Source of the DNA: Planctomycetota bacterium
GTDB taxonomy: Bacteria > Planctomycetota > UBA8742 > UBA2392
DNA length: 64,000 nt
Assembly (NCBI GenBank): GCA_016712285.1
Contig: JADJRK010000001.1
Span: 2,113,098 to 2,177,097 of the forward strand
Direction: 5' to 3'
In this document: in pieces, positions 1 through 64,000 of the stretch
How positions within the stretch are numbered: position 1 is the first letter of the stretch
Layout of the letters: the number at the start of each line of letters is the position of its first letter
Made by a program: the position numbers and the translations under genes
Notes under the pieces: generated by a model
The model's database searches: none
Told to the model about the DNA's origin: nothing
Seen by the model: only the letters and a program-made list of their open reading frames with translations

Positions 1-102
1 GCCGCGCGACACCAGCACAAGTGCGCCGCGCAGTACCAGTGTAGTCAGCGGCTGCCATACCCGGTTGAGGGTCAGCACGCGCTCAAGCTCAATGCGGGTC
101 AT
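1..102 (-). CDS. hypothetical protein, N-terminal fragment (gene runs off the window start)
   Basis: ATG (revcomp cat at 100-102) preceded by strong RBS AAAGGAGACGCC. The ORF reads MTRIELERVLTLNRVWQPLTTLVLRGALVLVSRG... to the window edge. Confidence 0.4.
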   Translation of the reverse strand, partial: MTRIELERVLTLNRVWQPLTTLVLRGALVLVSRG

Positions 103-122
103 GGCGTCTCCTTTCTGGTGAG

Positions 123-195
123 TGGTGGCGGCGGAGGGAGTTGAACCCTCAAGCCCGGGATTATGAATCCCGGCTGCGCACCGGCGCGCGCCGCG
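123..195 (-). tRNA. tRNA-Met (anticodon CAT), initiator-like, atypical
   Basis: Minus-strand sense ends ...CGCCGCC-A-CCA; T-arm GAGGG-TTCAACT-CCCTC; anticodon arm CGGGA-TTCATAA-TCCCG with the GGG/CCC pairs typical of initiator tRNA; 1:72 mismatch; D-arm shortened. Confidence 0.55.
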
Positions 196-201
196 AAAAG
201 T

Positions 202-278
202 TGGTGTGCCCGGCAGGGCTTGAACCTGCACCTCGCGGGGTAAGAACCCGCTGCTCTGCCGCTCGAGCTCCAGGCACG
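202..278 (-). tRNA. tRNA-Lys (anticodon CTT)
   Basis: Acceptor GTGCCTG/CGGGCAC-A-CCA; D-arm GCTC..GAGC; anticodon arm GCGGG-TTCTTAC-CCCGC; T-arm CAGG-TTCAAGC-CCTG. Confidence 0.7.
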
Positions 279-284
279 TCGAAT

Positions 285-358
285 GGAGCCGCCGGCGGGA
301 GTTCAACCCGCACCGCGCCGCTACGAGGGGCGCATCCTGGCGTTAGACGACAGCGGCT
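285..358 (-). tRNA. tRNA-like gene, Glu-type scaffold with anticodon CGT (Thr?), atypical, possibly pseudo-tRNA
   Basis: Acceptor GCCGCTG/CGGCGGC-T-CCA; Glu-like D-arm TCGTCTAACGCCAGGAT; anticodon loop CTCGTAG with a C:C closing mismatch; T-loop TTGAACT (G at position 56). Confidence 0.4.
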
Positions 359-359
359 T

Positions 360-433
360 GGTTCCCGGTGGGTGAATCGAACACCCGTCGCTTGTTTGTA
401 AGACAAGGGTCCTGCCATTGGACGAACCGGGAG
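360..433 (-). tRNA. tRNA-Val (anticodon TAC)
   Basis: Acceptor TCCCGGT/ACCGGGA-A-CCA (U1:A72); D-arm GTCC-AATGGCA-GGAC; anticodon arm CTTGT-CTTACAA-ACAAG; T-arm GGGTG-TTCGATT-CACCC. Confidence 0.65.
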
Positions 434-438
434 AATGT

Positions 439-511
439 GGTCGCGGAGGTGGGATTCGAACCCACGGTCTCTTGCTCCCGGGGCAAGCGTCCGGCCTCTG
501 GACTACTCCGC
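439..511 (-). tRNA. tRNA-Pro (anticodon CGG), atypical C33
   Basis: Acceptor CGCGGAG/CTCCGCG-A-CCA (C1:G72 and A73 as in tRNA-Pro); D-arm GTCC-AGAGGCC-GGAC; anticodon arm CTTGC-CCCGGGA-GCAAG; T-arm GTGGG-TTCGAAT-CCCAC. Confidence 0.55.
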
Positions 512-514
512 GAA

Positions 515-561
515 AGCCCGCGCCGGACGGCGCGGGCGCCCGCTGCTTCCGCAGCGGGCTT
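515..561. other. pair of perfect GC-rich hairpins (9-bp stems, 4-nt loops) flanked by A/T runs; terminator-like or processing spacer inside the tRNA array
   Basis: GCCCGCGCC-GGAC-GGCGCGGGC directly followed by GCCCGCTGC-TTCC-GCAGCGGGC then TTT; AAA precedes it, so a TTT run follows on either strand. Confidence 0.5.
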
Positions 562-568
562 TCAGTGT

Positions 569-643
569 TGGTGAGCGTACGGGGAATCGAACCCCGACCT
601 TCTGATTGAGAATCAGAGATCCTGGCCGTTAGACGATACGCCC
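569..643 (-). tRNA. tRNA-Glu (anticodon CTC)
   Basis: Glu-type D-arm TCGTCTAACGGCCAGGATC (compare E. coli TCGTCTAGAGGCCCAGGAC); anticodon arm TCTGA-TTCTCAA-TCAGA; T-arm CGGGG-TTCGATT-CCCCG; ends ...TACGCTC-A-CCA. Confidence 0.75.
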
Positions 644-718
644 TGGCGACCCCACGGGGAGTTGAACCCCGATCTCCCGATAGACAATCGGGCATCGTAG
701 CCGTTGGACCATGGGGCC
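644..718 (-). tRNA. tRNA-Asp (anticodon GTC)
   Basis: Acceptor GGCCCCA/TGGGGTC-G-CCA (G73); anticodon arm CCCGA-TTGTCTA-TCGGG; T-arm CGGGG-TTCAACT-CCCCG; abuts the previous tRNA with 0-nt spacing. Confidence 0.8.
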
Positions 719-721
719 AAG

Positions 722-795
722 TGGTAGAGACACGTGGAGTCGAACCACGATCGGTCGATTATCAATCGACTGCTCTGCCATTGAGCTATGCCTCT
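722..795 (-). tRNA. tRNA-Ile (anticodon GAT)
   Basis: D-arm TAGCTCAATGGCAGAGC; anticodon arm GTCGA-TTGATAA-TCGAC; T-arm CGTGG-TTCGACT-CCACG; acceptor AGAGGCA/TGTCTCT-A-CCA (A1:U72). Confidence 0.7.
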
Positions 796-800
796 GAATC

Positions 801-874
801 TGGCTGGCTCGGGTGGACTCGAACCACCATCACAAGCTCCGCAAGCTTGCGTCCTTTCCTTTAGACGACGAGCC
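801..874 (-). tRNA. tRNA-Arg (anticodon GCG) on a Gln/Glu-like body, atypical
   Basis: Acceptor TGGCTCG/CGAGCCA-G-CCA (U1:A72, G73); D-arm GTCT-AAAGGAAA-GGAC; anticodon arm CAAGC-TTGCGGA-GCTTG; T-arm GGTGG-TTCGAGT-CCACC. Confidence 0.5.
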
Positions 875-882
875 ATGAGTGT

Positions 883-925
883 GGAGCCCGCCTTCGCCAA
901 GGCTTCGGCGGGCATGCCTGCGGGC
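883..925. repeat. REP-like palindromic repeat, copy 1
   Basis: GCCCGCCTTCGCCAAGGCTTCGGCGGGCATGCCTGCGGGCG; 7-bp outer stem GCCCGCC/GGCGGGC; core CTTCGCCAAGGCTT shared with copies at 1046, 1207 (inverted) and 1305. Confidence 0.6.
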
Positions 926-961
926 GTCAAATGCTGGACAGGCGCCCTCCGGGTGGAAGGC

Positions 962-1036
962 TGGTGGACCGGCTGGGAGTTCAACCCAGTCTGCGTGCTT
1001 GCAAGGCACGCGTGCTCGCGTTGACACTACCGGCCC
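962..1036 (-). tRNA. tRNA-Cys (anticodon GCA), atypical T-loop
   Basis: Acceptor GGGCCGG/CCGGTCC-A-CCA; anticodon arm CGTGC-CTTGCAA-GCACG; T-arm CTGGG-TTGAACT-CCCAG (G56 instead of C56). Confidence 0.6.
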
Positions 1037-1045
1037 ATAGTGTTG

Positions 1046-1088
1046 CGTCCGCCTTCGCCAAGGCTTTGGCGGACAGTGGCCGCGCCAT
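1046..1088. repeat. REP-like palindromic repeat, copy 2
   Basis: GTCCGCCTTCGCCAAGGCTTTGGCGGACAGTGGCCGCG. Confidence 0.6.
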
Positions 1089-1099
1089 TGCGCAGCAAC

Positions 1100-1174
1100 T
1101 GGAGCCCCCGGGCGGAATCGAACCGACCGTCCCCTGACTGGCAATCAGGAATTCTGCCACTGAACCACGAGGGC
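1100..1174 (-). tRNA. tRNA-Gly (anticodon GCC)
   Basis: Acceptor GCCCTCG/CGGGGGC-T-CCA (U73 as in tRNA-Gly); D-arm GGTTCAGTGGCAGAATTCC; anticodon arm CCTGA-TTGCCAG-TCAGG; T-arm CGG-TTCGATT-CCG. Confidence 0.8.
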
Positions 1175-1206
1175 TTTGTATTTCGGCGCAGTTGTCAAAG
1201 AACTGG

Positions 1207-1240
1207 CTTGCCAGCCGAAGCCTTGGCGAAGGCTGGTGTG
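1207..1240. repeat. REP-like palindromic repeat, copy 3 (inverted orientation), overlapping the 3' end of tRNA-Phe
   Basis: CCAGCCGAAGCCTTGGCGAAGGCTGG is the reverse complement of the CCAGCCTTCGCCAAGGCTTCGGCTGG core. Confidence 0.55.
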
Positions 1241-1307
1241 CCGGCGTGGACTTGAACCACGATTTCCGCGGCTTCAACGCGGCGCTCTACCGTTGAGCTA
1301 CCGGCAC
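1234..1307 (-). tRNA. tRNA-Phe (anticodon GAA)
   Basis: Acceptor GTGCCGG/CCGGCAC-A-CCA; D-arm TAGCTCAACGGTAGAGC; anticodon arm CCGCG-TTGAAGC-CGCGG; T-arm CGTGG-TTCAAGT-CCACG. Confidence 0.8.
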
Positions 1308-1350
1308 CCGCCTTCGCGAACGCTTTGGCAGACATGCCTGGGTGCGGGCG
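1305..1350. repeat. REP-like palindromic repeat, copy 4, overlapping the 3' end of tRNA-His
   Basis: CACCCGCCTTCGCGAACGCTTTGGCAGACATGCCTGGGTGCGGGCG; shares the CATGCCTG..GCGGGCG tail with copy 1. Confidence 0.55.
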
Positions 1351-1411
1351 CGGAGTCGAACCGCGCCTTCGCTTTCACAGAGCGACATGCATCCGCTACA
1401 CCAACCCGCAC
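1339..1411 (-). tRNA. tRNA-His (anticodon GTG) with encoded G-1
   Basis: Anticodon arm TCGCT-CTGTGAA-AGCGA; T-arm CGCGG-TTCGACT-CCGCG; 3' end ...CCCGCAC-CCA with an extra 5' G pairing the discriminator, as in bacterial tRNA-His. Confidence 0.7.
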
Positions 1412-1417
1412 ATAACG

Positions 1418-1450
1418 CAGCGGGGACCCGTCACCGGGTCCCCGCTTTCA
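1418..1450. other. GC-rich hairpin 6 bp upstream of the tRNA-His 5' end (TTT run on plus strand only)
   Basis: GCGGGGACCC-GTCACC-GGGTCCCCGC followed by TTTCAG on the plus strand. Confidence 0.45.
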
Positions 1451-1584
1451 GCGCATACGCGCCTTCAAAGCGTCGGACCCCCTGGGCCATGACCGCGCAG
1501 TGCCCGCTCACGGCGGGGCGCGAAATCTCGGATGGCGTTTGGCTGCGACACGATCATCTCCTTGGACGCGAGCTTACCGCACGT

Positions 1585-1622
1585 ATATTGACGTGTCAAT
1601 ACTTTTATTGACGCGTCAATAC
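1585..1622. promoter_or_regulatory. two 17-bp palindromic operator-like sites, 21 bp centre to centre
   Basis: TATTGACGTGTCAATAC and TATTGACGCGTCAATAC (TTGACGCGTCAA is a perfect palindrome), separated by TTT. Minus-strand reading contains TTGACA -35-like hexamers. Sits ~175 bp upstream of the tRNA array and ~40 bp downstream of the rtcA stop. Confidence 0.5.
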
Positions 1623-1658
1623 TGTAACGCCTGCCAGTTCCTGCGGGTTTCAACTATT

Positions 1659-2663
1659 TCATGGCGCAACGGTCACGCGCCATGCGCCATCGTGCTCAGC
1701 GATGTCAATCTCGACGTCCAGAAAGCGGCGGATCGTCTCGATGTTCGTCGTTGTGTGCAGCGTGGGCTTCAGCGTCGTGAAACTGCCGCCGGCGCCCAGC
1801 GCCATCGGCAGCAGCAACTGGTCAGCCAGGTGCTCACCCACCGGAGCCTCTGACTTCAGATAAGTCTTCATCTCGCGCACAGCCTCTTTGGCCACGGTCT
1901 CTGCGGCTTTGCCGCGCTTTCCGAAAGCGGTGACGACTTCCGTGATATGCTCGCCGCGCGCAAACACGCACACCGCGTTGCCGGGGCCCAAGCCGCGCGG
2001 GCGTTCCTGGCGCAGATCGCTTACATTCAACGCGCGCCCGATGATGCCGAGTTCGCGCTCGCCGACGTTTTCGGGCAGGTTGGCGACGTAGGCCACAGCC
2101 GCCAGCGCCACTACACCACGCTCGTGCAGCTTGAGCCGCTCGCGCACCGTCCACGGCTGGATCTGCGCGTGAATCTCCCCGCCACCGGCTGGGAAGAACC
2201 CCAGTCGCTCGGCCCGCAGTTCGACTTCAATGCCTGCACGCGCAACGACAGGCAGAAACGAGTGCAGCAGAAAATCCAGTGGCGGGGCCCAGGCGTTGTG
2301 CGTGCCGCCCTCGACGCTCACGTGGCTTTCGCTGTCAGCATGCAGCAGCGGGTACAGCACCGTTTGCAGCACCAGCGAAGCGCTGCCCGCCGAGCCAACA
2401 CTGAACCGGTACTTGCCCGGGTAGATGCCCTGCGGCGCAAATGCCAGGTCGCGGCTGCCGATCTCGTCGCCGGTGACGTCAGCGTTGCTGACCTGCTGCG
2501 CAGCACGCACACACGCCAGGTGCTGCTTGCCCAGCCCCGGCTTTTCGCGGCCGGCACGAATGTTGAACAGACGAAACGGCTGGCGCGTGACAATCGAAAG
2601 CGCGAGCGAGGTGCGAAGCACCTGCCCGCCGCCTTCGCCCGCGCTGCCGTCAATCTCGATCAT
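1659..2663 (-). CDS. rtcA: RNA 3'-terminal phosphate cyclase RtcA
   Basis: 334 aa; N-terminus MIEIDGSAGEGGGQVLRTSLALS is the RtcA family signature; start is 1 bp after the rtcB stop (operon). Confidence 0.9.
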   Translation of the reverse strand: MIEIDGSAGEGGGQVLRTSLALSIVTRQPFRLFNIRAGREKPGLGKQHLACVRAAQQVSNADVTGDEIGSRDLAFAPQGIYPGKYRFSVGSAGSASLVLQTVLYPLLHADSESHVSVEGGTHNAWAPPLDFLLHSFLPVVARAGIEVELRAERLGFFPAGGGEIHAQIQPWTVRERLKLHERGVVALAAVAYVANLPENVGERELGIIGRALNVSDLRQERPRGLGPGNAVCVFARGEHITEVVTAFGKRGKAAETVAKEAVREMKTYLKSEAPVGEHLADQLLLPMALGAGGSFTTLKPTLHTTTNIETIRRFLDVEIDIAEHDGAWRVTVAP

Positions 2664-2664
2664 G

Positions 2665-3888
2665 TCAACCCTTCACGCACACGACCTGCTTCAGTGTGTG
2701 CAGGATCTCGACCAGGTCGCTCTGGGCCTCCATCACCGCGTCGATGTCCTTGTACGCAGCCGGCGTTTCGTCGATCACGTCCTTATCTTTGCGGCACTCG
2801 ACGCCCGCCGTGGCAGCCTCGTGGTCTTTCACCGTGAACTTCTTGCGCGCCTCGTTGCGGCTCATGACGCGGCCCGCGCCGTGGCTGCACGAGTGGAAGC
2901 TCTCCTCGCAGCCCTTGCCGCACACGATGTAGCTGCGGGCACCCATGCTGCCGGGAATGATGCCGAGCTCGCCCTTGCGGGCTGACACGGCGCCTTTGCG
3001 CGTGACGAACACCTGCTCGCCGTAATGCTCTTCGCGCTGCACGTAGTTGTGGTGGCAGTTCACGGCCATCAGCTCGGCGTTGAATTCGGGCACCAGGCCC
3101 GTGATCGCAACGGCATTGATCACCGCGCGCATCATGCACTCGCGGTTGATACGTGCATACTCCTGCGCCCAATGCACGGCTTCGACGTAGTCGTCAAAGT
3201 GCTCGGTGCCTTCGTCAAGATATGCCAGGTTTTCATCGGGCAGGTTCTTCATGTGCTGGCGCATGTCGTTCTTCGCAAGCTGGATGAAGTAGGTCCCGAT
3301 GCGGTTGCCCACGCCGCGCGAGCCGCTGTGCAGCATGAACCACACGTGGCCTGCCTCGTCGAGGCAGACCTCGATGAAATGGTTGCCCGTGCCAAGCGTG
3401 CCAAGCTGGCCGGCGGGATGGGCGTTGCGCTCAAGCTTGGGGTACTTGTCGGTGATTGCCTTGTAGCCCGCTTCCAGGGCCTTGTACGCCGCCGCCACGT
3501 GCTCGGGCGGGTCGTTCCAGGCGCCGCGGTCGTTGCGGCCGCCACGGTCGGTGCGACCGTGCGGCACGGCGCGCTCAATCGCGCCGCGAATCGGCAGCAG
3601 GTTGTCGGGCAGGTGCTCGGCTTTCAACGAGGTCTTCACGGCGCACATGCCGCAGCCGATGTCCACACCCACGGCCGCGGGAATGATCGCGGCCTTGGTC
3701 GGCACAACGCTGCCGACGGTCGCGCCGAGGCCCCAGTGCACGTCGGGCATGGCGGCGACCCACTTGTGGATGATCGGCAGCTTGGCGGTGTTGATCAGCT
3801 GCTGCTCGGCGTTGGCGTCGAAGTGAACGCCCTCAATCCACGCCTTGATCGGCTTGGCACCCTTATGAGTAATCATCTTGTACGGCAT
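2665..3888 (-). CDS. rtcB: RNA-splicing ligase RtcB
   Basis: RtcB family throughout (MPYKMITHKGAKPIKAWIEGVHFD..., NHFIEV, HNY, C-terminal HSCSHGAGR). The ORF extends to 4293 but the true start is placed at MPYKM (3888), giving the canonical 408 aa, with GAGGAC upstream. Confidence 0.9.
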   Translation of the reverse strand: MPYKMITHKGAKPIKAWIEGVHFDANAEQQLINTAKLPIIHKWVAAMPDVHWGLGATVGSVVPTKAAIIPAAVGVDIGCGMCAVKTSLKAEHLPDNLLPIRGAIERAVPHGRTDRGGRNDRGAWNDPPEHVAAAYKALEAGYKAITDKYPKLERNAHPAGQLGTLGTGNHFIEVCLDEAGHVWFMLHSGSRGVGNRIGTYFIQLAKNDMRQHMKNLPDENLAYLDEGTEHFDDYVEAVHWAQEYARINRECMMRAVINAVAITGLVPEFNAELMAVNCHHNYVQREEHYGEQVFVTRKGAVSARKGELGIIPGSMGARSYIVCGKGCEESFHSCSHGAGRVMSRNEARKKFTVKDHEAATAGVECRKDKDVIDETPAAYKDIDAVMEAQSDLVEILHTLKQVVCVKG

Positions 3889-3938
3889 GGCGTCCTCGGT
3901 CAGTACTGTACCGGAACGCAGACGGGTTGCACGCTGGT

Positions 3939-4880
3939 TCAGGCCGCCAGCCCTTCCAGCAGCATGCGCCAGGACTGCTGCTCGCGGGCCGGGTCGATCA
4001 GCGGGCGTTTGGCTTCGCAGCGCTGTTGCAGCTCGTTGTAGAAATCTCTGTCTGACTCGGCGCGCTGCAGCAAGCGCGCCAACGCTTGCGTGTCCCCCAC
4101 CTCGAACAAGCCGGGATAATCCGCACCCATGATGCCGATCGATGCGCCCATGCGACTCAGGATCGCCGGCGTGCCGCAGGCAATTGCCTCGGTCAGCACG
4201 TTGGCGCCGCCTTCCATGACTGACGTCAGCACCATCAGGTGCGATGACGCGAGCACATGCAGCGTTTCTTCGCGCGTGACTTCGCCGCGCCACTCGTAGC
4301 GCGGGTTTGCGCGCACTTCTTGTTCGGCGCGCGAGCGCATCTCCGGGTCCAGCGCGCTGCCCAAATGCACGACGCGGACGCGCGAGTCCGGCGGCAAAAG
4401 GCGCAGCGCCTCTGCCGTGCGAAACGGGTCCTTTACTTCGCGCAGGTGCCCGATCACGCAGGCCCGGAAATGATCCGATGGCCGTGGCGGCGCGTCGACC
4501 GGGGCAACAGCCGACTGGTAAATCACATGGGCGCGCTCGCGGTACTCGGGCGCCAGCTGCGTCAGCGCGTGCGGCTGCAGCACGATAAAACGATCTGCAA
4601 GCCTGACCGACAACTGCGCTTCTTCGTCGACCTGCACGTCGCGATAGATGTCGGTGCCGGTGAGCGCAAGCACGACGGGACGGCCGGGAAACTCGGCTTT
4701 GAACTTCAGGATTTCAGGATGGCTGTGCTTGGCGTGCAGCGCGACGAGCACGTCGGCGCCGTGGTCCACGAGCGTGTGCCCGAGTTGCCCGAAGATGTCG
4801 GCCCAGCGATCGGCGGTGATGCCGTTACCGCGGCGCGTGTGGCTGAACGGCGTGTGCAATTGAATCTTCAAAGGGCGCAT
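3939..4880 (-). CDS. senB: GT-B family 4 glycosyltransferase, SenB-like (selenosugar synthase candidate)
   Basis: ~313 aa; GT4 motif EGGANVLTEAIACGTPAILS; size and position next to an EgtB/SenA-family gene match selenoneine SenB. Start chosen at MRPLKIQL just downstream of the neighbour's stop. Confidence 0.5.
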   Translation of the reverse strand: MRPLKIQLHTPFSHTRRGNGITADRWADIFGQLGHTLVDHGADVLVALHAKHSHPEILKFKAEFPGRPVVLALTGTDIYRDVQVDEEAQLSVRLADRFIVLQPHALTQLAPEYRERAHVIYQSAVAPVDAPPRPSDHFRACVIGHLREVKDPFRTAEALRLLPPDSRVRVVHLGSALDPEMRSRAEQEVRANPRYEWRGEVTREETLHVLASSHLMVLTSVMEGGANVLTEAIACGTPAILSRMGASIGIMGADYPGLFEVGDTQALARLLQRAESDRDFYNELQQRCEAKRPLIDPAREQQSWRMLLEGLAA

Positions 4881-6163
4881 GTACGGAACCCGGCAAGAAT
4901 GTCGTTGCGATGGGGCGTGTAGAAGTTGCGCCAGGTGTTGCGAATCAGGCGCGAGCGCGTGCAATACGTGCCGCCACGCAGCGCCTTGAAGCCGACGAAC
5001 CAGGGCTCGCTGTATTCGCTGTACATGTCAGCGACGAAACCCGGATAGCCCTTGAACTCGGTGTCTGTCCACTCCCACACGTTGCCCAGCATCTGGCGCA
5101 CACCGAACGCGCTGTCGCCTGCCGCGTGCGCACCGACATCCACTGTGCCCGGCACGCGGGTATCGAGGTTGCCGTGCTCGGGGCGCGGCGGTTCGTCGCC
5201 CCACGGGTAAAGCCGCTTGCGCGGGCCCAGGCCGCCCTTGCCGTTTGGTTCGCAGCTTGCGGCGCATTCCCATTCGGCTTCGGTGGGCAGCCGGCGGCCG
5301 GCCCAGCGGCACCAGGCCTGCGCTTCGTACCAGCTTACGTGAATCACGGCGCGGTGCGGCTCAAGCGGCACCCACTTGTCGAACTGCCGGCGTTGCCACG
5401 CGCCGCCCTGCTTGCGCCAATACACCGGGTGCGCGCGCCCGTGTGCGATGCGCCACGCCCAGCCCTGTTCTCCCCAGTGCCTTGGATCCTCATAGCCGCC
5501 GTCGTCGACGAACGCGGCGAACTGCGACTGGCTGACGGCTGCACGGGCGATCTTGAACGGTTGCACCGTCACCGGGTGGGCCCACTTTTCGTTGTCAAAG
5601 ACGAACACGGCGTCTTTGGATGCACCAAGCATGAACGTGCCGCCGGGGATTTCAGCGTCGCCATCGAGTGGACCGGCCTCGGGAAAAACAGGGACAGGCA
5701 CCGTTGGTGCCTGTCCCTGTTTTTCGAGCTTGGGCTCGGGGTAGCCGAGTGTCTGGCGGGTGTAAGTGAACGCCTCGCCGTGCATGTCTTCGTGGTAGAT
5801 GGCGTAGCGCGTGAGGTAGAAGTCTTCAGGCGACAAACCGTCGGCGACGCGGTCGTGGATGGCCTTGCAGTACGCCAGCGTGTCCTCAAAAGAGGGCAGC
5901 GGCAGGTTCCAGCGCGTGGTGTGGGCAATGCTGATCGAGTCAAACAGCGCGTCTTCGTCCGGGCGTGTCGGCGGCAAGCCGCGCCTCTCACGCAGCACCC
6001 ACCGCGAGTAGAAGTAACTGGCGTGGCCGATTTCCCAGCGCAGGGGGTTCACAGTGGGCAAGTACGGGCCCATGAGCTGTGCTGGCGAAAGGTCAGTCAC
6101 CAGCGCCCGGCAACGCTGATGGGAGTCGTACAGTGCAGCAATCAGTGTGTCCGCATCGTTCAT
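4868..6163 (-). CDS. senA: EgtB/SenA-family sulfoxide (selenoxide) synthase (DinB-like N-domain plus FGE-sulfatase domain)
   Basis: 431 aa. DinB_2-type N-terminus with two HxxxE metal-binding motifs (HASYFYSRW, HTTRW, HEDMHGE); FGE-sulfatase-like C-terminus (RRLPTEAEWECAA, RGGTYCTRSRLIRNTWRNFYTPHRNDILAGFRTC). EgtB vs SenA cannot be distinguished from sequence alone. Confidence 0.65.
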   Translation of the reverse strand: MNDADTLIAALYDSHQRCRALVTDLSPAQLMGPYLPTVNPLRWEIGHASYFYSRWVLRERRGLPPTRPDEDALFDSISIAHTTRWNLPLPSFEDTLAYCKAIHDRVADGLSPEDFYLTRYAIYHEDMHGEAFTYTRQTLGYPEPKLEKQGQAPTVPVPVFPEAGPLDGDAEIPGGTFMLGASKDAVFVFDNEKWAHPVTVQPFKIARAAVSQSQFAAFVDDGGYEDPRHWGEQGWAWRIAHGRAHPVYWRKQGGAWQRRQFDKWVPLEPHRAVIHVSWYEAQAWCRWAGRRLPTEAEWECAASCEPNGKGGLGPRKRLYPWGDEPPRPEHGNLDTRVPGTVDVGAHAAGDSAFGVRQMLGNVWEWTDTEFKGYPGFVADMYSEYSEPWFVGFKALRGGTYCTRSRLIRNTWRNFYTPHRNDILAGFRTCAL

Positions 6164-6210
6164 GCTGACACGCTAACCAGCGCAGCGAAGTCGCGAAAGG
6201 CGCAGGCGAA

Positions 6211-6909
6211 CTAGTCAAACAGAGACTCGTAGGGCGAGTAGCCTGCCAGCGGACCAAGATCCTGGTCGTGGCGCATGTGCCGCATGTTGTCGTAGCCGCG
6301 GGCGCGGGCAAGCTTCAGCCATCGCACGGCACGCTGCTTCTCGGTATCGGCTGTGACAGCGCTGCGAAGGCGGGCGTACACTGCCGCGCGCTGGGCGTGA
6401 ATGCAGGCCAGTTGATAGGCGCTGCACTCGCTACGGCGGGTGTTTTCGGCGCGGGTGGCGACTTCATATGCGCGTTCCAGGTCGCGATCCGCACCGGCCA
6501 CGTCGTCGCCCGCAAGGCGGCACGCGGCACGGCCCGTCAAGGCATCAATGGCAGCCGTCGCGTCCTCCTGCTGCTCGGCCAGCAGCAGTGCCTGCGAGTA
6601 TCGCTCTGTCGACTCATCGGTGCGCTCGGCGCCGCGCAGCGCGTAGGCAAGGTACAGCGTGGCCCACGTATCATTGACATCGCGGGCTGCAAGCCGCTCG
6701 GCAATCTGGATCGCCTCGTCATGGCGCCCGGAAATGGCGTGGTCGTAAAGTTCTTCGCGAGCGGCGTCGTCTTGCGGTGCCTGCTCGCAGTCCATGAAGC
6801 AATCCGAAGACCGCAACGGGCAATGCGTACGATCCGCGACGTGGCCCAGCAGCGCTGCGACTGCCAGTGAGATGATGCTGAGACCAAGGTAAACCCGCGA
6901 GCGGCGCAT
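6211..6909 (-). CDS. secreted TPR-like hypothetical protein
   Basis: Signal-peptide-like MRRSRVYLGLSIISLAVAALLG; helical Ala/Arg-rich repeats. Confidence 0.45.
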   Translation of the reverse strand: MRRSRVYLGLSIISLAVAALLGHVADRTHCPLRSSDCFMDCEQAPQDDAAREELYDHAISGRHDEAIQIAERLAARDVNDTWATLYLAYALRGAERTDESTERYSQALLLAEQQEDATAAIDALTGRAACRLAGDDVAGADRDLERAYEVATRAENTRRSECSAYQLACIHAQRAAVYARLRSAVTADTEKQRAVRWLKLARARGYDNMRHMRHDQDLGPLAGYSPYESLFD

Positions 6910-6964
6910 GGTGTGCTCCTGCAAACAGGCTAGCACGCGCCGCGCCGGAAAGGAAACGAATCTG

Positions 6965-7789
6965 TCAGGCGACGCGCACCGTCTGGAAAATCGATTGCAG
7001 CGTTTTCAAAACGCCCGGCAGTTCGGCCAGCGGAATCATGTTGGGGCCGTCGGAAAGCGCCTTGTCAGGCTCAGGATGCGTTTCGGCAAAAATGCCGTCG
7101 GCGCCGGCTGCCACGGCTGCGCGCGCGAGCACGGGCGCAAACTCGCGCTGGCCGCCGCTCTTGTCGCCCGAGCCGCCGGGAAGCTGTACACTGTGGGTCG
7201 CGTCAAACACCACCGGGCACCCGGTGCGCTGCATGATCGGGATGCTGCGCATGTCGGACACAAGGTTGTTGTAGCCAAAGCTGGCGCCGCGCTCGGTCAG
7301 CATGACGCGGCCTTCGGCGCCGAAGGTGTTCATCTTCGACACAACCTGGGCCATGTCCCATGGCGCGAGAAACTGGCCTTTCTTCACGTTGACGGTCTTG
7401 CCGTGCTTTACAGCCGCGTTGGCAGCGGCCTCGAGCAAGTCCGTCTGCCGGCACAGAAACGCCGGGATCTGCAGCACGTCAATCGCCTGGGCCGCAGGCT
7501 CGCAATGCTCGGGCAGGTGCACATCTGTCAGCACGGGCACCGCAAACTCTTTGCCGATGGATTCAAGCTGCTTCAGGCCTTCGTCTATACCCGGGCCCCG
7601 GAAAGACTTGCCGCTGGTGCGGTTGGCCTTGTCGAAGCTGGCTTTGAAGATGTAGGCGATGTTCAACTCGGCGCATGCGGCTTTGACGCGTTGCGCGATG
7701 ACGCGGGGCACGTCGGCGTTCTCAAGCACGCAGGGGCCCGCGATCAGAAACAGGTTTCGACCATCAAGCGTAAGTGGGCCTACCTTCAT
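6965..7789 (-). CDS. kdsA: 2-dehydro-3-deoxyphosphooctonate aldolase (KDO8P synthase)
   Basis: 274 aa; KdsA motifs LFLIAGPCVLE, KASFDKANRTS, DATHSVQLPGG. Confidence 0.9.
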   Translation of the reverse strand: MKVGPLTLDGRNLFLIAGPCVLENADVPRVIAQRVKAACAELNIAYIFKASFDKANRTSGKSFRGPGIDEGLKQLESIGKEFAVPVLTDVHLPEHCEPAAQAIDVLQIPAFLCRQTDLLEAAANAAVKHGKTVNVKKGQFLAPWDMAQVVSKMNTFGAEGRVMLTERGASFGYNNLVSDMRSIPIMQRTGCPVVFDATHSVQLPGGSGDKSGGQREFAPVLARAAVAAGADGIFAETHPEPDKALSDGPNMIPLAELPGVLKTLQSIFQTVRVA

Positions 7790-7816
7790 CCGTCGTTCCG
7801 GTACAAGCAGCGGTTG

Positions 7817-7849
7817 ACCAATAACCCATTCCCAATGGCCAATGCAAGG
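7817..7849. repeat. tandem heptamer repeat (CCAATNN)x4 in the kdsA upstream region
   Basis: CCAATAA CCCATTC CCAATGG CCAATGC; same heptamer family as the repeat upstream of cca at 45046. Confidence 0.45.
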
Positions 7850-7885
7850 GGCGGGCAGCCCCCATGCTCTGCGCTTCAGGCGTGA

Positions 7886-8491
7886 TTACTGAACAGCCGG
7901 GTAGTCACCGATGCGCTCGGCCTCAAAGACCACCTGGTTGGTCGCGCCCTTGCGTGACTCGACCGTCTTGCCGCCCTTGAACGGGCTTACGGTGCGCACT
8001 CCCTTGAGCGGGAACTCTTTGCCCTCGGGGTCGCTGGTCCACTCGGCGACCTTGGTGTCGCCGCCGCGACGGTCCCACACTTCAACCACGAGCTTGTCGC
8101 CCGGCTGCCACGTGCACTCAAAGGGACGGTCCGACCACTGTGCAGTCAGCTCAACCTCGCCGACGGTGCCGATGCGTTCGCCCCACTGTTCGCTGTCCCA
8201 TACCTTGTGTTCTTTGCCCTCGGCATCGACGCGCTTGACGTAGACCTGCAGGTCGATCTTTTCGCCGTCCTTGAACTCTTGCGGGTCCAGCGCCACTTTC
8301 ATCACCTTGACCTTGTATATGCCGCTCTGGTCAACTCCCTCGGCGCCCTTCTTGAAGAACCCGGAAACCAGCGGGCCAATCACCGGCAAATCCGGCTTGA
8401 AGTAGCCGGCGGCAATCACGCCCACGACCAGCAGCAGCAGGACCAGCAGGATGGTGCCGCCCTTGCCCTTTTTCTTTTCAGGTTTGCCCAT
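7886..8491 (-). CDS. hypothetical N-terminally membrane-anchored protein
   Basis: 201 aa; basic N-terminus then TM helix ILLVLLLLVVGVIAAG. Confidence 0.55.
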   Translation of the reverse strand: MGKPEKKKGKGGTILLVLLLLVVGVIAAGYFKPDLPVIGPLVSGFFKKGAEGVDQSGIYKVKVMKVALDPQEFKDGEKIDLQVYVKRVDAEGKEHKVWDSEQWGERIGTVGEVELTAQWSDRPFECTWQPGDKLVVEVWDRRGGDTKVAEWTSDPEGKEFPLKGVRTVSPFKGGKTVESRKGATNQVVFEAERIGDYPAVQ

Positions 8492-8523
8492 GAGAGCCTC
8501 TTTTCGGGTTGCGAGTCAGCGCT

Positions 8524-8550
8524 GATTGTAACTTTGATTCGTGGCGATTG
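8524..8550. promoter_or_regulatory. GATTG/GATTC direct repeats x3 in the divergent promoter region (candidate MocR-type operator)
   Basis: ctGATTGtaactttGATTCgtggcGATTGcgg lying between divergent genes 7886-8491 (-) and 8665-10152 (+). Confidence 0.3.
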
Positions 8551-8664
8551 CGGGTTCAGGCAGTCTGAACGCCCAAAGAAGTGTGACTGTGCCGACAATC
8601 AGAAATTCGGCAAGAAAGTGGCCCCGCAGTTTGTTCAAATGACACCCAACACACTGGGCCTCTT

Positions 8665-10152
8665 ATGCCGGACCTCCTGGTTGACATCGAAACCGCCCGC
8701 GACGGCACGCCGCTGTACCAGCGCATTGCCGACAGCATTCGCGCCGACGTGCTTGCGGGCCGCCTGCACCGCGGCGAGCGCGTACCCAGCACCCGCAGCC
8801 TTGCGCGCGAACTGAAGGTCAACCGCAACACCGTTGCCCAGGCCTACGATCAGCTGATTGCCGAGGGCTTTTTGGCTGGCAAACACGGCAGCGGCACATT
8901 CGTGGCCGATGAGCTGCCACAAGCCAACTTCAGTGTTCGCACCGCGCAAAAACAGCAACAGCCCCTGCGCCGCGTCGCGCTTGCCAACTCGCCCGCGCCG
9001 CCGCCGTTTTACCAGCGCGTGCTGGCGCCCGAGAACCCGCAGCCGCCGGCGCCGGGCTATCTGGACCTGCGACTTGGGGCGCCGGACATTGACGCCTTTC
9101 CGTTGCGGCAATGGCGGAGGGTCGTCGGCAACCAGCTGCTGGTGACGCGCCGCTACCGCATGAACTATGGCAGCGCATACGGCTTGCAGGAACTTCGCGA
9201 GGCCATTGCCGCATACCTGGGCCGCGCGCGCGGCATTGACTGCACGCACCGCAACGTGCTGATCACGTCCGGCAGCCAGCAGGGGTTGTGGCTGGCGACT
9301 TCGCTGCTGGTCGGCGCGGGCGACCAGGTGCTGATGGAAGACCCGGGCTATCTTGGCGCTGCCAGCATCTTTCGCGCGGTTCGCGCAGACTTGCGGCCGG
9401 TGCCCGTGGACAGCGAAGGCGCCCAACCGGCGGCCGTGGCGCGCATGCTTGAGAAGGGGGTGCGGCCCAAACTGTTGCATCTGACGCCCAGTCACCAGTA
9501 CCCGACGGGGGTGTCGCTTTCCGCGGGTCGGCGCATGGAAATGCTTGAGCTTGCGGCGCGTCACGGGTTCATGATTGTGGAAGACGACTACGACAGCGAG
9601 TTCCGGTACGAGGGCCGCCCCCTGCGAGCGCTGGCGGGCATCGACCAGTCGGGCGTGGTCATTTATGTGGGCAGCTTCAGCAAGGTGATGTACCCGAGCC
9701 TGCGGGTCGGGTTCGTGGTCGCGCCGGATTGGCTGATTGAGGCAATGGTCGGCTTGCGCTGGCACATTGACTTCATGCCGCCGATGCTGGAAAGCGCCGC
9801 GCTGGCACAATTCATCGCCGACGGCGACTTTGAACGTCACCTGCGACGCATGCGGTCGCAGTATGCCGACAAGCGCAAGGCGCTGGTCGATGTCTTGCAT
9901 GACAAGTTGCCGGGTGTCGCGCCTGCAACGCTGCCGCCGGGTGGCATGAAGCTGTTGCTCAATGTCCCGCCGAAACTGACGCGCGAGCAGGCGCGCGAAA
10001 GGGCCCACAAGGCAGGCGTGAGAGTCTATGACCAGAGCGCGTGCCACTTCGAGCCGGGCAAGGCGCCGAACGTGCTGACAATCGGCTTCACATCGCTGCC
10101 GCTGGCCCAGGTTGTGGAAGCCGGCGAGCGGCTGGCCGCTGCATGGACGTAA
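8665..10152 (+). CDS. MocR/GntR-family transcriptional regulator with PLP-dependent aminotransferase-like domain
   Basis: 495 aa; N-terminal winged HTH (LYQRIADSIRADVLAGRL...PSTRSLARELKVNRNTV); C-terminal fold-type I aminotransferase domain (SFSKVMYPSLRVGFVV). Confidence 0.85.
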   Translation: MPDLLVDIETARDGTPLYQRIADSIRADVLAGRLHRGERVPSTRSLARELKVNRNTVAQAYDQLIAEGFLAGKHGSGTFVADELPQANFSVRTAQKQQQPLRRVALANSPAPPPFYQRVLAPENPQPPAPGYLDLRLGAPDIDAFPLRQWRRVVGNQLLVTRRYRMNYGSAYGLQELREAIAAYLGRARGIDCTHRNVLITSGSQQGLWLATSLLVGAGDQVLMEDPGYLGAASIFRAVRADLRPVPVDSEGAQPAAVARMLEKGVRPKLLHLTPSHQYPTGVSLSAGRRMEMLELAARHGFMIVEDDYDSEFRYEGRPLRALAGIDQSGVVIYVGSFSKVMYPSLRVGFVVAPDWLIEAMVGLRWHIDFMPPMLESAALAQFIADGDFERHLRRMRSQYADKRKALVDVLHDKLPGVAPATLPPGGMKLLLNVPPKLTREQARERAHKAGVRVYDQSACHFEPGKAPNVLTIGFTSLPLAQVVEAGERLAAAWT

Positions 10153-10176
10153 GCCCCGGGCTGAACCCCGGGGCTT
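10151..10176. terminator. bidirectional hairpin between convergent MocR and rne genes
   Basis: AAGCCCCGGG-CTGAA-CCCCGGGGCTT; no strong U-run on either side. Confidence 0.4.
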
Positions 10177-10202
10177 ATGGTCGCTGTTCACGCTATCGAA
10201 CG

Positions 10203-13200
10203 CTATTCCTCTTCGCGTGAGCCCTTGGACGCCGCCTTCTTCTTTGCAGGCTTCTTTGCAGGCTTCTTGGCGGTCTTCTTGGCAGCCTTCTTTGCGGGCT
10301 TCTTCTTGGCTGCCTTCTTTGCCGGCTTCTTTGCGGCCTTCTTGGCGGCCTTCTTCTTTGCTGGCTTCTTCTTTGCCATGTTGCCTTCCCCCTGTGCTTC
10401 GCTTGGTTCGTTGCCGACGGCCGTTCCGGCGGCTGGTATTGTTTCCGGCGCGGGCGGGTCTTCAGGTTCTGACCCCGTTGCCGTGTTCTTCATTAACTGG
10501 CTGATGGCGCCGGATTGTACTTTTTCCCCGCGTCCGCGCCCGCCTCTCCTGCCCCTGCGACCACGCTTCTCGCCCGGCCGGCTTTCGCCTGACTCGCCCG
10601 GCTTTGCTGCGGCACGCGGGGCTGGTGCAGTCTCGCGTATGACCTCGATGTTCAACTGGTCTGGCAGCTTGTCGCCAAAGGTCACGGCTTTGCCTGCATC
10701 TGCCTTGATGCGCTGTTCGCGGGCCATGCGTTCCTGTTCACGTTCGCGCTGTTTCTTGCCGCCGCGGCGTCGTTTGCGGCGCCGTGAATCGGCATCGGCC
10801 AGCAACTGCGCGGCCTGCGGGCTGGCTGAGCCACTGGCCACTTCGGGCACGGCCACGTTGGTGCGCGACTTGTAAACGTCGCCTTTCACAAACGTGTTGA
10901 TGCGCTGGTCCATGTCGTACAGCACTCGCACGCCGCGGTCACCAACGTAGAAAAAGCGTGACTGGCCAAGGTCAAGGTCGCGCGAGTACTCGAACACGAT
11001 GCGCTTGTCGTAGGTCGCTTCCAATTCGTCGATGTCGTCGCGGAACTCGCTGTGAAGGTGGCTCAGCACGTGCGGATGAACCTGCACTGCCAGCTCTTTC
11101 ACGCGCTCTTCGACCAGCGCCAGTTTCATGCGCCGGATCAGCGAAAGGCACGAGGTCTCGGCGCTGCGCACCATGCCGAAGCCGCCGCAGGTCGGGCAAC
11201 CCACGAACGTGTATGACTTGATGCTGGGGCGCACGCGCTGCCGCGTCATTTCCATGACGCCGAACGGTGAAAAGCGCGCGACCTTCGTGCGGGCGCGGTC
11301 TTTGCGCAATTCGCGCTTCAGCAGGTTTTCCACGTCACTGCGGTGCTTGGCGCTCATCATGTCGATGAAGTCGTTGCACACAATGCCGCCCAGATCGCGC
11401 AGCCGCAGCTGGCGACAGATCTCCGGGATCGCCTCCATGTTTGTCAGGTAGGCGGTTTTCTCTGCGTCGCCGCCGCCGGTGAACTTGCCGCTGTTGACGT
11501 CGATGCTGATCAGCGCCTCGGTCTGTTCAATGAACAGATAGCCGCCGGACTTGAGCGTGACCTTCTTGTCAAAGATGTGCTCGATCTGGCTTTCCAGGCC
11601 GTTGGCGAAGAACAGCGGGATGTCGTCTTCGTACAGTTTTACGCGGTCGCGAAAGCTGGGCATCAACTGGTCAAAGAACGCCACCACGCGATCAAACACT
11701 TCGCGGTTGTCGATGACGATCTCTTCTGTTTCAGCAGTGAAATAGTCGCGTACGGCGCGAATCGCCGGGTCGCTGTCGGTGTACAGCAGGGCAGGGGCCT
11801 CGGCTTCGTGGATGCGCTCGACGATGACGCTCCACACCTTCAGCAGATAGTTCAGGTCGCGCAGCAGGTCGTCATAGCTGCGGTCAATCGCCGCCGTCCG
11901 GATAATGACGCCCATGCCCTCGGGCACGGGCAGTTTGTCGAGCATCTTGCGCAGCTCGTTGCGGGCGCCGCCGTCTTCAATCTTGCGGCTGACGCCGCCG
12001 CGATCGCTGCTGGGCGTGAGCACCATGTAGCGGCCGGGCAGGCTGATGAACGTGCTGAGCCCCGGGCCCTTGCCGCCCTGGCTGGCCTTGGTCACCTGGA
12101 CCACGACTTCCTGGTTGCGCTTGAGGATGTTCTGAATCTTCGGCGGGCCGCGGTGATAGCGGAATTGCGGGCCGGGCACGCCGCCGCTGCCGCCGTCTGT
12201 GGGCTTGCCGTCGATGTCGCGGGTACCGCTGGCGTCGGCGTTGCCGTTGGGCTGCGGCGGTGCCGACCCGTCAAGCACGCGCTTGGGCAGGTGACCGCCC
12301 CGCTTCTTGGGTGTGCGGCGCCGGCGAGGACGCTTGGACTTGGGCTTGGCTTCAGGTGCAGCTTGCGCGCCTTGCACCAGCTCCGGCGTGGGCTTCTCCG
12401 CGGCGGGTGCGGGCTCCGTGCGGTCCGGCGTTGCCGGCACTGGCGTCGGCGTTGACTCAGGGGCTTGACCCGGTACGGGTGTGGCATGGTCAGTGCGCGG
12501 TGTGCCCGTACGGCCGTCTGGGCGTCCTTCTGCACGGCCCTCACCACGGCCGCGACCGCGGCGACCGCGGCGGCGACGGCGGCGGCGCTGTTCGGCTTCT
12601 CCGGCCACAACCGGTGTCGACGCTGCACCGCTCGATGGCGCCGGCTGCGAAGCCGCGGCCTGGGGTGCAGGCACAGCCTCGAACCTGCCCGAATCTTCGC
12701 TCGCAGGCCGGGGTTCGCCCGGGGCCTCGTGCTCAGGCATGGCGACGTTCAGTGGCGAGTCCGAGACGCGATGTCCCGCCTGCCCGGAGTCCAGGGACTC
12801 AAGAAACTGGGCTTCTTCGGGCGCCTTGCCGTTGGACTCCTGCTGCGTCGAAACAAAGTCGGCAACCTCTTCGACTTCGCGCTCACGCGCGCTGTTCAGG
12901 ATCGAGTCTTCGGGCAACTGTTCTTTGACGCGCAGCGTGCGGCTGAACAGGTCTTTGACGTTTGGCGAATTTTCGTAGGCGTAGTTGATGTCGCTGATGT
13001 GCAGAAAGCCGTTTCGCTCAAGGCCCACATCGACAAAGCTGGCCTGGATGCCGGGTTCAATGTTGTTGATGATGCCTTTGTAGATGTTGCCGACGTGCTT
13101 GAGCTGGCTTGGGCGGTCAACGAAGTACTCGAAGAGTTTCCCGTTTTCCATCACCGCGATACGGCATTCGTCGCCTTCTGCGACGTTCATAAAAATCTTA

Positions 13201-13208
13201 CGTGTCAT
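10203..13208 (-). CDS. rne: ribonuclease E (Rne) with Ala/Lys-rich histone-H1-like C-terminal tail
   Basis: Catalytic N-half MTRKIFMNVAEGDECRIAVMENGKLFEY with S1 and RNase E/G domains; start set at ATG 13208 (ORF extends to 13295); C-terminus is (AKK/PAKK)n ending KKAASKGSREEE. Confidence 0.9.
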   Translation of the reverse strand: MTRKIFMNVAEGDECRIAVMENGKLFEYFVDRPSQLKHVGNIYKGIINNIEPGIQASFVDVGLERNGFLHISDINYAYENSPNVKDLFSRTLRVKEQLPEDSILNSAREREVEEVADFVSTQQESNGKAPEEAQFLESLDSGQAGHRVSDSPLNVAMPEHEAPGEPRPASEDSGRFEAVPAPQAAASQPAPSSGAASTPVVAGEAEQRRRRRRRGRRGRGRGEGRAEGRPDGRTGTPRTDHATPVPGQAPESTPTPVPATPDRTEPAPAAEKPTPELVQGAQAAPEAKPKSKRPRRRRTPKKRGGHLPKRVLDGSAPPQPNGNADASGTRDIDGKPTDGGSGGVPGPQFRYHRGPPKIQNILKRNQEVVVQVTKASQGGKGPGLSTFISLPGRYMVLTPSSDRGGVSRKIEDGGARNELRKMLDKLPVPEGMGVIIRTAAIDRSYDDLLRDLNYLLKVWSVIVERIHEAEAPALLYTDSDPAIRAVRDYFTAETEEIVIDNREVFDRVVAFFDQLMPSFRDRVKLYEDDIPLFFANGLESQIEHIFDKKVTLKSGGYLFIEQTEALISIDVNSGKFTGGGDAEKTAYLTNMEAIPEICRQLRLRDLGGIVCNDFIDMMSAKHRSDVENLLKRELRKDRARTKVARFSPFGVMEMTRQRVRPSIKSYTFVGCPTCGGFGMVRSAETSCLSLIRRMKLALVEERVKELAVQVHPHVLSHLHSEFRDDIDELEATYDKRIVFEYSRDLDLGQSRFFYVGDRGVRVLYDMDQRINTFVKGDVYKSRTNVAVPEVASGSASPQAAQLLADADSRRRKRRRGGKKQREREQERMAREQRIKADAGKAVTFGDKLPDQLNIEVIRETAPAPRAAAKPGESGESRPGEKRGRRGRRGGRGRGEKVQSGAISQLMKNTATGSEPEDPPAPETIPAAGTAVGNEPSEAQGEGNMAKKKPAKKKAAKKAAKKPAKKAAKKKPAKKAAKKTAKKPAKKPAKKKAASKGSREEE

Positions 13209-13872
13209 GTTCTTCCAGTGCTTCCGCTTCGGTTTGCGCGTCGGCAAGGATCGTGCGGGTCTTGGTGACCAGCAACCGGTTCGGATCAAGCCCAAGAATC
13301 TGCAGCAGGTCGGATGGTTTCATACCGCCATCCTGCCCGGCCTTGAGGCGCATGTTCAGCGCCCGGGCCTCGATGCTTGCCGCAAGCGTGAACTCACGGG
13401 CATCGAAATTGCGCGCCGGCTTTTTCTCGCCGCGCGAGCGGGAGAAGGCGTGCCCGGCTTGTGCCAGGAACACTTCCAGCCGCGTCTGCAGTTCCTGCGT
13501 ATCCAGTTCAGGTGGCAGTTCGCACTCGTAATCCGCCGCGATGACGCGCGGCCTGCCGGTTGCCAGTTCAGCCTGCTTCAGCGTCAGCCCCGCGGGCATC
13601 TGCCTTGCAAGCTCGTCTACTACGAATTCCGGCGCCGGTGATTCAAGGTCGTGCTGCAGGTCGATGTCGACAATTTCGTCGAGGCTCTCGACCCCCAGCG
13701 GCAACGCAAGCGCAAACGAGACCTTCGGGTGAGGGTTGAAACCCTGTGTGTAAGCGACATTCAGCCCGGACCTGCGCAGCGCCAGCTCAAACACCCGCAT
13801 CAAGTCATGATGCGAGATGAACCTCAGCGCCCCGCGCTTTTCAAAGCGCATCCGGTAACGGCTGAAAGCCAT
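13198..13872 (-). CDS. DUF2344 (TIGR03936-type) protein commonly encoded next to RNase E
   Basis: MAFSRYRMRFEKRGALRFISHHDLMRVFELALRRSGL; start uncertain (ORF extends to 14010); 11-bp overlap with the rne start. Confidence 0.65.
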   Translation of the reverse strand: MAFSRYRMRFEKRGALRFISHHDLMRVFELALRRSGLNVAYTQGFNPHPKVSFALALPLGVESLDEIVDIDLQHDLESPAPEFVVDELARQMPAGLTLKQAELATGRPRVIAADYECELPPELDTQELQTRLEVFLAQAGHAFSRSRGEKKPARNFDAREFTLAASIEARALNMRLKAGQDGGMKPSDLLQILGLDPNRLLVTKTRTILADAQTEAEALEEHDT

Positions 13873-14012
13873 GGTCCCGTCCGCGAGGCGAAGCCCCGCC
13901 TGAGCTGGGATCCTCCGGCCTTTGGCGACAAACCGTCGCCTCCGAGCCAACGTGCTCCCGGGCTCGTGGCCCGGTATCAGTTTCTTGTGGCGGGCAAACG
14001 CCCGCCGCAAAC

Positions 14013-15110
14013 TTATTCGGGCGTCTTTGCGCGGTCTGCGCGCAACGATGCCGTGAAATCAACTTCGTTCTCAAACGTTGCGGTGAATTTGCCCTCACCG
14101 GCGATGCTTCCCTTCAGCGAATAGCTCCAGTGCACGTGCGCGGGCACGCCCTTGGCCAGGTCAAGCAACAGCGTGCCGCCCTGGAAGTCCGGCGCGCTGA
14201 ACTTGACGGTCAAGCCGTTCACCTGCGCAGTATGTTCGCGCGCCACGGGCACAGCCGTAAAGCTGAAGCGCGCGGCTGTCGGCTCAGCGATTGTGCCGTA
14301 GAGCTTTTCGAGCTTGTAGCTGACGTCGTACTCGGTGGTCGCGCCCGCCACGGCCCCCACCGGCATGCGACGACGCAGGTTGACCGTTTCGCCGATCTTC
14401 AGCTTTGCACCCGCCGGGAACTCCGGAAACAGGCCGAGCGTCAACTGCACAGGGTCCTGAAACCGGCCGGGGTAGTTGCGCTGGTCGGGCGAGTTGTAAT
14501 CAGCGAAGTAGACTTCGTCATAAAGGCGCGACTGGTCAGTGATACTGAACCACGCAACAGCCGCCGGGTCGTTCGCCTGCGTCTGACGGTTGGTGTTGAT
14601 TGTGCGTGCGTTAACGCCGTCCCAGCCGGGAATGTTGTTCACTTCTGTGCGTGACCCGTCCGGCATGACTTCGTGGAAAGTCGGCTTGATCGCGCCCATG
14701 TCTGGGCCGATGTAGCCGCTGTAGCGGGCGTCGCCGTTATCGAGCAGAAAGTTCATGCGCGCGTAGCGAACGGCAAGCCGCAGGTCAGTGCTGCCGTCGA
14801 GCACGTCTTCGTCGAGCTTGTAGTCTACGGCCGTAGCCCAATGTTCGCTGCGGCGGAAGGCGTCGGATGGCACGCCGTCGTCGCTGGTGGTGCCGCGACG
14901 CACAGCCTTGAAATCGACTTCGTAGCCGAACAGGTCACCGGCAACGCCTTTGAACTTGGGCTCAATGGCCACTTCGCCGGCGCTGGCCGTGATGTCTTTG
15001 TCCAACTGAAGGTTGGGCTTGTACAGTTCGTCCGTGACCGGCTGGGCCAGCGCAATCACCGCCGCCACGCCCACGATCAGGAAACCGCCCAGGATGAGAA
15101 CCCGCTTCAA
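14013..15110 (-). CDS. hypothetical secreted/membrane-anchored protein
   Basis: 365 aa; N-terminal signal/anchor MKRVLILGGFLIVGVAAVIALA. Confidence 0.55.
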   Translation of the reverse strand: MKRVLILGGFLIVGVAAVIALAQPVTDELYKPNLQLDKDITASAGEVAIEPKFKGVAGDLFGYEVDFKAVRRGTTSDDGVPSDAFRRSEHWATAVDYKLDEDVLDGSTDLRLAVRYARMNFLLDNGDARYSGYIGPDMGAIKPTFHEVMPDGSRTEVNNIPGWDGVNARTINTNRQTQANDPAAVAWFSITDQSRLYDEVYFADYNSPDQRNYPGRFQDPVQLTLGLFPEFPAGAKLKIGETVNLRRRMPVGAVAGATTEYDVSYKLEKLYGTIAEPTAARFSFTAVPVAREHTAQVNGLTVKFSAPDFQGGTLLLDLAKGVPAHVHWSYSLKGSIAGEGKFTATFENEVDFTASLRADRAKTPE

Positions 15111-15215
15111 CTTATGGCTCCTGTCAACAAGGCAGGGATGGTAGCGGACGAAGGGGGTGTGTCAATTGGGCGCAGCGATTCACCCGCCATGCCATTTGTG
15201 CGGCTGCAACCCCGC

Positions 15216-16118
15216 TCAAAGCTGCTCCGTCGTCTTGAAATGGACCTTGGCGACATTCACCAGCTGCGCCTTGCTGAACAGCCGCACGAATGCGCGGCCG
15301 GCTTGAAGCACGGGCCCGCCGGCGCCGGGCGGAAATTCAGTTCCGAACTCGTGACTGAGGTCTTTCAGGCCTTGCACGAATGCGGCCCGTGCCAGCACGC
15401 TCGCGGCTGCCACAGCCAGGTCGCTTTCGGCTTTCGTGCGGGTCACCAGCTTCACGCCCGCTGGTGCGGCCACCGCAGCAGCCAGCACCGCTCCGTCCCG
15501 CGCAAACTGGTCAATCAGCACGGCACGAGGGGCACCGTGGGCTTTCATGATGGCGTTGACGCACTTGCCGTGCATCTGGGCCAGCAGCACGTTCAGGTTG
15601 CCGGTCTGCCTGTAGGCCGGGTTGTACTCGCGCGGCATGAGTGACAGCACCGCGCCGCGCCCGGTTTTGTCGAGTAGACCCGCGAGTTTCTGGATCTTGC
15701 TGTCCGTGAGGCTTTTGCTGTCGGTTACGCCCGAGCCGGCCAGCTTCAACTCGGTCTCGGCGTCCAAATGATAGGCAGCCACCACCAGCGGCCCGAAAAA
15801 ATCGCCCTTGCCCGACTCATCGCCCCCGACCCGTGGCGTGCCCAACTTGAACGGGTCGCCCGATGTAACTTCGGCCAATCCGCCAGACACCGGCGCTGCC
15901 ATGCCCAGGTCGGCCGCCAGCGCCGCGGCGTCTTTGCCGCCGGGCACATGGCTGAGGCCCTTCTTGCCCGAGTACGCGTTGAGCATGGCTTTGCGGCCAC
16001 TGCGGTCAGCAAGCTCGTACTGAACGCCATAAGGAATGGTCTTCTGCGCCATGACGGCCCAGCCGGCGGCATTGACGCGGTTGATCAGGTCGGCGCAGTA
16101 CGAGGCAAAGTCGGGCAT
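15216..16118 (-). CDS. rnhC: ribonuclease HIII-like (RNase HII/HIII family)
   Basis: RNase H2-family catalytic motif GGDESGKGDFFGPLVVAA plus extra N-terminal domain; start at MPDFASYC (ORF extends to 16163). Confidence 0.7.
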   Translation of the reverse strand: MPDFASYCADLINRVNAAGWAVMAQKTIPYGVQYELADRSGRKAMLNAYSGKKGLSHVPGGKDAAALAADLGMAAPVSGGLAEVTSGDPFKLGTPRVGGDESGKGDFFGPLVVAAYHLDAETELKLAGSGVTDSKSLTDSKIQKLAGLLDKTGRGAVLSLMPREYNPAYRQTGNLNVLLAQMHGKCVNAIMKAHGAPRAVLIDQFARDGAVLAAAVAAPAGVKLVTRTKAESDLAVAAASVLARAAFVQGLKDLSHEFGTEFPPGAGGPVLQAGRAFVRLFSKAQLVNVAKVHFKTTEQL

Positions 16119-16277
16119 AGGTTGGACCAACAGAACACGAAACCAACAACTGAGCCACCACAAAATCGCACGAGCTGCGCCCGTCGGATTTGTGAATTGA
16201 CTCTACCCGCTGCAACCGCACGATACGTAGAGTTGTGGGGCAAGTGTGCTCACACCAACCAAGAGGGAGAGAGCTGT

Positions 16278-16868
16278 ATGACGAAACGTGGATGGATCTT
16301 TGTCGCGACCGTTGCGTTGCTTCTAGTCGGGGTCAGCGCCGGCATCGCACAGGAATCCAGCAAGGAAGAGGCGCCGCCCGAGGTCAAGATTGTCGAGTCG
16401 GCGGACAACCAGATGGGCGCCGAAATCTGGGGAACCTGGGTGCTGAAAGAAGACCTGACCAAGCACACAGCCGGGGAACTGCCCAAAGACATGGCCAAGA
16501 GCAAGTTCATCTTCGAGAAGAGCGAGGACAGCCAGAAAGCAATTCTCGAGAACCTGCCCGGCGTGTTGGCCGCCGCTCGCGCCGCCAATCCTGGCGATTC
16601 GGCGGCAATGATTGCGGCCTGCAAGACCATTCACCTCGCAGGCAAGCTCACCGTCGACCAGGGCGAGGAAAAGGTTGAGCTGCACTTCTTCATGATCACC
16701 GTGTCGGGCAACCAGTTGTTTTGCGCAATGGGCAAGAGGGGCGACGACTGGCGTGTAGAAACCGGGCATGTCAGCTTTGTGCGCGACCCGGAAGGCAACA
16801 ACGACCTGTTCTTCCTCGGCGGCGAAGACACCAAAGAGGTGTACACGGCCTGGGAACGCGCCAAGTAG
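16278..16868 (+). CDS. hypothetical secreted protein
   Basis: RBS AGAGGGAGAGAG then ATG; signal peptide MTKRGWIFVATVALLLVGVSAGIAQ. Confidence 0.6.
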   Translation: MTKRGWIFVATVALLLVGVSAGIAQESSKEEAPPEVKIVESADNQMGAEIWGTWVLKEDLTKHTAGELPKDMAKSKFIFEKSEDSQKAILENLPGVLAAARAANPGDSAAMIAACKTIHLAGKLTVDQGEEKVELHFFMITVSGNQLFCAMGKRGDDWRVETGHVSFVRDPEGNNDLFFLGGEDTKEVYTAWERAK

Positions 16869-16926
16869 CGCACACGTAAAACATCAAAGGACCGGCTGCG
16901 TGCCGGTCCTTTTTGCTTTCACGGCC

Positions 16927-17322
16927 CTACTTGCGTCGCGAGCGCCACATGGCGACTACTTCGTCCGACACAAGCGGCTTGACCAGGGAAGCCGGCCCTT
17001 CGACCACGCTGCGGTTGACGCCGCGGATGTGTTCGTTCAGGCGCTCAACGGCGTTGCGTACGCCTTGCTCGGCCCCGAGCAGCATGATCTCGTCCAGTTC
17101 TTTCTCGACGTCTCGGCGCAGTTGCAGGCCCGGCGGCAGAATGCTTACGCCCTCGTCGCGGATCTTCTCGCGCGCCCAGTCATCGAGGGTCCATGGCCGG
17201 TCAAGGTTGGGGATCGGCTTGCCGACGGGCAGCCCGTCAAAATCGCCGCGTTCCTGCGCCTCGCGAATCAGCCGGTCAATCCAGGTCTCGTAGGGCACTC
17301 CAAATGGTTTGCGCTCCGTCAT
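16927..17322 (-). CDS. DUF1992-family protein (DnaJ-associated)
   Basis: 131 aa; PYETWIDRLIREAQERGDFDGLPVGKPIP resembles DUF1992. Confidence 0.6.
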   Translation of the reverse strand: MTERKPFGVPYETWIDRLIREAQERGDFDGLPVGKPIPNLDRPWTLDDWAREKIRDEGVSILPPGLQLRRDVEKELDEIMLLGAEQGVRNAVERLNEHIRGVNRSVVEGPASLVKPLVSDEVVAMWRSRRK

Positions 17323-17517
17323 GGATCCCTCCGTCGAGGGCGGAAGAGGCGCCTTCAGCTATTCTAGCAACCGGGGCCCGACGCGGCATGTGTCTGTCCT
17401 CGGCACAGGCCGATTGGGCTGCGGGCCACGGTCCCCCATCGGAGAATCCGGAATATCAGGCCACTGCGCGCTGTTCACTAAGCGGACACACAAGTCTGTT
17501 TAGAGGAGGTGTGCGTC

Positions 17518-17952
17518 ATGAAAACCATCCTGGCAATCGGAATCGTCGTCGGGGCAGCGTTGATTGTCGGATGCGGCAACCACAACACGCCCAGTGCTGC
17601 CAATGGCACCCATGAACATGCGGCCCCAAGCGAAAGGGCGCCTTCGCTGGACCACGGCAATCGATGGCAAGCCGACGATCACACCCGCGCGTCCGTGAAG
17701 CGCATGCAGCAGACGCTGGCAGAAACCGATCCGGCGGACCGGACTGTGGGAATCACCCTGCAGAAGCAAACCGATGAGTTGATCCGCGGGTGCACCATGA
17801 CCGGCGAACCCCATGACCAGTTACACATCTGGTTGAATGAGTTCATGCCGGCGCTGAACCGCATGGCGGAGGCGCGGGACGACACGCAGTTCGCGCAGCT
17901 TCGTGGCGATGTACAGCACCATCTTGAGGAATACGACAGGTACTTCAAGTAA
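17518..17952 (+). CDS. hypothetical lipoprotein
   Basis: GGAGG RBS 8 nt before ATG 17518; signal MKTILAIGIVVGAALIVGCG with lipobox cysteine. Confidence 0.55.
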   Translation: MKTILAIGIVVGAALIVGCGNHNTPSAANGTHEHAAPSERAPSLDHGNRWQADDHTRASVKRMQQTLAETDPADRTVGITLQKQTDELIRGCTMTGEPHDQLHIWLNEFMPALNRMAEARDDTQFAQLRGDVQHHLEEYDRYFK

Positions 17953-17962
17953 GGCAGTCGCG

Positions 17963-18790
17963 CTACTCGCCGGGGATGCCCTTGGCGCTTTCGATGCGGC
18001 CTTCCATCGGGCTGCTGGCGTTGGCGTAGAGCTTTCTGGGTATGCGCCCCGCCAGGTGCGCCAGCCGTCCACTTTCGCAGGCGAGCTTCATGGCCACTGC
18101 CATGCGCAGCGGGTCTTGCGCGTGGGCGATGCCGGTATTCAGCAGCACGCCGTCAGCGCCAAGTTCCATGGCGATGCTGACATCGCTTGCGGTGCCCACG
18201 CCCGCGTCCACGATGATCGGAATCTTGAACTCGGGCCGCACTGTCTCAAGGATAATGCGAATGTTGTTCGGGTTCAGCACGCCCTGGCCGCTGCCGATCG
18301 GGCTTCCTGCGGGCATCACGCTTGCCACGCCTAGCTCGGCCAGGCGCCGCGCCATCACCGGGTCGTCGCTCGTGTACACCAGCACGGTGAAGCCATCTTT
18401 CACCAGCTCGCGGCAGGCTTCGAGCGTGCCCACCGGCTCGGGCAGCAGGGTCTTGGGGTCGGCCAGCACTTCCAGTTTCACCAGCTCAGTCCCCAGGGCC
18501 TCGCGCGAAAGGTGCGCGGTACGAATCGCGTCAGCCGCGGTAAAGCAACCGGCGGTATTCGGCAGAATCGTGTAGCGCCCGTCGATGAAACTCATCAGGT
18601 TCTCGGCGGGCGGGCCGTCTAGCTTCACGCGTCGCACAGCCACCGTGACGCACTCGGTGCCGCTGGCCTCAAGGCACTCACGCATCAACTCAAAGCCCGC
18701 GTACTTGCCCGTGCCAACGAATAGCCGGCTGGCAAAGGTGTACTTCCCAACCTGCAGCGGTGTGTCGAGTTCAGAAGCAGTTGTGGTCAT
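17963..18790 (-). CDS. thiG: thiazole synthase ThiG
   Basis: 275 aa; ThiG family ([33 protein letters not shown]). Confidence 0.9.
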
Positions 18791-18804
18791 TCTGCCTTCC
18801 AGTT

Positions 18805-19005
18805 CTAGCCGCCGCCGACAAAGGTGACGATTTCCAGCCTGTCGCCTTCTTCAAGCACGGTCTCGGCGTATCGGGCCTTGGGCAGCACTTTCAGGTTCCG
18901 TTCGGTGGCAATACGTTCGGTGCGCAATTTCAACTGGGTCAGCAGCGCGGCCACTGTGGTGCCTGGCTCAACTTCACGCTCGGTGCCATTCACGCTGACC
19001 TTCAA
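18805..19005 (-). CDS. thiS: sulfur-carrier protein ThiS
   Basis: 66 aa ending GG (LKVSVNG...EIVTFVGGG); TTG start with GGAGG RBS 7 nt upstream; directly upstream of thiG. Confidence 0.7.
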
Positions 19006-19607
19006 CGAAGTGCCTCCGATGTCTGGTTCAGCCCGCCATACAGGTTGGTGTCTTCGCCCTCGATGATCCGCACCGTGCCGTCCCCCAGGATCACGGCCGC
19101 GCACACCAGCCCCTTGGTCGCACGGTAGTTCACTCGGCTTCGCACCCAGCCGGTTTCGACGTCGTGCACCATCACCCAGCGCTCGGGGTCGTGGCCCATA
19201 GGCATCGTCGGCTGGTACGCCAATGGCCGCCCGGACAGCTGGCCCACGAGCGCGAAGTCTTCAGGCAGCAGCCCGGCGTACTTGAGTTCGTCGAGTGTCG
19301 CCGGCCAGCGCACGCCGCCGCCCATCGGGCCTTCGCGATAAGCGAGCAGGGCATCGGCCAACGTTTGCAGGTGCGCGATTGCTGCGTTGCGGTCGGTCGG
19401 CGGGTTCTGCCACGGGTCAACCGGGTACTCGTGGGCGAACTCACGCTCGGGCTTGTTGCTCTGCCCCGGCAGGACAAACACCCACACCAGGCCGCTGACC
19501 ACTGCCACCAGGCACGCCAGAATGAACACAAACACGAGGTTGTTGCCCCGCGGCGGCTGCTTGGCCTCTAGCGGGACGTCGGAGACCTGTTTGGCTGGCG
19601 GTTGCAT
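19002..19607 (-). CDS. hypothetical membrane protein
   Basis: 201 aa; single TM LVFVFILACLVAVVSGLVWVFVL then soluble domain. Confidence 0.45.
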   Translation of the reverse strand: MQPPAKQVSDVPLEAKQPPRGNNLVFVFILACLVAVVSGLVWVFVLPGQSNKPEREFAHEYPVDPWQNPPTDRNAAIAHLQTLADALLAYREGPMGGGVRWPATLDELKYAGLLPEDFALVGQLSGRPLAYQPTMPMGHDPERWVMVHDVETGWVRSRVNYRATKGLVCAAVILGDGTVRIIEGEDTNLYGGLNQTSEALR

Positions 19608-19684
19608 GGCCTTACGTTAACCAACACGGGTGTCGCTGCCAGCGGGGGACGGGCACGAACGGTCAGCGAAAGTACAATCCGGCC

Positions 19685-20662
19685 ATGTACCCACTGCGCT
19701 TTCTACGCATCGAAGCCGCCAAGCCCTGGGCAGGTACGCGCCTGCGCCGGTTGTTCCCGGCGCAAGCAGCCGACGTGCCGCAGGGCACGGGCGAGTGGAT
19801 TGAGGTATGCGACTTCCCGGGCCAGAGCAGCGTGGTCGCCAATGGCGAATGGCGTGGCCAGTCTCTGCACGACCTCGTGCGAACACACCGCAAGCAGTTG
19901 CTGGGCGAGCTCGCGGCTGAATCGCCCGATGACTTTCCGTTGTGCGTGAAATTCCTCGACACCGCACAGCCGCTGAGCATCCAGGATCACCCGTCAGATG
20001 TGCGCGAATCCGCCAACAAGCGCCTGATACAGCGCGGCAAGAGTGAGTGCTGGCTTGTGCTGGATGCCGCGCCGGGCGCTGTGATTTATCAGGGCCTGCG
20101 CGCTGGCGTGACACCCGCACAGTTCGGCGAAGCGCTGACCAACGGAGACCCGCCGGCACTGCTGAATGCGCGCGCAATCAAGCCGGGCGACTTTCTTTAC
20201 AACCCGGCCGGCATGGTCCACGCGATCGGCGCCGACGTTGCGCTGCTTGAGATTCAGCAGAACTGCGCCATCACTTACCGGCTTTGGGATTTCCCGCGTC
20301 CCGGTCACGCGGAAAAGCGCGAGATGCACGTGCAACAGGGGCTCGCAGCTGCGCGCTTTGATCTGCCGCAGCCGAAGATTCTGCCCACGCACGGCAACGA
20401 CGTGCTGCTTGCGCCGGACGGACCGTTTGGCGTTCGCTCTCTGCGCGTCACCAGCGCGGCCCGCGAGGACAAAAGCTGGCCCGGGTTCACGCTGCACACC
20501 TGCCTGCAGCGCGAATGCGAAATCACCGGCCGCGCGCGCGACAACCTGCAGCCGACCATCCTGAAGCCCGGCGAAACGGTGCTGTGGCCCGCCGAGTTCA
20601 CCGAGTTCGAACTGTACCCACGCGACGACTGCTGGCTGATCGTTTCGTGGGCCCGCGAGTAG
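19685..20662 (+). CDS. manA: class I mannose-6-phosphate isomerase (cupin)
   Basis: 325 aa; PMI type I motifs QPLSIQDHPS, GDFLYNPAGMVHAIG; TACAAT -10-like hexamer 8 nt upstream of ATG. Confidence 0.7.
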   Translation: MYPLRFLRIEAAKPWAGTRLRRLFPAQAADVPQGTGEWIEVCDFPGQSSVVANGEWRGQSLHDLVRTHRKQLLGELAAESPDDFPLCVKFLDTAQPLSIQDHPSDVRESANKRLIQRGKSECWLVLDAAPGAVIYQGLRAGVTPAQFGEALTNGDPPALLNARAIKPGDFLYNPAGMVHAIGADVALLEIQQNCAITYRLWDFPRPGHAEKREMHVQQGLAAARFDLPQPKILPTHGNDVLLAPDGPFGVRSLRVTSAAREDKSWPGFTLHTCLQRECEITGRARDNLQPTILKPGETVLWPAEFTEFELYPRDDCWLIVSWARE

Positions 20663-20729
20663 CCGCAAATCCCCGGCGCAATGCTGGCGCTTTGGCGCTT
20701 TGCGGGTTAAATGCAGTGTGGAGACGAGA

Positions 20730-21605
20730 ATGCTGCTGACACGGGACGAAATGGCCTTTGATTTTCGCGGCGCGAAGTTCGACCGCGTGAAAGACCGCGA
20801 CCTGCTGGCATGGATCGCAAGCCAGTTTCTTTACGGCGAAGTCACGGGCATCCAGGTCGGCCACTGGATTCTGCATGCGCCCGATGTCGAAAGCGCCAAG
20901 TTCCTCGCGCGCCAGTGCATCGAGGAGTTGCAGCACGTCGATGTGTTCATGGAGTTTTTCAAGTGGCTTGGCGCGCGCCCGGTGAAAGTTCACCCGGTGG
21001 TGCGCATGCTCAGCAGCGAAAGCGCCGACTGGGAAGAACATTGCGCGCTGGAAATGGCCCAGGGCGAGGGCTTCGTGCTGATGATTTTCTACGCCATCAT
21101 CGCCTGCATCGATGACGACAAGCTGGCCAAACGCCTCGATGCAGCCGCCCGGCAGGAAGAAGGCCACGTCGAATTCGGCGAGCAGCAGACGATGAAGGCG
21201 CTGGCCAAGAATCCCAAGCTGCGCAAGCGCCTGCTGGGTTTGCACCTGTTGAGCCTGTGGGTGATCAAGCGCTTCGAGAAGTGGATCGGCAAGCGCGTCG
21301 ACCAGGACCACCCGGTGATGCGCATGATTCCCGAGTACCTGAAAACCATCATCGCCACGACCGACCTGCGGCTGCAACGCATGGGCATGACCAGCAAGCC
21401 TCTGGCCAAGTACGGCCGGCTGCAGACGTTCGCGCTGATCACGAGCGCGCTGGCCCGCAAAGGCCTGCGTAAGCTCGCGTTCTGGCGCTGGTTCGGCAAG
21501 AAGCGCCTGACCCACACTTACATGCACGACGCCTACCTGGCCGAAGTCATGAAACTCGCCGAAGTAAAGAACGCCGCCGGCATACCGGTCATCAAGGCGG
21601 CCTGA
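20730..21605 (+). CDS. ferritin-like diiron protein, hypothetical
   Basis: Two E..H pairs (EELQHVD; EEGHVEFGE) typical of ferritin-like diiron centres; start at MLLTRDE with RBS GGAGACGAG. Confidence 0.55.
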   Translation: MLLTRDEMAFDFRGAKFDRVKDRDLLAWIASQFLYGEVTGIQVGHWILHAPDVESAKFLARQCIEELQHVDVFMEFFKWLGARPVKVHPVVRMLSSESADWEEHCALEMAQGEGFVLMIFYAIIACIDDDKLAKRLDAAARQEEGHVEFGEQQTMKALAKNPKLRKRLLGLHLLSLWVIKRFEKWIGKRVDQDHPVMRMIPEYLKTIIATTDLRLQRMGMTSKPLAKYGRLQTFALITSALARKGLRKLAFWRWFGKKRLTHTYMHDAYLAEVMKLAEVKNAAGIPVIKAA

Positions 21606-21686
21606 GCGATTCGATAATCTTCACAGAAGTCTCGACCAGCCCCGGCAGTGATGCCGGGGCTGGAATGCAACGGGCAACTGTGACTG

Positions 21687-21698
21687 TTGACGCGTCAA
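21687..21698. promoter_or_regulatory. third copy of the TTGACGCGTCAA palindrome
   Basis: Identical 12-bp palindrome to the site at 1609-1620. Confidence 0.3.
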
Positions 21699-22122
21699 GG
21701 TTTCGGAAACAAATCGGGCTGGCCGTGCGTTCTATTCGCGATGCGTTTGGACGTTGATTTCTGACTTCGGAGAGAGCCGTGTTAGCCCCCTTTTCTTCTT
21801 TTGAATCACCTTTGGCCGGCGTTGAGTTGCGCCGGGACAAACCCGTTTCGCGCCAGGCTTACGCCCGTCGCAACCGCCCAAGCCTGCGTGCCCGCATGGC
21901 CGACGCTGTGCTCTACCGCGCACTGAAGCTCGTTCGCGTGGCACTGCGCAAACGCAGGCAGCGCCGCCGCGCCCGTTGCGCCACGCCGCTGGCCCGCATG
22001 TCGGGCTGTGCGTAGCCGCAACACCGGGTAACGCCGTTCCAGATTCAAGAATTCTTCGCCGGTAACAGGTGCTGATGCCCCGCGCTCTGCCCTACAATGC
22101 CTTGCTCAATCGGGAGCGGGCG

Positions 22123-23067
22123 ATGAATGGTTCCAGAGTCAACGTGGTGCTGCTGGCGGTCACAGTGGTGGCCGTCGCGTTTGGCGTGTACGGCTTTCTC
22201 TTTGGCGGCAGCGTGACCCCGACACCAGTCGCCGCGCCATCCCCTGCGGACTTGGCCCACGACCAACGGACACGTGCCGACACATCTGGCACCGGACCCG
22301 ATGCGGATACAGACAAACCGGCGGATGACCAGAAGCCCAACAAGCCGAAGGCAAAGATGCCTGCCGGCGATACCGACCAACCCGGCCCGGATGAACCGGA
22401 CGCACCCAAGGCACCGTCTGAGCCCCATGGCGACGGGGTCATCGAGGGCACCGTGCTCGACCCGACAGGTCTGCCCATGGAAGGTGTGCTGCTGACTGCA
22501 TTGCGCAGCAAAACCCAGGGCAGCGGCCGGAATGTTGCGTACACCTTTGGGCGAAATGAATCGGCGGAAGACCTGCGGCGTGCCGCAGAGCGGCTCAGGC
22601 TGGCAACGCGGGAAGCCGTTTCGGGCAAAGAAGGCGCATTCAAGATCGAGGGCGTATCACCTGACGACCTGTACACGGTAAGCGCGGTGGATGAAGCCTG
22701 GGGCACAGCTCAGTATGGCGGCGTCGTAGCCGGCCAGCGCATTGTGCTGCAGTTTACGCTGTCACCGATCACCTCTGGCACCGTGCACGACGAACAGGGC
22801 AACCCGCTCGTCACCCGCTACAGCTACAGCTGGGGAGACGAGTTCAACCAGGACCGGGTGTTGCAGCCGAGTGGCCGGTTCCTCATCCGCTGGACCAGCG
22901 AGAGACTGGAACGCGTCCGCCTTGAGTGCGACGGGTTCATTCCGTCCGACGCAATGGACAAGAGTTACCGTGATCGCCGAGACGTGAAAATCATCATGAG
23001 TCGCGCGCCACTGCTGCACGCACCGTATGCTCTGAAGGCGGCGAACCGGTGCGGCTGGCCAGGGTGA
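22123..23067 (+). CDS. CarboxypepD_reg-domain secreted protein, N-terminal part of a probably frameshifted gene
   Basis: Membrane anchor MNGSRVNVVLLAVTVVAVAFGVYGFLFGG; Pro/Asp-rich linker; CarboxypepD_reg-like GVIEGTVLDPTGLPMEGVLLTALRSK; stop at 23067 while the same domain architecture continues in frame 0. Confidence 0.5.
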   Translation: MNGSRVNVVLLAVTVVAVAFGVYGFLFGGSVTPTPVAAPSPADLAHDQRTRADTSGTGPDADTDKPADDQKPNKPKAKMPAGDTDQPGPDEPDAPKAPSEPHGDGVIEGTVLDPTGLPMEGVLLTALRSKTQGSGRNVAYTFGRNESAEDLRRAAERLRLATREAVSGKEGAFKIEGVSPDDLYTVSAVDEAWGTAQYGGVVAGQRIVLQFTLSPITSGTVHDEQGNPLVTRYSYSWGDEFNQDRVLQPSGRFLIRWTSERLERVRLECDGFIPSDAMDKSYRDRRDVKIIMSRAPLLHAPYALKAANRCGWPG

Positions 23068-24296
23068 ATGTCCATGCAATCGAAGAGGCGGCAGGAGAGC
23101 TTCCCGAAGAGCAGGGCCAGCGTCAAACCGACGCGCTGGGCCGCTTTGCCTTCAATTCTCTGCGCCCGGGCAAGTACCGGGTGACCGCCCGGATGCAGGG
23201 CGAGAGCAAGACCGCATTCGCCGACGTCGATCTGCGCGAAGACGTCAAGCTGGCCCTCGTGCTCGACCCCGGGCCAACGCTGACCGTGCGGGTGCTTGAT
23301 GCCGAAAAGCGCCCCGTGGGCGGCACCAACGCCTACCTGCGCGACACCGCCGGGGAATGGATTGAGACAACGACCTACGAGACCGAAACACCTGGCGAGA
23401 CCATCTTCTGTGGTCTGGCGGCTGGCCCGCTTCAACTCACGGTTACGGCGCCGGGCTATGCCATCCAGTGGTTTGACGTGGACATGCGGACGGGATCACA
23501 GACCATGAACGTCACGCTCAAGCGCGGCGGAAGCGTTTCCGGGCGCGTACTTGACGGTGCAGCGGCAGCCGTGCCTTCCATTCAGATCAGGTTTCGACCT
23601 GACGGCAGCACGTTCAGGGGAAGCGCGATCTCGGACACCACAGACGAAAAGGGCGGCTACAGCGCAAGCGGGCTGCTTCCCGGAACCTGGATCGTCGAGA
23701 TCGCCCGCGGCTGGGACGCCGAAACGCTGGTTACCGACACGCTCATGATCACCGAAGGCGAGAACCTGCGCGACTTCACGATCAGTGACTCGAGCCGAAT
23801 TCGCCTGAGCATCACACTGGACGGTCAACCGCCTGCGGATTGGCTGCGGGTGTGGATTTATTCCGAAGATTCCGACGTGCCTAGGGAGGAGTGGGTCAAC
23901 AGCAGCGATCGCAACCGCGTCATCTCTCTCGAAGAGGGCACCTACCACATATGCGCGCAGAGTGAAACGCACGCATCGCGGATGGTGCAGGTACGGGTCG
24001 CGCAAGGCGAAACCGAGGTGGTACTGCCATTGCACAAGCCCAACGCCATTCGCATCAACTGGCTTGAAACTGGCAGTGGGTATTCGCGCGGCGGCGCAAT
24101 GGAGGGCGACTTGATTTTGACCTGCAATGCCCAGGAGGTGTCGGACAAAGCCTCAATGCAGCGAATCATCAATGATTCCGCAAACCGGCCTGAAGTGACC
24201 GAGCTTACGGTGGTCATGCAGCGAGGCGGCAAGCAGGTCACGGCAAAGTGGTCCAAATCGCTGCCCATTCCGGAAACCGGTCCAGCGGTACGATAG
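23049..24296 (+). CDS. CarboxypepD_reg-domain repeat protein, C-terminal part of the probably frameshifted gene
   Basis: Several CarboxypepD_reg-like repeats (GRFAFNSLRPGKYRVTA, LTVRVLDAEKRPVGGTNAYL, GSVSGRVLDGAAAAVP, GGYSASGLLPGTWIVEI); no RBS or signal peptide of its own. Confidence 0.5.
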   Translation: MRLARVNVHAIEEAAGELPEEQGQRQTDALGRFAFNSLRPGKYRVTARMQGESKTAFADVDLREDVKLALVLDPGPTLTVRVLDAEKRPVGGTNAYLRDTAGEWIETTTYETETPGETIFCGLAAGPLQLTVTAPGYAIQWFDVDMRTGSQTMNVTLKRGGSVSGRVLDGAAAAVPSIQIRFRPDGSTFRGSAISDTTDEKGGYSASGLLPGTWIVEIARGWDAETLVTDTLMITEGENLRDFTISDSSRIRLSITLDGQPPADWLRVWIYSEDSDVPREEWVNSSDRNRVISLEEGTYHICAQSETHASRMVQVRVAQGETEVVLPLHKPNAIRINWLETGSGYSRGGAMEGDLILTCNAQEVSDKASMQRIINDSANRPEVTELTVVMQRGGKQVTAKWSKSLPIPETGPAVR

Positions 24297-24420
24297 GTGT
24301 ATGAAGTTTATGCACAGCAAGCACTTACAATATCACCACAAAAGGTGGTAGCTATTTGAGGATTCGCTGGAACTTTGGCACGGCTTATCGCGTACTTAGG
24401 TGGGTGCGCGGAGGAGCGAG

Positions 24421-25773
24421 ATGCATTCTTCTAGATTGACGATCACGGGCATTTTGGCGCTGCTGATTGGCGGCGCCGTGTTCGCGGGCAGCCTGTACTT
24501 CGCCGAAGCGAGCGAAAGCAATGCCATTCGCGCCTGCGTCGGGACAGAAGACATCGCAGAATGCAGCGTGCTTGAACCACCCCCCAAACCCCGTGAACCC
24601 GTCACGATCACACTGCCCACGGACATCGACAAGCCGGTCGGCCCGGTAGACGAGCAGGCGCTGCTCAAGACAGATGCAGAGGCAGAGGACACCGATACTG
24701 ACCCAACAGACGAATTGCCGCCGGAACTGACCGAGAAAGAGAAGGTCGTCGCCGAGCTCACCGAGCTGCTTGAGAAGGTCGGGAAGGGCCAGATTGAAGG
24801 CACTGGCCCCGAGACGTTTCCGTTCACCGTGACGATTTCAGGGCGCGTGATCGACGACGCCGGCCGCGGCGTGGATGGCGCACAAGTCTCGGCACGCTTC
24901 AGTTACACCTATGCAAAGCCGACCGCCCCCGAAGAAAGCTCGCGTCGGCGCAGCACAAGAACTTCTGCCACGAATGTCGGCGTTGTTGCCACCACGGACG
25001 CCGGCGGCCACTACACAGCCACGATCACGGCCAAGCTTCTGTCCAAGGTAGACCTGGTGACCGTGGCCATGAGCGCCACGGCTGACCTGTTTGCACCCGG
25101 CGCAGCCGTTCTGGTCAAGGACTTGAAAGAGGCAGAACAACGCACGGGCGTTGACTTGTCGATGTTCGGCGCGGGCATGGTGACCGGCCGCGTGGTGGAC
25201 CGCCAGGGCAACCCGCTCAAGGGCGTAGTCGTGAGGGGCATAGAGGCGCGGAACACAGGCGGCAATAAAATGAGCGAACCCGTGCGCCGGTCCGCTATTG
25301 CGACGCTGGTTGCCCCGACCGATGCCGACGGAAAGTTCAAGATCACCGGCCTGATCGCCGGCGACTGGGTGTTCTTTGCCACCAGCAAGACGCACCAGGA
25401 ACCTGACCAGCCTGAGAAGCTGACGGTGCTCGCCGGCAGCGAACATGTCCTGCCCGATATCGTGATGGCGCCGTTCACCAGCGTGCGTGTGCGCCTGCTG
25501 CATGAAGACGGCACCGCTGTAACCGAGCGACCGAGCGTGACGTTCTACTTCAAGCATGGCAACAACAGCACGCGGGGTCTGGTCGGCCGCGCGGACGCCG
25601 AGGGCTACGTGACCGTCACGCGTGTGCCCGCCGATGCCACGGAATTCACGCTCAGCCCGCGCGGCTACGAAGCCATCGCAGGCAACTATTTGCGCCTGAT
25701 CGAGGGCCAACTGAATGAGGCCGGCGAACACCGGGTGCGCCCGGTGCCGGCCAAGGTCAAGAAGTCTCGTTAG
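24421..25773 (+). CDS. CarboxypepD_reg-domain secreted protein
   Basis: RBS GGAGGA then ATG 24421; signal/anchor MHSSRLTITGILALLIGGAVFAG; repeats TVTISGRVIDDAGRGVDGAQV, MVTGRVVDRQGNPLKGVVV, DADGKFKITGLIAGDW. Confidence 0.65.
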   Translation: MHSSRLTITGILALLIGGAVFAGSLYFAEASESNAIRACVGTEDIAECSVLEPPPKPREPVTITLPTDIDKPVGPVDEQALLKTDAEAEDTDTDPTDELPPELTEKEKVVAELTELLEKVGKGQIEGTGPETFPFTVTISGRVIDDAGRGVDGAQVSARFSYTYAKPTAPEESSRRRSTRTSATNVGVVATTDAGGHYTATITAKLLSKVDLVTVAMSATADLFAPGAAVLVKDLKEAEQRTGVDLSMFGAGMVTGRVVDRQGNPLKGVVVRGIEARNTGGNKMSEPVRRSAIATLVAPTDADGKFKITGLIAGDWVFFATSKTHQEPDQPEKLTVLAGSEHVLPDIVMAPFTSVRVRLLHEDGTAVTERPSVTFYFKHGNNSTRGLVGRADAEGYVTVTRVPADATEFTLSPRGYEAIAGNYLRLIEGQLNEAGEHRVRPVPAKVKKSR

Positions 25774-26054
25774 TCCTGGCGGCGCAACTGCATCAATTCG
25801 CGCTTCACGCGGCGCTCGGCCAGTTCGAGCAGCCAGATGAACAGCAATGAACCCAGTGCCACCACAGCCGCCATGGGCGCGCTGTCCGTCAACACGCCAA
25901 CTGTCGGGATCATCACCATCGCGCTGAAGCAGCACAGGTTGATGAACTGCTTGAAGCCGCGCAGACGCGCCAGGCAATAGCGCTCGTTGCGTTGCGTGCA
26001 GCGTGCCGCGAGGCGCTGCGCTGCCCGTTTTCCGCTTTCGATGTAGGCCTTCAC
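25770..26054 (-). CDS. small hypothetical membrane protein
   Basis: 94 aa, one TM; ATGA-coupled to the upstream ORF. Confidence 0.35.
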   Translation of the reverse strand: MKAYIESGKRAAQRLAARCTQRNERYCLARLRGFKQFINLCCFSAMVMIPTVGVLTDSAPMAAVVALGSLLFIWLLELAERRVKRELMQLRRQD

Positions 26055-26473
26055 GCCTCGCCCTCATGTGCCCGTCGGCGCTGATTTTCTGCGCGCAACA
26101 GCAGGCGCTCGCCCGCACTGCGCCGCCGAATCGCGCGCTCGATGCCGCAGACTGCAAAGTATACCCCACCGATTGCCAGCGTTGAACCCAATACCCACCA
26201 GCCGGACCACATGATCGCATCTTCCGCGTGGCCATGTTGGCGGCTGGCGAAGTACATGCAAAATGCCGCGATCACCGAGAACGCAAGCACCAGCCCTGTC
26301 GCCAGTGCCATGTCGCGGCGGCTGCGGGTTTTTGCGCGCATGCCCATGTGTTGCTGCCAGTCTGCGTCGTGGATTGTCGCATGCATCTGTTCACGCGTCC
26401 TGCGTTGCGCTGCCAGTACTGCGGCATGCCGCGCGCTCTCACGGTAGGGCGGGATGGGGTCCTCGCCTTGCAT
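26051..26473 (-). CDS. hypothetical membrane protein (2-3 TM)
   Basis: 140 aa; TM segments LATGLVLAFSVIAAFCMYFA and WSGWWVLGSTLAIGGVYFAV. Confidence 0.4.
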   Translation of the reverse strand: MQGEDPIPPYRESARHAAVLAAQRRTREQMHATIHDADWQQHMGMRAKTRSRRDMALATGLVLAFSVIAAFCMYFASRQHGHAEDAIMWSGWWVLGSTLAIGGVYFAVCGIERAIRRRSAGERLLLRAENQRRRAHEGEA

Positions 26474-26524
26474 GCCGGTATTGTAGCTTGTGGCGTGGCT
26501 CTATGGACAGGAAGCGACGGGCGC

Positions 26525-27001
26525 TTACTCGATCACTGCCAGCAGACGGCCCTGGCCGTCGCGATAGATGGGTTTGCCTTCTTCGTTGCGCGTGGGGTAC
26601 TTCAGCTTGACCGCCGTGCCGTACGTCCACTTGTTCATGCGCTCATCCAGCAGCCGTTGCTCTTCCCAGCCGTCTTCGCGCGGTGCCTCACCGACCAGCG
26701 CCACGGTTTCACGCTTGGCACCGGCCTCGATCACCAGTGTCGCGGAGTCCACCCAGCGCAGCACCGTGCCCTCGCCGGGGCCGGCTGGCTGTTCCTTCGG
26801 GGGCTCTTTGGGCTTCACGACTCGGCCCGTTTCAGGGTCCGTGGCTTCGCCGCCGTTGGACTCGCGCGGCTGTTCGTTGGCGCGGGGGTCTTCGCCGCGG
26901 GCAATGGCTGCGGCTTCGGCTTCTGTGGGTTCATAGCCGATTACGCCGGCGCAACCGGCAAGCATGCAAGAGAAGATCAGAAAAATGGCAAGGCGACCCA
27001 T
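26525..27001 (-). CDS. SNase-like (thermonuclease-fold) lipoprotein, hypothetical
   Basis: Lipoprotein signal MGRLAIFLIFSCMLAGCAG; C-terminal part resembles the staphylococcal-nuclease fold (TVLRWVDSATLVIE...LLDERMNKWTYGTAVKL). Confidence 0.45.
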   Translation of the reverse strand: MGRLAIFLIFSCMLAGCAGVIGYEPTEAEAAAIARGEDPRANEQPRESNGGEATDPETGRVVKPKEPPKEQPAGPGEGTVLRWVDSATLVIEAGAKRETVALVGEAPREDGWEEQRLLDERMNKWTYGTAVKLKYPTRNEEGKPIYRDGQGRLLAVIE

Positions 27002-27042
27002 GGCCGAATCGTAGCCACGGGCCGCCTTGGAACAAGCAGGAG

Positions 27043-28506
27043 TCAGGTGCGCGTACGCGACGCCACGCGTGATGCCGCAACCAGACCAAACAACGTCAAC
27101 AGCAGCAGCCAGACGCCGGAGCCGTGGCCTGAAACACAACCGCCGCCGTTGGAGGTGCCAGAACCGTTTCCAACACCGACGTTGGCGCCGGTAGCGGTCA
27201 CCTGTACCCGGAACGGCTCACGCTCGCTGCCGTCCATGTGCGGGATCAGGATCGTCGCGCTGCGCACGCCGTTGGCGAGTGGCGTGAAGCGCACGATCAG
27301 GGTTGTTGTCTGCGCCGACGTAACCGTGGTCGAGTACGCAGCCAGCTCAACAGTGAAGTCAGCGTCGCCTTGCACCGTCGGCGTGCCCAGCGTCAGGTCC
27401 GCCCCGGGCACATAGCCGATCCATGCAAAGTAGCCGACATCTGCGTTGCAGATCGTCAGCGTCAGCGTCGCCGAGTTGCCGCCGTCGACGGTGCCCAGGT
27501 CGCGGTTGCCTGTGGCAGGCGCGTTCTCGGCCATGTGAGAGCCCGTGTAAGCTGGCGGCGTCGGGTTGTTGTCAAAGAACGGTCCGCTGTTGTCGCAGAC
27601 CCGCAGTTGCCATGCCTCGGTGATGCCCTCGCCGAGAAGCTGCACCACGAACGGGCTGGCGTTCACGCCGTCGTCCTGCGTGAGCTGCAAAGCGCCGGCA
27701 TGTATGCCGACAGTGGCTGGGTCGAAGGCCACCCGCACTTCAGCGGCGGCGCCGGCTGGCACCGTCGCGACGAACCCCGACAGGTCGAGCGCAAATTCGG
27801 CGCTGCCGGTGGTCAACACCGGGGTGCCAAGGTGAAGATCCGGCGCACCCATCGGCGCGTCGTTTCTCAGCCACAGCACAAGCACCGCGGTCGGGCCCGC
27901 AGAGAGCTTGCGCCGTCCAAACTCGCGTCCATTGCCGGACGACTGGTTGTGGTAGACGCGTGTGCCGGCAGGCGTTGACTCGTGAACGCTGAGATATGAA
28001 ACAGCCGCCGCGGAAGTGCTGCCCTGTACGTTTACGCGAAAGTCCACGTAAGTGCCCGGGTATTGGTAGGGATCGGACTCCCACGTGTACGTCACCGTGC
28101 CCGAGAACGAGCCTGCCGACTGGGGCGTAAACCGCACCTTGAACTCGGTCTCGCTACCAGTGGCGACGCCGGTCGTGACGAAGCCGGTCGTGTCGATGTC
28201 AAAGTTTGCCCCGCCTGCGGTCAGCGTTGGCGTGGTCATGTACAGCGTGTCGCCGCCCCCGAACATCGTGGTGACACTGCGAATCCGGATCGTGACCCAG
28301 TCCGACGCGTTGCCGACCAGCGTCGGGCGAAACACCCGCCCATAGTCGGCTGCATCGTTGTCGTATAGCGGCGTGACCGTGGCGCCGGCTGAGGTCTCGT
28401 CGACCTCCATGACCGGGCCGGGGTAAGCGGGTGGTGTTGGACTCGGGTTTGCCATCAGTACCGGCGCAAGCAAAAGCAGCGCCGGCAGCATTGCTGCCTT
28501 GAGCAT
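27043..28506 (-). CDS. large beta-rich secreted surface protein with MYXO-CTERM-like C-terminal sorting signal
   Basis: Signal MLKAAMLPALLLLAPVLMA; Thr/Gly/Val-rich Ig-like repeats; C-terminus GGGCVSGHGSGVWLLLLTLFGLVAASRVASRTRT (Cys motif, TM, Arg cluster). Confidence 0.6.
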   Translation of the reverse strand: MLKAAMLPALLLLAPVLMANPSPTPPAYPGPVMEVDETSAGATVTPLYDNDAADYGRVFRPTLVGNASDWVTIRIRSVTTMFGGGDTLYMTTPTLTAGGANFDIDTTGFVTTGVATGSETEFKVRFTPQSAGSFSGTVTYTWESDPYQYPGTYVDFRVNVQGSTSAAAVSYLSVHESTPAGTRVYHNQSSGNGREFGRRKLSAGPTAVLVLWLRNDAPMGAPDLHLGTPVLTTGSAEFALDLSGFVATVPAGAAAEVRVAFDPATVGIHAGALQLTQDDGVNASPFVVQLLGEGITEAWQLRVCDNSGPFFDNNPTPPAYTGSHMAENAPATGNRDLGTVDGGNSATLTLTICNADVGYFAWIGYVPGADLTLGTPTVQGDADFTVELAAYSTTVTSAQTTTLIVRFTPLANGVRSATILIPHMDGSEREPFRVQVTATGANVGVGNGSGTSNGGGCVSGHGSGVWLLLLTLFGLVAASRVASRTRT

Positions 28507-28769
28507 TGTCGTCTCCTCCAGAAAAGTGCCAGTGTCCTCGCGGGGCACTAAGCAACCCCTGTGCCAAGGCAGGAAAGCGCGTCACGGGGCGGGGATTCGG
28601 CCGGTGCGGCTACCGTTTCGTCACCAGCGGTTGCTTGCAGGGTACGCCGGGCCCAGCGGTCCTGGGCCGCCGGACCTGACGCTCGCAAGCCCAGTCCGGT
28701 GACTTGTTATGCAATGCGTGCCTGACTAGCATGACGCCCCCAAGGCAGACCGTAAGCACGAGGGAGAAC

Positions 28770-29378
28770 ATGCAGCGTCCCCTGCTCGTTGTCGACATCC
28801 AGCGCGGCAACATCAGTGAGTACAACCGCTTTATCCCCAACGGTGTCGCCAGCATCGTGAAAGCCGAGCTTTTCAACCCGGTGATTTTCACGCGCTACGT
28901 GAACACGCCGGACAGCCCAGCCCGGTTGTTCCTTGAGAGCACCGCCATGAGCGAGATCTCGGACGCGGGCATGGAAATCAAGATCTCTGAGGTGATGGGC
29001 GGCAAGGTCCCGCCCCTGACGCAGTACGGCGTGCTGCCCATGGCCGACGGCTATGGCGCCAAGCGCTACCTGTTGACCCACAACACCTACACCTGTGTCA
29101 CGCCCGAATTCGAGGAACTGCTGGGCGAGCTCGACCTCGACAACACCGGCATGTACATCACCGGCTCGGACACCGAGGCACAGATCCTCAAGACCGCACT
29201 CGACCTGTTTGAGCGCAGCATTGAGCCCATCATCCTGGCGGAATTCTGTGGCAGCCACCGTGGCCTCGGCGCCCATGAACGCGGCTTGTCGCTGCTCAAG
29301 GAACTGATCGGCGCTGAGCGGGTGATCACCGACTACATGCCCCTGCGCCAGCGCTGGGAGCGCGCCAAACAGGGCTGA
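28770..29378 (+). CDS. isochorismatase-family hydrolase
   Basis: MQRPLLVVDIQ typical isochorismatase/cysteine-hydrolase N-terminus; RBS GAGGGAGA. Confidence 0.6.
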   Translation: MQRPLLVVDIQRGNISEYNRFIPNGVASIVKAELFNPVIFTRYVNTPDSPARLFLESTAMSEISDAGMEIKISEVMGGKVPPLTQYGVLPMADGYGAKRYLLTHNTYTCVTPEFEELLGELDLDNTGMYITGSDTEAQILKTALDLFERSIEPIILAEFCGSHRGLGAHERGLSLLKELIGAERVITDYMPLRQRWERAKQG

Positions 29379-29409
29379 TCCTGCAACGCACACACAGCCG
29401 GGCCCCTCG

Positions 29410-29442
29410 GGTCCGGCTGTTTTTCGTTTCCGGAAGGCAGGC
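29410..29442 (+). terminator. rho-independent terminator after the isochorismatase gene
   Basis: CAGCCGGGCCC-CTC-GGGTCCGGCTG followed by TTTTTCGTTT. Confidence 0.75.
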
Positions 29443-29562
29443 GGCTGCCATTGCGGATGTGACAATTCGGTGGCAATTGTAACTCCGGATTTGCTTTGAA
29501 TCTCAAGTGACCTAGTTACACTGGTTCCGGTGCACTTGCTGGGTCACTCGAAGAGGACGACC

Positions 29563-30528
29563 ATGAAACGGAATCTGCTGATGGGCGCAGCCCTGCTCGG
29601 CGCTTTTGCGCTGGCGGGCGTGTTTGCGCAACCGCTTGCCGGACAGTGATGAGGCGGAGGCGGCGGAGGCGGTGCCTCCGGAGGTGGTGGTGGCGGCCCG
29701 AAGTCCAGCTCGGGCGGCGCGGCGAAAGCTGCACTGAACAAGAACAAGTACAAAGAAGGCTCCGGCGCCGGCAAGGGCAAGAAAAGCTGGGGCGGCGAGA
29801 GTGGCGACGCGGTCATTCCTCCTGAGGAATTGATTGAGTGGAAAGTCGCCAAGATCGACAAGATCGAAGAGTACCAGAAGAAAAAGAAGCCGCTGGTCCT
29901 GTTCTTCATGGAAGAGGACATGGATGCCGTTGACGGCTCACGCCAGGTCCACGACGCTGAGCTGGCCAAGATGGCCAAGAGCGGCGACGCGGTCTTCCTG
30001 CTGATCGAATACAACGGTGACCGGACGCCTAGCCTCAATACCGGCTCGCCGATTCCGACCAGCAAGCTCGCAAGCCCCAACCCGGCACGCGAGTACAACG
30101 TCAGCAAGTACCCGACGCTGCTGGTATGCGATTACCACGGCAACGAGTTCGGGCGCTTTGACAAGGCACCGCAGGCCAAGGACGTAAAGTCCAAGCTGGA
30201 GGGCCTGAACGACAGCATCGAGGCCATGGAACAGAAGCTGCGCAAGAACCTCGATGCAGCCAAGGCCAGCCTGGAAAAGAACGACCTGCGCAACTTCTTC
30301 AAGACGATCTTCAAGAACTTCGGTGAAGGCATCATCGGCTTGAACGCGCAGGAAGAAGGCATCAAGGTCTATCGCGAACTGCTGGACAAGACGCGCGACG
30401 AGATCGACACCATCCTTGAGGACCGTCCCAAGGATGGCGAGTCTCGCCTGAAGGCGCTTTCGAAGAACTTCCGCGACACCGAGTTGCGCAAGGAAATCGA
30501 CGACGCCCTCGAAATCATCAAGGGCTAG
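29563..30528 (+). pseudogene. secreted thioredoxin-fold-like protein gene interrupted by in-frame tandem TGA-TGA; alternatively a 28-aa sORF plus a downstream CDS
   Basis: ATG 29563 encodes signal peptide MKRNLLMGAALLGAFALAGVFAQPLAGQ, then TGA TGA (29647-29652), then in the same frame a Gly-run GGGGGGGASGGGGGGPKSSS and a 260-aa domain. The downstream ORF has no ATG, RBS or signal of its own before TTG 29830. Confidence 0.4.
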
Positions 30529-30740
30529 AAACTTCGCACGATCAAACGGGGGCGGCTTTGGCCGCCCCCGTTTACGTTTCGGTCGTAAATCGTGCGGCAC
30601 AGGCATGTTGTGCATCTGTGTGCGGCCATGCCTGCCCAACGAATGCCGACCGCACCGGCGGCTGCCAGACTTTTGGCGCAGAAAACGCCTTGACCGGGGG
30701 TTATGTTTCCAGCGTCGCAGTTGAACGAGGGGAGTCAGCC

Positions 30741-31520
30741 ATGAAGAACTTTGCGCTTGCCATGATTTTCGGAGTTGGTGCCGCGCTGATGCTCAGCGCC
30801 TGTGACCCGCACCATCATCACGACGACCGTGACGATGACGACCACTTCATCATTCCGCCCGGCGGCAATGATCTCGGGTTCTTCGACGAGTTCGACCACG
30901 CCTACGACGAACAGGCGATCACCACCAGCGACGATACCGACGGCTTTGAGTTCAGCCTGGCGCGCACGACGGTCGTGCTGATCACGATGACCGGCACCGG
31001 CAGCCTGGATGGCTTTCTGGACCTTTACGACGACAACTTCGGGTTTCTCGGCGGCGACGACAACGGCGGGCCGGGTGTTGACCCCGTCATCGTGGCCCAG
31101 CTTTCAGCCGGCAACTACTTCTTCGTGGCAGGCAGCAGCAACGGCAGCCTGGGCGACTATGCCGTGGACATCAGCGTCGAGCCGATCGGCGGCGCGGACC
31201 TTGGCGTGATGGGCATCCCTGACAGCGTCATCGACAGCGGCGGCGACATGGCCGACGCATTTGACGTCGACAGCTACATCTTCACGGTCAACTCCGCCTG
31301 CGACTGCGACATCTTCCTGACGCGCACCAGCGGTAACTACGACGGCAACCTCGAGTTGCTGGACGAATACGGCAACGTGCTGGCCTTCATTGACCCCATT
31401 GGCGACACGGACCCGGACATTCTGTTGCAGCCACTTGGCCCGGGCACCTACATCATCCGGGTTGGGGTAGGAGTGGGCGGCGGCAGCGGCGACTACACCC
31501 TGCAGGTGGACACCTACTAG
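30741..31520 (+). CDS. lipoprotein with two PPC-like (pre-peptidase C-terminal) beta-sandwich domains
   Basis: RBS GAGGGGAG; lipobox MLSAC; His/Asp-rich region; two repeats ending GDYAVDISVEP and GDYTLQVDTY. Confidence 0.55.
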   Translation: MKNFALAMIFGVGAALMLSACDPHHHHDDRDDDDHFIIPPGGNDLGFFDEFDHAYDEQAITTSDDTDGFEFSLARTTVVLITMTGTGSLDGFLDLYDDNFGFLGGDDNGGPGVDPVIVAQLSAGNYFFVAGSSNGSLGDYAVDISVEPIGGADLGVMGIPDSVIDSGGDMADAFDVDSYIFTVNSACDCDIFLTRTSGNYDGNLELLDEYGNVLAFIDPIGDTDPDILLQPLGPGTYIIRVGVGVGGGSGDYTLQVDTY

Positions 31521-31642
31521 TCGCGGAGTAACACGAACGGGCGGCCTGCGGGTCGCCCGGTTTCATTGGTGCCATGCTTTGCCCTTCCCGAGGATGGCTT
31601 GGTTCGTACCATCCACGTTCCCCCGCCAGTCTGGTGCGATTG

Positions 31643-32332
31643 ATGGAACCCAAAGAAGCCTGCGCCAAGGCCTCTCAGCTTGCCCTTACAGGCAACCTGC
31701 AGGCGGCCATCGACATCCTTGACCCGGTGATCGAGGAATTCCGCGAGTTCGGGCCTGCCTACGTCGTGCACGCCCGCGTCTTCCTGATGGCCGGCGACTG
31801 CGCACAGCCGCTGGTAGACCTCGAAGCCGCCGAGTGGGCCAACCGCGAATATGGCACCACCGCACAGTTGCTTGAGGTCATTGAGTACCGGGCACTGACA
31901 TACGCAATTCGCAGCATGTACGGCGGCCAGAACGAAGCCGCCAAGTGCCGCAGCTATATTGAAGAGCTGATCAAGCAGCGGGTCGCCCCGGAGAGCTGGT
32001 GGTTTCTGTTAGCCTCGTGCTATGAGCTGGCATACAAAGACAGCGACGCCCAGGCCTGGGTCGAGAAGCTTGCGGCGTATGAGCCTCTGAAGTCGGCGGC
32101 CAGCTTTTTCTTCACCAAGCGCGCCGGGCTGACACAGATGCTGGCCATGCCCAAAAACCCCGAAAGTCACATTCCCGTGCATTTTGCCCGGCACTACCGG
32201 GCCAAGCGCGAAGGCGACAAGAAAGCCGCCGAAAAGTACCGCAAGCGCATGGAAGACCTGATTCCGCCCGGCAGCTTCTGGCAGATCGTCAACCTGTATG
32301 CGTCCGGCGCGGTGACGGTGACGGCTGTCTGA
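31643..32332 (+). CDS. hypothetical helical (TPR-like) protein
   Basis: ORF 31574-32332; start placed at MEPKEAC; no recognisable family. Confidence 0.45.
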   Translation: MEPKEACAKASQLALTGNLQAAIDILDPVIEEFREFGPAYVVHARVFLMAGDCAQPLVDLEAAEWANREYGTTAQLLEVIEYRALTYAIRSMYGGQNEAAKCRSYIEELIKQRVAPESWWFLLASCYELAYKDSDAQAWVEKLAAYEPLKSAASFFFTKRAGLTQMLAMPKNPESHIPVHFARHYRAKREGDKKAAEKYRKRMEDLIPPGSFWQIVNLYASGAVTVTAV

Positions 32333-32414
32333 GTCGGCTGTTCACGGACACCGTTCTCTCCCTTGACCTTTCCGGGCGTGTGGGTACCTTTGCCGCCCCG
32401 AAGCGGAGTAAGCC

Positions 32415-32672
32415 ATGTCGAGAAAGTGTGAAATCTGCGGTAAGGGACCTGTCGCCGGTGGCAGCATCAAGCGCCGCGGTATGGCCAAGAAATACGGCGG
32501 CGTCGGTAGCCGCGTGATCGCGCACAACAAGCGCACGTTCCGGCCCAACATCCAGAAGGTCCGGGCTTGGATCAACGGCGGCGTCCAGCGCGTCAGCGTC
32601 TGCACCAGCTGCCTGCAGGCCGGCAAGATCACAAAGCCGCCTGCCCGCGAATACGTCAAAGCTGCCGAGTAA
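32415..32672 (+). CDS. rpmB: 50S ribosomal protein L28
   Basis: MSRKCEICGKGPVAGGSIKRRG...TFRPNIQKVR, classic L28. Confidence 0.9.
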   Translation: MSRKCEICGKGPVAGGSIKRRGMAKKYGGVGSRVIAHNKRTFRPNIQKVRAWINGGVQRVSVCTSCLQAGKITKPPAREYVKAAE

Positions 32673-32719
32673 CAAGCAACGAATGTCGAGCCCCGGCGCT
32701 TGCGCCGGGGCTTTTGCAT

Positions 32720-33436
32720 TCATGCACTTTTCTGTGGACCGTTCACTTCGCGAGGTGAAAAGCGCGCGTCGAGTTGCTTCAGGATTTCGTCGCGCAGCTC
32801 GGCCGTGGTCTTGTCCACCCAGTCTTTGCCCTTCTTGCGGCGCACCGGCAGCTTGAACACGAAGTCACCCTTGATCGTGCCATAGCGTCGGCGAATCTCT
32901 TGCAGGAACTTCAGCTTCTCGGTGCTTTGCGGCGCGTCGCCGTCGCGGAACATGTACTTCTGCCCGGCTTGCCGCACCCAGCGCTGGCCCAGTCCAAGGC
33001 TGCGCTTGCGCGTGCGCGCCAGGCCAAAGCGCGGCGCGATGTCGAGGATCACCAGCAGGTCAGGCTTGGGGTGCCAGCCCTCGTGACGCTTGAGAATTTC
33101 CTGTTCCGGCACGCCCATCGCCCCCTGGTACACCAGCGTGCTGTACATGCTGCGGTCCTGGACCACGTCGGTGCCGGCGTTGAGCGCGGGCTTCACGATA
33201 GTGTCGATGCTCAGGCGACGGTCGGTGACGAACATGCCCATCCACTCGTGGGGTGTGGTGGCGTATTCGCCCGAGGCAAGCCGCTCCAGGATCAGCTTGC
33301 CGGTGGGCAGGTTGCTGGGCTCACGCGTCAGCAGCACGCGGCGGCCGCGCGCCTCAAGCGCCTCGCCAACAGCACGCGCCAGCGTGCTTTTGCCGGTACC
33401 GTCGATGCCTTCAATAATGATGAAGCGCCCGTGCAT
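32720..33436 (-). CDS. tmk: thymidylate kinase-like (dTMP kinase) with C-terminal extension
   Basis: P-loop FIIIEGIDGTGKST, LTREP, DRS motifs; start ATG 33436 (the ORF extends to TTG 33475 through the heptamer repeat, giving PTDNRQPTTDNQ); no SD before the ATG. Confidence 0.65.
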   Translation of the reverse strand: MHGRFIIIEGIDGTGKSTLARAVGEALEARGRRVLLTREPSNLPTGKLILERLASGEYATTPHEWMGMFVTDRRLSIDTIVKPALNAGTDVVQDRSMYSTLVYQGAMGVPEQEILKRHEGWHPKPDLLVILDIAPRFGLARTRKRSLGLGQRWVRQAGQKYMFRDGDAPQSTEKLKFLQEIRRRYGTIKGDFVFKLPVRRKKGKDWVDKTTAELRDEILKQLDARFSPREVNGPQKSA

Positions 33437-33438
33437 TT

Positions 33439-33538
33439 GGTTGTCGGTTGTCGGTTGTCGGTTGTCGGTTGGCAATGCCGAATTGAAGAATCAAACGCCA
33501 AAGGCTGCCAATCATCTGACAACTGACAACTGACAACT
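33439..33538. repeat. inverted repeat built from tandem heptamers: (GGTTGTC)x4 ... 45-bp spacer ... (CTGACAA)x3
   Basis: 33439-33466 GGTTGTC x4 (+GGTTGG); 33516-33536 CTGACAA x3, reverse complement TTGTCAG, differing by one base from TTGTCGG; abuts the tmk start codon. Confidence 0.6.
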
Positions 33539-33543
33539 GCCCA

Positions 33544-35328
33544 CTACCACCCGCCGCCGAAGCGTTTCTTGCGCTTGCGCGGCAGGCGCGGGTTGCCTGC
33601 TTCGGGCTCTGGCGGAGGAACTGCGGGCTGGGCCTGTGACGCGCTGGCCGTGCCGGGCATGCCATAGCCTCGCAGGTTCGGCGCGCGCCCGCTTTTCGAG
33701 CCCAGAATGCGGCTGTCGCGATTGACCTTCAGCGGCCCGCTTGCGGGCGCGTCAAAGAACCCGGGCAGCTTGCCGGTGCGCAGCACGTGCTCCATGTCCG
33801 ACACAAGCTGCATCGCGCTGGCGGGACGGTCTTCGGGCCGCTTGGCCATCATCGTCTGCAGCAGCGTGGCGGTTGCGTCGCTGATGTCGGGCCGGAAGTT
33901 CTTCGGGTGCGGCGGCGGCTCATGGATATGACGGTACATCACAACTTCGGGCGGGCCCTCGAACGGGACCTTGGCTGTCAGGCAGAAGTACATGGTCACG
34001 CCCAGGCTGTAGATGTCGCTGCGCGTGTCGATGTCCTGGCGGCCCATCGCCTGCTCAGGCGAGATGTAGTTCGGCGTCCCGACAGCCATGCCCTTGGTGG
34101 CGCCCTCGGGGCCATCGGCACGAACCTTGGCCAGCCCCAAGTCGAGCAACTTCACCTGGCGGTCGCGGGTGACCATGATGTTGTCGGGCTTGATGTCACG
34201 GTGCACCAGCCCCAGCTTCTCGGCGTGCTCCAGCGCCTTTGCGACCTGCACAATCAGCTCAAGGGCCTGGCGCTCGTCCATCGCGCCGCGCTCTTTCACC
34301 AGTTGCTGCAGCGTCTTGCCCTCGACGTACTCCATCGCGAAGTAGCACAGGCCTTCTACTTCGCCGGCGTCGATTCCGGTGATCACGTTTGGGTGGTTCA
34401 GCCGCGCGCTTGCCCGCGACTCTTGCAGAAAGCGGTGCTTGATGGTGGCGTTGGCCGCAAGCTCGGGTTGCAGAATCTTGATAGCGACCCAGCGCTCCAT
34501 GCGCACCTGGCGGGCCTTGTAAACCGTGCCCATGGCGCCCTGGCCCAGCTTTTCGTGCAGCTTGTAGCCGTGGATCTTGTCCGCGATCTGGTACATCTGC
34601 TGGTAGCCCTTGACGCGCTCAATGCCGGCCTTGTCCAGATAACCGCGTTGCATCAACAACTGGCCCAGCAGCGGTACGCGCTGGCCTTTCTGCAGCAGCG
34701 CGCGTTGCACGTTCACGCACTCCTGAATCTGTGCCGCGGTCACCAAGTTCAGGTTGACCGCCGCCTGGCCAAAGCTCAGCCGCGCGGTGTTGTCACTCGC
34801 TGGCGGCGGCTCGGCCTCGACGGGTTCCATGTCCTGGGTTTCCGCGAACGCGGGGTCGGGCGCGGCACGGTACTGCACCGACGGGCGCGGCGGAGTCTGC
34901 TCAAGATCATCCGGGTGTGGAATCTCGGTCGCTTCCCCCACCGGTTGCACTACGGGCGCGCTGTCGAAGACACCTTGGCGCGGCGAACTTGGTGCTGAAC
35001 TGACCTGGCGCACCGCCGGGTTCCCCGCCGGCCGGTTGCTGGCACTGCCTTGCGCGCTGCGCTGGGGCAGTGGTTGCGGCTGCGGCGCCTTGGCCGCTGG
35101 CGGCCCCAGCGACACCGTCGGTATGGTAGGCAGCTTCTGGGTCTCTTCGCCAAGCGGCTGGGCACCGTTCGGCTGTGCGCCGGGCATGCGGCGCTGCTCC
35201 GGGGCCGGCGCAGACTTTCGTGTGCGCTGGGTATCCGGAGTCTTTACCGGGTACACACGTTCTTTTCCGCCGCCTCCTTCAGAGTCGACAGAACGACGCG
35301 TGCTCAAATGCCACGCAAAGTGCATCAC
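33544..35328 (-). CDS. Ser/Thr protein kinase (Hanks-type) with Pro-rich N-terminal region
   Basis: Kinase motifs GQGAMGTVYKA, VAIK, HRDIKPDNIM, DLG, GTPNYISPE; true start uncertain. Confidence 0.8.
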   Translation of the reverse strand: MMHFAWHLSTRRSVDSEGGGGKERVYPVKTPDTQRTRKSAPAPEQRRMPGAQPNGAQPLGEETQKLPTIPTVSLGPPAAKAPQPQPLPQRSAQGSASNRPAGNPAVRQVSSAPSSPRQGVFDSAPVVQPVGEATEIPHPDDLEQTPPRPSVQYRAAPDPAFAETQDMEPVEAEPPPASDNTARLSFGQAAVNLNLVTAAQIQECVNVQRALLQKGQRVPLLGQLLMQRGYLDKAGIERVKGYQQMYQIADKIHGYKLHEKLGQGAMGTVYKARQVRMERWVAIKILQPELAANATIKHRFLQESRASARLNHPNVITGIDAGEVEGLCYFAMEYVEGKTLQQLVKERGAMDERQALELIVQVAKALEHAEKLGLVHRDIKPDNIMVTRDRQVKLLDLGLAKVRADGPEGATKGMAVGTPNYISPEQAMGRQDIDTRSDIYSLGVTMYFCLTAKVPFEGPPEVVMYRHIHEPPPHPKNFRPDISDATATLLQTMMAKRPEDRPASAMQLVSDMEHVLRTGKLPGFFDAPASGPLKVNRDSRILGSKSGRAPNLRGYGMPGTASASQAQPAVPPPEPEAGNPRLPRKRKKRFGGGW

Positions 35329-35407
35329 ACAGCCCAGTTACTGCCAGCCCGACAGGGGCGCGTCCGCAAGGGACGCGACTTCATGATTATTGCAGCTTAA
35401 CGCGGCT

Positions 35408-36937
35408 TTAGCGAGGGTCTGGAACCAGGCGCCGGTTCACCACCCATAGTGCCCCTCGTGTGCGTTTTTCCACACTCTCGAGGGCGGGTGCCGATTCTGC
35501 TTCCAGACGCCAGCCAGCGGCGCCAAGTCCGCTGCGGCGGCCACGGTAGGCATTCTCATCCAGCCACCACTCCAGCAGCCGGGCGCTTTCCGCGTCAAAG
35601 CCGCCCTCTCCCTTGTACGCCATGGCGGCAAAGTCGCGAAAACGCGTGCCGTTGACTTCGCCAAACGCCAGCTCGGCTGGCGCGGCGGGCTCGCCTGTCT
35701 GCAACGGAAGATCGAGTTGCCAACCGGCCCTGCCCTGTGCGTTGCGCCACGGACGCGGCAAGACCCGTGCTGCATTGGCCAAATCCACGGCCAGCGTCTC
35801 GTCCACATCCTGCCCGGGCAGCAGGAACGCCCGGGCTGAGGCCGGCCGTTGGCGATCCTGCGACTCGGCATACACAACGGCCCAGCAATCCAGCAGCGGT
35901 CGCGGTTGCGGCTGCAGCAGCGCAAGGGCGCCAATCGCCGCGGCACCAGCCGCAAGGGCAGGCATCGACCACAGCGCGCCGAATTTGACGCGCCGCGCAA
36001 CCAGCGGCACCACGCCGCATAGCGCAAGCAGCGCGCCTGCCAGGCCGAAAAACAGCGCCCCCGGCTGCGGCGCCTCGGGCGTGCCGGCAACCACGTTCAG
36101 GGCGGCGGGCGATGGCACTCGCGACTGGGGCTTGCCGGCTGGGGCGCGCGTGTCACCGAACCACATGTGATCGAGCAGTGCGCCGCGCAACACCGCGTAG
36201 GGGTTGCCGCTGCGGCGCAGTTCTTCAAAGTCGATGCGGTAAATCGCGCCGGGTCCGTACGCCATGCGCTGCGCGCTTACGCCGTGGAACTTGAGCAACT
36301 CGGCCTCTGCGGGCGCGGGCAGCCCTTCCACTTTTTCGCCCATCCGGAACGAGCCGACGATGATCGCCGCGCCGCCCAGGCTGCAAAACTCGGCAATCGC
36401 GCGCTGGGTGCCCGCCGGTGGACGCTGCGCCTCGGGGCTGAACAGCACCAGCCCGTCGTATCCGTCAAACAGCCGCCAGTCAGAAAAGAACTCGCGGTTC
36501 TCGTAGTAGTCGCACGCAAGCTGCCCGGGCACGCTGGGCAGAATCGGCCGGGCGTACATGGCGTCGGCCGCGAACACGGCCACATAGGGCTGCTCGTAAT
36601 CGGGCTCCATGCGCCGCAGCGGCAGGCGGGGCGTGTGCTCGTCACCCGCGACGCGAATGACCACGTCGGGCGCGACGTATACCGGCAGGATTGTCTCGCT
36701 GGTTTCACCGGCCTTGGCGGCGACTTGCACGACCAGCTTCACGTTGCCGTGGATCACCTCGACCCGTTCAGTCTCAGCCGTCGCCTTGAACACGAGTCGA
36801 TACGGCGCGCACGTGCCGGGGCGCCCGTGGGGCTCAGACAGAAAGCGGCTGCGGTCTTTGTCGATGGCCTGGGCATGCAGCGGCGCCGCCGTCACGACGG
36901 CCAGCAAAAGCAAGCTCAGTGCGGAAAGCGGTTGCAT
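35408..36937 (-). CDS. hypothetical secreted/membrane protein
   Basis: Start MQPLSALSLLLLAVVTAAPLHAQA (signal peptide) overlapping the upstream gene's stop (TGATG); two C-terminal TM helices; the 689-aa ORF extension is a different-frame artefact. Confidence 0.5.
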   Translation of the reverse strand: MQPLSALSLLLLAVVTAAPLHAQAIDKDRSRFLSEPHGRPGTCAPYRLVFKATAETERVEVIHGNVKLVVQVAAKAGETSETILPVYVAPDVVIRVAGDEHTPRLPLRRMEPDYEQPYVAVFAADAMYARPILPSVPGQLACDYYENREFFSDWRLFDGYDGLVLFSPEAQRPPAGTQRAIAEFCSLGGAAIIVGSFRMGEKVEGLPAPAEAELLKFHGVSAQRMAYGPGAIYRIDFEELRRSGNPYAVLRGALLDHMWFGDTRAPAGKPQSRVPSPAALNVVAGTPEAPQPGALFFGLAGALLALCGVVPLVARRVKFGALWSMPALAAGAAAIGALALLQPQPRPLLDCWAVVYAESQDRQRPASARAFLLPGQDVDETLAVDLANAARVLPRPWRNAQGRAGWQLDLPLQTGEPAAPAELAFGEVNGTRFRDFAAMAYKGEGGFDAESARLLEWWLDENAYRGRRSGLGAAGWRLEAESAPALESVEKRTRGALWVVNRRLVPDPR

Positions 36938-37566
36938 CACAGCGCAACCTCCGCCTGCTTTGGCGCGGGCAGGGCCAGCACCGCCGCCCATGGCAGCAGC
37001 GCCATCGGCAGCAGCGGCCACCACGACAGCGCACCCGCGGCAAGTGCCCATGACGGCGATACCGGCCGCAGGTGCAGCAGGCTGGCCGACGCGTACTCCA
37101 ACGCCAGGTAGTGCGCCAGCGGCGGCAGCGCAAACATGCACAGCAGCGCAACCCGCGCGCGCATCACCCACGCGCCACCAAGCCGGGCACCCAGAGAAAT
37201 CACGCCGCCCGTAAACAGCCACGCGCCAAGCGCGCCCCCCCGCGACTGCCACGGCAGCCCACCGCGCGCCACAAAGTGAAGCAGCAGCACACATGCGCTG
37301 GCGGCTGCAAAGCACGCAGTCACGGCCAGAAGGTTGCGCAGGGCAGCGCCGCGGGTCCGTGCACACAGGGGCAGAAACAGCAGCACGCAACAGGCCAGCT
37401 CGGCATGGATCGTGGCCAGTTGCAGCGTGCGGTCGTTTCCGACGCCCATGGGCTCGCCGATGCCGGCCAGCGAACAAATTCCGGCGACGGCAAACAGGAA
37501 CACAGCCACGACCAACGGGCTATGTGTCACAGGCGGGACCCCCAACTTCCGGCCTGCGGCGGGCAA
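36937..37566 (-). CDS. hypothetical polytopic membrane protein
   Basis: 209 aa, 5-6 hydrophobic segments; translationally coupled to the downstream gene. Confidence 0.45.
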   Translation of the reverse strand: MPAAGRKLGVPPVTHSPLVVAVFLFAVAGICSLAGIGEPMGVGNDRTLQLATIHAELACCVLLFLPLCARTRGAALRNLLAVTACFAAASACVLLLHFVARGGLPWQSRGGALGAWLFTGGVISLGARLGGAWVMRARVALLCMFALPPLAHYLALEYASASLLHLRPVSPSWALAAGALSWWPLLPMALLPWAAVLALPAPKQAEVAL

Positions 37567-37683
37567 TGATTGACGAATGCGCTGTCATGGTTGTTGCCAA
37601 CACCCTGAACGGGTAACAAACTTCGATAGTTCGTGTAACATCCGGGAAAAGACACGCGCTGGAACATAGCAGGCAGACCCACA

Positions 37684-39105
37684 ATGACGACACATCCACT
37701 CTGGCTTGCCGGCACGCTCGTGACTACCCAACAGTCGTTCCAGCACCGTGGCGCTTATGACCATAAAGACCTCGGCGCGGTGTCCATGGCAAGCCGTGGC
37801 GAGGCGGCGGCTGCACTGTCGGCTGCGTGGCACGCGCGCGGGCCTGTGGCGCGCCTGTCTTCGGGGGCTCGCGAGGCGGCACTGCTGACGATTGCCGAGG
37901 GCCTGCAGCGCCGCGAAGAAGAGTTCGCGCAAATGATGACCAGCGAAACCGGCAAGCCGATCAGCCTGTGCCGGGGCGAGGTTGCGCGCTCGATCAACAC
38001 GCTGCGCATCTGCGCCGAAGAAACCAAACGCTGCGTGGGCGAGGTTATCGCGCTGGACACGGTGCCCGCAGGCGACGGCCGCTACGGCATTGTGCGGCGC
38101 TTTCCCAAGGGCATTGTGGTCGCCATCACGCCGTTCAACTTTCCGCTCAACCTTGTCGCCCACAAAATCGGCCCGGCGATTGCCGCAGCCTGCCCGTTCA
38201 TTCTCAAGCCCGCGCCGCAGGCCCCGCTGACTGCGTTGATGCTGGGCGAGTTGCTCAAGGCCGCCCGGCTGCCCGAGGGCGCCTTCAGTATCCTGCCCTG
38301 CGACAATGACGTCGCGCAGTTCATCGCCACCGATGAGCGTGTGGCTGTGCTCAGCTTCACGGGCAGCGACGCCGTGGGCTGGAAACTGCGGGCCATGGCG
38401 CCGCGCGCCAGCGTGCTGCTTGAGCTCGGTGGAAATGCGGCTGTGATCGTTGAGCCCGACGCCGACCTCGAAAACGCCGCGCAGCGCATCGTGACCGGCG
38501 CGTTTGCCCACGCCGGCCAGGTGTGCATCAAGGTGCAGCGCGTGTTTGCGCACGAGTCGATCGCACAGGTCCTGCTGGCGCGCATGGTCGAATTGACCGA
38601 GACCCTGGGCATCGGCGACCCGACCCGCGAAGACGTGCTGGTCGGGCCCATGATCAGCGAACAGGCGGCCCAGCGCGTCGCGGAGTGGGTCAACGAGGCG
38701 CGGCAGGTCGGCGCAAACGTGGTCACGGGCGGCGAACGCGACGGCCAGTTCTATCGGCCGACATGGCTGACCGACGTGCCGGAAGACGCCAAGGTAAGCT
38801 GCCGCGAGGTGTTTGGCCCGGTGACGGTATTCTACCGCTATCACGATTTCGAAGCCGCGATCGCCGCGGTCAACAGCAGCCCGTATGGTTTGCAGGCGGG
38901 CGTGTTTACGCACTCGTTGCCGCGCACCAGCATGGCGTTTGACCAGCTTGAGGTGGGCGCAGTCATCGTGAACGACATCCCGACCTATCGCGTAGACCAC
39001 ATGCCCTACGGCGGCATCAAGGCCAGTGGCATGGGGCGCGAGGGGCCGAAGTATGTCATCGAAGAATACACCGAGCCGAGGCTGCTGGCCGTAAAACCGA
39101 TTTGA
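37684..39105 (+). CDS. NAD(P)-dependent aldehyde dehydrogenase
   Basis: 473 aa; ALDH motifs FTGSDAVG, LELGGNAAVIV, catalytic Cys in GQVCIKVQRVF, EVFGPV. Confidence 0.85.
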   Translation: MTTHPLWLAGTLVTTQQSFQHRGAYDHKDLGAVSMASRGEAAAALSAAWHARGPVARLSSGAREAALLTIAEGLQRREEEFAQMMTSETGKPISLCRGEVARSINTLRICAEETKRCVGEVIALDTVPAGDGRYGIVRRFPKGIVVAITPFNFPLNLVAHKIGPAIAAACPFILKPAPQAPLTALMLGELLKAARLPEGAFSILPCDNDVAQFIATDERVAVLSFTGSDAVGWKLRAMAPRASVLLELGGNAAVIVEPDADLENAAQRIVTGAFAHAGQVCIKVQRVFAHESIAQVLLARMVELTETLGIGDPTREDVLVGPMISEQAAQRVAEWVNEARQVGANVVTGGERDGQFYRPTWLTDVPEDAKVSCREVFGPVTVFYRYHDFEAAIAAVNSSPYGLQAGVFTHSLPRTSMAFDQLEVGAVIVNDIPTYRVDHMPYGGIKASGMGREGPKYVIEEYTEPRLLAVKPI

Positions 39106-39142
39106 CCCATTCGGCGGCGCGCCGGCTTGGGCAGTGAGGCCT

Positions 39143-39964
39143 ATGTCGATCATCTACTATCTGGATTTCCCGTGCGCCGTCAAAGAGCAGATCCGGCCCG
39201 GCCGCATGTTGCGTCTGCTGTACGCCCGTGAACGCGCCAACGAAGAAATGAACCGCGCGCGCAAAACAAAACCGGACGCCCGCGCCGAGGATGTGCGAGT
39301 CGAACTGTCGCTCAAAGACGCCGACGGCACATCAAACCTTGTCGCGACGACGGCAGCCGACATCGAACGCCAGTACGCCGAGCTTGACCGGCTCTCGCAC
39401 CACTGCATGGACTGTCGCGCACGAATTGAGGCGCAGAGCTTCGGCTGCCGCGGCCGCATTGATTTTCCGTTCACGCTGAAAGCCGAAACGCTGTTGATGC
39501 AGCGCGTGCGCGCCTCAGGCGGCGACCCCACCGCATCGATGCTGGCCAACTATTTCGAAAACAACGGCATCAGCGGCAACCGCGCCGGCGACATGCGCAA
39601 CCTGCACGGCGTGTTCTTTGAAAGCACCATGCCGCTCGTGCGGCGGCTGACCGATGGCCGCAAGATTTCGAGCAACCAGGTGTTTGAGCTGTTCTTCCAG
39701 ACCGGCCAGATCGGGCCCAAGCACGCGCGGTTTCTGCTGGGCATGTTCGACCTGCTGGCACCGAACCTGCCGATTGACCGCCCGCTGCAATCGCTGCCCA
39801 ACCTGTTTGTCGTCGAGCGTGAAGACTCGGGGATGGTCGTGCAGCGCATCGGCTTGAACCTCGTCGCCGGCGACGAAGAACGCTGCACACGCCAACTCGA
39901 GAACTACTTCGGCGGGTTGCTGCTCGCCAGCGAACTGGGCCACGACCTGTGGGTCAAGATCTAG
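39143..39964 (+). CDS. hypothetical protein
   Basis: ORF 39134-39964; start at MSIIYYLDF; no recognisable family. Confidence 0.45.
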   Translation: MSIIYYLDFPCAVKEQIRPGRMLRLLYARERANEEMNRARKTKPDARAEDVRVELSLKDADGTSNLVATTAADIERQYAELDRLSHHCMDCRARIEAQSFGCRGRIDFPFTLKAETLLMQRVRASGGDPTASMLANYFENNGISGNRAGDMRNLHGVFFESTMPLVRRLTDGRKISSNQVFELFFQTGQIGPKHARFLLGMFDLLAPNLPIDRPLQSLPNLFVVEREDSGMVVQRIGLNLVAGDEERCTRQLENYFGGLLLASELGHDLWVKI

Positions 39965-39979
39965 GCGACTGCCGTCCGG

Positions 39980-41326
39980 TCAGCTGGCGCGCATCTCTTC
40001 GAGACTGATGTACTTCACGCGCGGGCGATTGGCCGCCTTGCCGCGTTCAATCTCGCGCGCATTGATCTGCTGCCATTCGTCAAACGAGACGTAGGCGCAG
40101 CCCGCAGCCTTCAGCAGGTCGGTGATGTCGCGGCCGGCTTCGACGCGGCGGACGTTCTTCACGTCTTCCAGCATCAGGGCCACGGTCTCTTCGGCGTCCT
40201 TTTTGTTCGTCCCGATCACGCCCGTCGGGCCGCGCTTGGCCCAGCCCACCACGTAGGCCCCGGGCAGCACGTTGCCGTCGGCGTTCATCACGCGCCCGTG
40301 ATCGTTGGGGACGATGCCCTTGCGCTTGTCGTAGGGCACGCCCGGCAGCGCCACGCCGTAGTAACCCACGCTGCGCAGCACCATGCCAGCGGCAAGCTCT
40401 TCGAACTCGCCGATGCCTTCGCAGTTCATGTAGCCGTCGGGCGTACTCACCAGGCGATTGCGTTCAATTTTCACGCTGCTTACCCAGCCGTCTTTGCCCG
40501 TGACTTCGACCGGCGAAACCAGAAACCGAAAGTGCACCTTGCGCGGCTTGTCGCCCATGCCGCGGGCTGCGTACTCGCGCAGGAACTCAACGTTCTGGCG
40601 CGTGAGGCGGTCGGCATCGACGGTTTTCTGGCTTTCGGGATCGAGCTCAATCTCTTCGGGCTTGACCACGGCATCAGCGACTTGCAGGTGCCCGAACTCT
40701 TTGATTTCGGGGTTCGTGAACTTGGCCTGCGCCGGCCCGCGCCGGCCCAGCACGTAGATGTGCCTGACCTTGCTGTGTTTCAGCGCTTCCAGCGCGTGGT
40801 CGGCAATGTCGGTCACTTTCAGTTCGTCGTACGACTTGGCCAAGATGCGCGCGACGTCCATGGCCACGTTGCCGACACCGACAACGGCCACGCCTTCCAC
40901 GTCGAGGTTCGGGTTCAGGTCGCGGTAGTCCGGGTGGCCGTTGTACCAGGCCACGAACTCGGTGGCGGACATGCTGCCCTTGAGGTCTTCGCCGGGGATG
41001 TTCAGGTTTCGGTCTGACTGCGCACCCGTAGCGAACACCAGCATGTCGTAGTGCGGGCGCAGGTTGTCCATCGTGATGTGCTTGCCGAACTCTACGCCGC
41101 CAAAAAAGCGCACGCGCGGGTCTTGCGCCGTCTTTTCGTACAGGTTCGCGACGCTCTTGATCTTGGGGTGATCGGGCGCCACGCCGTAACGAACCAGGCC
41201 GTAGGGCGCGGGCAGGCGGTCGAACAGGTCCACCCTGACCTCGACGTCTTCCTGCTTGATCAGTGCAGCAGCTGCGTAGAAGGCACTCGGTCCGGCGCCG
41301 ATGATGGCGATGCGTACAGCAGGCAT
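39980..41326 (-). CDS. ferredoxin--NADP+ reductase, FprA/adrenodoxin-reductase type
   Basis: MPAVRIAIIGAGPSAFYAA (FAD GxGxxG), PAPYGLVRYGVAPDHPKIK, second Rossmann VAVVGVGNVAMDVARIL. Confidence 0.8.
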   Translation of the reverse strand: MPAVRIAIIGAGPSAFYAAAALIKQEDVEVRVDLFDRLPAPYGLVRYGVAPDHPKIKSVANLYEKTAQDPRVRFFGGVEFGKHITMDNLRPHYDMLVFATGAQSDRNLNIPGEDLKGSMSATEFVAWYNGHPDYRDLNPNLDVEGVAVVGVGNVAMDVARILAKSYDELKVTDIADHALEALKHSKVRHIYVLGRRGPAQAKFTNPEIKEFGHLQVADAVVKPEEIELDPESQKTVDADRLTRQNVEFLREYAARGMGDKPRKVHFRFLVSPVEVTGKDGWVSSVKIERNRLVSTPDGYMNCEGIGEFEELAAGMVLRSVGYYGVALPGVPYDKRKGIVPNDHGRVMNADGNVLPGAYVVGWAKRGPTGVIGTNKKDAEETVALMLEDVKNVRRVEAGRDITDLLKAAGCAYVSFDEWQQINAREIERGKAANRPRVKYISLEEMRAS

Positions 41327-41422
41327 GGTGTTCCTTTCGTGGGGCGCATTGTTCCAAGCGTTGCAGGATAGGCAACTGGAATAGGGCCGCAAAGCGACTC
41401 GTGAGTTGGCGATGCAATTGCT

Positions 41423-43525
41423 CTAGTCGGGAAAGCGCAGAATGCGCAGTTTGCCGCCCTCGACCAGGTGCAGCGTGGCATCGCCCCCGGCGTGCATCTC
41501 TTCTGCCTGGGCGGCTTTGCGTGTGAGCACGCGGCCGGTTGCCACCTCGTAGAAGATCAGTTCAAGCCGCTCGATCGTCGCCAGCACCGTGCCGCCGAAA
41601 AGCAGCGCAACCGCCTGCGGCGGCACGCCTGTGCGCAACGTGTGTTCCTCTGCACCCTGGACCGAAACAACCCTGACCAGTTGCCCAAGCGTCAACGCTA
41701 GCACCTGCCCGTCGGCGGACAGTGCCATGCGGTCGGGCGTCAGGCCTTCTCGGGCCGCAATCGCGTGCGGGTCCGGGTTGCCGAGTTCATTGATCACGTA
41801 GAGACTGTCGCGGTAGCGCAGCGCCGCAGCGGGCGCACTTGCAGCAAACGCAACTTCTTCCGGCGGCGGCGTCGGGGCCGAAAACTGCGTGCGGCGCGAG
41901 TCCTTGCCCAGGAACACCAGTTCATTCGGTGCCTTGTAGAGCAAGAGTCTGCCCATCGGCCACGCGCCAAGCAGCACGCCGTCGCGCTCGACCGTGGATT
42001 GACCGCCCCATGGCAGAATGAGTTGCTCGCCATCGGCGGCCGCAAATGCGTCACCCGCCGGCACCACACGCGTCAGCTTGCCCGCGGTGTGCCACTGCCC
42101 CTGCCCCCACACGCGACTGGTGCCGCCGCGCGAGGTGAGGACAAAACCGCCGGCGGCTGTCCGGGCCGCGAACTCGGGGGGCACGCACAGCAGGCTTTGG
42201 CCCAGCTGGCGCTCGCGCGCCAGCAGCCGCATGCTCAATTCTCCGCGGTCGTTGCCAAACACCAATCCGTCCGGCCCCAGGGCGCCAAAGCTGACCGCAT
42301 CGCCACCCAGGGACCATTCGCTGAGGCCATCGGGCCCGATCAGCGCCGCGGCACCCTGCGCACCCAGGCACAACAGCGTGCCATCGGCCATGAACGCCAT
42401 GCGCGACCAGTTCACGGGCGAGAGCTGGTGAAAGCGCACAAACCGCTCGCCGGGCGCATCCAGCGGGATCGACACCAACTCGACATCGCGGCCTGTGATG
42501 GCCGCCGCGAACAGCGCCGTCCCTGCGTCAAACAGGGCGGCGAGCATCGGCGGGTCGGTGGGCCGAAAACTGTACAGCGGCTCCCAGCCGGCACCTGTGT
42601 GCGCAAGCACGTCGCGCCCGGCAACCACGGCGACGCCCTGCCGCGCCAGCGACTGAAGCGCCTTCAACTCGCCGCTGTCTGACGGCAGCAGGCGCGACAC
42701 CGGCCGCGCACCGCCGGGCGGGTGCACGCTGACTTCGCCGGGCCTTGCCGACGCAAGCTCGGCCAAGTCGTCGCGGACACTCAAGTGTGTCCAGGATTGC
42801 GGGTCCACAGTGTCCGGGCCGGGCGCGCCCACGGCAGCGGCTTCGCCATCGACCGGGCCGCCCAGCAGCCGTCCGCCATGGCGCACCAGAAAGCGCTCGC
42901 CGCGGGCATCCAGATGCAGGTCACCCGAGTCAGAGGCATCGGGCAGCTTCACCGTGAAGAGCAGTTTGCCTTCGCGCACGTCATAGATTTCCAGCAGGCT
43001 GACCCGGCCAAGGGCAATGCGAACAACGCCAAGTCGGCTGCGGTCGCCGCTCAGCGCGCCGCAGGCCACGGCGGCGTCTGCGTTGCTGCTGCCGGTAAAC
43101 CGCGCGGGGTCAGGCCTGAGTTCGCGCTGCAGCAGCGGCGCCCACGGCGGGGGCCCCAGCGCCTGCGCCTCTTGAAACAGCGTGCGCGCCCGCGACTCAT
43201 ATCCCTGCGCAAAGTCCTGTGCGGCGAGGCGACACTTCTCCAGGGCCAGTGCCCGCTTCTGGCGCAGTACCTCGGCGCCTGTCTGCTCATGGGCCTGCTT
43301 TAACTCATTGGAGTGCGCGGCTTCGGCCTGAAACGCACCATCGGCCACGAGAGCGTCGTCGCGGGCCGACTTGACGTCGCGCTGCATGTTGCGATAGGCC
43401 GACATGCCAAGCACCGCCAGCGTCACCAGCACCAGCGCGCATGCACCAAAGATCACGCGCTGCAGCTTCAGCCGCGCCAGCAGGTGCGCCTCGATGTCGG
43501 TGGGTTTGATCGGCGTGTCAGGCAT
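41423..43525 (-). CDS. hypothetical membrane-anchored beta-propeller-like protein
   Basis: 700 aa; N-terminal TM VIFGACALVLVTLAVLGM, coiled-coil, then repetitive Gly/Ala-rich beta-rich region. Confidence 0.55.
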   Translation of the reverse strand: MPDTPIKPTDIEAHLLARLKLQRVIFGACALVLVTLAVLGMSAYRNMQRDVKSARDDALVADGAFQAEAAHSNELKQAHEQTGAEVLRQKRALALEKCRLAAQDFAQGYESRARTLFQEAQALGPPPWAPLLQRELRPDPARFTGSSNADAAVACGALSGDRSRLGVVRIALGRVSLLEIYDVREGKLLFTVKLPDASDSGDLHLDARGERFLVRHGGRLLGGPVDGEAAAVGAPGPDTVDPQSWTHLSVRDDLAELASARPGEVSVHPPGGARPVSRLLPSDSGELKALQSLARQGVAVVAGRDVLAHTGAGWEPLYSFRPTDPPMLAALFDAGTALFAAAITGRDVELVSIPLDAPGERFVRFHQLSPVNWSRMAFMADGTLLCLGAQGAAALIGPDGLSEWSLGGDAVSFGALGPDGLVFGNDRGELSMRLLARERQLGQSLLCVPPEFAARTAAGGFVLTSRGGTSRVWGQGQWHTAGKLTRVVPAGDAFAAADGEQLILPWGGQSTVERDGVLLGAWPMGRLLLYKAPNELVFLGKDSRRTQFSAPTPPPEEVAFAASAPAAALRYRDSLYVINELGNPDPHAIAAREGLTPDRMALSADGQVLALTLGQLVRVVSVQGAEEHTLRTGVPPQAVALLFGGTVLATIERLELIFYEVATGRVLTRKAAQAEEMHAGGDATLHLVEGGKLRILRFPD

Positions 43526-43532
43526 GGATGTT

Positions 43533-43567
43533 GGCGGGTACGGGTTTGGGGTTTGGGGTTTGGGGTT
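43533..43567. repeat. (GGGGTTT)x4 G-quadruplex-forming tandem repeat
   Basis: GGGTTTGGGGTTTGGGGTTTGGGGTTAG in the 5' region of gene 41423-43525. Confidence 0.6.
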
Positions 43568-43605
43568 AGAACCTTACTTGCACTCTCGCGTCAGTCTGAC
43601 TTGTC

Positions 43606-43636
43606 CAACCTCTGACCTCCAACCTCTAACCTCACA
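43606..43636. repeat. (CCAACCTCT)-type C/T-rich tandem repeat
   Basis: CCAACCTCTGACCTCCAACCTCTAACCTCAC; reads as purine-rich GAGGTTRG repeats on the minus (coding) strand. Confidence 0.45.
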
Positions 43637-45044
43637 TGCCAAGCAGGCCCTTCACGAACGTGATCGCTTCATCCTTTGTGCTGATGCGTCCCTCAAGCAT
43701 CTCGTCTTCAAGCGCCGTCAGCAGTTCTTTGTAACGCGGGCCCGGTGGCAATCCGAGCGCCTGCAAGTCATGGCCGTCGATCGGCAACTTCGGCTTGAGC
43801 GATCGCTCTTCGCCAAGGCTCTTGAACTCGTGCAGCTTGGCAAGCACGAACTTGTACGTCTCAAGCCGGTTGGGTCCGGCCAGGCAGTCAATGCGGTGCA
43901 GCTCAAGGTCTTCGTCAAAGTGCGGCTTGCGCAGCAGCCGCTTGAGCGTCGCCGTTTTCATCTTCGGCACGTTGATGAATTTCAGGTGGTCATCGACCAG
44001 CGACTTCACCCGCTCAATCACCTCGCCCGGAAACTTCAGTCGCGTCAGCACTTCCACCGCCATCTCGCCGCCCAGTTTGTCGTGGCCGTGAAATGTGATC
44101 TTGCCGCCGGTGTTCACGGCGGTCGGCGGCTTGGCAATGTCGTGCAGCAGTACACCCAGTGCCAGCGTGATCGTCGCGGGCTTCAACATCAGGTCCATCG
44201 CCAGCAGCGTGTGCGTGAACACGTCGCCCTCGGGGTGGTGCTCGGGCGACTGCATCACGCCGACCATGGCGCTGACCTCAGGCAGGACCACATCCAGCAG
44301 GCCGCTCTCGAACATCATGCGCAGGCCGCGCGAGGCGCCCACATGGGTGATCAGCTTGCTCAGCTCGTCACGAGTGCGCTCGGCACTGCACACTTTCACC
44401 TGCGGCGCCATCTCGCGCACTGCTTGCCAGGTGGCGTCGTCGATGTCGAAGTTCAGGCCGGCGGCAAAGCGCACGGCGCGCAACAGGCGCAGTTTGTCTT
44501 CGGCAAAGCGCACCCGCGGGTCGCCGACGGCGCGGATCACGCAGGCCTTGAGGTCGCGCAAACCGCCGACGTAGTCGTGAACTTCGCTGGTTTCAGGGTC
44601 AAGAAACAGCGCGTTGATCGTGAAGTCGCGCCGTGCGGCATCTTCGGGCGCGCTGGTGAACGCCACGCTGGATGGATGGCGGCCATCAAGGTATGGGCCG
44701 TCGAGGCGAAACGTCGCCACTTCCACGTCGATCGGCAACTCGTCGTCCATTACCCGAATCACGCCGAACTGCTTGCCCACCGCAACGGTGCGCTTGAACA
44801 GCGCCTCGACATCATCGGGCTTGGCCGATGTTGCGACGTCGTAGTCTTTCGGCTCGCGGCCCAGCAGCAGGTCGCGCACACAGCCGCCGGCAAGCAGTGC
44901 TTCATGCCCGTGCCGCCGCAGTGTGCTAATCACGCGGCGGGCCAGGGCAGTGACGGGGATGTTCGGCAGTTCGTGCACTTTCGCGATGATCCTTGATTGG
45001 CCGCTGGTACTCAATGGGAAGCCGGGCTGTACTGCAATTGCCAA
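43632..45044 (-). CDS. cca: CCA-adding enzyme / tRNA nucleotidyltransferase with HD domain
   Basis: Pol-beta NTase motif GGCVRDLLLGREPKDYDVAT, RRDFTINA, HD-domain HDIAKP; TTG start. Confidence 0.85.
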   Translation of the reverse strand: MAIAVQPGFPLSTSGQSRIIAKVHELPNIPVTALARRVISTLRRHGHEALLAGGCVRDLLLGREPKDYDVATSAKPDDVEALFKRTVAVGKQFGVIRVMDDELPIDVEVATFRLDGPYLDGRHPSSVAFTSAPEDAARRDFTINALFLDPETSEVHDYVGGLRDLKACVIRAVGDPRVRFAEDKLRLLRAVRFAAGLNFDIDDATWQAVREMAPQVKVCSAERTRDELSKLITHVGASRGLRMMFESGLLDVVLPEVSAMVGVMQSPEHHPEGDVFTHTLLAMDLMLKPATITLALGVLLHDIAKPPTAVNTGGKITFHGHDKLGGEMAVEVLTRLKFPGEVIERVKSLVDDHLKFINVPKMKTATLKRLLRKPHFDEDLELHRIDCLAGPNRLETYKFVLAKLHEFKSLGEERSLKPKLPIDGHDLQALGLPPGPRYKELLTALEDEMLEGRISTKDEAITFVKGLLGM

Positions 45045-45045
45045 T

Positions 45046-45130
45046 TACTAATGACCAATGAGCAATGACCAATGCAACGGCGCCTAGTTTCCGTTGGGCA
45101 TTGTTACTGGCTATTGGTCATTGTGGTTCG
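45046..45130. repeat. ~85-bp imperfect palindrome made of heptamer repeats (CCAATGA)x5 - central hairpin - (TCATTGG)x4
   Basis: CCAATTA CTAATGA CCAATGA GCAATGA CCAATGC; centre CAACGG-CGCCTAGTTT-CCGTTG; then GCATTGT TACTGGC TATTGGT CATTG; AT-rich island between the permease stop and the cca start. Confidence 0.6.
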
Positions 45131-46382
45131 CTGCAGGCATAGGGCCGCGCCGCTTGAGCCGGCGCGCCACCGTATGCCACACCAGGCCGGCGACAATCAG
45201 GCCCAGGCCGGCGGCCCAGACCCGCCAGTCCACCCAGAACGCAAGAAACAGGCAGGCCGCAAGCCCGACCAGCGCAATCCAGCGCGGATAAAGCCTCTGC
45301 CCGGGCGGCAAACGCAGGGCCGCGGCGTTGGTGATGGCGTAGTACACCAGCACCGTGAACGCGCTGAAGCTCCAGGTGGTTTTCACGTCACCGATCAGCA
45401 CCAGCGCCGCGATCACAATGCCGGTCAGGATCACAGCCGGTACCGGCGTGGTGCCCGACGCGTTCACGCGGGCCAGCACCGATGGCATGTCGCCGCGACG
45501 CCCCAGCGCCAGCCACATGCGCGACAGGCCCAGCACCAGGTTCAGCAATACGCCCAGCATGGCGATCATGGCGCCCTGGGCCACGATCCAGATCACGGGC
45601 CGGCTGTAGCTGGATGCCGCCGACAACGGCGCCGCCGGCGCGATCGTTCCGCCCAAGCCCACCAGCACGATCGCGACCGCCGCGTAGACCAACGCGGAAA
45701 GGGCCAGCGTCACGATCATTGCCCGCGGGATGTTGCGCCGGGGGTCGTTGATCTCTTCGCCCATCGTCGCGATTCGCCCGTAACCCGTGTAGGCCACGAA
45801 CGCCAGCGCCGAAGCCTCCAGCAGCCCCGGCACGCCGCCACTGAAGAATGGCGAAAATGCTGCGCCGGACACTCGCGACGAACCGGCCCCCACAAAGACT
45901 GCCAGTGCGCCACAGGCCAGCAGCACCAGTATGCCGTTGAGCCAGTTGCTGCGGCGCACGCCCGACAGCACCAGCAGGGTAAACAGCACCACGGCCCCGC
46001 CCGCGATTGCCGATTGCAGCCACCGGCCATGCAAGTCGAGGGCACGCATGAAGTAGGCCGCGAAGCCGAGTGCCGCCGTTGCCGCACTGGCGCTCTTGGC
46101 AAGCAGGAACAGCCAGCCGGCTGTGAAGCCCAGCGACGGCGTCAGGTACTTGTAGCCATACTCGTAACTGCCGCCGCTGACGGGGTGCGAAGCGGCAAGC
46201 TGCGCACTGTTCAGGCCGTTGGCCGTCGCGACAGCGGCTGCGATGCATACGGCAAGCAGAACGGACGGTCCCGCAATGTCGGCTGCGACGCCAATGCTGA
46301 CGAAAATCCCGGTGCCGATGATGCTGCCCATGCCCAGCAGCACGGCGCCAAAGACTCCGACCGATCGTTTCAGCTCAGCCAT
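45111..46382 (-). CDS. APC-family amino acid permease
   Basis: 423 aa, 12 TM; N-terminus MAELKRSVGVFGAVLLGMGSIIGTGIF typical of APC transporters. Confidence 0.85.
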   Translation of the reverse strand: MAELKRSVGVFGAVLLGMGSIIGTGIFVSIGVAADIAGPSVLLAVCIAAAVATANGLNSAQLAASHPVSGGSYEYGYKYLTPSLGFTAGWLFLLAKSASAATAALGFAAYFMRALDLHGRWLQSAIAGGAVVLFTLLVLSGVRRSNWLNGILVLLACGALAVFVGAGSSRVSGAAFSPFFSGGVPGLLEASALAFVAYTGYGRIATMGEEINDPRRNIPRAMIVTLALSALVYAAVAIVLVGLGGTIAPAAPLSAASSYSRPVIWIVAQGAMIAMLGVLLNLVLGLSRMWLALGRRGDMPSVLARVNASGTTPVPAVILTGIVIAALVLIGDVKTTWSFSAFTVLVYYAITNAAALRLPPGQRLYPRWIALVGLAACLFLAFWVDWRVWAAGLGLIVAGLVWHTVARRLKRRGPMPAANHNDQ

Positions 46383-46594
46383 GGTCCACAGTTGAGGATC
46401 AACACACCAACTGTCTACGAAACTCCGCGGAAAGGCACAAAGCAGCCACGGAGATCACGGATCTACACGGAGAAAGGCAACAGCCTCGACAGGATGCAAA
46501 GCGCAATCCCCCGCATCGTGTTGCGGTCCAGTTCTCCGTGTTCTCCGTGGCTGACAGTCTTGTCGTTGGATCGCATTGCAGCGCCAGGATTGCA

Positions 46595-46638
46595 TGAAAA
46601 AGCAACGCGCAGCGCCCGTAGGGGCGCCGCGCGTTCAA
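46595..46638 (-). terminator. strong rho-independent terminator
   Basis: Minus strand: AACGCGCGGCGCCC-CTAC-GGGCGCTGCGCGTT (14-bp stem) followed by GCTTTTTC; directly after the 46652 stop. Confidence 0.8.
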
Positions 46639-46651
46639 GGGCGGTCACAGC

Positions 46652-46864
46652 TTAGGTGTTCGGCGACTCGTACAGGATGTCGCGGCTGGGGTCGTCGTAG
46701 TCGTAGTTGAAGAAGAACCGGTCGAACGTGCGATGCATCCGGTCAAGGTCTTCGTTCCATGAACGGAAGTGGTTCAAGTTGTGGTTCCAGTCCACGAACG
46801 AGAAGCAGCCGCTCAGCGAAGTCGCAACCAGCACCAGCAACAGGACAGCAACGGGTTTACGCAT
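46652..46864 (-). CDS. small hypothetical lipoprotein
   Basis: MRKPVAVLLLVLVATSLSGC lipobox; ORF extends to 46993. Confidence 0.45.
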   Translation of the reverse strand: MRKPVAVLLLVLVATSLSGCFSFVDWNHNLNHFRSWNEDLDRMHRTFDRFFFNYDYDDPSRDILYESPNT

Positions 46865-46958
46865 AGAAATCCCCACCATGCCTAAAGTGGCAGCGCCACA
46901 CAATTGCGAGGGGTACTCGTCTGGGGGGTATGTAACTCTACCCCGGGCCGACTGCCCG

Positions 46959-47501
46959 TCAAGCCGAAATCTGCGGTCCCTTACCGCCCGCAAACACCCG
47001 CCGCGACACGATCAACCCGGCGGCCAACAGCGTTGCGAGCCCGCTTACACCCATGCTCCAGCCGTGGCTGGAGCGGAATTCGGCCCTTTCGGCATCGTCG
47101 GCCAGTTCGCCGTTGGTCCAGGTCGAGTTCTCGCGCAGGTGCTTCATGCTGGGCGCGAAATAGAACTGTGTCAGGCATGCACCGGCAAACATCACGGCTG
47201 CCACCAAGGCCATGATCTGCCACTTGCGCGGTGCACGTAAGTTGTTGTCTGGTGGTGACTTAGCTGCGAACACACAACCCAGCAGTGCCAGCGCGGCTGT
47301 GATCAGCATTGGCCAGCCCAGCCGGTCGAACATGCTGCCGGCCAACGTGTTGGCGATGTGCTTGTCGAAGCCCTGTTCGCGCGAGACACCAAAGATCACG
47401 CTGGCAGCCACGCTGGTGCCCACGGACGCGCCCACAAGGATCCCCAGGCACAGGTCGGTCAAACCATGGATCAGCCGCGCGAGCTTCATGGGGCTGATCA
47501 T
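46959..47501 (-). CDS. hypothetical membrane protein (4 TM)
   Basis: ORF 46959-47669; start placed at MISPMKLARL; start uncertain. Confidence 0.45.
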   Translation of the reverse strand: MISPMKLARLIHGLTDLCLGILVGASVGTSVAASVIFGVSREQGFDKHIANTLAGSMFDRLGWPMLITAALALLGCVFAAKSPPDNNLRAPRKWQIMALVAAVMFAGACLTQFYFAPSMKHLRENSTWTNGELADDAERAEFRSSHGWSMGVSGLATLLAAGLIVSRRVFAGGKGPQISA

Positions 47502-47740
47502 GTCTTGCGGGCGGTTCGAATCCACACCCCGGCTTGTAATCGCCGCACGGGCCCGCGCGGGCGATACTTCAGGCGTGAAGGGAGGCGGGCAATGAAACGC
47601 ACACTGGCGCAACAGGTTCAAAGCACCGAGCGGGCCACCAACGAGGTCGCCGATGTGATGCACAGCCACAAACTCTGGCTGGCCGAGTTGGTGGCAAGCG
47701 TGCTCAGTCTGGTGATGTTCTGGAGGTAGCGCGGACTTGG

Positions 47741-49363
47741 CTACTCACCCGCCGTGCGCAGTTGGTGTTTTTCCTGGATGGCCTGGGCCGCGTTGACGCT
47801 TTGCTCAAGCCCCGATTTCACCGCAGGCTCGGTGCGGTTGAGGAACCAGCCGGGCGCCACGCCGATCAGGAAGATCATCGCAACCATTGGCAGCGAGAAC
47901 GTCATCTCGGTGGCTGTGACGTCCTTGAGGCTCTTGTTCTCTTCGACCTTGATTTCGCCAAAGAACACGCGCTGGTAGCTCCAGAGCATGTAGATCGCGC
48001 CCAGGATCACGCCGCTGGCTGCGAACACGGCCAGCGTGCTGTGCAGGTTCCAGCTCCAGCCTTCGCGCAGGCCATCCAGGTCGCCGCCGAACGTTCCCAG
48101 CAGAATCAGGAACTCGCCGACGAACCCGTTGGTGCCCGGCAAGCCGACGCTGGCCAGTGTCGCGACCATGAACAGGATCGCGAACTTGGGCATGACCTTG
48201 GCAATGCCGCCGTACTCGTCAAACAGGCGCGTGTGGCGGCGCTCGTAGACAATGCCGATCAGAAGGAACAGCAGGCCCGTGCTGAGGCCGTGGTTGATGT
48301 TCTGGATCAGCGCGCCCTGGGTCGCGATCAGGTTGAAGCTGAAAATCCCCAGCACGATGAAGCCCATGTGGCCGACCGAGCTGTAGGCAACCATGCGCTT
48401 CCAGTCGCCGTTACTGAGCAGCTGCGCAACCGACATCAGTGAACCGTAGATGATGCCGACCACGGCCAGAACGCATATCGCGGGGCCAAGGGTCAGCGCG
48501 GGCTCTGGAAAGAACGGGATGGCAAAACGCAGCATGCCGTAGGTGCCCAGCTTCAGCAGCACGCCGGCCAGCACGACTGAACCGCCGGTGGGTGCCTCTG
48601 TGTGGGCATCAGGCAGCCACGTGTGAAACGGGAACATCGGCGTCTTGACCGCAAAACTCAACATGAACGCCAGGAAGCACACGTACTGGGCCGCCTTGCT
48701 GAAACGCCCGTCAATCGCCATCTGCTGCAGGCGCGTGGTCAGCTCGGTGATCTCGAACGTGCCGGCGAGGTTGGCCACGTACAGCACCGCAAGGAACATC
48801 AGCAGTGAGCCGAGCAGCGTATAGATAAAGAACTTGATCGCGGCGTCGCGGCGCCCCTGGGGGTCGCTCCCCCACACGCCGATCAACAGGTACATCGGGA
48901 TCAGCATCAGCTCAAAGAACACGTAGAACAGGAACAGGTCCAGCGCGCAGAAGCTGCCGATCACGCCGGTCTCAAGCACCAGCATCGCGATGAAGAACTC
49001 TTTCACGCGCTTGTGCACGTTGGTCGAGCACGAAAGCATGATGATCGGGCCCAGGAAGGTCGTCAGCAGCACCAGGAACAGGCTGATGCCGTCTACGCCC
49101 ATGGCGTACTGGATGTTGAAGGCGGGAATCCAGTCCACCTTCTCGACCATCTGGAAGCTGGCGTTGCTCTTGAACTCGAACAGGATCGGCAGGCTGGCCA
49201 CGAACGTGATCAGCGAGAAGAAGATGCTGGTGGCTTTGATCTCGCGGTGGCGCTTGCTGTTGATGAACGCAATGAACATCGCGCCCACCAGCGGCAGGAA
49301 CGTGATTACACTGAGGTGGTGCTTCAGGTTTTGCGGGTCAAATGCCGCGGCCAAAAAGTCCAT
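47741..49363 (-). CDS. NuoM/MnhD-family proton-pumping antiporter-like subunit (complex I chain M-like), stand-alone
   Basis: ~540 aa, ~14 TM; NuoM-family conserved blocks (WLPDAHTEAPT, GGSVVLAGVLLKLGTYG); no other nuo genes nearby. Confidence 0.7.
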   Translation of the reverse strand: MDFLAAAFDPQNLKHHLSVITFLPLVGAMFIAFINSKRHREIKATSIFFSLITFVASLPILFEFKSNASFQMVEKVDWIPAFNIQYAMGVDGISLFLVLLTTFLGPIIMLSCSTNVHKRVKEFFIAMLVLETGVIGSFCALDLFLFYVFFELMLIPMYLLIGVWGSDPQGRRDAAIKFFIYTLLGSLLMFLAVLYVANLAGTFEITELTTRLQQMAIDGRFSKAAQYVCFLAFMLSFAVKTPMFPFHTWLPDAHTEAPTGGSVVLAGVLLKLGTYGMLRFAIPFFPEPALTLGPAICVLAVVGIIYGSLMSVAQLLSNGDWKRMVAYSSVGHMGFIVLGIFSFNLIATQGALIQNINHGLSTGLLFLLIGIVYERRHTRLFDEYGGIAKVMPKFAILFMVATLASVGLPGTNGFVGEFLILLGTFGGDLDGLREGWSWNLHSTLAVFAASGVILGAIYMLWSYQRVFFGEIKVEENKSLKDVTATEMTFSLPMVAMIFLIGVAPGWFLNRTEPAVKSGLEQSVNAAQAIQEKHQLRTAGE

Positions 49364-49498
49364 CGAACGCCCCAACCGTATCGAGGCCGGATGTTAGAGG
49401 GGGGCAACCCGGATGCAAGCCTGTTTGAAGTGCGGAAACGGTCACAGATTTCTCCCCTGCCCGGGGGCAGGGGAGTCGAATCGTCCGCAACGGCCCAA

Positions 49499-50740
49499 TC
49501 AAGCAATCTTCAGGTCTTTGAACGCCGACAGCGTCGGTTTGATCACCGGCGCATCCGGCAGCACGCCGGGCTCCATCAGGGCATCCATCGTCTTCAGCCC
49601 CTGCCCGGTGATGCACAGGACCGTGGTTTCATCCTTGTTGATGCGCCCGGCTTTGGCGAGCTTGGCGAACGTAGCGACGGTGACCCCGCCCGCGGTTTCG
49701 GTGAACAGGCCCTCGGTTTCGGCCAGCAGCTTCATGCCCTCAACAATCTCGGCGTCGCTGACGTCGTCGCCGCCGCCGCCTGAATCAAGGCACAGCCGCG
49801 ACGCGTAGTATCCGTCCGCAGGGTTGCCAATCGCGATGCTGCGGGCGATCGTGTCGGGGTTCTTGACCGGCTTGATCAGGTCCGACTTGCGCTTGATCGC
49901 GTCGGTGATGGGGTTGCAGCCTGTCGCCTGTGCGCCCCAGAAGCGGGTCTTGACCTCGTTTTCAAGCAGCCCGAGTTTTTCGAACTCTTTGAACGCTTTG
50001 TTCAGTTTGTTGATCAGCGAGCCGCCGGCCATGCACACCACGACGTTGTCGGGCGCGCGCCAGCCCAGCTGCTCGGCGACTTCAAAGCCCATGCTCTTGC
50101 TGCCCTCGGCGTAATACGCGCGCAGGTTCACGTTCACGATGCCGATTTTCGCGTCGTTGGCGATCTCGGCGCACAGGCGGTTCACGTCGTCGTAGTGGCC
50201 ATCGACCTTGATCAGCTTCGCGCCGTAAATCTGCGTGTTCACGACCTTGGCGCGCTCGAGCGTTTTCGGGATCAGGATGACAGCCTTCAAACCGGCCTGG
50301 GCGGCCTGGGCGGCGACGCTGTTGGCCAGGTTGCCCGTGCTGGCACAGCCGACCGTCTCAAAGCCAAAGCGCTTTGCACGTGCGACGCTGACGGCAACGA
50401 CACGGTCTTTGAAACTGAGCGTCGGCACGCACACGCCATCGAACTTCACGTACAGCTTGGGAAAACCCAAGCGCTTGCCCAGGTTCTTCGCGTGGTACAG
50501 CGGCGTGCCGCCGGTGTTGAAGCCGCTGACCGGCTCTTGCTCAGGCAACAGTTCGCGGTAGCGCCACATGTTGAAGGCGCGCTTGGTGATGGTTTCGCGG
50601 CTGAAACCCTTCTTGACCGCGGGATAGTCGTAGATGACCTCGAGGGGCCCGAAGTCGTGTTCGCAAACGTTGATCGGGTTGTCCGCGTACTCAGTGCCGC
50701 ACTCTCTGCAGCGCAGACCAACCGCCGTGGCGGTACTCAT
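49499..50740 (-). CDS. thrC: threonine synthase with N-terminal zinc ribbon
   Basis: RCRECGTEY zinc ribbon; PLP-lysine region SFKDR; GCASTGN; start at MSTATAV (ORF extends to 50788). Confidence 0.85.
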   Translation of the reverse strand: MSTATAVGLRCRECGTEYADNPINVCEHDFGPLEVIYDYPAVKKGFSRETITKRAFNMWRYRELLPEQEPVSGFNTGGTPLYHAKNLGKRLGFPKLYVKFDGVCVPTLSFKDRVVAVSVARAKRFGFETVGCASTGNLANSVAAQAAQAGLKAVILIPKTLERAKVVNTQIYGAKLIKVDGHYDDVNRLCAEIANDAKIGIVNVNLRAYYAEGSKSMGFEVAEQLGWRAPDNVVVCMAGGSLINKLNKAFKEFEKLGLLENEVKTRFWGAQATGCNPITDAIKRKSDLIKPVKNPDTIARSIAIGNPADGYYASRLCLDSGGGGDDVSDAEIVEGMKLLAETEGLFTETAGGVTVATFAKLAKAGRINKDETTVLCITGQGLKTMDALMEPGVLPDAPVIKPTLSAFKDLKIA

Positions 50741-50830
50741 GGAATCTCTCCATACCAAGGCCCGTGAAGGGGCAGAGCGTAGCAACAAGAACCCCCCGCG
50801 AAAGCGGGGGGTTACAGTGGTGGGCGGACG

Positions 50831-52174
50831 CTAGCTTTGCAGGCGCTTGAGGGCTTCGCCTACCCAGTAGCGCACGTCTTCGTCTTCGTCCTGCAGCGCT
50901 TTCTTTAGCGCGGCTTCAGCGGGGCGCGCCTTGTCGCCCAGCTTTTCCAGGGCGCGCGCGGCGTTGAACCTTACGCGCTCGTCTTCATCGCTCAGGCACT
51001 TGGCAAGCTCCGACACGGCTGCGCTGGCGCTATCGCCGAGCTGGCTCAAGGCATTCAGACTGCGCAGCCGCACGTGGGTGTTGGCGCCGCTGAGCACCTT
51101 GCGCAATGGCTCGACCGACGCGGTACCAATGGCGCCCAACGCATCACTTGCGGCGCGGCTGACTTCGCCGTCGTCTTTCATCGCCGCCATCAGCTTGGCG
51201 ACGGCGCCGGCGGCCGCGGGGCCGATCCCGCGCAGCGCGTCGGCGGCCTGCATGCACACCGCTTCATCATCCAGCAATTCTGCCAACGCGGGCACGGCGT
51301 CTTTGGCATCGGGCCCGATCTGCCCAAGCGCGATGACTGCGCGGCGGCGCACGCGGGCGTCCCCATCGCTGAGCACATCAATGAGCGCGTTCACCGCACC
51401 CTTGCCGATGCGACCCAAGGACTTGGCGGCTGCCGCGCGCACGTTCGGGTCTTCATCCTTCAGGGCCCTGGTCAGCACCGGCACCGCGACCTCGGCGGCT
51501 GGGCCGATGTTGCCCAGTGCCTCGGCGGCGATGGTCTGCACGCTGGCGACGTCGTCCTTGAGCACTTCCATGAGTGCCGGCACGGCGCCGCTTGCGGCGG
51601 GTCCGATGCGGCCGATCGCGTGGGCGGCGTCAAAGCGCACGTTGGGGTCTTTGTCGCGCAGCGCGTTGCACAGGGGCCCGACGGCTTCAACGCCCATGTC
51701 GCCAAGGGCCTCGGCGGCGGCGCGGCGCACGTCAACCTTTTCGTCTTTCAGTGCGATCATCAGCTCCGGGATCGCGTCCTTGGCGGCACGGCCAATCTTG
51801 CGCAGCGCCTCGGCGGCGTAGCAGCGGATCTCGCCGGCGGTGTCGCGCAACGCGTGGGCCAGCGCCGGCACCGCGTCAACGGCGCGGTGGCCAATCATGC
51901 GGATCGCCTCAAGGCTGCGGCGGCGGATGTCAAGCTCGTTGGCTTTCAGTGATTCAATCAGCGACGGCACGCTGGCGGTGCCGATGCGGCCGAGTGCAAA
52001 CGCCGCGTCAAACACCACGTGCTTGTTCTCGTCGCGCAGGGCGTGTGCCAGGGCCTTCACGGCGCCTTCGGCCTGCGGGCCGATCTTGCCCAAGGCTTCG
52101 GCCGCGCTGCGGCGCACCGCGGGGTCTTTGTCTTCAAGGCGTTCGATCAGGCGCTGCACTTCCGGAGTCGTCAT
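50831..52174 (-). CDS. HEAT-repeat (PBS lyase-like) protein
   Basis: 447 aa of ~30-aa repeats of the form VRxxAAxALGxIGxxA. Confidence 0.8.
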   Translation of the reverse strand: MTTPEVQRLIERLEDKDPAVRRSAAEALGKIGPQAEGAVKALAHALRDENKHVVFDAAFALGRIGTASVPSLIESLKANELDIRRRSLEAIRMIGHRAVDAVPALAHALRDTAGEIRCYAAEALRKIGRAAKDAIPELMIALKDEKVDVRRAAAEALGDMGVEAVGPLCNALRDKDPNVRFDAAHAIGRIGPAASGAVPALMEVLKDDVASVQTIAAEALGNIGPAAEVAVPVLTRALKDEDPNVRAAAAKSLGRIGKGAVNALIDVLSDGDARVRRRAVIALGQIGPDAKDAVPALAELLDDEAVCMQAADALRGIGPAAAGAVAKLMAAMKDDGEVSRAASDALGAIGTASVEPLRKVLSGANTHVRLRSLNALSQLGDSASAAVSELAKCLSDEDERVRFNAARALEKLGDKARPAEAALKKALQDEDEDVRYWVGEALKRLQS

Positions 52175-52292
52175 GGGTTTACCCTCGTCGTATTTTCTTC
52201 AGCATACCATGTTACGACTCGCACTGCCCGGCAGAGGCGAACGCAGCAGTCGCACGCAACTGTACGAATTTCATCAAAAACACACCGACTGC

Positions 52293-53363
52293 CTACTTTT
52301 GCCGCGGTGCCTTCAAACCGGCATCTGGCGCCTTGAACTTTCCTGAGCGCATCTGCTTCACAAGGTTCACCAGCGCGCTGGCAGCATTGGCGGCTTCTGC
52401 TTGAAACGCCGCGTCCTTGTCCAGGTCGTCGTGGCTGGTTGCGTAGGGCTGGTAGTAACCGACGTAGGCCCCGACGGCACTGGCTTCGTGCATGCCAAGG
52501 TCGCTCAGCCAGTCGCAGAGTATGCGGCGCAGGTTCTCAACGCCCGCGGCGTCGCCGTGGACGACCACGCTGAATGCGCGCCCCGCAAGGTGCTGCGGAT
52601 AGTCCCAGCCCTTGAGCTCAAGCGCCTTGGCGCGCGCCGGGTCTTTGCCGCCGGTCAGCGTGGGGTCAGGGTTGCCGCCATCGGCGCACACCAGCCGGTC
52701 GATCATCAGCTTCAAGCCGCCCGGCGCCTGGTACCAGTTCACGGGCGTTACGATCATCACGCCGTGGGCGGCGGCCCAGCGCGGGTAGATCTCGTTCATC
52801 CAGTCGCCGGTTTGCCCCATGGCGTGGTTGGGGTAGCACGAACACGGCCAGTTGCACAGCGGCATGGCTGTGCTCACGCAGGACTTGCACGGGTTGATCG
52901 TGCGGCCGTACTCGCTGGTCAGCAGGCTCAGGTCAAGAAAATCGACTTCAAAGCCGCGCTGCCGGCGAATCAGTTTCTCGGCAATCTTGGCCACGCGCCA
53001 CGACTTCGGAATCTCGCCGGGGCAGGTCTGGTCGCTGCGCATAGATCCGCTGACCAGCAGAATGCGGCTGGGTGATTGCGGGTCGGCCCGGCGCTTCTCG
53101 GCATCGCGGATGGCTTTTCGCGTGGCAAGCCATTCCACGGGCAATTGCATGCCCGCGTCATGAAAGCCACCGCCCGCGGGCCTGGTGCGCGGGCTCTTGT
53201 GGTACTTGTGATACGCCTGCCAGGCGACGTCTATGACGCGCGCCAACTCGGGTTCAATCGCTTCATAGGCCGGGTCGTAAAAGCGCTCACGGAAGCGGCG
53301 CTCAAACTCTTTGCGGGTCAGGGCCACGCTGGCTTGACCCTTGCGCACGTCAGGTTTGGTCAT
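52293..53363 (-). CDS. flavodoxin-like fold NAD(P)H-dependent FMN reductase-family protein
   Basis: ILLVSGSMRSDQT with following fold pattern (multimeric flavodoxin/iron-sulfur flavoprotein-like); start at MTKPDV. Confidence 0.55.
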   Translation of the reverse strand: MTKPDVRKGQASVALTRKEFERRFRERFYDPAYEAIEPELARVIDVAWQAYHKYHKSPRTRPAGGGFHDAGMQLPVEWLATRKAIRDAEKRRADPQSPSRILLVSGSMRSDQTCPGEIPKSWRVAKIAEKLIRRQRGFEVDFLDLSLLTSEYGRTINPCKSCVSTAMPLCNWPCSCYPNHAMGQTGDWMNEIYPRWAAAHGVMIVTPVNWYQAPGGLKLMIDRLVCADGGNPDPTLTGGKDPARAKALELKGWDYPQHLAGRAFSVVVHGDAAGVENLRRILCDWLSDLGMHEASAVGAYVGYYQPYATSHDDLDKDAAFQAEAANAASALVNLVKQMRSGKFKAPDAGLKAPRQK

Positions 53364-53423
53364 GCTCGGGCTCCGGCGAGGTGTATCGCAGCCTAACAGC
53401 ATCGCTGCCGGATTCATGCCCGA

Positions 53424-54734
53424 TTACTTCAGGACCCACGCCTTCCACTCAGCCTCGAAATCCGCCAGCGATTTGCCGAAGCGTTTGGCGAAGTCGCGGC
53501 GACGGGTGTCGGTACGGTAGTAGTCCACCAGCAGATACAGGTAGGCCTTGCGGTACTCCTTGTTCTCGAACAGGCAGTACCATCCGACACTGCCGGCCAG
53601 CGCGTACTTTTCCGTACTCGAGATCGGCGTGCCGTCGGCAAAGCCCGCATGGCCCTGCGCAAAGATCGGCGCCAATTCGGGCACTTTGCCGTCTTTGCCC
53701 TTCCATGCCTTGATCGTCCAGTCGCGCTGGTCTTCGAGGCCCTTGAGTTTGTAGCCGGTCTTGGTGAGTTGCAGGTCTTCAAAGACGATCGCGATGCTTT
53801 CGACAATCCAGGCGTGTTCGCGCGTGCTGGCCAACGACCAGGCATCCATCCCGCCGCGTCGCCCGCGCAGGCCGATCTCGACCAGCCGGTGCGCGCACTC
53901 GTGGAACAGCGTGCGCGCCAGGTTGTCCCAGCTCTTGTTCTTGCGACCGACGAAGTCGCAACGCTCGGCGTTGACCAGCACTGCGCCCAGCGAGCCGACG
54001 TGCAACCCGCCGTTGTCCTTGCCCATCGGAAACTCAAGCGACGTGGTGAAGTCCACAAACGTCTGCGCGTCCTTGCAGCACCAGACCACGTTGGGGTGAG
54101 GGCGGCGCGGCAGCACGTCGCCAATCAGCTCAAAAAAGATGTCGTCGAAGCGCTCAAGGTACTCGGCGTACTTCTTCGCCCGCGACCATGGCAGGTCGGT
54201 CACCAGGCAGAACGTCTTGCCGATGATGACCCACGGCTGTTGCCAGGTCACTTCGCGCTCTTGCTTGGCGGGCGCGCCTTCGAGCGCGATCGCCAACGGT
54301 GACAGCCGCTCATGCTCGGCTTTGGCAAGCCAGCCCATGCCCTTGAGTTCAAGCATGCCCGCGCGCTCCAGCGCCGGGGCGTAGTCCGGGCAGATCGTCA
54401 GCACGTCCTGGGCGGGATTGCCCGCGTCGAAGGCCCCTTGCGCGCGACGCCGCTGTGTGGCCTCAAGACGGTCGAGATAGCCACCCCATGCCTCGGCTGT
54501 GTATTCGTCAGGCAAGTCGGCGCACGCGGCGACGATTTCTTTGGCGCGGTCACCGTTGACGCCGGTGCACAACCTGATGGCTTCTGAGTTCAGCTCTTGC
54601 TCAAGGCAGTACTCGGCAAGCGCAACTGTCGCGTCGTGATAGCCCGCCTGCGAAGGGTGCCAGGGCAAACCATCGCCCCCATGCAGGCCACAGGCCAGCA
54701 GGGCGAACAGCAATACGGTGGTTGTTCGAAGCAT
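53424..54734 (-). CDS. secreted putative zinc metallopeptidase (HExxH)
   Basis: Signal MLRTTTVLLFALLACG; HECAHRL HExxH motif. Confidence 0.5.
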   Translation of the reverse strand: MLRTTTVLLFALLACGLHGGDGLPWHPSQAGYHDATVALAEYCLEQELNSEAIRLCTGVNGDRAKEIVAACADLPDEYTAEAWGGYLDRLEATQRRRAQGAFDAGNPAQDVLTICPDYAPALERAGMLELKGMGWLAKAEHERLSPLAIALEGAPAKQEREVTWQQPWVIIGKTFCLVTDLPWSRAKKYAEYLERFDDIFFELIGDVLPRRPHPNVVWCCKDAQTFVDFTTSLEFPMGKDNGGLHVGSLGAVLVNAERCDFVGRKNKSWDNLARTLFHECAHRLVEIGLRGRRGGMDAWSLASTREHAWIVESIAIVFEDLQLTKTGYKLKGLEDQRDWTIKAWKGKDGKVPELAPIFAQGHAGFADGTPISSTEKYALAGSVGWYCLFENKEYRKAYLYLLVDYYRTDTRRRDFAKRFGKSLADFEAEWKAWVLK

Positions 54735-54808
54735 GTGAATCGCCGAGGGGATGGCGACGGGGCCTGCCGCCATGATCGGTGTTCAGGGCTGGAACTGCAA
54801 CCGTGAAA

Positions 54809-55336
54809 TCAGCAACGCCGGCGGCGCAGTGCGGCCACGGCCATCAGGGCCAGCATCGCCAGGGCTGGCGGTGTGTACGCAACGCCTGCCACGCAGCCTG
54901 ATCTCTCTTCGGGCTTGGGGCCGTAGCAAGCCGCAGGCAAGACGGGTGTGGAATCAACCCTGATCTCGAAGCTGAACGTGGCATCGGGGTTGATGCCGTC
55001 GCTTGCGGTCAGCGAAACCACATGTGTGACGGACCCGACGTCGAACGTACCGCTGGTTGGCGTAACACTGTAGGGCCCGACGGCGGCAGCGGCGCTGAAC
55101 TCGGACTCCGCGATCGCCTGCGTGGTGACGTTCGAGACCGTCCCGACAAGGCTGACCGGGCTGCCGTCGGTGCTGTTGACGTCAATGACGATTTGCAGGT
55201 GGGTGAGTGTCTGGTTGCGGTAAGCCTCAACAAAACCGCCGTCGGCGACCGATGCGCCGCTGACGGTCACCGAAATCGTCGGTGCTGCAATGCAGCATGC
55301 CGGAAGCACCAGTAGCGCGAGCAGTAGGGCTCTCAT
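54809..55336 (-). CDS. secreted protein with MYXO-CTERM-like sorting signal
   Basis: Signal MRALLLALLVLPACCIAA; C-terminus SGCVAGVAYTPPALAMLALMAVAALRRRRC. Confidence 0.55.
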   Translation of the reverse strand: MRALLLALLVLPACCIAAPTISVTVSGASVADGGFVEAYRNQTLTHLQIVIDVNSTDGSPVSLVGTVSNVTTQAIAESEFSAAAAVGPYSVTPTSGTFDVGSVTHVVSLTASDGINPDATFSFEIRVDSTPVLPAACYGPKPEERSGCVAGVAYTPPALAMLALMAVAALRRRRC

Positions 55337-55521
55337 CGGTATCCTCGGGCAATAAGCATATCACATGCCCGCCGGCTTGCGAATACAGGCATTTCTGTGC
55401 GATTCGCGCCAGGATTGTGCGGACCCGCGCTTCTGCCTCATTTCTTGGCCAAAGCTGAAAAATCCGGAGAAGTTGGAACCGGCGTAACGGATTTCGCAAC
55501 CAAGGAGTAGTTGAGGAAGCC

Positions 55522-55686
55522 ATGCACGTCGCAACCGAAAAACTGGCCACGAACTCGCCGAACTACGCGCGGCTGCTGAAAAGCGCCCACGAGCGTGCCG
55601 AGCGCCGCAACCGTCTTGCCCACCTGCTGACATCAGTGCGCAAACGCGTCGAGTTTGAGCACGCCCTGCGCGCGGTTGGCGCCTAA
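55522..55686 (+). CDS. candidate small protein (54 aa), hypothetical
   Basis: RBS AGGAGTAGTTGAGGAAGCC then ATG; MHVATEKLATNSPNYARLLKSAHERAERRNRLAHLLTSVRKRVEFEHALRAVGA; below the ORF-track length cutoff. Confidence 0.3.
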   Translation: MHVATEKLATNSPNYARLLKSAHERAERRNRLAHLLTSVRKRVEFEHALRAVGA

Positions 55687-55764
55687 CCGATCAAAAGTGT
55701 TGGACGACGTCCAAGCGTCAATCGAGAGATCGCCGACGTCGCAGGCACAGTGCACGAGGAAGGC

Positions 55765-57720
55765 TTACCGCCCGCGCAGCTTGGGGTTGAACGCCTCGCG
55801 CAGGCCTTCGCCCAGCAGGTTGAACGACAACACCGTAATCAGGATGGCAATACCCGGGATCCACGTAAGCCACGGCGCGTCGTTCAGAAACAGGCGGCCG
55901 TCGGCCAGAATCTTGCCCCAGGTGTCCTGGTTTTCGCCGGCGCCGATGCCAAGGAAGCTGAGCGTGCTTTCGGCCAGCACCGCGCCGGCCACGCCGATCG
56001 TCGCGCTGACCAGCACAGGGCTGATCGCGTTGGGTACAAGATGGCGCCAGATGATGCGGAAGTCGCTCACGCCCAGGCTGCGCGCGGCCTGCACAAAGTC
56101 CTGCTCGCGCAGTGACAGAATCTCGGCACGCACAAAACGCGTGGTGCCCATCCAGCTGGTCAAGCCGATCACGGCCATCACGATGTAAACGTCGCGCTCA
56201 AACAGCGCCAGCACCATCAAGATCAGGAACAGCACCGGGATGGTCAGCATGATCTCGGTGAAGCGCATGACCAGGTCGTCCACCGTGATCGTCGGGATGA
56301 ACAGCTTGCTGACAATGTTGCGCGACTCGCCAGCGGCAGCCTGAGCCTGCGCCGCGACCAGCAGCGCCGTAACCAGCAGCAGGATGTACAGGACGACCGT
56401 GGTAATGAAATGGCGCAGCACGCGGTAAGCGCCGTAGCGAGTGCTGCCATCCAGGTTCTTGCCCTTGACCAGCGTCTCAAAGCGGTTGTCGCGCTCAGCG
56501 CGGAACTTGTCCACCACGGTCTTGCGCAACTCGGCACGCCGCTCAAGCAACGCGTTTGAACCCAGCGGCTCAAGATTCTCCGTGGTCTTTTCGCTGGTCG
56601 CTGTAACGGCGGTCTCCTTGACCGTTATGTCCTTGGTCAACTCGTCGGTCTTGGCCTTGAGCGCTTCCAGGCGCTTTCGATCACCCTCAAGAATGTTCTT
56701 TTCCATGGCCGCATCGTCAGCCAGGTCCAGCGACTCAAGGTGCGCGATGCGCTCTTCACGTTCGCCAAACCCGCGCTCGACGATCTCAAGCTGCGTTTCA
56801 TGCACCAGCAGCGCGTGCTGCGAAAGCAGCAGGTTCAACGCCGCCTGCTTGTTCTCAATCTCGAGCTGCGCGGCCAGTCGCCACTCATTGTCCTTGGCGC
56901 GCGGGTCCGTGTCCTCAATCAGCTTGACCTCGGCACCCAGGTCACGGATCTGGCGCACCAGCATGTAGCTTTCGTCGGCGACCTGGCTGGCGCTTATGTA
57001 CGCCCGCCCCTCAGGTGTGCTTGACTCGACCGACGAGTTGTAAGCAAAAATGCTCAGCGAGAGCATCAGCACCACGCCGAACGCAATGACACTACTGAAC
57101 CGTTTGCCCAGCAGGGCCATGACGGCCTGCACCACGAAGAAACCGGCTGCGATGGCCAGCACGGGGATGGCTGCAAATTCAAACTCGGCTGCCCATAACA
57201 CGCCGCCGCCGCCGCCCAGCAGCAGCATGGCCAACAATGGCAGCCGCACACGCGAGCGCCCGAAGTAGCCCGCGATCCCGCCCAGCGTGATACCCAGCAG
57301 CACGGAAATGCCGACTGCCAGAAAACCAATCGTCAGGCTGATTGTGCTGCCCGCCCACAGGCGCGCCAGCACGTCACGACCCAGGTCGTCGGTGCCCAGA
57401 AAGTAGACTTTGCCTTCAATGTGCCGGCTTTCGGACAGCGGCGGCAGGAACGTGTCTTTCAACTCGGTCTTGGTGTGGTCGAGTACCGCGCCGCGCTTGA
57501 CCTCAATGGCCAGCGTGTCGCCGGTGATCGCGGCCTTGTCCATCAACTTGATCTGGTCTTCGGTCGGGCGCTTGCCGACAAGCAACTGGCCTGAAATCGC
57601 CGCGCTGGCCAGCAACACGATCATGAACAGCGACAGCACCGCCGGCTTGTTGTGAAACAGCAGGCGCAGCGAGTCCTTCAGCGGCGACGAAGGCTTGCGA
57701 TCAGATGTCCCGTTGCTCAT
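55765..57720 (-). CDS. peptide ABC transporter permease (DppC/OppC-like) with ~330-aa coiled-coil insertion
   Basis: C-terminal BPD permease core (EAA-like loop LSLREQDFVQAARSLGVS); long charged coiled-coil segment between TM helices. Confidence 0.75.
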   Translation of the reverse strand: MSNGTSDRKPSSPLKDSLRLLFHNKPAVLSLFMIVLLASAAISGQLLVGKRPTEDQIKLMDKAAITGDTLAIEVKRGAVLDHTKTELKDTFLPPLSESRHIEGKVYFLGTDDLGRDVLARLWAGSTISLTIGFLAVGISVLLGITLGGIAGYFGRSRVRLPLLAMLLLGGGGGVLWAAEFEFAAIPVLAIAAGFFVVQAVMALLGKRFSSVIAFGVVLMLSLSIFAYNSSVESSTPEGRAYISASQVADESYMLVRQIRDLGAEVKLIEDTDPRAKDNEWRLAAQLEIENKQAALNLLLSQHALLVHETQLEIVERGFGEREERIAHLESLDLADDAAMEKNILEGDRKRLEALKAKTDELTKDITVKETAVTATSEKTTENLEPLGSNALLERRAELRKTVVDKFRAERDNRFETLVKGKNLDGSTRYGAYRVLRHFITTVVLYILLLVTALLVAAQAQAAAGESRNIVSKLFIPTITVDDLVMRFTEIMLTIPVLFLILMVLALFERDVYIVMAVIGLTSWMGTTRFVRAEILSLREQDFVQAARSLGVSDFRIIWRHLVPNAISPVLVSATIGVAGAVLAESTLSFLGIGAGENQDTWGKILADGRLFLNDAPWLTWIPGIAILITVLSFNLLGEGLREAFNPKLRGR

Positions 57721-57729
57721 CTCAACGCC

Positions 57730-58725
57730 CTAAGCCAGCTTTACGCGCGGGTCAGCCACGCTGTAAAGAATGTCCGAGATCAGGATACCCACCAGCGTCA
57801 GCGCGGAGCCCACGAACAGGCTGGTGATCACGATAAACAGGTCTTTGGCCAGCACCGCTTCAAACACCCAGCGCCCAAGGCCCGGCCACGCATAGATTGC
57901 CTCAAACACCACCGAGCCGCCAAAAAGACTGGGCAGCAACCCGGCCAGCATCGTGATGAACGGCAAGCTGGCGTTGCGCAGCGCGTGCCGGTAGTACACG
58001 GTGTCGCCGTCCAGGCCCTTGGCCTTTGCGGTGCGTATGTAGTCCTGCCCCATCACCTCAAGCATCTGGCCCTTCACATAGCGCGAAAGTACCGCCACGC
58101 CGCCAAGCGCAGCGATGAACGCGGGCACCGCCATGTGCCAGGTACGGTCCATGAACTCGCGGGGCCCGCCAAGCTCGACACCCAGTGTGGTCGGCGAAAC
58201 GACCGGGATGCCCAGTGTGCCGTTCACGAACTTGATGACCAGGATCGCGAGCCAGAACCCGGGAAACGAGATCAGGAAGTACGAACCGATCGTCGCAATC
58301 CGGTCGACTGGCTTGCCGCGACGCAAGGCCGTGCCGATGCCGACGGGAAAGCTGAGCGTCCAGGTAATGATCGTGGTCAGGATGACCAGCGGCAGCGTGA
58401 TCAGCATCTTCTGCCACATGGTCGGCAGCACCGGTTCTTTGGTGCGCGCGCTTTTCAGGCGCCACTCGTGGCTTGAGTCGCCGGTGACGACGGCCGCCAG
58501 GTCGCTGAAGAACTGGTCGTAAAACTTGATGTACTTCTGCACGACCGGGTCGTCATAGCCCATCTGGTCGCGCTGGCGTTCAATGTCGCTGGGCTTGGCC
58601 TTTGGGTCGAGCTGTGCGGCATAGGGGTCGCCGGGTGCCAGGGCGACAATCAGGAAGCTCAACACGCTGATGATCACCAGCGTGAGGCCCATCTGGATAA
58701 GGCGGCGAACGATGTAGGAAAGCAT
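57730..58725 (-). CDS. peptide ABC transporter permease (DppB/OppB-like)
   Basis: MLSYIVRRLIQMGLTLVIISVLSFLIVALAPGDP typical DppB N-terminus; 6 TM. Confidence 0.85.
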   Translation of the reverse strand: MLSYIVRRLIQMGLTLVIISVLSFLIVALAPGDPYAAQLDPKAKPSDIERQRDQMGYDDPVVQKYIKFYDQFFSDLAAVVTGDSSHEWRLKSARTKEPVLPTMWQKMLITLPLVILTTIITWTLSFPVGIGTALRRGKPVDRIATIGSYFLISFPGFWLAILVIKFVNGTLGIPVVSPTTLGVELGGPREFMDRTWHMAVPAFIAALGGVAVLSRYVKGQMLEVMGQDYIRTAKAKGLDGDTVYYRHALRNASLPFITMLAGLLPSLFGGSVVFEAIYAWPGLGRWVFEAVLAKDLFIVITSLFVGSALTLVGILISDILYSVADPRVKLA

Positions 58726-58736
58726 CCGGCTCCGCT

Positions 58737-61253
58737 CTAGTCCTTGTACTGCGCGTCTGAGAACACAGGTATCTCTTCCCGGCGCACCAGTTCAGGCTCG
58801 AAGTACCGCCAGGTGGCGCGTGAGTTCTTGATGTACTCGTGGTCCAGGGGGCGGTCTTCGTAAATTGGTTTGCCGTCCTTGTCCACACCTGTTTGCTTTC
58901 TCCAGACCAGGTGGCGGTCAACAATCGTCGTCGTCAGCGGCGAATACAGAAAAATGTACGGGAAGTCCGACGCAATCTTGCTGAAGATTTCGTGGCTCAG
59001 CCGCACCTGCTCGTCGGGGTCGTACACCTTCAAAATCTTGTTCATCAGCGCGTCGGCTTCCGGGTTGCTGTATCCCACGAAGTTCAACCCGTTGGGCGGC
59101 GTGCTTGGCGTCTCCCAGAGCTGGCGGCTGTCAAAGTCCAGGCCGCCGCTCCAGCCCAGCACACACACATCAAAGTTCATCGCCATCACGAAGCGCTGGA
59201 TGAAGTCATTCCACTCGTACTGCTTGTAGTCCACCTCGACGCCGAGCTGTTCCCAGCGTTCCTTGGCCAGCACCGCCGACTTCTGGCGCGGACCGGGTGA
59301 AGTCGAGTTGATAAATTGCAGCCGAAGCGCCTTGCCATCCTTGAACAGCTTGCCGCCCTGCTCACGGAACCCGGCCTCCAGCAACAGCGCCTTGGCCTCT
59401 TCCATGTCAAACGGAACGTACTGCAATTTTTCGGTGGTGCCCTTCTTGGGGCCGGACCGCCAGGTGTGCTCAAACCGGTGCTCGTTGTTGTACCACGGCA
59501 GCACCGGGTAGGCCGGGCCGTTGATGCGCGTGCCCTGGTCAAAGCACACATACTTGATGATCTCTTCCACGTTGATGGCCATCGACAGCGCAAGCCGCAC
59601 GCGTTTGTCTTTCAAAAGTTCGCGCGTGTTGTTGAAGCCGAAATACTCGTAGGTGGTGGGCTGGCGCTTGATCACGTAGTAGCGGTCGGTCATCTCTTCA
59701 TAGCGCTGCACCTGGTAGTCTTTGGCGCTGTACAGGTCCATGCCGCCGCCCATGAACACGACCTCAGACGTTTCGCTGCCGAGCGCCGGGTCGAACACGA
59801 ACCAGTCCACAAACTCGTACTCGGCCTGGCGGTTCCAGTAAAACTCGTTGCGGCGCAGGCGCACGCGCAGATTGTTCTGCCAGTACGGCTTGCTGGCCTT
59901 GTTCATCGGGTCAAGAATCATCGACCCAAGGTACGACGGCGACAATGCGAATTCGCGATCACGGGAGCGCAGCGCGCGCATCGGGTTGTACTTGGCGCGG
60001 TCGATGCCCAGGTCGTCTGGGCCCACGTTCTTTCGCACCGCTTCTTCTGTCCACGCCACAAGGTTCCAGCGGTGGAACGGCAGCAGGTTCCCCGTCAGGT
60101 CCGACAATGCCGGCGAATACAGCTCGTCGTAGACCACCTGCAGCCGGTGCGGGTCCTGCGGGAACGTTCGGATCTCGACGATGCTGGTGTAGCTGCTGCG
60201 CCGCGGGCTGCCGAAGTCGGCGTTCTTGATGTGGTCGTACGTCAGCTTGACGTCCCGCGAACCGAACTCAGGCCCGCGCCCCCACCATGGCCCGTCTTTC
60301 TCGTCGCCAAAGCGATACTCATAGTTCTCGGCTTCGACCTTGGCGTCCTTGGCAGGCTTGAGGCGCTCACGAATCACGCTGATCGCCTCATCGCGGCTGT
60401 CGGCCACGATGATCCCCGCCTCGGTGCCATCGACCTTAGTGATCCACACATTCGCCGGGTCATCGAAGAACGGGCCATCGGTCCAGTACACGCCTTTGTG
60501 CAACGCGCAATCGACCACCGGGTTGTGCTGGATGTGCGCGATGCCCGCCTGGCTGAGCAGGTCGCCGAACTCGCGCTTGAAGTCGTCAAACTCCTGGTCC
60601 TTCTTCTTGTCTGCCGGCATCGCGTCCCACGCAGTCTGCGCAGCCGCAGTCAACTCGGGAAACAGCTCGCTGCCGATGCGCTTTTCCAGTTGCGGTTCAA
60701 ACTCGGGCTGCACGGCACTGACAATCTTGCCCTTCACGGGCGGGGCCGAAAAGCTGACTTTGAGCGTGGGTACCTTGGGGCGACTCTCGATGAACGCCAA
60801 CACGTCCTTGAGCAACCCCGCGGCCTCGATCTGCTTCTTGAGCTCATCACTGACCTTGGGTTCCAGCTCAGGCCCCTTGGCCACAGTGTCAACGCGGGCG
60901 CCGTACTCAGCGCGGATCGCTTGTTCGTAAGCCTCTGGCGTCATGTGGCGCGGCACCACCGTGGTCAGCTCGTGGCGGACAACGACGGTATCGGCAAGCC
61001 ACGGTTCAACCTCATACATGCGGTTGTAGCGCAGCACGCCTTCGAAAAAGTAGTCACTGATCGTGGTGTCCGTGGTCTTGGTGCTGGTCCACGGATTCAT
61101 GTCCTCGGGGTTGCCGCCCATGTACAGGATGATGCGGTTCTGGCGGCTGTCGTTGTCGGCAATGCTGGCCGAGCCCGGCACCCAGAACACGCTTTGGGCA
61201 AGAAACACGAACAGCAGGATGGGCACGACAACCAGCGAGCGTTTGATCCACAT
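58737..61253 (-). CDS. ABC transporter substrate-binding protein, family 5 (peptide/nickel), unusually large
   Basis: 838 aa; signal MWIKRSLVVVPILLFVFLAQSVF; SBP_bac_5-like blocks. Confidence 0.75.
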   Translation of the reverse strand: MWIKRSLVVVPILLFVFLAQSVFWVPGSASIADNDSRQNRIILYMGGNPEDMNPWTSTKTTDTTISDYFFEGVLRYNRMYEVEPWLADTVVVRHELTTVVPRHMTPEAYEQAIRAEYGARVDTVAKGPELEPKVSDELKKQIEAAGLLKDVLAFIESRPKVPTLKVSFSAPPVKGKIVSAVQPEFEPQLEKRIGSELFPELTAAAQTAWDAMPADKKKDQEFDDFKREFGDLLSQAGIAHIQHNPVVDCALHKGVYWTDGPFFDDPANVWITKVDGTEAGIIVADSRDEAISVIRERLKPAKDAKVEAENYEYRFGDEKDGPWWGRGPEFGSRDVKLTYDHIKNADFGSPRRSSYTSIVEIRTFPQDPHRLQVVYDELYSPALSDLTGNLLPFHRWNLVAWTEEAVRKNVGPDDLGIDRAKYNPMRALRSRDREFALSPSYLGSMILDPMNKASKPYWQNNLRVRLRRNEFYWNRQAEYEFVDWFVFDPALGSETSEVVFMGGGMDLYSAKDYQVQRYEEMTDRYYVIKRQPTTYEYFGFNNTRELLKDKRVRLALSMAINVEEIIKYVCFDQGTRINGPAYPVLPWYNNEHRFEHTWRSGPKKGTTEKLQYVPFDMEEAKALLLEAGFREQGGKLFKDGKALRLQFINSTSPGPRQKSAVLAKERWEQLGVEVDYKQYEWNDFIQRFVMAMNFDVCVLGWSGGLDFDSRQLWETPSTPPNGLNFVGYSNPEADALMNKILKVYDPDEQVRLSHEIFSKIASDFPYIFLYSPLTTTIVDRHLVWRKQTGVDKDGKPIYEDRPLDHEYIKNSRATWRYFEPELVRREEIPVFSDAQYKD

Positions 61254-61377
61254 GGCGCTACCTCAGTTTCAAGCCGTTGTCTGAACTGCCACTGGCGGGT
61301 TGGCTGGGGGTTTGTTTGCTTACGCCCCGGCTTCAACCTGGCCGCTATTTTTCCGGCGGCTTACCTTACAGGCACCC

Positions 61378-61749
61378 ATGGCTGACCCAAGACGTATTCA
61401 ACGAATTCAGAGCCGCATAAGGCAAGACATTGCCGAGCTGTTCCTGCGTGAACTTAAGGACCCGCGCGTCAAAGGCCTGATTTCCGTTACCCGCGTTGAA
61501 GTCAGCAAAGACCTTACCAACGCCCGCGTGTTCTGGTCTATCCTTGGCAGCAAATCCGAGCGCCGCACCGCCCAGCGCTTCATTGAGGGCGCATCGGGCT
61601 ACATCCAGAAAAAGGTCGCCGAGGGCCTGCAAATCCACACCGCCCCGCATCTTGATTTCCGGTATGATGATTCGATTGAAAAGGGTGCCGACGTCTCTAA
61701 GCTCATTGACGAAGCCCTGCAAGCCGATCAACGAGACGGCGACGAGTAA
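61378..61749 (+). CDS. rbfA: ribosome-binding factor A
   Basis: RIQRIQSRIRQDIAELFLRELKDPRV...VTRVEVSKDLTNARVF is RbfA. Confidence 0.85.
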   Translation: MADPRRIQRIQSRIRQDIAELFLRELKDPRVKGLISVTRVEVSKDLTNARVFWSILGSKSERRTAQRFIEGASGYIQKKVAEGLQIHTAPHLDFRYDDSIEKGADVSKLIDEALQADQRDGDE

Positions 61750-61760
61750 CAGGACTAACC

Positions 61761-62246
61761 ATGGCGCGGTCAAGCATTCGATCAGCCCCCTCAGGCGGCG
61801 CAGGCGCGCTGCTGGAGAAGCTTGAACGCTACCTTCAACGCAAGTCACAAAAGCTGACGTCCCAGCGCCGCTCGCTGGTGCAGAAAATCGTCGAGATGGC
61901 CAAGACGCACTTCACCGCCGACGACCTGGTCGCCGAGTTCTTCGACGCCCGGCCCCGCGTCAGCAAAGCCACCATCTACCGCTCGCTCAGCGTCATGGTC
62001 GAGGCGGGCATCCTTGAGGAACACCAGTTCGGCAACAGCTACAAGGTCTACGAGTTGTCCGAGGGCCGGCCCCACCACGACCACTTGATCTGCACCCACT
62101 GCGGCAAAATCCTCGAGTTCTTCAACGCCGAAATGGAAGAGCTTCAGGAAAAGGTCGCCAAGAAGCACGGCTTTCACGCCACCCACCACAGCCAGAAAAT
62201 CTTCGGCGTCTGCCAGCAGTGCTGGGCCCTGGGCGTGCGCGCTTAG
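61761..62246 (+). CDS. fur: Fur-family transcriptional regulator
   Basis: LTSQRRSLVQKIVE...KATIYRSLSVMVEAGIL; HHDHLICTHCGKI; C..C metal sites. Confidence 0.8.
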   Translation: MARSSIRSAPSGGAGALLEKLERYLQRKSQKLTSQRRSLVQKIVEMAKTHFTADDLVAEFFDARPRVSKATIYRSLSVMVEAGILEEHQFGNSYKVYELSEGRPHHDHLICTHCGKILEFFNAEMEELQEKVAKKHGFHATHHSQKIFGVCQQCWALGVRA

Positions 62247-62370
62247 CCCGAATTGCATCGTCCGCAATGTCCAATGCGTGCTGGGAAGAACCACCGTGAA
62301 ACTGCACTTAATGCTGGGGGGAAGACTCACCGACAGGATCCCAAACCCGCCGAGAACCTGTTTTGGAACC

Positions 62371-62442
62371 ACGGGTGAACACGGGTAAACACACGTGTGT
62401 AGAGTCGCGTCAACGGTGTGCACCCGTGTTCACGCGTGGTTT
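62371..62442. promoter_or_regulatory. 18-bp inverted repeat pair flanking an ACACACGTGTGT palindrome, upstream of the Rieske/cyt b genes
   Basis: CCACGGGTGAACACGGGT ... ACACACGTGTGT ... ACCCGTGTTCACGCGTGG (one mismatch). Confidence 0.4.
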
Positions 62443-62586
62443 CATTGCCATTGCCGTTTGTTTCACCAGCGTTGCTTTTCATGGGTCATTGGAGTTTGGT
62501 CATTTGCTGTTCGCGTGACTCGCGTTGCTCAATGACCGTTCCAACCGCATTGACCGCCACGGTCCAATCTTCGATTATCGTCCGCT

Positions 62587-63141
62587 ATGGGCGATCCTGC
62601 AGATGCGAACGACCGGCGCGAATTTCTGCGCGTGTGTGTGATCGGCGGGGCTGCGCTGCTTGGCGCGGGCGCCGGCGCCTGGGCCGTGGTCAATCCCGCC
62701 AACGCCGCCGCCTCAGAGGGCACAGCTGAAACCTTGCCGCTGGTGCCGATGCTGCGCCTGTCCGCACTTGAGAAGAACAAGCCGCTGGCCCTTGAGGTCA
62801 CGGTGGCCCGCCGCCAGGGCTGGCGCATGCAGACGCGCCGCCAGCACGTCTTCATCGTGCGCACCGGCGACGGCGCCACCGACAAAGACTTCCTCGCCCT
62901 CAGCCCCGTCTGCCCGCACAAGGGTTGCAGCGTGCAGGCCAACGAAAAGGACCAGCGCTTCGTGTGCCCGTGCCACGACGCGCAGTTCGGCTTTGACGGC
63001 GACCTGAAAGAAGGCCCCGCCCAGCGCGGCCTTGACCCGCTGACGCTAACCGTGCGCGAACACGAGGGCGCCAACTGGCTGTTTGTTACATGGCAGGACT
63101 TCGAGCTCGACACCAGTGAACGCACACCGAGGCAGGCATGA
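62587..63141 (+). CDS. Rieske [2Fe-2S] protein with Tat signal
   Basis: Twin-Arg RREFLRVCVIGGAAL; Rieske boxes CPHKGC and CPCHDAQF. Confidence 0.85.
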   Translation: MGDPADANDRREFLRVCVIGGAALLGAGAGAWAVVNPANAAASEGTAETLPLVPMLRLSALEKNKPLALEVTVARRQGWRMQTRRQHVFIVRTGDGATDKDFLALSPVCPHKGCSVQANEKDQRFVCPCHDAQFGFDGDLKEGPAQRGLDPLTLTVREHEGANWLFVTWQDFELDTSERTPRQA

Positions 63142-64000
63142 GCAGCCCGGACAGCACAGCCTCGGCTTCCTCGTCGCAGATCGAAAGCGAACTGCTGGCC
63201 GAAGTGCAGAAAGAAATGGTGCGCCGCGGCACCACGCTGATTCCGAAAACGCCCGACCGCGCCGACGACCTGCCCGCCGCCCTGTGCGCCACCGCCATCC
63301 TGGCGACGCTGGCGATCCTGGCCGGCACCGGCGTGATGATGGCGCTCGTCTACGCACCCACCGCCGACGACGCCTACGCCAGCGTGGCCTGGATGCAGAT
63401 GAGCAGCCTCGGCGGCCTGGCCCGCGCCATGCACTGGCACGCCAGCAACCTGCTGATCCTGCTTTCGGCCGCCTATCTGGCCTACCTGCTGTGGCGCGGC
63501 ATGTTCCGCAAGCCCGAACACGGCCGCTGGTGGCGCGCCGGCATGATGCTCGCGCTGGCCGCCGCCGCCGGCTTTACGGGCCAGCTTCTTCCTTATGACC
63601 AGAACGCGCTGCACGGCACGGCGATTCGCATCAGCTACATTCAATCACTGCCCGGCGGCGACGTGCTGGCCGGCTGGATGACCGGCACGCCCGAAATCGG
63701 CACGGCGACCGTAACGCGCTTCTTTGGCCTGCACGTGCTGGTAATCCCGGCGTTGCTGATCCTGGTGCTGCGGCGCTTCTGGAAAGATTCGCGCAGCGAA
63801 AAACTCTTCAGCGCGCAGCTTGCCGTGCCCGTCGTCGTGCTGCTGCTGCTTGGCGCAGCCGGCTTTCTGGTCAGGGCGCCGCTGGGCCTTGGCGGCACAC
63901 TCAGCGAACCCTACCCCGACGCGCGCCCCGAGTGGTGGGCGCTGCCGCTGTACGAGCTGCTGAAAATCCTGCCCGCGGGCGTACTGCACATGCTGACGCT
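63138..64000 (+). CDS. cytochrome b (bc-complex subunit), 5' part; continues past the window end
   Basis: ATGA overlap with the Rieske gene; several TM helices with conserved His (HWHASNL, LHGTAIR, GLHVLVIP). Confidence 0.8.
   Translation, partial: MSSPDSTASASSSQIESELLAEVQKEMVRRGTTLIPKTPDRADDLPAALCATAILATLAILAGTGVMMALVYAPTADDAYASVAWMQMSSLGGLARAMHWHASNLLILLSAAYLAYLLWRGMFRKPEHGRWWRAGMMLALAAAAGFTGQLLPYDQNALHGTAIRISYIQSLPGGDVLAGWMTGTPEIGTATVTRFFGLHVLVIPALLILVLRRFWKDSRSEKLFSAQLAVPVVVLLLLGAAGFLVRAPLGLGGTLSEPYPDARPEWWALPLYELLKILPAGVLHMLT

Follow-up and report, generated by a model that had tools for sequence, protein, structure and literature searches.

Why should a bacterium keep thirteen tRNA genes, several of them oddly built, packed into little more than a kilobase beside a pair of genes for RNA repair? 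The question arises from a stretch of 64,000 nt of a Planctomycetota bacterium (GenBank assembly GCA_016712285.1, contig JADJRK010000001.1, positions 2,113,098 to 2,177,097 of the forward strand), the whole of which is called here the window. An array of divergent tRNA genes had been predicted at positions 123-1411 and taken to be an accessory element, horizontally acquired, that might compensate for depleted tRNAs or for mismatched codon usage. Parts of that view hold and parts do not, and the surroundings of the array suggest what it may be for.

Thirteen tRNA genes on one strand

Applied to the whole 64 kb, ARAGORN found exactly 13 tRNA genes, all on the minus strand between positions 123 and 1411, and none in the remaining 62.7 kb. 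Thirteen tRNA genes within 1.3 kb, set against none elsewhere in the window, is far beyond chance. The Rfam tRNA model passed 11 of them at its default filters and 12 when the filters were permissive. The dense one-strand array is real. It spans 1.29 kb (10 genes per kb), with gaps of 0 to 86 nt and 13 different anticodons, and CCA is encoded in all 13 genes. Missing from it are genes for Leu, Ser, Tyr, Cys, and Asn, as well as class II tRNAs. The GC content of the array equals that of the surrounding DNA.

On the minus strand, the order is His-Phe-Gly-Ala-Arg-Ile-Asp-Glu-Pro-Val-Thr-Lys-Met. The array begins with tRNA-His(GTG) (1340-1411; Rfam score 43.5 bits), tRNA-Phe(GAA) (1234-1307; 69 bits), and tRNA-Gly(GCC) (1100-1174; 51.4 bits). 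The next gene (962-1036; 47.5 bits), first read as Cys-GCA, is instead tRNA-Ala(TGC) and carries the Ala identity pair G3:U70. It is followed by tRNA-Arg(GCG) (801-875; 58.3 bits), tRNA-Ile(GAT) (722-795; 67.1 bits), tRNA-Asp(GTC) (644-718; 51.6 bits), tRNA-Glu(CTC) (569-643; 59.3 bits), tRNA-Pro(CGG) (438-512; 61.1 bits), tRNA-Val(TAC) (359-432; 60.4 bits), tRNA-Thr(CGT) (284-357; 37.4 bits), tRNA-Lys(CTT) (202-277; 52.6 bits), and an initiator-like, tRNA-like Met(CAT) (123-195). Between Asp and Glu, CCA end abuts G1 with a gap of 0 nt.

The gaps in the half from 123 to 875 had been given as 0 to 6 nt, which is correct for all but the Pro-Glu gap: that spacer (513-568, minus strand) measures 56 nt and contains two adjacent GC-rich hairpins (predicted fold, -43.7 kcal/mol). 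A different hairpin element occurs four times in the 64 kb, every time in a spacer of the array: at 887-918 (CGCCTTCGCCAAGGCTTCGGCGG), 1048-1075, 1205-1236 (inverted), and 1307-1338. The same element is found in array spacers of four related loci (L001, L002, L069, and L070). In L001 and L002, from the closest relatives, the His-Phe gap, where the window has the fourth copy, is just 1-2 nt.

Unusual tRNAs under selection

The noncanonical features first noted in these tRNAs withstood scrutiny. G56 T-loops (TTGAACT) are present in Thr-CGT and Ala-TGC, and in both the D-loop has GC in place of GG, i.e., C19:G56. Thr-CGT has in addition a C.C mismatch at 31:39. Pro-CGG does have C33, and the acceptor stem does begin with U1:A72 in Val, Arg, and His (after G-1) and with A1:U72 in Ile. 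As to a Glu/Gln-type body carrying the CGT and GCG anticodons, Glu, Thr-CGT, and Arg-GCG have a similar D-arm (tcGTCTAA..GGA) in common, but over its whole sequence Thr-CGT is closest to Ala (72%). Position 34 of bacterial Arg tRNAs of this kind is usually A34 (read as inosine), whereas Arg-GCG here has G34; its T stem differs from those of both L001 and L002 by a double compensatory change.

Comparison with orthologues found two-sided compensatory changes in 104 of 255 stem pairs, with 28 of 1530 cells unpaired. Even the elbow pair 19:56 covaries, appearing as G:C, C:G, A:U, or U:A, while the G3:U70 pair of Ala-TGC is invariant in five orthologues. Other identity marks are an encoded G-1:C73 in His, G73 in Asp, U73 in Gly, and C1:G72 with A73 in Pro. 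Lys(CTT) is the fastest-evolving slot of the array. The tRNAs diverge fast, yet selection strongly maintains both their cloverleaf and their L-shaped fold.

Met-CAT is the only member to fail the Rfam tRNA model; its best matches are to other tRNA-like families, all below threshold. Its bases 1 and 72 are mismatched (C1xC72), its D stem is 3 bp long and its anticodon stem 6 bp, and its orthologues keep a mismatch at 1:72 (C.C or U.U) along with compensatory changes in the stems. Apart from this aberrant Met-CAT and the C33 of Pro, the array has what functional elongator tRNAs are expected to have by sequence: fold, CCA, and identity elements.

Linkage to rtcBA and an HNH gene

The array lies directly downstream of rtcB and rtcA, on the same strand, a position that strengthens the link to tRNA damage. 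The gene for the RNA ligase RtcB (2665-3888, minus strand; Pfam RtcB, 4e-130) encodes 407 aa from the ATG at 3888, a start codon chosen from the sequences of L002 and the window. It is adjacent to and co-oriented with rtcA (1659-2663, minus strand; RNA 3'-phosphate cyclase; Pfam RTC, 4.7e-76), with 1 nt between the rtcB stop and the rtcA start. At the other end, 20 nt past the last tRNA gene, begins a gene for an HNH endonuclease (1-102, minus strand; ATG at 102-100) that extends past the left edge of the window. Its first 18 aa are identical to those of the 202-aa HNH protein of L001, which matches Pfam HNH at 1e-13. The module on the minus strand is therefore rtcB, rtcA, promoter and operators, leader ORF with hairpin, 13 tRNAs, and HNH.

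The same module is found in seven related Planctomycetota loci (L001, L002, L069, L071, L072, L076, and L077). The HNH gene comes after the array in all relatives, and after it in turn lies a Gln gene, sometimes with a Trp gene as well, so counted giving 14-15 tRNA genes. Two further loci, L079 and L080, have a different set of tRNAs in the array. L069 also carries a Ro60/TROVE gene close by.

All HNH homologues at least 50% identical whose context was fetched lie within or adjoin a tRNA array. Members of the family at 36-43% identity flank an array of 21 tRNAs on a plasmid of Nostoc and one of 27 on a plasmid of Mycolicibacterium, and they also flank the arrays found in two MAGs of Polyangiaceae. 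Members accompany tRNA arrays in phages as well. In Polyangiaceae, rtcR, the tRNA array, and HNH are divergent from rtcBA; to judge by sequence, this is an independent second fusion of an array to an Rtc locus.

The window itself contains no RtcR homologue that tblastn could find in the 64 kb, no Ro60 or sigma homologue, no match to Y RNA, and neither phage genes nor a match to phage DNA. No gene for a regulator turned up in the vicinity; the neighbors in the window are unrelated genes.

A putative regulatory region ahead of the array

An ECF-sigma-type promoter motif, TGAAAC-N17-CGTT (1626-1652, minus strand), starts 7 nt past the rtcA stop codon. It is the single match in 64 kb (shuffle mean 0.21) and stands at the same position in all 8 loci (the window and its seven relatives). 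Two 12-bp palindromes 20 bp apart, TTGACGYGTCAA and TTGACACGTCAA (1586-1621), are putative operators: only their two central bases vary among the 8 loci, and they are unique in the window. The downstream palindrome includes TTGACA, 17 nt ahead of TAAGCT (1576-1571), although a consensus scan called no sigma-70 promoter.

A terminator-like GC hairpin with a 12-bp stem (1419-1446, minus strand), proposed here as an attenuator, is conserved in the 8 loci. A terminator scan did not call it, and its tail has 3-6 U of 8 across the loci (4 of 8 in the window). Of its 11 pairs compared across the 8 loci, 9 do not vary and 2 show two-sided changes; the covariation is weak because the hairpin is nearly invariant. 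Since only 7 nt separate the hairpin from tRNA-His, there is no room for a further promoter between them.

Upstream of the hairpin lies a leader ORF (MIVSQPNAIRDFAPRRERALRGHGPGGPTL; 1465-1551, minus strand), 28 codons long from the GTG at 1551 or 30 from the ATG at 1557. With its ribosome-binding site it is open in one frame in 8 of 8 loci, while the other two frames hold stops. Its last codons (1470-1480, GGGGTCCGACG) are predicted to pair with the 5' arm of the hairpin; in the minimum-energy fold of the nascent leader, again at 8 of 8 loci, that arm pairs with a conserved GGGGTCC in the final codons of the ORF. The changes in the ORF among the window, L001, and L002 are all nonsynonymous, so the sequence of the peptide is not conserved, and a noncoding structured leader, instead of a translated one, is possible. 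By the predicted folds, a leader-peptide attenuator may gate the array.

Accessory status, age, and codon usage

The original prediction placed the array outside the core tRNA set, and several observations agree. A canonical, stand-alone Thr-CGT gene is present in the closest relatives, L001 and L002, a few kb away (8 kb in one of them); direct evidence of redundancy is limited to these copies. They score 72-74 Rfam bits, as against 37 for the Thr-CGT of the array, and the two kinds are only 61% identical. Furthermore, rtcBA stands without an array in L003 (RtcA identity 76%), just four of the array genes are left in L077, L002 has lost Lys, and the HNH gene belongs to an array-associated family. 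The array appears from these comparisons to be accessory rather than core.

Recent horizontal acquisition, the other half of that prediction, finds no support. The host-like GC content and the synteny of the module in relatives that share only 51-62% identity in RtcA indicate a module that is old and vertically inherited within the clade. An ancient transfer is possible, as plasmids and phages of other phyla carry members of the HNH family. Nor is a role in offsetting mismatched codon usage supported, since for 11 of the 13 amino acids the anticodon in the array is the Watson-Crick cognate of the host's most-used codon.

What the array may do

The locus is probably an HNH-linked chromosomal tRNA array, of the kind known as L-arrays or tRNA array units, that has been joined, in one Planctomycetota clade, to an RtcBA repair locus and that supplies tRNAs under stress, as a reserve or as decoys, in concert with RtcBA. 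According to this model, the array would normally be silent. Damage to translation or to the tRNA pool, whether by ribotoxins, anticodon nucleases, or ribosome inhibitors, would switch on array and rtcBA together, with the array furnishing a minimal set of reserve (or decoy) tRNAs, whose unusual anticodon loops and elbows may let them escape whatever inactivates the housekeeping tRNAs. Meanwhile, RtcB and RtcA would reseal cleaved RNAs. Control might be exerted at two layers. One would be the promoter region, with the ECF-type motif and the two palindromic operators; the other would be a short translated leader, able to pair through its 3' codons with the 5' arm of the terminator-like hairpin. 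Efficient translation of the leader would favor termination, and stalled or absent ribosomes would favor read-through into the array.

A bolder version of the model, which we offer only tentatively, would have the locus be a self-contained module against translation damage. The leader peptide would report the state of ribosomes and the tRNA pool, an anti-terminator would form upon stalling, the reserve tRNAs would evade damage (by C34 or G34 in place of modified U34 or I34, by C33, and by swapped elbow pairs), and RtcB and RtcA would provide repair. If so, this would be, to our knowledge, the first tRNA operon under ribosome-mediated attenuation. It would moreover tie tRNA arrays and Rtc repair together, on direct genetic evidence, as one defense pathway that Planctomycetota, Myxococcota, and Cyanobacteria had each assembled on their own.

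Perhaps, on the other hand, the HNH protein is a homing endonuclease that perpetuates and spreads itself and the array, with little or no benefit to the host, and proximity to rtcBA is an accident of the insertion site. Arrays of this kind are considered horizontally mobile (PMC8421152, PMC4758250), members of the HNH family accompany them in many phyla, on plasmids as well as in phages, small repeat elements multiply within the spacers, and arrays come and go (four genes in L077, no Lys in L002, nothing in L003, another set in L079 and L080). A selfish cassette would hardly be expected, however, to show host-like GC, synteny even in relatives with as little as 51% RtcA identity, strong purifying selection on its stems and tertiary pair, anticodons suited to the major codons of the host, and a dedicated, conserved regulatory region. 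Nor does accident sit well with at least two independent fusions to an Rtc locus, plus the link to rtcB in cyanobacteria (PMC8421152). We consider this explanation unlikely.

Also unlikely in our judgment is that the tRNAs work outside translation, as decoys or sponges for tRNA-targeting toxins or as substrates or signals of the Rtc system (e.g., as fragments ending in cyclic phosphate). Such a role would suit the physical linkage of the array to rtcBA and, in Polyangiaceae, to rtcR. In enterobacteria, damaged tRNA is sensed by a domain of RtcR, according to a passage in PMC10272220 that cites work on Salmonella. A sponge role was proposed by the authors of the Anabaena study (PMC8421152), and several members of the present array deviate at positions important to the ribosome (C33, elbow). 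But a pure decoy needs neither the identity elements and CCA that have been kept nor anticodons that track host codon usage, and one would expect decoys to mimic the anticodon loops of housekeeping tRNAs, not to differ from them.

Least of all is the array likely to be a housekeeping operon, the lineage's main source of these 13 tRNAs and placed after rtcA incidentally: old vertical inheritance, genome-like GC, the match to major codons, and CCA with identity elements in all genes would fit if other copies were absent, but a canonical Thr-CGT scoring twice as high lies nearby, L003 does without the array and L077 with four genes of it, universal positions are violated (C33, elbow pairs other than G19:C56, the aberrant Met), five amino acids have no gene at all (Leu, Ser, Tyr, Cys, and Asn), an operator pair and a hairpin stand ahead of the array, and 4 of the 13 genes are C34 isoacceptors (Lys, Glu, Pro, and Thr), whose codons, by the wobble rules, are read as well by the U34 tRNAs that are needed anyway for A-ending codons.

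Comparison with known systems

The locus shares features with several described systems. In known Rtc systems, rtcBA is accompanied by a divergent rtcR, encoding a CARF and sigma-54 activator, or forms part of an operon with rsr and Y RNA, as in Salmonella (rsr-Y RNA-rtcBA). Like the enterobacterial operon, the present locus has rtcB and rtcA adjacent and co-oriented, with tRNA or tRNA-like RNAs in the same locus. The window differs in having no divergent rtcR and no gene for RtcR or Ro60, and where Salmonella has a Y RNA with a tRNA-like domain, there are here 13 complete tRNAs.

Phages, too, combine tRNA clusters with homing endonucleases, as in the SegB region of T4 and in mycobacteriophage clusters C and M. 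Besides HNH or other homing endonucleases these clusters sometimes include RNA ligases, and they have been proposed to counter tRNA-targeting defenses; jumbo phages with tRNA clusters also carry RtcB (PMC7824862). The present array, in contrast, sits in a syntenic chromosomal context, and its anticodons fit the major codons of the host instead of complementing codons rare in it.

The leader resembles the trp, his, and ermK attenuators in its short ORF with a ribosome-binding site, in the (predicted) pairing of an ORF segment with the 5' arm of a GC hairpin, and in a U-containing tail. It differs from them in lacking a run of regulatory codons, in its weak U-tail, and in having tRNAs as the putative regulated genes. 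We know of no precedent for leader-peptide attenuation of tRNA genes.

The tRNA array units of Mycobacterium (Morgado and Vicente 2018, PMC5966550; Yano et al. 2026, PMC12803027), in which HNH genes are conserved, and those of Acidithiobacillus and others (Tran et al. 2016, PMC4758250) are similarly dense and structurally deviant, with an HNH gene of the same family (40% identity) embedded in them or adjacent; they are redundant with chromosomal tRNAs, as the present array appears to be. These units differ in having 20-40 genes for 19-20 amino acids, in lying mostly on plasmids, phages, and ICEs, and in having no reported linkage to Rtc genes. A tRNA array unit has been defined as at least 20 tRNA genes at a density of at least 2 per kb (PMC4758250); the present array, far denser than that at 10 per kb, has 13 genes in the window and 14-15 in relatives.

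[quoted passage not shown] PCC 7120 (Santamaria-Gomez et al. 2021, PMC8421152), an L-array that is induced by translation inhibitors, co-regulated with rtcB and an HNH gene, and repressed by TrcR (PMC10272220). Both loci have a long one-strand array of tRNAs, some of them noncanonical, that are supernumerary in Anabaena and apparently so here, a linked HNH gene of the same family (42% identity to a Nostoc plasmid copy), an association with rtcB, and repeated operator-like sites at the promoter. The single orientation, the spacing that would permit co-transcription, the nonperiodic arrangement, and the linked HNH gene are those of L-arrays; the patchy distribution and horizontal spread of L-arrays are not seen within this clade, where the module is syntenic, old, and of host GC. 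The Planctomycetota array is chromosomal, directly downstream of rtcB-rtcA, with HNH downstream of the array rather than upstream, and it has 13 genes, none of class II, instead of 26. Its operators are 12-bp palindromes (TTGACRYGTCAA) and not the direct repeats bound up with TrcR, and an ECF-type motif and a leader ORF with hairpin precede the tRNA genes. Its vertical inheritance extends over a deep clade, and stress induction, reported for Anabaena, is a prediction here. With these differences, the locus is a variant of HNH-linked L-arrays already described, such as the trn operon of Anabaena.

Genomic setting and conservation of the array

The tRNA array is old and dispensable, linked to an HNH endonuclease gene, and fused to rtcBA. 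Directly upstream of it on the minus strand lie rtcB (2665-3888) and rtcA (1659-2663), and directly downstream is the start of the HNH gene (102 to the edge of the window), identified through its full-length orthologue in L001, a related Planctomycetota locus. The window is chromosomal, carrying genes for RNase E, ThiG, and DAHP synthase among others, and its GC content is about 63% throughout, array included. An exact-protein look-up with RtcA gave no match. The nearest relatives are Planctomycetota MAGs, with RtcA 94% identical in L001, 89% in L002, and 76% in L003; on these grounds an initial assignment to the betaproteobacteria was rejected. Phage and plasmid origins of the region were both rejected, as megablast of positions 1-6000 gave zero phage matches and, among plasmids, only distant matches to the rtcB region (72.8-73.6% identity) and one of 84 nt (5259-5342).

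L001 and L002 are syntenic with the window over more than 11 kb, at 86-88% nucleotide identity, and carry the same array in the same order (the Thr slot of L001 is missed by ARAGORN and found by Rfam). Further loci with the module, fetched by way of HNH homologues (L069, L071, L072, L076, and L077), all have the order rtcB, (rtcA), array, HNH, with RtcA proteins only 51-62% identical to that of the window. [quoted passage not shown] L003 has rtcBA in different flanks and lacks the array. Synteny that persists down to 51-62% RtcA identity, together with the array-less L003, argues that the module is ancestral to the clade, vertically inherited, and dispensable. The rival reading of the unit as a selfish cassette seems unlikely.

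The genes upstream of rtcB differ between loci. In L069, a Ro60/TROVE (Rsr) gene (1-540) lies about 3 kb upstream of rtcB, as Ro60/TROVE does near rtcB in rsr-Y RNA-rtcBA operons, whereas the window has neither a Ro60 gene nor a Y RNA. Within the window, the RNase E/G ORF (10203-13295, minus strand) encodes 1030 amino acids, with the catalytic domain starting only at residue 418; this reflects either a long N-terminal extension or an over-called start.

The HNH family and a second Rtc fusion

Without exception, the HNH homologues examined with at least 50% identity are found within or next to tRNA arrays, some of which differ in composition (L078-L080); this does not hold for a Lignipirellula homologue with 45% identity. 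The same family appears elsewhere at 36-43% identity: it precedes 21 tRNAs on a Nostoc plasmid, sits within an array of 27 tRNAs on a Mycolicibacterium plasmid, separates tRNA genes of Myxococcus phage Mx1, and closes the arrays of two Polyangiaceae MAGs. In the latter (L011, 2740-9948, and L018, 4626-9897), the order is rtcR, array, HNH, divergent from rtcB-rtcA, and the arrays comprise 20 or 7 tRNA genes, Arg-GCG and tRNAs with swapped 19:56 pairs among them. Here an HNH-linked array has joined an Rtc locus for a second time, independently of the planctomycete case. A single origin for the arrays of the two groups is unsupported, since their gene order differs, their HNH proteins are 36-38% identical, and the point of attachment differs. 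Arrays of at least seven genes within 10 kb were found at 4 of the 68 RtcA loci fetched, in two lineages.

The tRNA genes of the array

ARAGORN finds 13 tRNA genes on the minus strand at 123-1411, the number originally predicted, and none elsewhere in the 64-kb window. In order of transcription they are His-GTG, Phe-GAA, Gly-GCC, Ala-TGC, Arg-GCG, Ile-GAT, Asp-GTC, Glu-CTC, Pro-CGG, Val-TAC, Thr-CGT, Lys-CTT, and Met-CAT, and all 13 encode the 3' CCA. Eleven pass the Rfam tRNA model with default filters (43-69 bits) and 12 with permissive filters, Thr-CGT scoring 37.4 bits. Met-CAT is rejected by the model even with permissive filters; it is aberrant, with a C1xC72 mismatch, a 3-bp D stem, a 6-bp anticodon stem, and a single nucleotide between acceptor and D stems. 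Discriminator bases and identity pairs agree with the isotypes assigned by anticodon. The gene initially read as Cys-GCA is Ala-TGC, with a G3:U70 pair that is invariant in five orthologues. The other peculiarities seen at first reading are real: G56 T-loops in two genes (Thr-CGT and Ala-TGC), C33 in Pro, and acceptor stems beginning with U1:A72 (Val and Arg) or A1:U72 (Ile).

The gaps of 0-6 nt claimed for the proximal half are general there, save that the Pro-Glu spacer is 56 nt long and contains two hairpins. At the Glu-Asp junction there is no gap at all, so a mature CCA end would result from RNase P cleavage with no further step. Array spacers, and no other part of the window, hold four copies of a 23-32-nt hairpin element, CGCCTTCGCCAAGGCTTYGGCGG (887-918, 1048-1075, 1205-1236, and 1307-1338), one of them inverted; it is also found in array spacers of L001, L002, L069, and L070. 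The gap between His and Phe is 1-2 nt in L001 and L002 but 32 nt in the window, evidence that copies of the element have spread inside the array. The element could serve as a signal for processing, or it could be a miniature mobile element.

The array tRNAs are under structural selection yet depart from canonical tRNA features. Over 15 orthologue groups from the eight loci (the window, L001, L002, and the five more distant ones), 255 stem pairs were compared: 124 are invariant, 104 show changes on both sides with pairing kept, 21 show one-sided changes, and 6 are only broken, with 28 of 1530 cells unpaired (the counts for the His acceptor are inflated, as ARAGORN sets its register sometimes to include G-1 and sometimes not). 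The tertiary 19:56 pair also covaries among orthologues. In Ala, it is C19:G56 in the window, L001, L002, and L069 and G19:C56 in L076; in Thr, C19:G56 in the window, L002, and L076 and canonical in L071 and L072; in Gly, canonical in the window, C19:G56 in L069 and L076, and A19:U56 in L077. His has A19:U56 in L069 and L076, and Gln has U19:A56 in L069. Swaps of this kind are seen in the Polyangiaceae arrays too. In the arrays of Nostoc and Mycolicibacterium, every T-loop keeps C56, and only a few T-loops, of the TGCAA- or ATCG-type, are noncanonical. C33 is recurrent as well, in the Pro, Thr, and Ala genes of different loci. Free covariation of the normally invariant G19:C56 pair and the repeated appearance of C33 make these arrays a natural data set for learning which features of a tRNA can change with function kept.

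Two slots of the array deserve separate mention. The Lys-CTT slot (L001, 12273-12347; L002, 12247-12308) evolves fastest: in L001 the gene has diverged heavily, its T-loop reading TGCAATC and its D-loop carrying GC, and in L002 it is lost. The combination of GC with TGCAA is found also in Gly of L071 and L072, and its recurrence suggests a second type of D-loop/T-loop covariation. The Arg slot has anticodon GCG in the window and five other loci and ACG in L071 and L072 (7336-7411 in both), so that either the anticodon has switched or one gene has replaced another in the slot. ACG, read as inosine, is the usual bacterial form of this anticodon.

In 3903 codons from nine Pfam-supported window genes, the most-used codon is Watson-Crick cognate to the array anticodon for 11 of the 13 amino acids (e.g., CGC, 70% of Arg; GGC, 75% of Gly; and AAG, 79% of Lys). 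The tRNAs Val-TAC and Ala-TGC have U34. The match argues that the array is a minimal set for bulk codons rather than a supplement for rare ones, and the suggestion that it offsets a codon-usage mismatch is therefore rejected. For tRNAs of this description, service as a decoy outside translation is improbable. Stand-alone Thr-CGT genes are present in L001 and L002 and score 72-74 bits, as against 37 for the array copy; that the array as a whole is a housekeeping tRNA operon is very doubtful. The stand-alone and array genes are 61% identical, no more than the median of unrelated tRNA pairs, ruling out the array Thr-CGT as a recent duplicate of a housekeeping gene.

A conserved control region

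A dedicated, conserved control region (1412-1658, read along the minus strand) serves the array. Seven nucleotides past the rtcA stop begins the motif TGAAAC-N17-CGTT (1652-1626), which by its form we take to resemble ECF-sigma promoters. It is the sole match in 64 kb (shuffle mean, 0.21) and stands at the same place in all eight loci. Downstream of it are two 12-bp palindromes, TTGACGCGTCAA and TTGACACGTCAA, 20 bp apart, that form a putative operator pair (also written as a TTGACRYGTCAA pair). They are invariant in all eight loci, except for the central two bases, and conservation of the sequence itself, beyond complementarity alone, points to binding sites for protein. The second palindrome holds TTGACA, followed after 17 nt by TAAGCT (1599-1571 for the whole), and TAnnnT occupies the TAAGCT position in six of the eight loci, those scored.

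Copies of the palindromes occur elsewhere. L002, L069, L071, and L072 have single extra copies, which in L071 and L072 stand 327 nt upstream of rtcB; these two are the only loci with a copy before rtcB, and the window has none there. The window has a third exact copy of TTGACGCGTCAA (21687-21698), which is intergenic and lies between a hairpin and a small basic ORF (about 21779-22015, plus strand). With about 0.06 exact copies expected per 64 kb, this may mark a further regulon member or be due to chance. A scan of metagenome and viral contigs for the operator pair returned only an iteron-bearing phage-like element without tRNAs (L074, 3040-3260, and L075, 9000-9240; IMG/VR UViG_3300037961_002543), whose tandem iterons TTGACCCGTCAAC and TTGACGCGTCAAC contain operator half-sites; it is probably unrelated.

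A search for nearby regulators found no homologue in the 64-kb window of RtcR, of Ro60, or of the sigma-like and TPR proteins that flank rtcB in relatives. One such relative, L076, encodes a 770-aa sigma-70-r2/r4 protein directly upstream of rtcB. A MocR-type regulator (8665-10152, plus strand), with a GntR helix-turn-helix and an aminotransferase domain, lies 5 kb from rtcB in the window. Just upstream of rtcB, the motif TG(C/A)AAC-N15-TA(A/C)(C/A)GT is conserved in the window (3886-3935), L069, L071, L076, and L077. Its likeness to the -35 portion of the array promoter motif hints at a common sigma factor for rtcB and the array.

Between the operators and the array lies a ribosome-binding site, AAGGAG, with an ORF of 28-30 codons (1551/1557-1465, minus strand, starting at GTG 1551 or ATG 1557), followed by a 12-bp GC hairpin (1446-1419, minus strand) that ends 7 nt before tRNA-His. 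Across all eight loci, the leader ORF (28-35 codons, with its ribosome-binding site) stays open in one and the same frame, and stops interrupt the +2 frame in all eight and the +1 frame in five. A 6-nt indel between lineages is in frame. Apart from a C-terminal G/S-P-T/P the peptide sequence is unconserved, and every change in the ORF among the closest trio is nonsynonymous. When nascent RNA is folded up to the hairpin loop, the 5' arm of the hairpin pairs with a conserved GGGGTCC in all eight leaders, and GGGGTCC (1474-1480 in the window) sits within the last five or so codons of the ORF. As modelled by these folds, the layout is that of a ribosome-sensing attenuator, which would respond to translation of the leader. 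The tail of the hairpin has only 3-6 U in 8 positions across loci, a terminator scan did not call the hairpin, and it is too invariant for covariation. There is no terminator between rtcA and the array, so rtcBA transcription would also enter the leader. A search of the leader for Y RNA or another known RNA gave no Rfam match above threshold, matches to YrlA and CC2171 being far below.

Relation to known tRNA arrays

tRNA arrays are widespread, and to our knowledge only that of Anabaena has been linked to a function by experiment. By analogy with the Anabaena trn operon, the array is probably induced by stress and deployed with RtcB and RtcA as a source of reserve or decoy tRNAs. Ribosome inhibitors induce the trn operon together with rtcB and the HNH gene (PMC8421152, PMC10272220). 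The recurrent fusion of array and Rtc genes, in planctomycetes and again in Polyangiaceae, speaks for a single response to damage of tRNAs or ribosomes that includes both spare tRNAs and repair by RNA ligation. With promoter, operators, and leader hairpin all conserved, there are concrete, mutable handles on how such arrays are switched on.

The kind of system is already known. Cyanobacterial L-arrays have conserved adjoining HNH genes and a co-regulated rtcB in the neighbourhood (PMC8421152), with TrcR as repressor of the system (PMC10272220); mycobacterial array units have embedded HNH genes (PMC5966550, PMC12803027); and tRNA arrays have been noted in Planctomycetes (PMC4758250, PMC8421152). 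Anabaena has the same three partners (array, HNH, and RtcB), but here they form one chromosomal unit kept across a deep planctomycete clade. What is new is the operonic fusion to rtcBA in Planctomycetota and its Polyangiaceae parallel with rtcR, control elements that differ, among them a candidate attenuator of tRNA genes based on a leader peptide, and the extensive covariation of the 19:56 elbow pair.

Follow-up and report, generated by a model that had tools for sequence, protein, structure and literature searches.

Twin palindromes as candidate operators upstream of a long tRNA gene array in a planctomycete lineage, with a possible leader attenuator

Two 16-bp palindromes located between rtcA and a long tRNA gene array in an uncultured planctomycete lineage are interpreted here as operators. 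The protein bound to them would be dimeric and sequence-specific, most likely a repressor, and would act on a sigma-70-type promoter of the array. This interpretation was derived from sequence comparisons and is given a probability of roughly 0.6. Between the predicted promoter and the first tRNA gene, a short leader reading frame is followed by a terminator-like hairpin, an arrangement suggestive of a candidate ribosome-sensing attenuator, which would constitute a second checkpoint. The combined proposal of a stacked control that reads the state of translation, with a repressor at the twin operators and a leader-peptide attenuator admitting RNA polymerase to the array when ribosomes fail to finish the frame, is tentative. 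As a further layer, the operator protein may be a genome-wide binder of exact TTGACNNGTCAA palindromes.

The window, by which the whole analyzed stretch of 64,000 nucleotides is meant, stems from a Planctomycetota relative and was compared with 11 other loci recovered via RtcA and HNH protein searches. The linked HNH proteins of these 12 genomes are 64-91% identical, and individual loci are designated by L numbers where they have to be told apart. In the order in which they follow each other on the array strand, the features considered are:

2665 to ~3888, minus strand: rtcB (Pfam RtcB, 4e-130), its start placed according to the 407-aa orthologue in L001
1659-2663, minus strand: rtcA (Pfam RTC, 4.7e-76)
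1605-1621, minus strand: predicted distal operator, with core TTGACGCGTCAA at 1608-1619 and perfect 16-bp palindrome TATTGACGCGTCAATA
1585-1601, minus strand: predicted proximal operator, with core at 1588-1599 that reads TTGACACGTCAA on the array strand and left half TTGACA running from 1599 to 1594
1571-1576, minus strand: predicted -10 hexamer TAAGCT, read from the sequence 17 nt downstream of TTGACA
1465-1551, minus strand: predicted leader reading frame of 28 codons, with AAGGAG as Shine-Dalgarno sequence 6 nt before the GTG at 1551 and a TGA stop at 1465-1467
1471-1482, minus strand: candidate antiterminator strand GGGGGTCCGACG within the 3' end of the leader frame, able to pair with the 5' arm of the terminator
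1420-1445, minus strand: GC-rich hairpin GCGGGGACCCGGTGACGGGTCCCCGC, candidate terminator/attenuator stem, 8 nt before tRNA-His
123-1411, minus strand: tRNA array of 13 genes (ARAGORN, Rfam)
1-102, minus strand: beginning (ATG at 102-100) of an HNH_5 endonuclease gene that follows the last tRNA gene at a distance of 21 nt and is cut by the window edge

The gene order on the minus strand is thus glycosyltransferase, rtcB, rtcA, twin sites, a leader of about 150 nt, tRNA array, and HNH gene. The 13 tRNA genes are packed into 1.29 kb of one strand in the order His, Phe, Gly, Ala, Arg, Ile, Asp, Glu, Pro, Val, Thr, Lys, and Met, and tRNA-His (1340-1411, ARAGORN) is the first to be transcribed. Relatives keep the same tRNA gene order, and the array comprises 10-15 tRNAs in most of them, 8 in L117, and 5 in L123. 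The array is putatively supernumerary. At the array position of L123 (7540-9917), where 5 tRNAs were called, a 507-aa reading frame is annotated over the remainder; this array may have decayed or been remodelled, and L123 retains the twin operators and the attenuator despite the reduction. The array tRNAs may be atypical. For the last gene, called as tRNA-Met(CAT) by ARAGORN, no tRNA model matched in Rfam searches, all matches (Tymovirus tRNA-like element, tRNA-Sec) being below threshold, and the array tRNA-Thr(CGT) is weak (37 bits) and absent from the gathering-threshold list. These two genes are located at 123-195 and 284-357 of the window, and a second tRNA-Thr(CGT) is present outside the array in L001, L002, and L123.

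Elsewhere the window has the content of an ordinary chromosome, including genes for RNase E, RNase HII, ThiG, L28, and thymidylate kinase, with uniform GC content throughout. When positions 1-4300 were compared by BLAST with phage and plasmid sequences, no phage match and only distant rtcB matches were obtained, which indicates that the region is chromosomal. An exact-protein lookup with RtcA from the window returned no record, and its nearest relatives belong to Planctomycetota metagenome-assembled genomes (94%, 89%, and 76% identity). Within 2665-4964 of the window, about 50 bp separate rtcBA from the preceding glycosyltransferase gene, which has the same orientation. In assembly GCA_019636195.1, which contains both L003 and L116, rtcBA and the array with its HNH gene are found on separate contigs, whereas they adjoin each other in 10 of the remaining 11 genomes. 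As ADH, VWA, response regulator, and kinase genes still follow the L116 array, the link to rtcBA was made or broken by rearrangement.

An HNH gene follows the array in every genome recovered, and the full-length L001 orthologue of the gene at the window edge matches HNH_5/HNH. Homologues are embedded in the tRNA arrays of many metagenome contigs, with up to 41 tRNAs. On contig L125 (1-6636), an HNH homologue of 58% identity precedes 8 tRNAs, a gene for tmRNA, and another gene encoding an Acb2/Tad1-hairpin domain (anti-defence sponge family), and this contig looks like a phage-borne form of the HNH-plus-tRNA module. The sequence upstream of the L125 module is absent from the contig, no array accompanies a more distant HNH homologue from Lignipirellula (45% identity), and upstream twin palindromes of a comparable kind were not found at the other L-arrays L092 and L101-L103.

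Reading of the sequence gives TATTGACGTGTCAATAC at 1585-1601 and TATTGACGCGTCAATAC at 1605-1621. Each of these 17-mers contains a 16-bp palindrome, which is perfect at 1605-1621 and broken at the central GT only at 1585-1601, and the two 17-mers are also direct repeats of each other, identical at 16 of 17 positions. The original prediction had placed two palindromic sites here, about 175 bp upstream of tRNA-His and with centres 21 bp apart. The sites themselves are confirmed, as 16-bp palindromes inside the 17-mers, and so is their position, the end of the proximal site being 174 bp from tRNA-His. The spacing has to be corrected: with cores starting at 1588 and 1608, the centres are 20 bp apart in the window, as in 9 of the 12 genomes, and 21 bp applies to the remaining 3. 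A search with TTGACGYGTCAA, allowing up to one mismatch, yielded 6 strand-matches when 0.69 were expected, and none of 100 shuffles equalled this number. Next to the distal operator, on its upstream side (1623-1652, minus strand), TGAAAC and, after a gap of about 18-20 nt, GTTACA/GTTTCA form an inverted pair. This pair is seen again in most of the 12 genomes and could serve as an extra binding site or mark where the upstream transcript ends.

Two TTGACNNGTCAA cores are present upstream of tRNA-His in all 12 genomes. From their alignment it is evident that TTGAC..GTCAA is unaltered in all 24 cores (20 of 20 core positions constant), and that nearly every position varies in the 8-9 nt between the sites, in the 11 nt after the proximal site, and in the upstream flank. 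At the flanking positions, A is found without exception at +2 and T usually at -2, so that the conserved unit is the 16-bp T.TTGAC..GTCAA.A. The distal core reads TTGACGCGTCAA in 9 of 12 genomes, and the proximal -35 position is TTGACA in 10 of 12. Position 6 is mostly G in the distal and mostly A in the proximal site, a difference which is consistent among genomes and would fit roles at the DNA level, with TTGACA as a -35 element, rather than pairing in RNA. The twin sites follow the array and not rtcA, as they accompany the array in L070 and L116, which have a gene other than rtcA upstream, and are absent beside rtcA in L003, which belongs to the same genome as L116 and has no array at that place.

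Around the proximal site the sequence has the geometry of a promoter. At a distance equivalent to that of TAAGCT in the window, a TAnnnn hexamer is present in 11 of 12 genomes (variants TAAGCT, TATGCT, TATCTG, TATTCC, TATGCA, TAGACT, TATGTA, and TATCTA, usually with GG just before), and L121 has TTACTT at this position; the spacer is 17 nt, and 18 nt in L123. A strict consensus promoter scan called no promoter here because the -10 hexamer matches TATAAT at 3 of 6 positions only. Planctomycete promoters are poorly characterized in general. After the distal TTGACG no -10 hexamer occurs at 16-18 nt. The sequence TGGCAG-N-TACA, which precedes the distal site, was considered as a sigma-54 element and rejected, as it is not conserved in the relatives.

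Relative to the predicted transcription start, the proximal operator would extend from about -37 to -21 and the distal one would be centred at about -49.5. Because the -35 hexamer lies inside the proximal operator, a dimer bound there would occlude RNA polymerase, and a second dimer could bind, perhaps cooperatively, to the distal operator, which is two helical turns upstream and on about the same face of the DNA. An activator function for the distal site is possible. That transcription of the array is regulated through these operators, as had been proposed originally, is supported by the invariance of 24 out of 24 cores, the fixed -35/-10 register, and the divergence of the surroundings, from which we infer protein binding at the array promoter; the sign of the regulation and the start site are likewise predicted.

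The predicted leader frame, which together with the terminator was not part of the original prediction, has an additional in-frame ATG at 1557, and its peptide would read (MI)VSQPNAIRDFAPRRERALRGHGPGGPTL. Frames of 27-35 codons preceded by a Shine-Dalgarno sequence are present in 12 of 12 genomes, and their stop codons are located 15-19 nt before the hairpin (19 nt in the window). The peptides are rich in Arg and end in G-P-(T/P), no codon run is common to the genomes, and no match was obtained when the peptides were compared with Pfam. In the window, L001, and L002, which are the three closest genomes, every substitution within the frame alters the amino acid, and in a first view the frame was therefore taken as non-coding. 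This view was revised when the frame proved to be retained in 12 of 12 genomes, with its distance to the hairpin fixed. In a comparison with Rfam only tRNAs reached the gathering score, and a sub-threshold match of the leader to CC2171 (23.7 bits as compared with 75) was dismissed.

The stem of the terminator comprises 11 bp and is 98.5% paired over the alignment, with 3 compensatory pairs. In every genome the hairpin comes to an end about 8 nt ahead of the tRNA gene. Ten of the 12 genomes have a U-rich tail behind it, the exceptions being the window and L119, whose tails are weak. Duplexes between the antiterminator strand and the terminator arm are predicted for 12 of 12 genomes, with energies of -14 to -22 kcal/mol. 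Their core helix is 90-100% paired, one of its pairs being GC in 9 genomes, AU in 2, and GU in 1, and the observed covariation score, which is due to 2 compensatory sequences, was reached by 1 of 500 shuffles. The final codons of the frame, GGN-GTC-CNN-CGC (G/S-P), would provide the antiterminator bases and at the same time encode the conserved Gly/Ser-Pro. Under the proposed logic, a ribosome reaching the leader stop codon would cover the antiterminator strand, the terminator would form, and the array would be off, and a ribosome stalled earlier would leave the antiterminator strand free and permit read-through into the array. Both the translation of the frame and this attenuation logic are predicted. 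A covariance model of the attenuator detected only the 12 known copies, in addition to weak terminator-like matches after a neighbouring gene, and thus gives no evidence of an attenuator regulon. The weak matches (20-25 bits; L120 14915-14993, L118 15009-15075, and L123 13765-13844) are situated at the end of a large DUF1573/HYDIN-like gene downstream of the array and are probably similar terminator hairpins.

Exact copies of the motif also occur singly, away from the array:

21687-21698 of the window, no strand assigned: solo 12-bp core TTGACGCGTCAA, intergenic, just after a terminator-like hairpin and with no -10 hexamer at promoter distance on either strand
Solo copies in all: window 21687; L002 19782; L003 11539 and 18251; L070 1753, 5205, and 6192; L116 17312; L119 6072; L123 2973

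These 10 exact solo copies of TTGACNNGTCAA were obtained with the twin sites masked from 274 kb of lineage DNA, a sample that represents one chromosomal neighbourhood across lineage genomes. The number expected was 0.25-0.42 with Markov orders 2-5 and 0.3 in simulations, which corresponds to an enrichment of about 30-fold, and with the same masking the motif ranks second among all 1024 palindromes of the 5-N2-5 type. Variants with one mismatch are not enriched (6 as compared with 10.5 expected), and 1.47 Mb of unrelated loci contained 1 copy only. Eight of the 10 solo copies are inside unrelated genes at non-orthologous positions, 7 of these 8 in the frame xTT-GAC-NNG-TCA-A, and the two that are intergenic (window 21687 and L002 19782) are situated behind terminators, without promoter geometry. 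The third core copy at 21687, to which attention had been drawn originally, is therefore real as an exact copy but is one of the lineage-wide solo copies. As it lacks promoter geometry and the solo set is mostly genic, it is not evidence for a promoter regulon, and the lineage-wide occurrence of solo copies means that the motif is not specific for the array.

A dedicated local repressor does not account for this excess of exact copies, and the binding protein may have sites throughout the genome. In the strongest form of this idea, the palindromes would be recognized by a genome-wide DNA-binding protein of a nucleoid-associated, SlmA/Noc-like, or silencing type with hundreds of exact sites per chromosome, and control of the array would be a side function of the double site. 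The enrichment of exact copies only, the presence of eight of them in unrelated genes, all at different loci, and the scarcity of copies in unrelated DNA speak for this. Nevertheless we consider it unlikely, since the sample covers about 270 kb from one neighbourhood, since the solo copies are devoid of the T..A extension of the twin sites, and since they are not conserved between orthologous genes, the copy in a histidine kinase gene being present in L116 only. We know of no cognate protein for such a role. In any case, a genome-wide binder would be compatible with, and not opposed to, repression of the array.

It is quite improbable that the two sites are promoter architecture only, that is, a -35 element accompanied, on its upstream side, by a duplicate or UP-like module, conserved through contacts with RNA polymerase and without a dedicated regulator. 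The consensus TTGACA of the proximal site at the right distance from the -10 hexamer and the AT-rich spacer between the sites, which resembles UP elements, would be accounted for; however, the right halves GTCAA and the entire distal site are invariant although they lie outside any -35/-10 pair, the distal TTGACG has no -10 hexamer at the proper distance, and contacts of RNA polymerase do not require dyad symmetry. Slightly less credible again is a role in RNA, in which a read-through transcript from rtcBA would fold both sites into a long hairpin that terminates, stabilizes, or marks a processing site where the rtcBA message ends. The predicted fold of the 51-nt region, in which the two sites pair with each other, has an energy of -20 kcal/mol (z = -4.8), the L118 and L122 orthologues fold alike, and a promoter/terminator scan flagged a terminator-like site, although on the plus strand only. 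On the array strand the hairpin is followed by UAUACGUGCGG and not by a U-tract, the sequence is invariant and does not covary, the inter-site G/A mismatch itself being conserved, and the sites persist in L070 and L116 without rtcA upstream. The possibility that the HNH endonuclease recognizes or cuts the sites, or that these are recombination ends, their purpose being mobility of the array instead of its transcription, is the least probable of all. It would leave the exact -35/-10 register unexplained, a genome enriched in the target of its own nuclease would risk self-cutting, and the stable downstream synteny (ADH, VWA, response regulator, histidine kinase) gives no obvious indication of a mobile array. 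In its favour are the constant presence of the HNH gene after the array, the widespread embedding of its homologues in tRNA arrays, the fact that the conserved block starts at the twin sites, and the homing-type spread of L-arrays proposed in PMC8421152.

With regard to the preferred reading, that the twin palindromes are operators of a dimeric repressor, no TetR_N or other helix-turn-helix gene was found beside the array in the window or among the called genes of L116-L123 (8 loci). Three other candidates were rejected: a MocR/GntR fusion (8665-10152), a Fur-family gene (61761-62246), and the OmpR-type response regulator and kinase downstream of the array neither fit a 16-bp palindrome nor are specifically linked to it. 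On viral contig L115 (IMGVR_UViG_3300037961_002543), the single contig returned when viral contigs were scanned for the twin pattern, seven palindrome copies, one of them imperfect, are arranged at intervals of about 13 bp (9053-9230) and are followed by three direct repeats (iterons) of GGAGACATATCCATCT. This cluster resembles an origin of replication or a partition site, and PHROGs annotation of the genes near it was uninformative, revealing no known function.

Spare tRNA arrays are widespread, and their control has been worked out in one cyanobacterium only. The locus described here would be a second, unrelated operator solution in another phylum, again together with rtcBA RNA repair and an HNH gene, which argues that a conditional "emergency tRNA supply" is general and not a cyanobacterial oddity. 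The leader frame and terminator offer a testable route by which stalling of ribosomes would switch on tRNA genes, with cleavage of tRNAs by anticodon nucleases, antibiotics, and starvation as possible triggers. No earlier case of a tRNA operon under ribosome-mediated attenuation was found in our literature searches and, if the proposal is correct, this would be the first as far as these searches show. In addition, the invariant palindrome is a ready bait for isolating the regulator from an uncultured lineage, and its genome-wide excess may point to a larger DNA-binding system.

The arrangement of the leader is comparable to that of the leader-peptide attenuators of trp, his, and pheST and of the antibiotic-sensing bmrCD and topAI (PMC4191407, PMC12121999), which combine a short translated frame, a terminator just downstream, and alternative pairing at the end of the frame; in the planctomycete leader the translation and the pairing are predicted. 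It differs from these in that tRNAs and not protein-coding genes would be regulated, and in that no single-codon run is evident. With the rtcBA-RtcR system of E. coli and Salmonella the locus shares rtcB and rtcA and the link to tRNA damage and supply, but no RtcR or sigma-54 activator gene is present in the window, and the palindromes are located after rtcA and not before rtcB.

The palindromic 12-bp sites of SlmA, which belongs to the TetR family, are dispersed. The sites of SlmA and Noc are exact palindromes of 12-16 bp scattered over the chromosome and mostly inside genes, as are the solo copies here, but they are not promoter operators. A close match for the operator sequence itself is the box ATTGACG-CGTCAAT, which is the DNase-footprinted operator of BetI1, a TetR-family repressor from Ruegeria pomeroyi (PMC12442346). 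This box is identical to ATTGACGCGTCAAT, the inner 14 bp of the distal site, and overlaps a -35 box, as does the proximal site here. In the E. coli betI-betT region a looser and different version, ATTGGACGTTCAAT, is found. BetI controls choline/betaine genes and is encoded beside its targets (PMC12442346), whereas betI, TetR_N, and bet genes are all absent near the array. The likeness therefore suggests, by analogy, a type of fold and not BetI orthology, namely a dimeric helix-turn-helix repressor able to read exactly this palindrome; to this extent the original suggestion of a TetR/Xre-type regulator finds support in the footprinted box, and no gene for it came to light.

The closest functional analogue is the trn array of Anabaena sp. 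PCC 7120 with its regulator TrcR. L-arrays in the sense of Santamaria-Gomez 2021 are long tRNA gene arrays that have spread horizontally, come in addition to a housekeeping tRNA set, and are silent by default and induced by translational stress. In the reports on cyanobacterial L-arrays, a neighbourhood of tRNA array, HNH gene, and rtcB is described (PMC8421152), and the array is silenced by TrcR bound over its promoter and co-regulated with rtcB and the HNH gene (PMC8421152, PMC10272220). The planctomycete array, in which at least 10 tRNA genes are closely packed on a single strand without periodicity and which is linked to HNH and rtcB/rtcA genes, shares these structural features of an L-array. 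Both arrays are long, the planctomycete one being putatively supernumerary like that of Anabaena, and both have repeated protein-binding sites, predicted ones in the present case, within the region of a sigma-70-type promoter contacted by RNA polymerase, implying by analogy silencing with conditional induction. The operators themselves are of different kinds. According to PMC10272220, TrcR belongs to the ribbon-helix-helix proteins and recognizes direct repeats of 8-9 nt resembling TGTAGTAT over the -10 hexamer and the start site, whereas the planctomycete sites are 16-bp palindromes over the -35 hexamer and upstream of it. The published 20/21-mer signature of TrcR gave zero matches in 12 of 12 promoter regions, and TGTAGTAT with up to one mismatch gave one match only in the 12 regions, on the opposite strand of L118. 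No leader frame or terminator is described for trn in the accessible portions of PMC8421152 and PMC10272220. Compared with the repressor-silenced L-array of Anabaena as described there, the planctomycete locus would be new in its type of operator, in its phylum, in having a candidate attenuator, and in the excess of exact palindromes throughout the lineage.

Follow-up and report, generated by a model that had tools for sequence, protein, structure and literature searches.

The window, that is, the whole stretch of DNA analysed (64 kb), comes from a Planctomycetota-like genome and carries two overlapping genes on its minus strand, senA and senB, which form an operon (Table 1). The ORF list gives an open frame for senB at 3939..4964 (-), within which a plausible ATG at 4880 yields a protein of 313 aa. 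This start codon (4880-4878) lies within the final codons of senA, whose TGA stop codon occupies 4870-4868. The letters of the junction, as read directly, are acATGCGCCCTTTGAag, and the 13 nt that contain both the end of senA and the start of senB are acATGCGCCCTTTGA. An overlap of this kind fits co-transcription and translational coupling of the two genes. Co-transcription had already been proposed in a first-pass annotation of this DNA, whose coordinates and protein sizes (431 aa and about 313 aa) are correct by the ORF list and the translations. The GC3 of senA is 0.79, like that of the adjacent genes.

Table 1. Features of the senA-senB locus and its surroundings, with positions in the window.
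Feature	Position	Strand	Description
senA	4868..6163	-	431-aa ORF; predicted selenoneine synthase, non-haem-iron selenoxide synthase
senB	3939..4880	-	313 aa; predicted selenosugar synthase, GT-B fold, GT4-like Se-glycosyltransferase
senA/senB junction	4868..4880	-	13-nt overlap; putative translational coupling
rtcB	2665-3888	same strand as pair	downstream of pair
rtcA	1659-2663	same strand as pair	downstream of pair
13-tRNA array	123-1411		beyond rtcB/rtcA
TPR-like ORF, KDO8P/DAHP-synthase-family gene, GntR-aminotransferase, RNase E/G			upstream of pair

The closest relative of the pair is found in a Planctomycetota MAG (L001), with 88% identity for SenA and 74% for SenB. Comparison with this relative gives dN/dS values of 0.089 for senA and 0.17 for senB, which indicates that both genes are under purifying selection. 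Local synteny is restricted to senA-senB, and the flanking genes differ between the two genomes. The retention of the pair within different flanks suggests that senA-senB travels as a unit. Since L001 does not conserve the rtcBA and TPR-like neighbours, these are left out of the system here. The exact SenA sequence of the window has no match on record among public assemblies. The genes that surround senA-senB in the window are housekeeping genes, and scans for promoters and terminators around the operon returned counts at chance level. On the senA side of the pair the window continues for 58 kb, but on the senB side it ends after 3.9 kb. No extension of this left flank came from a metagenome scan for closer relatives, in which the best match had only 60% identity.

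The 431-aa protein is a member of the SenA family. It scores 491.9 bits with the SenA equivalog NF041186 (cutoff 420, E 1.6e-147), while its score of 317.5 bits with the EgtB model TIGR03440 is under the curated cutoff of 360 (both models from NCBIfam). Pfam detects DinB_2 (E 1.7e-9) and FGE-sulfatase (E 6.8e-48), in keeping with the DinB-like N-domain and FGE-sulfatase C-domain described in the first-pass annotation. The 'HxxxE' metal motif given there has to be replaced, as the predicted site is instead a three-His facial triad (H47/H124/H128), of which H124 and H128 sit in the sequence H-E-D-M-H. These three residues and Y381 align with H51/H134/H138/Y377 of EgtB, and Y381 also aligns with Y398 of OvsA. 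By their positions, H47/H124/H128 are predicted Fe ligands, Y381 the predicted catalytic residue, and Y384/N413/F414 the predicted hercynine-binding residues.

Further residues distinguish the window protein from EgtB. In EgtB, Arg87 and Asp416 bind gamma-Glu-Cys, and in all SenA proteins they are replaced by His and Phe/Tyr (Kayrouz 2022; bioRxiv 10.1101/2022.04.13.486033). The corresponding residues here are His81 and Tyr415, which are the substitutions of a SenA-type selenosugar pocket. Composite active-site motifs have been published for SenA (xNEH--HRHxHYYN(F/Y)(F/Y)R; PMC11030361, section 10), OvsA (xNEH--HRHxHYMQAYR; PMC11030361) and EgtB-I (xSDH--RRHQHYYNWDR; PMC11030361). Alignment with three reference sequences gives NEH-HR-HMH-YYNFY-R for the window protein (N39, E44, H47, H81, R84, H124, M127, H128, Y381, Y384, N413, F414, Y415 and R419), which agrees with the SenA rule at all of the 14 non-gap positions tested. 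The motif of SenA from Variovorax paradoxus departs from that of the window protein solely at the last F/Y position, where the rule permits either residue. The EgtB-I motif is contradicted at S/D, R87, Q, W and D416, and the OvsA motif at M401/Q430/A431, which are Y384/N413/F414 in the window protein.

The 313-aa protein is likewise a member of its family, SenB, which the first-pass annotation had proposed for this GT-B neighbour. It scores 345.7 bits with the equivalog TIGR04348 (cutoff 300, E 2e-103; NCBIfam), and the second-best family reaches 84 bits. Pfam detects Glycos_transf_1 (E 8.9e-17), and the match to V. paradoxus SenB in the PDB (8jjn/8fbx) has an E-value of 2e-52. A search with SenA, EgtB and SenB models, which the first-pass annotation had put forward as a check, thus leaves the SenA and SenB models above their cutoffs and the EgtB model below, and the SenA and SenB E-values are well outside the range of chance. 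PGAP (NCBI) takes protein names from the same NCBIfam models and is therefore expected to name the two genes SenA and SenB.

Residues of known importance in V. paradoxus SenB are kept in the window protein. When compared with 8JJN, N19/T22 correspond to N20/T23, R147/K150 to R155/K158, E223 to E231, and E231 to E239. In the V. paradoxus enzyme, K158 is needed for Se-P cleavage, N20/T23/E231 account for sugar-donor selectivity, and E239 is ribose-binding (PMC10891094). By correspondence, N19/T22 of the window SenB would act in donor selectivity, K150 would be the catalytic Lys, and E223-GGANV and E231 would bind the donor. The motif EGGANV differs from the EGGAHV reported for betaproteobacterial SenBs, including that of the V. 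paradoxus system. Exactly EGGANV is found in 48/67 SenB sequences from related loci. It is therefore probably a trait of the clade and not a defect, and the His of the motif is not universal outside Betaproteobacteria.

The senABC system of V. paradoxus DSM 30034 (Kayrouz et al. 2022; SenA 8K5I/8K5J, SenB 8FBX/8JJN) offers a direct comparison. The window pair belongs to the same two families by equivalog HMMs. SenA has the same Fe triad, catalytic Tyr, hercynine Y/N/F residues, and His plus aromatic substitutions in the donor pocket, while SenB has the same catalytic Lys and N/T/E sugar-binding residues. In published sen clusters egtD is usually unlinked, and it is likewise not in the window. 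The two systems differ in other ways. The window proteins are only 42% (SenA) and 37% (SenB) identical to those of V. paradoxus, the host is a Planctomycetota-like organism, and the window order is senA then senB with the 13-nt overlap. There is no senC adjacent to the pair and none in the 64 kb. Lastly, the window SenA is a 'long form': residues 307-359, about 50 in all, have no counterpart in V. paradoxus SenA but do have one in EgtB and OvsA. In an NJ tree, the window protein and its L001 relative fall inside a large 'long-form' SenA clade, with OvsA and V. paradoxus SenA outside.

The pair is very probably a self-contained module of the known selenoneine pathway, made up of the two genes senA and senB and carried by a Planctomycetota-like genome. 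The first-pass annotation had favoured selenoneine over ergothioneine, a choice supported by the SenA and SenB HMM cutoffs and by the SenA-type residues. The chemistry of the window enzymes can be read across from the biochemistry of the V. paradoxus enzymes. SenB would form a C-Se glycosidic bond from selenophosphate and a UDP-sugar, for which UDP-GlcNAc is the most likely candidate. Lys150 would assist Se-P hydrolysis, and 1-seleno-beta-D-GlcNAc (SeGlcNAc) would be released. SenA, with Fe(II) held by His47/His124/His128, would then use O2 with the help of Tyr381 to join SeGlcNAc to the imidazole C2 of hercynine (N-alpha-trimethylhistidine). Hercynine is assigned as the probable substrate by motif logic. 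The resulting selenoxide would eliminate the sugar, giving selenoneine. Both selenophosphate and hercynine would come from genes outside the 64-kb window.

Searches of the window for partner genes, which found none, count against this reading. Neither tblastn with 32 SelD/SenC sequences taken from related loci nor an HMM built from those sequences detected SelD/SenC in the 64 kb, which confirms within the window (3.9 kb on the senB side) the earlier observation that senC is absent. As no selD/senC homologue is co-localised with the pair, the locus is not a three-gene sen cluster in the sense of senA-senB-senC within 5 kb. Pfam scans of the 53 called window ORFs found no AIRS-type kinase, EgtD, SelA, SelU or YedE/F, and there is no tRNA-Sec, a proxy for selenium use, among the 13 window tRNAs. 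A flavoprotein at 39980-41392 was considered as a SelD-associated oxidoreductase, but it is similar to the small subunit of glutamate synthase and not to TIGR03169. A selD/senC gene and an egtD gene, both located elsewhere in the genome, presumably supply selenophosphate and hercynine, respectively. A separate egt locus is the normal source of hercynine (bioRxiv 10.1101/2022.04.13.486033).

The local absence of senC was placed in context by a census of gene layouts. A total of 160 related loci were fetched, and the census, into which 80 loci from the metagenome scan were entered, was limited to loci with at least 5 kb either side of senA. Loci with the layout of the window, co-directional senA then senB, mostly have no SelD in these flanks (22, versus 2 with SelD), while the proportions are reversed for divergent senB / senA loci, mostly from Gammaproteobacteria (3 without SelD, 17 with it). 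SelD at divergent loci is often part of a fusion with a pyridine-nucleotide-disulfide oxidoreductase. Co-directional senA-senB without a local selD spans Planctomycetota, Acidobacteriota, Poribacteria, Gemmatimonadota and others. Closed chromosomes with senA-senB but no local selD include OZ252100.1, OZ243984.1 and CBDCTK010000002.1. The local absence of senC is therefore real but not special, as it is the rule when senA and senB are co-directional, and the pair consists of ordinary SenA and SenB family members in the commonest layout for their clade. A conserved third gene was sought in 52 senA-senB loci without SelD, and no gene was common to more than eight of them. The candidates that emerged were an ABC ATPase, a permease-like efflux protein, a CoA-disulfide-reductase-like flavoprotein and a CocE/NonD hydrolase, none of which is a plausible selenium activator or EgtD.

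The resemblance of the 431-aa protein to related enzymes raises two other assignments. It could be an EgtB-type sulfoxide synthase for ergothioneine that adjoins an unrelated glycosyltransferase. With type I EgtB from Mycolicibacterium thermoresistibile (PDB 4X8B) it shares the DinB + FGE fold, the three-His iron site, the catalytic Tyr and the hercynine-binding Tyr/Asn, and the EgtB HMM still gives it a substantial score. However, that score is under its cutoff while the SenA score is over its own, the thiol-binding pair Arg87/Asp416 has become His81/Tyr415, and the N/E positions of the motif are of the SenA type, not S/D. Furthermore, the neighbour is a TIGR04348 equivalog with a 13-nt overlap, not a generic GT4, and egtC, egtD and egtE were not found nearby, leaving the gene without an egtACDE context. 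An EgtB function is thus extremely unlikely. A similarly minute probability attaches to the protein being OvsA, an enzyme that forms 5-selenohistidine en route to ovoselenol, using a SenB-made selenosugar as SenA does, but with free histidine as the acceptor (PMC11030361). In that case, the C5 of free histidine would be selenylated and the pair would belong to the ovoselenol pathway. The closest solved structure is indeed OvsA from Halomonas utahensis (PDB 8U41/8U42/8UX5), at 334.1 bits for the wild type and 343.8 bits (10 bits higher) for its YNF triple mutant, compared with 245 bits for V. paradoxus SenA and 228 for EgtB. Overall identity, over the full length and with the same domain layout, is 46% to OvsA versus 42% to V. 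paradoxus SenA. In addition, ovs genes can be dispersed over the chromosome (PMC11030361), and egtD was not found in the window.

The residues that govern specificity nevertheless point to SenA. OvsA acts on free histidine via M401/Q405/Q430/A431, while the window protein has Y/W/N/F as in SenA: Y384/N413/F414 are exactly the hercynine-binding set, and the position of Gln405 is Trp388, likewise Trp in V. paradoxus SenA. When OvsA carries M401Y/Q430N/A431F, it takes hercynine instead and selenylates C2, and it is SenA-like in vitro (PMC11030361). This mutant is direct experimental support for the motif reading on an OvsA-like scaffold, and its 10-bit gain over wild-type OvsA in the match to the window protein also speaks for SenA. 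The OvsA motif occurs in 0 of the first 80 related loci, OvsA branches outside the clade of the window protein, and OvsA has been reported almost only from aquatic Gammaproteobacteria. Pfam scans of the 53 window ORFs found neither an OvsM-type N-pi-methyltransferase, which belongs to the OvsA pathway, nor any other methyltransferase family. Selenoneine is therefore a better call than ovoselenol, because the residues are Y/N/F and not M/Q/A and there is no OvsM gene in the window. Ovoselenol is also a known form of the fallback product in the first-pass annotation, a different thio/seleno-histidine. Judged on overall similarity alone, the 431-aa protein would be misassigned to OvsA, and calling the product requires the published active-site motif.

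A further explanation accepts the two families, but supposes that the module operates without a selenophosphate synthetase, with another chalcogen donor and a different product, or that the pair is a silent remnant. This is very unlikely, even though SelD was not found in the 64 kb, 22/24 related co-directional loci have no selD within 5-10 kb, and no conserved substitute third gene was found in the 52 loci examined. Strong purifying selection on both genes, together with intact catalytic residues, argues against decay. In published assays, SenA was very poor with a thiosugar, and thiophosphate was not formed (bioRxiv 10.1101/2022.04.13.486033). A distant selD is the simpler explanation, and the ovs genes of M. 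vinifirmus, which are dispersed, offer a precedent. There is also a very slight chance that co-directional senA-senB runs in genomes without any selenophosphate synthetase, with SenB using a different activated chalcogen donor. If that were true, the product or the route would be new.

With the pair assigned to the selenoneine pathway, the predicted producers of this selenium antioxidant come to include a Planctomycetota-like lineage. Two-gene senA-senB without a linked senC is the usual form in the clade. Consequently, genome mining that demands a three-gene cluster would undercount selenoneine producers. Neither the layout nor the potential for misassignment to OvsA alters knowledge of the selenoneine pathway itself. 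A published survey, in which only 827 three-gene clusters occur among 2,353 TIGR04348 genes (Kayrouz et al.; bioRxiv 10.1101/2022.04.13.486033), likewise implies that a linked senC is often absent.

Eleven SenA-like proteins among the fetched loci related to the window senA carry Thr-Tyr in place of Asn-Phe/Tyr at the hercynine-binding positions (N413/F414 in the window SenA). Their composite active-site motif ends in YYTYYR, and they therefore match neither the published rule for SenA, which ends in YYN(F/Y)(F/Y)R, nor that for the ovoselenol enzyme OvsA, which ends in YMQAYR (PMC11030361). Nine of these proteins are gammaproteobacterial (loci L009, L010, L013, L015, L016, L024, L029, L036, and L038), while two are Methylomirabilis-like (L020 and L030). 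A selenophosphate synthetase (SelD) is encoded nearby in all nine gammaproteobacterial loci, and is fused to an oxidoreductase in L009; SenB, where detected in these nine, is divergent. The Thr-Tyr proteins may act on a different substrate.

In seven loci (L006, L020, L030, L042, L048, L072, and L080), no SenB is encoded within the fetched flank, and the SenA homologue is instead followed by a betaine-type ABC transporter, consisting of a ProV-like ATPase and a permease fused to an OsmF/OpuBC-like binding protein. This transporter, which resembles the ergothioneine importer EgtUV, may import a substrate or product.

A segment of approximately 50 residues in the window SenA also occurs in EgtB and OvsA but is missing from the crystallised SenA of V. 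paradoxus. Most related loci encode this long form. The NCBIfam SenA model (382 positions) was built on the short form.

Coordinates of features in the window and in one related locus
Feature	Location	Strand	Basis
tRNA array, 13 genes, tightly packed	window 123-1411	-	ARAGORN
rtcA, RtcA 3'-phosphate cyclase	window 1659-2663	-	
rtcB, RtcB ligase	window 2665-3888	-	
Long-form segment, ~50 residues	window SenA aa 307-359, about nt 5087-5245	-	
ORF run, CarboxypepD_reg / Big_1 / Ig-like repeat domains	window 22069-25773	+	Pfam
ORF run, CarboxypepD_reg / Big_1 / Ig-like repeat domains	window 27043-28548	-	Pfam
Betaine-type ABC transporter, SenB-less SenA locus	L006 12502-14874		

Downstream of senB, on the same strand, lie the RNA-repair genes rtcB and rtcA, directly followed by the tRNA array. 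The latter comprises genes for Met, Lys, Thr, Val, Pro, Glu, Asp, Ile, Arg, Ala, Gly, Phe, and His tRNAs, two of which (Met, 123-195, and Thr, 284-357) are ARAGORN calls absent from the matches at or above the Rfam tRNA gathering score.

Elsewhere in the window, the Pfam scan returned zero matches for several ORFs of 200-700 aa (e.g., 35408-37477, 41423-43525, and 53424-54773). The products of the ORF run with CarboxypepD_reg, Big_1, or Ig-like repeat domains, which has members on both strands, are probably secreted or surface proteins.
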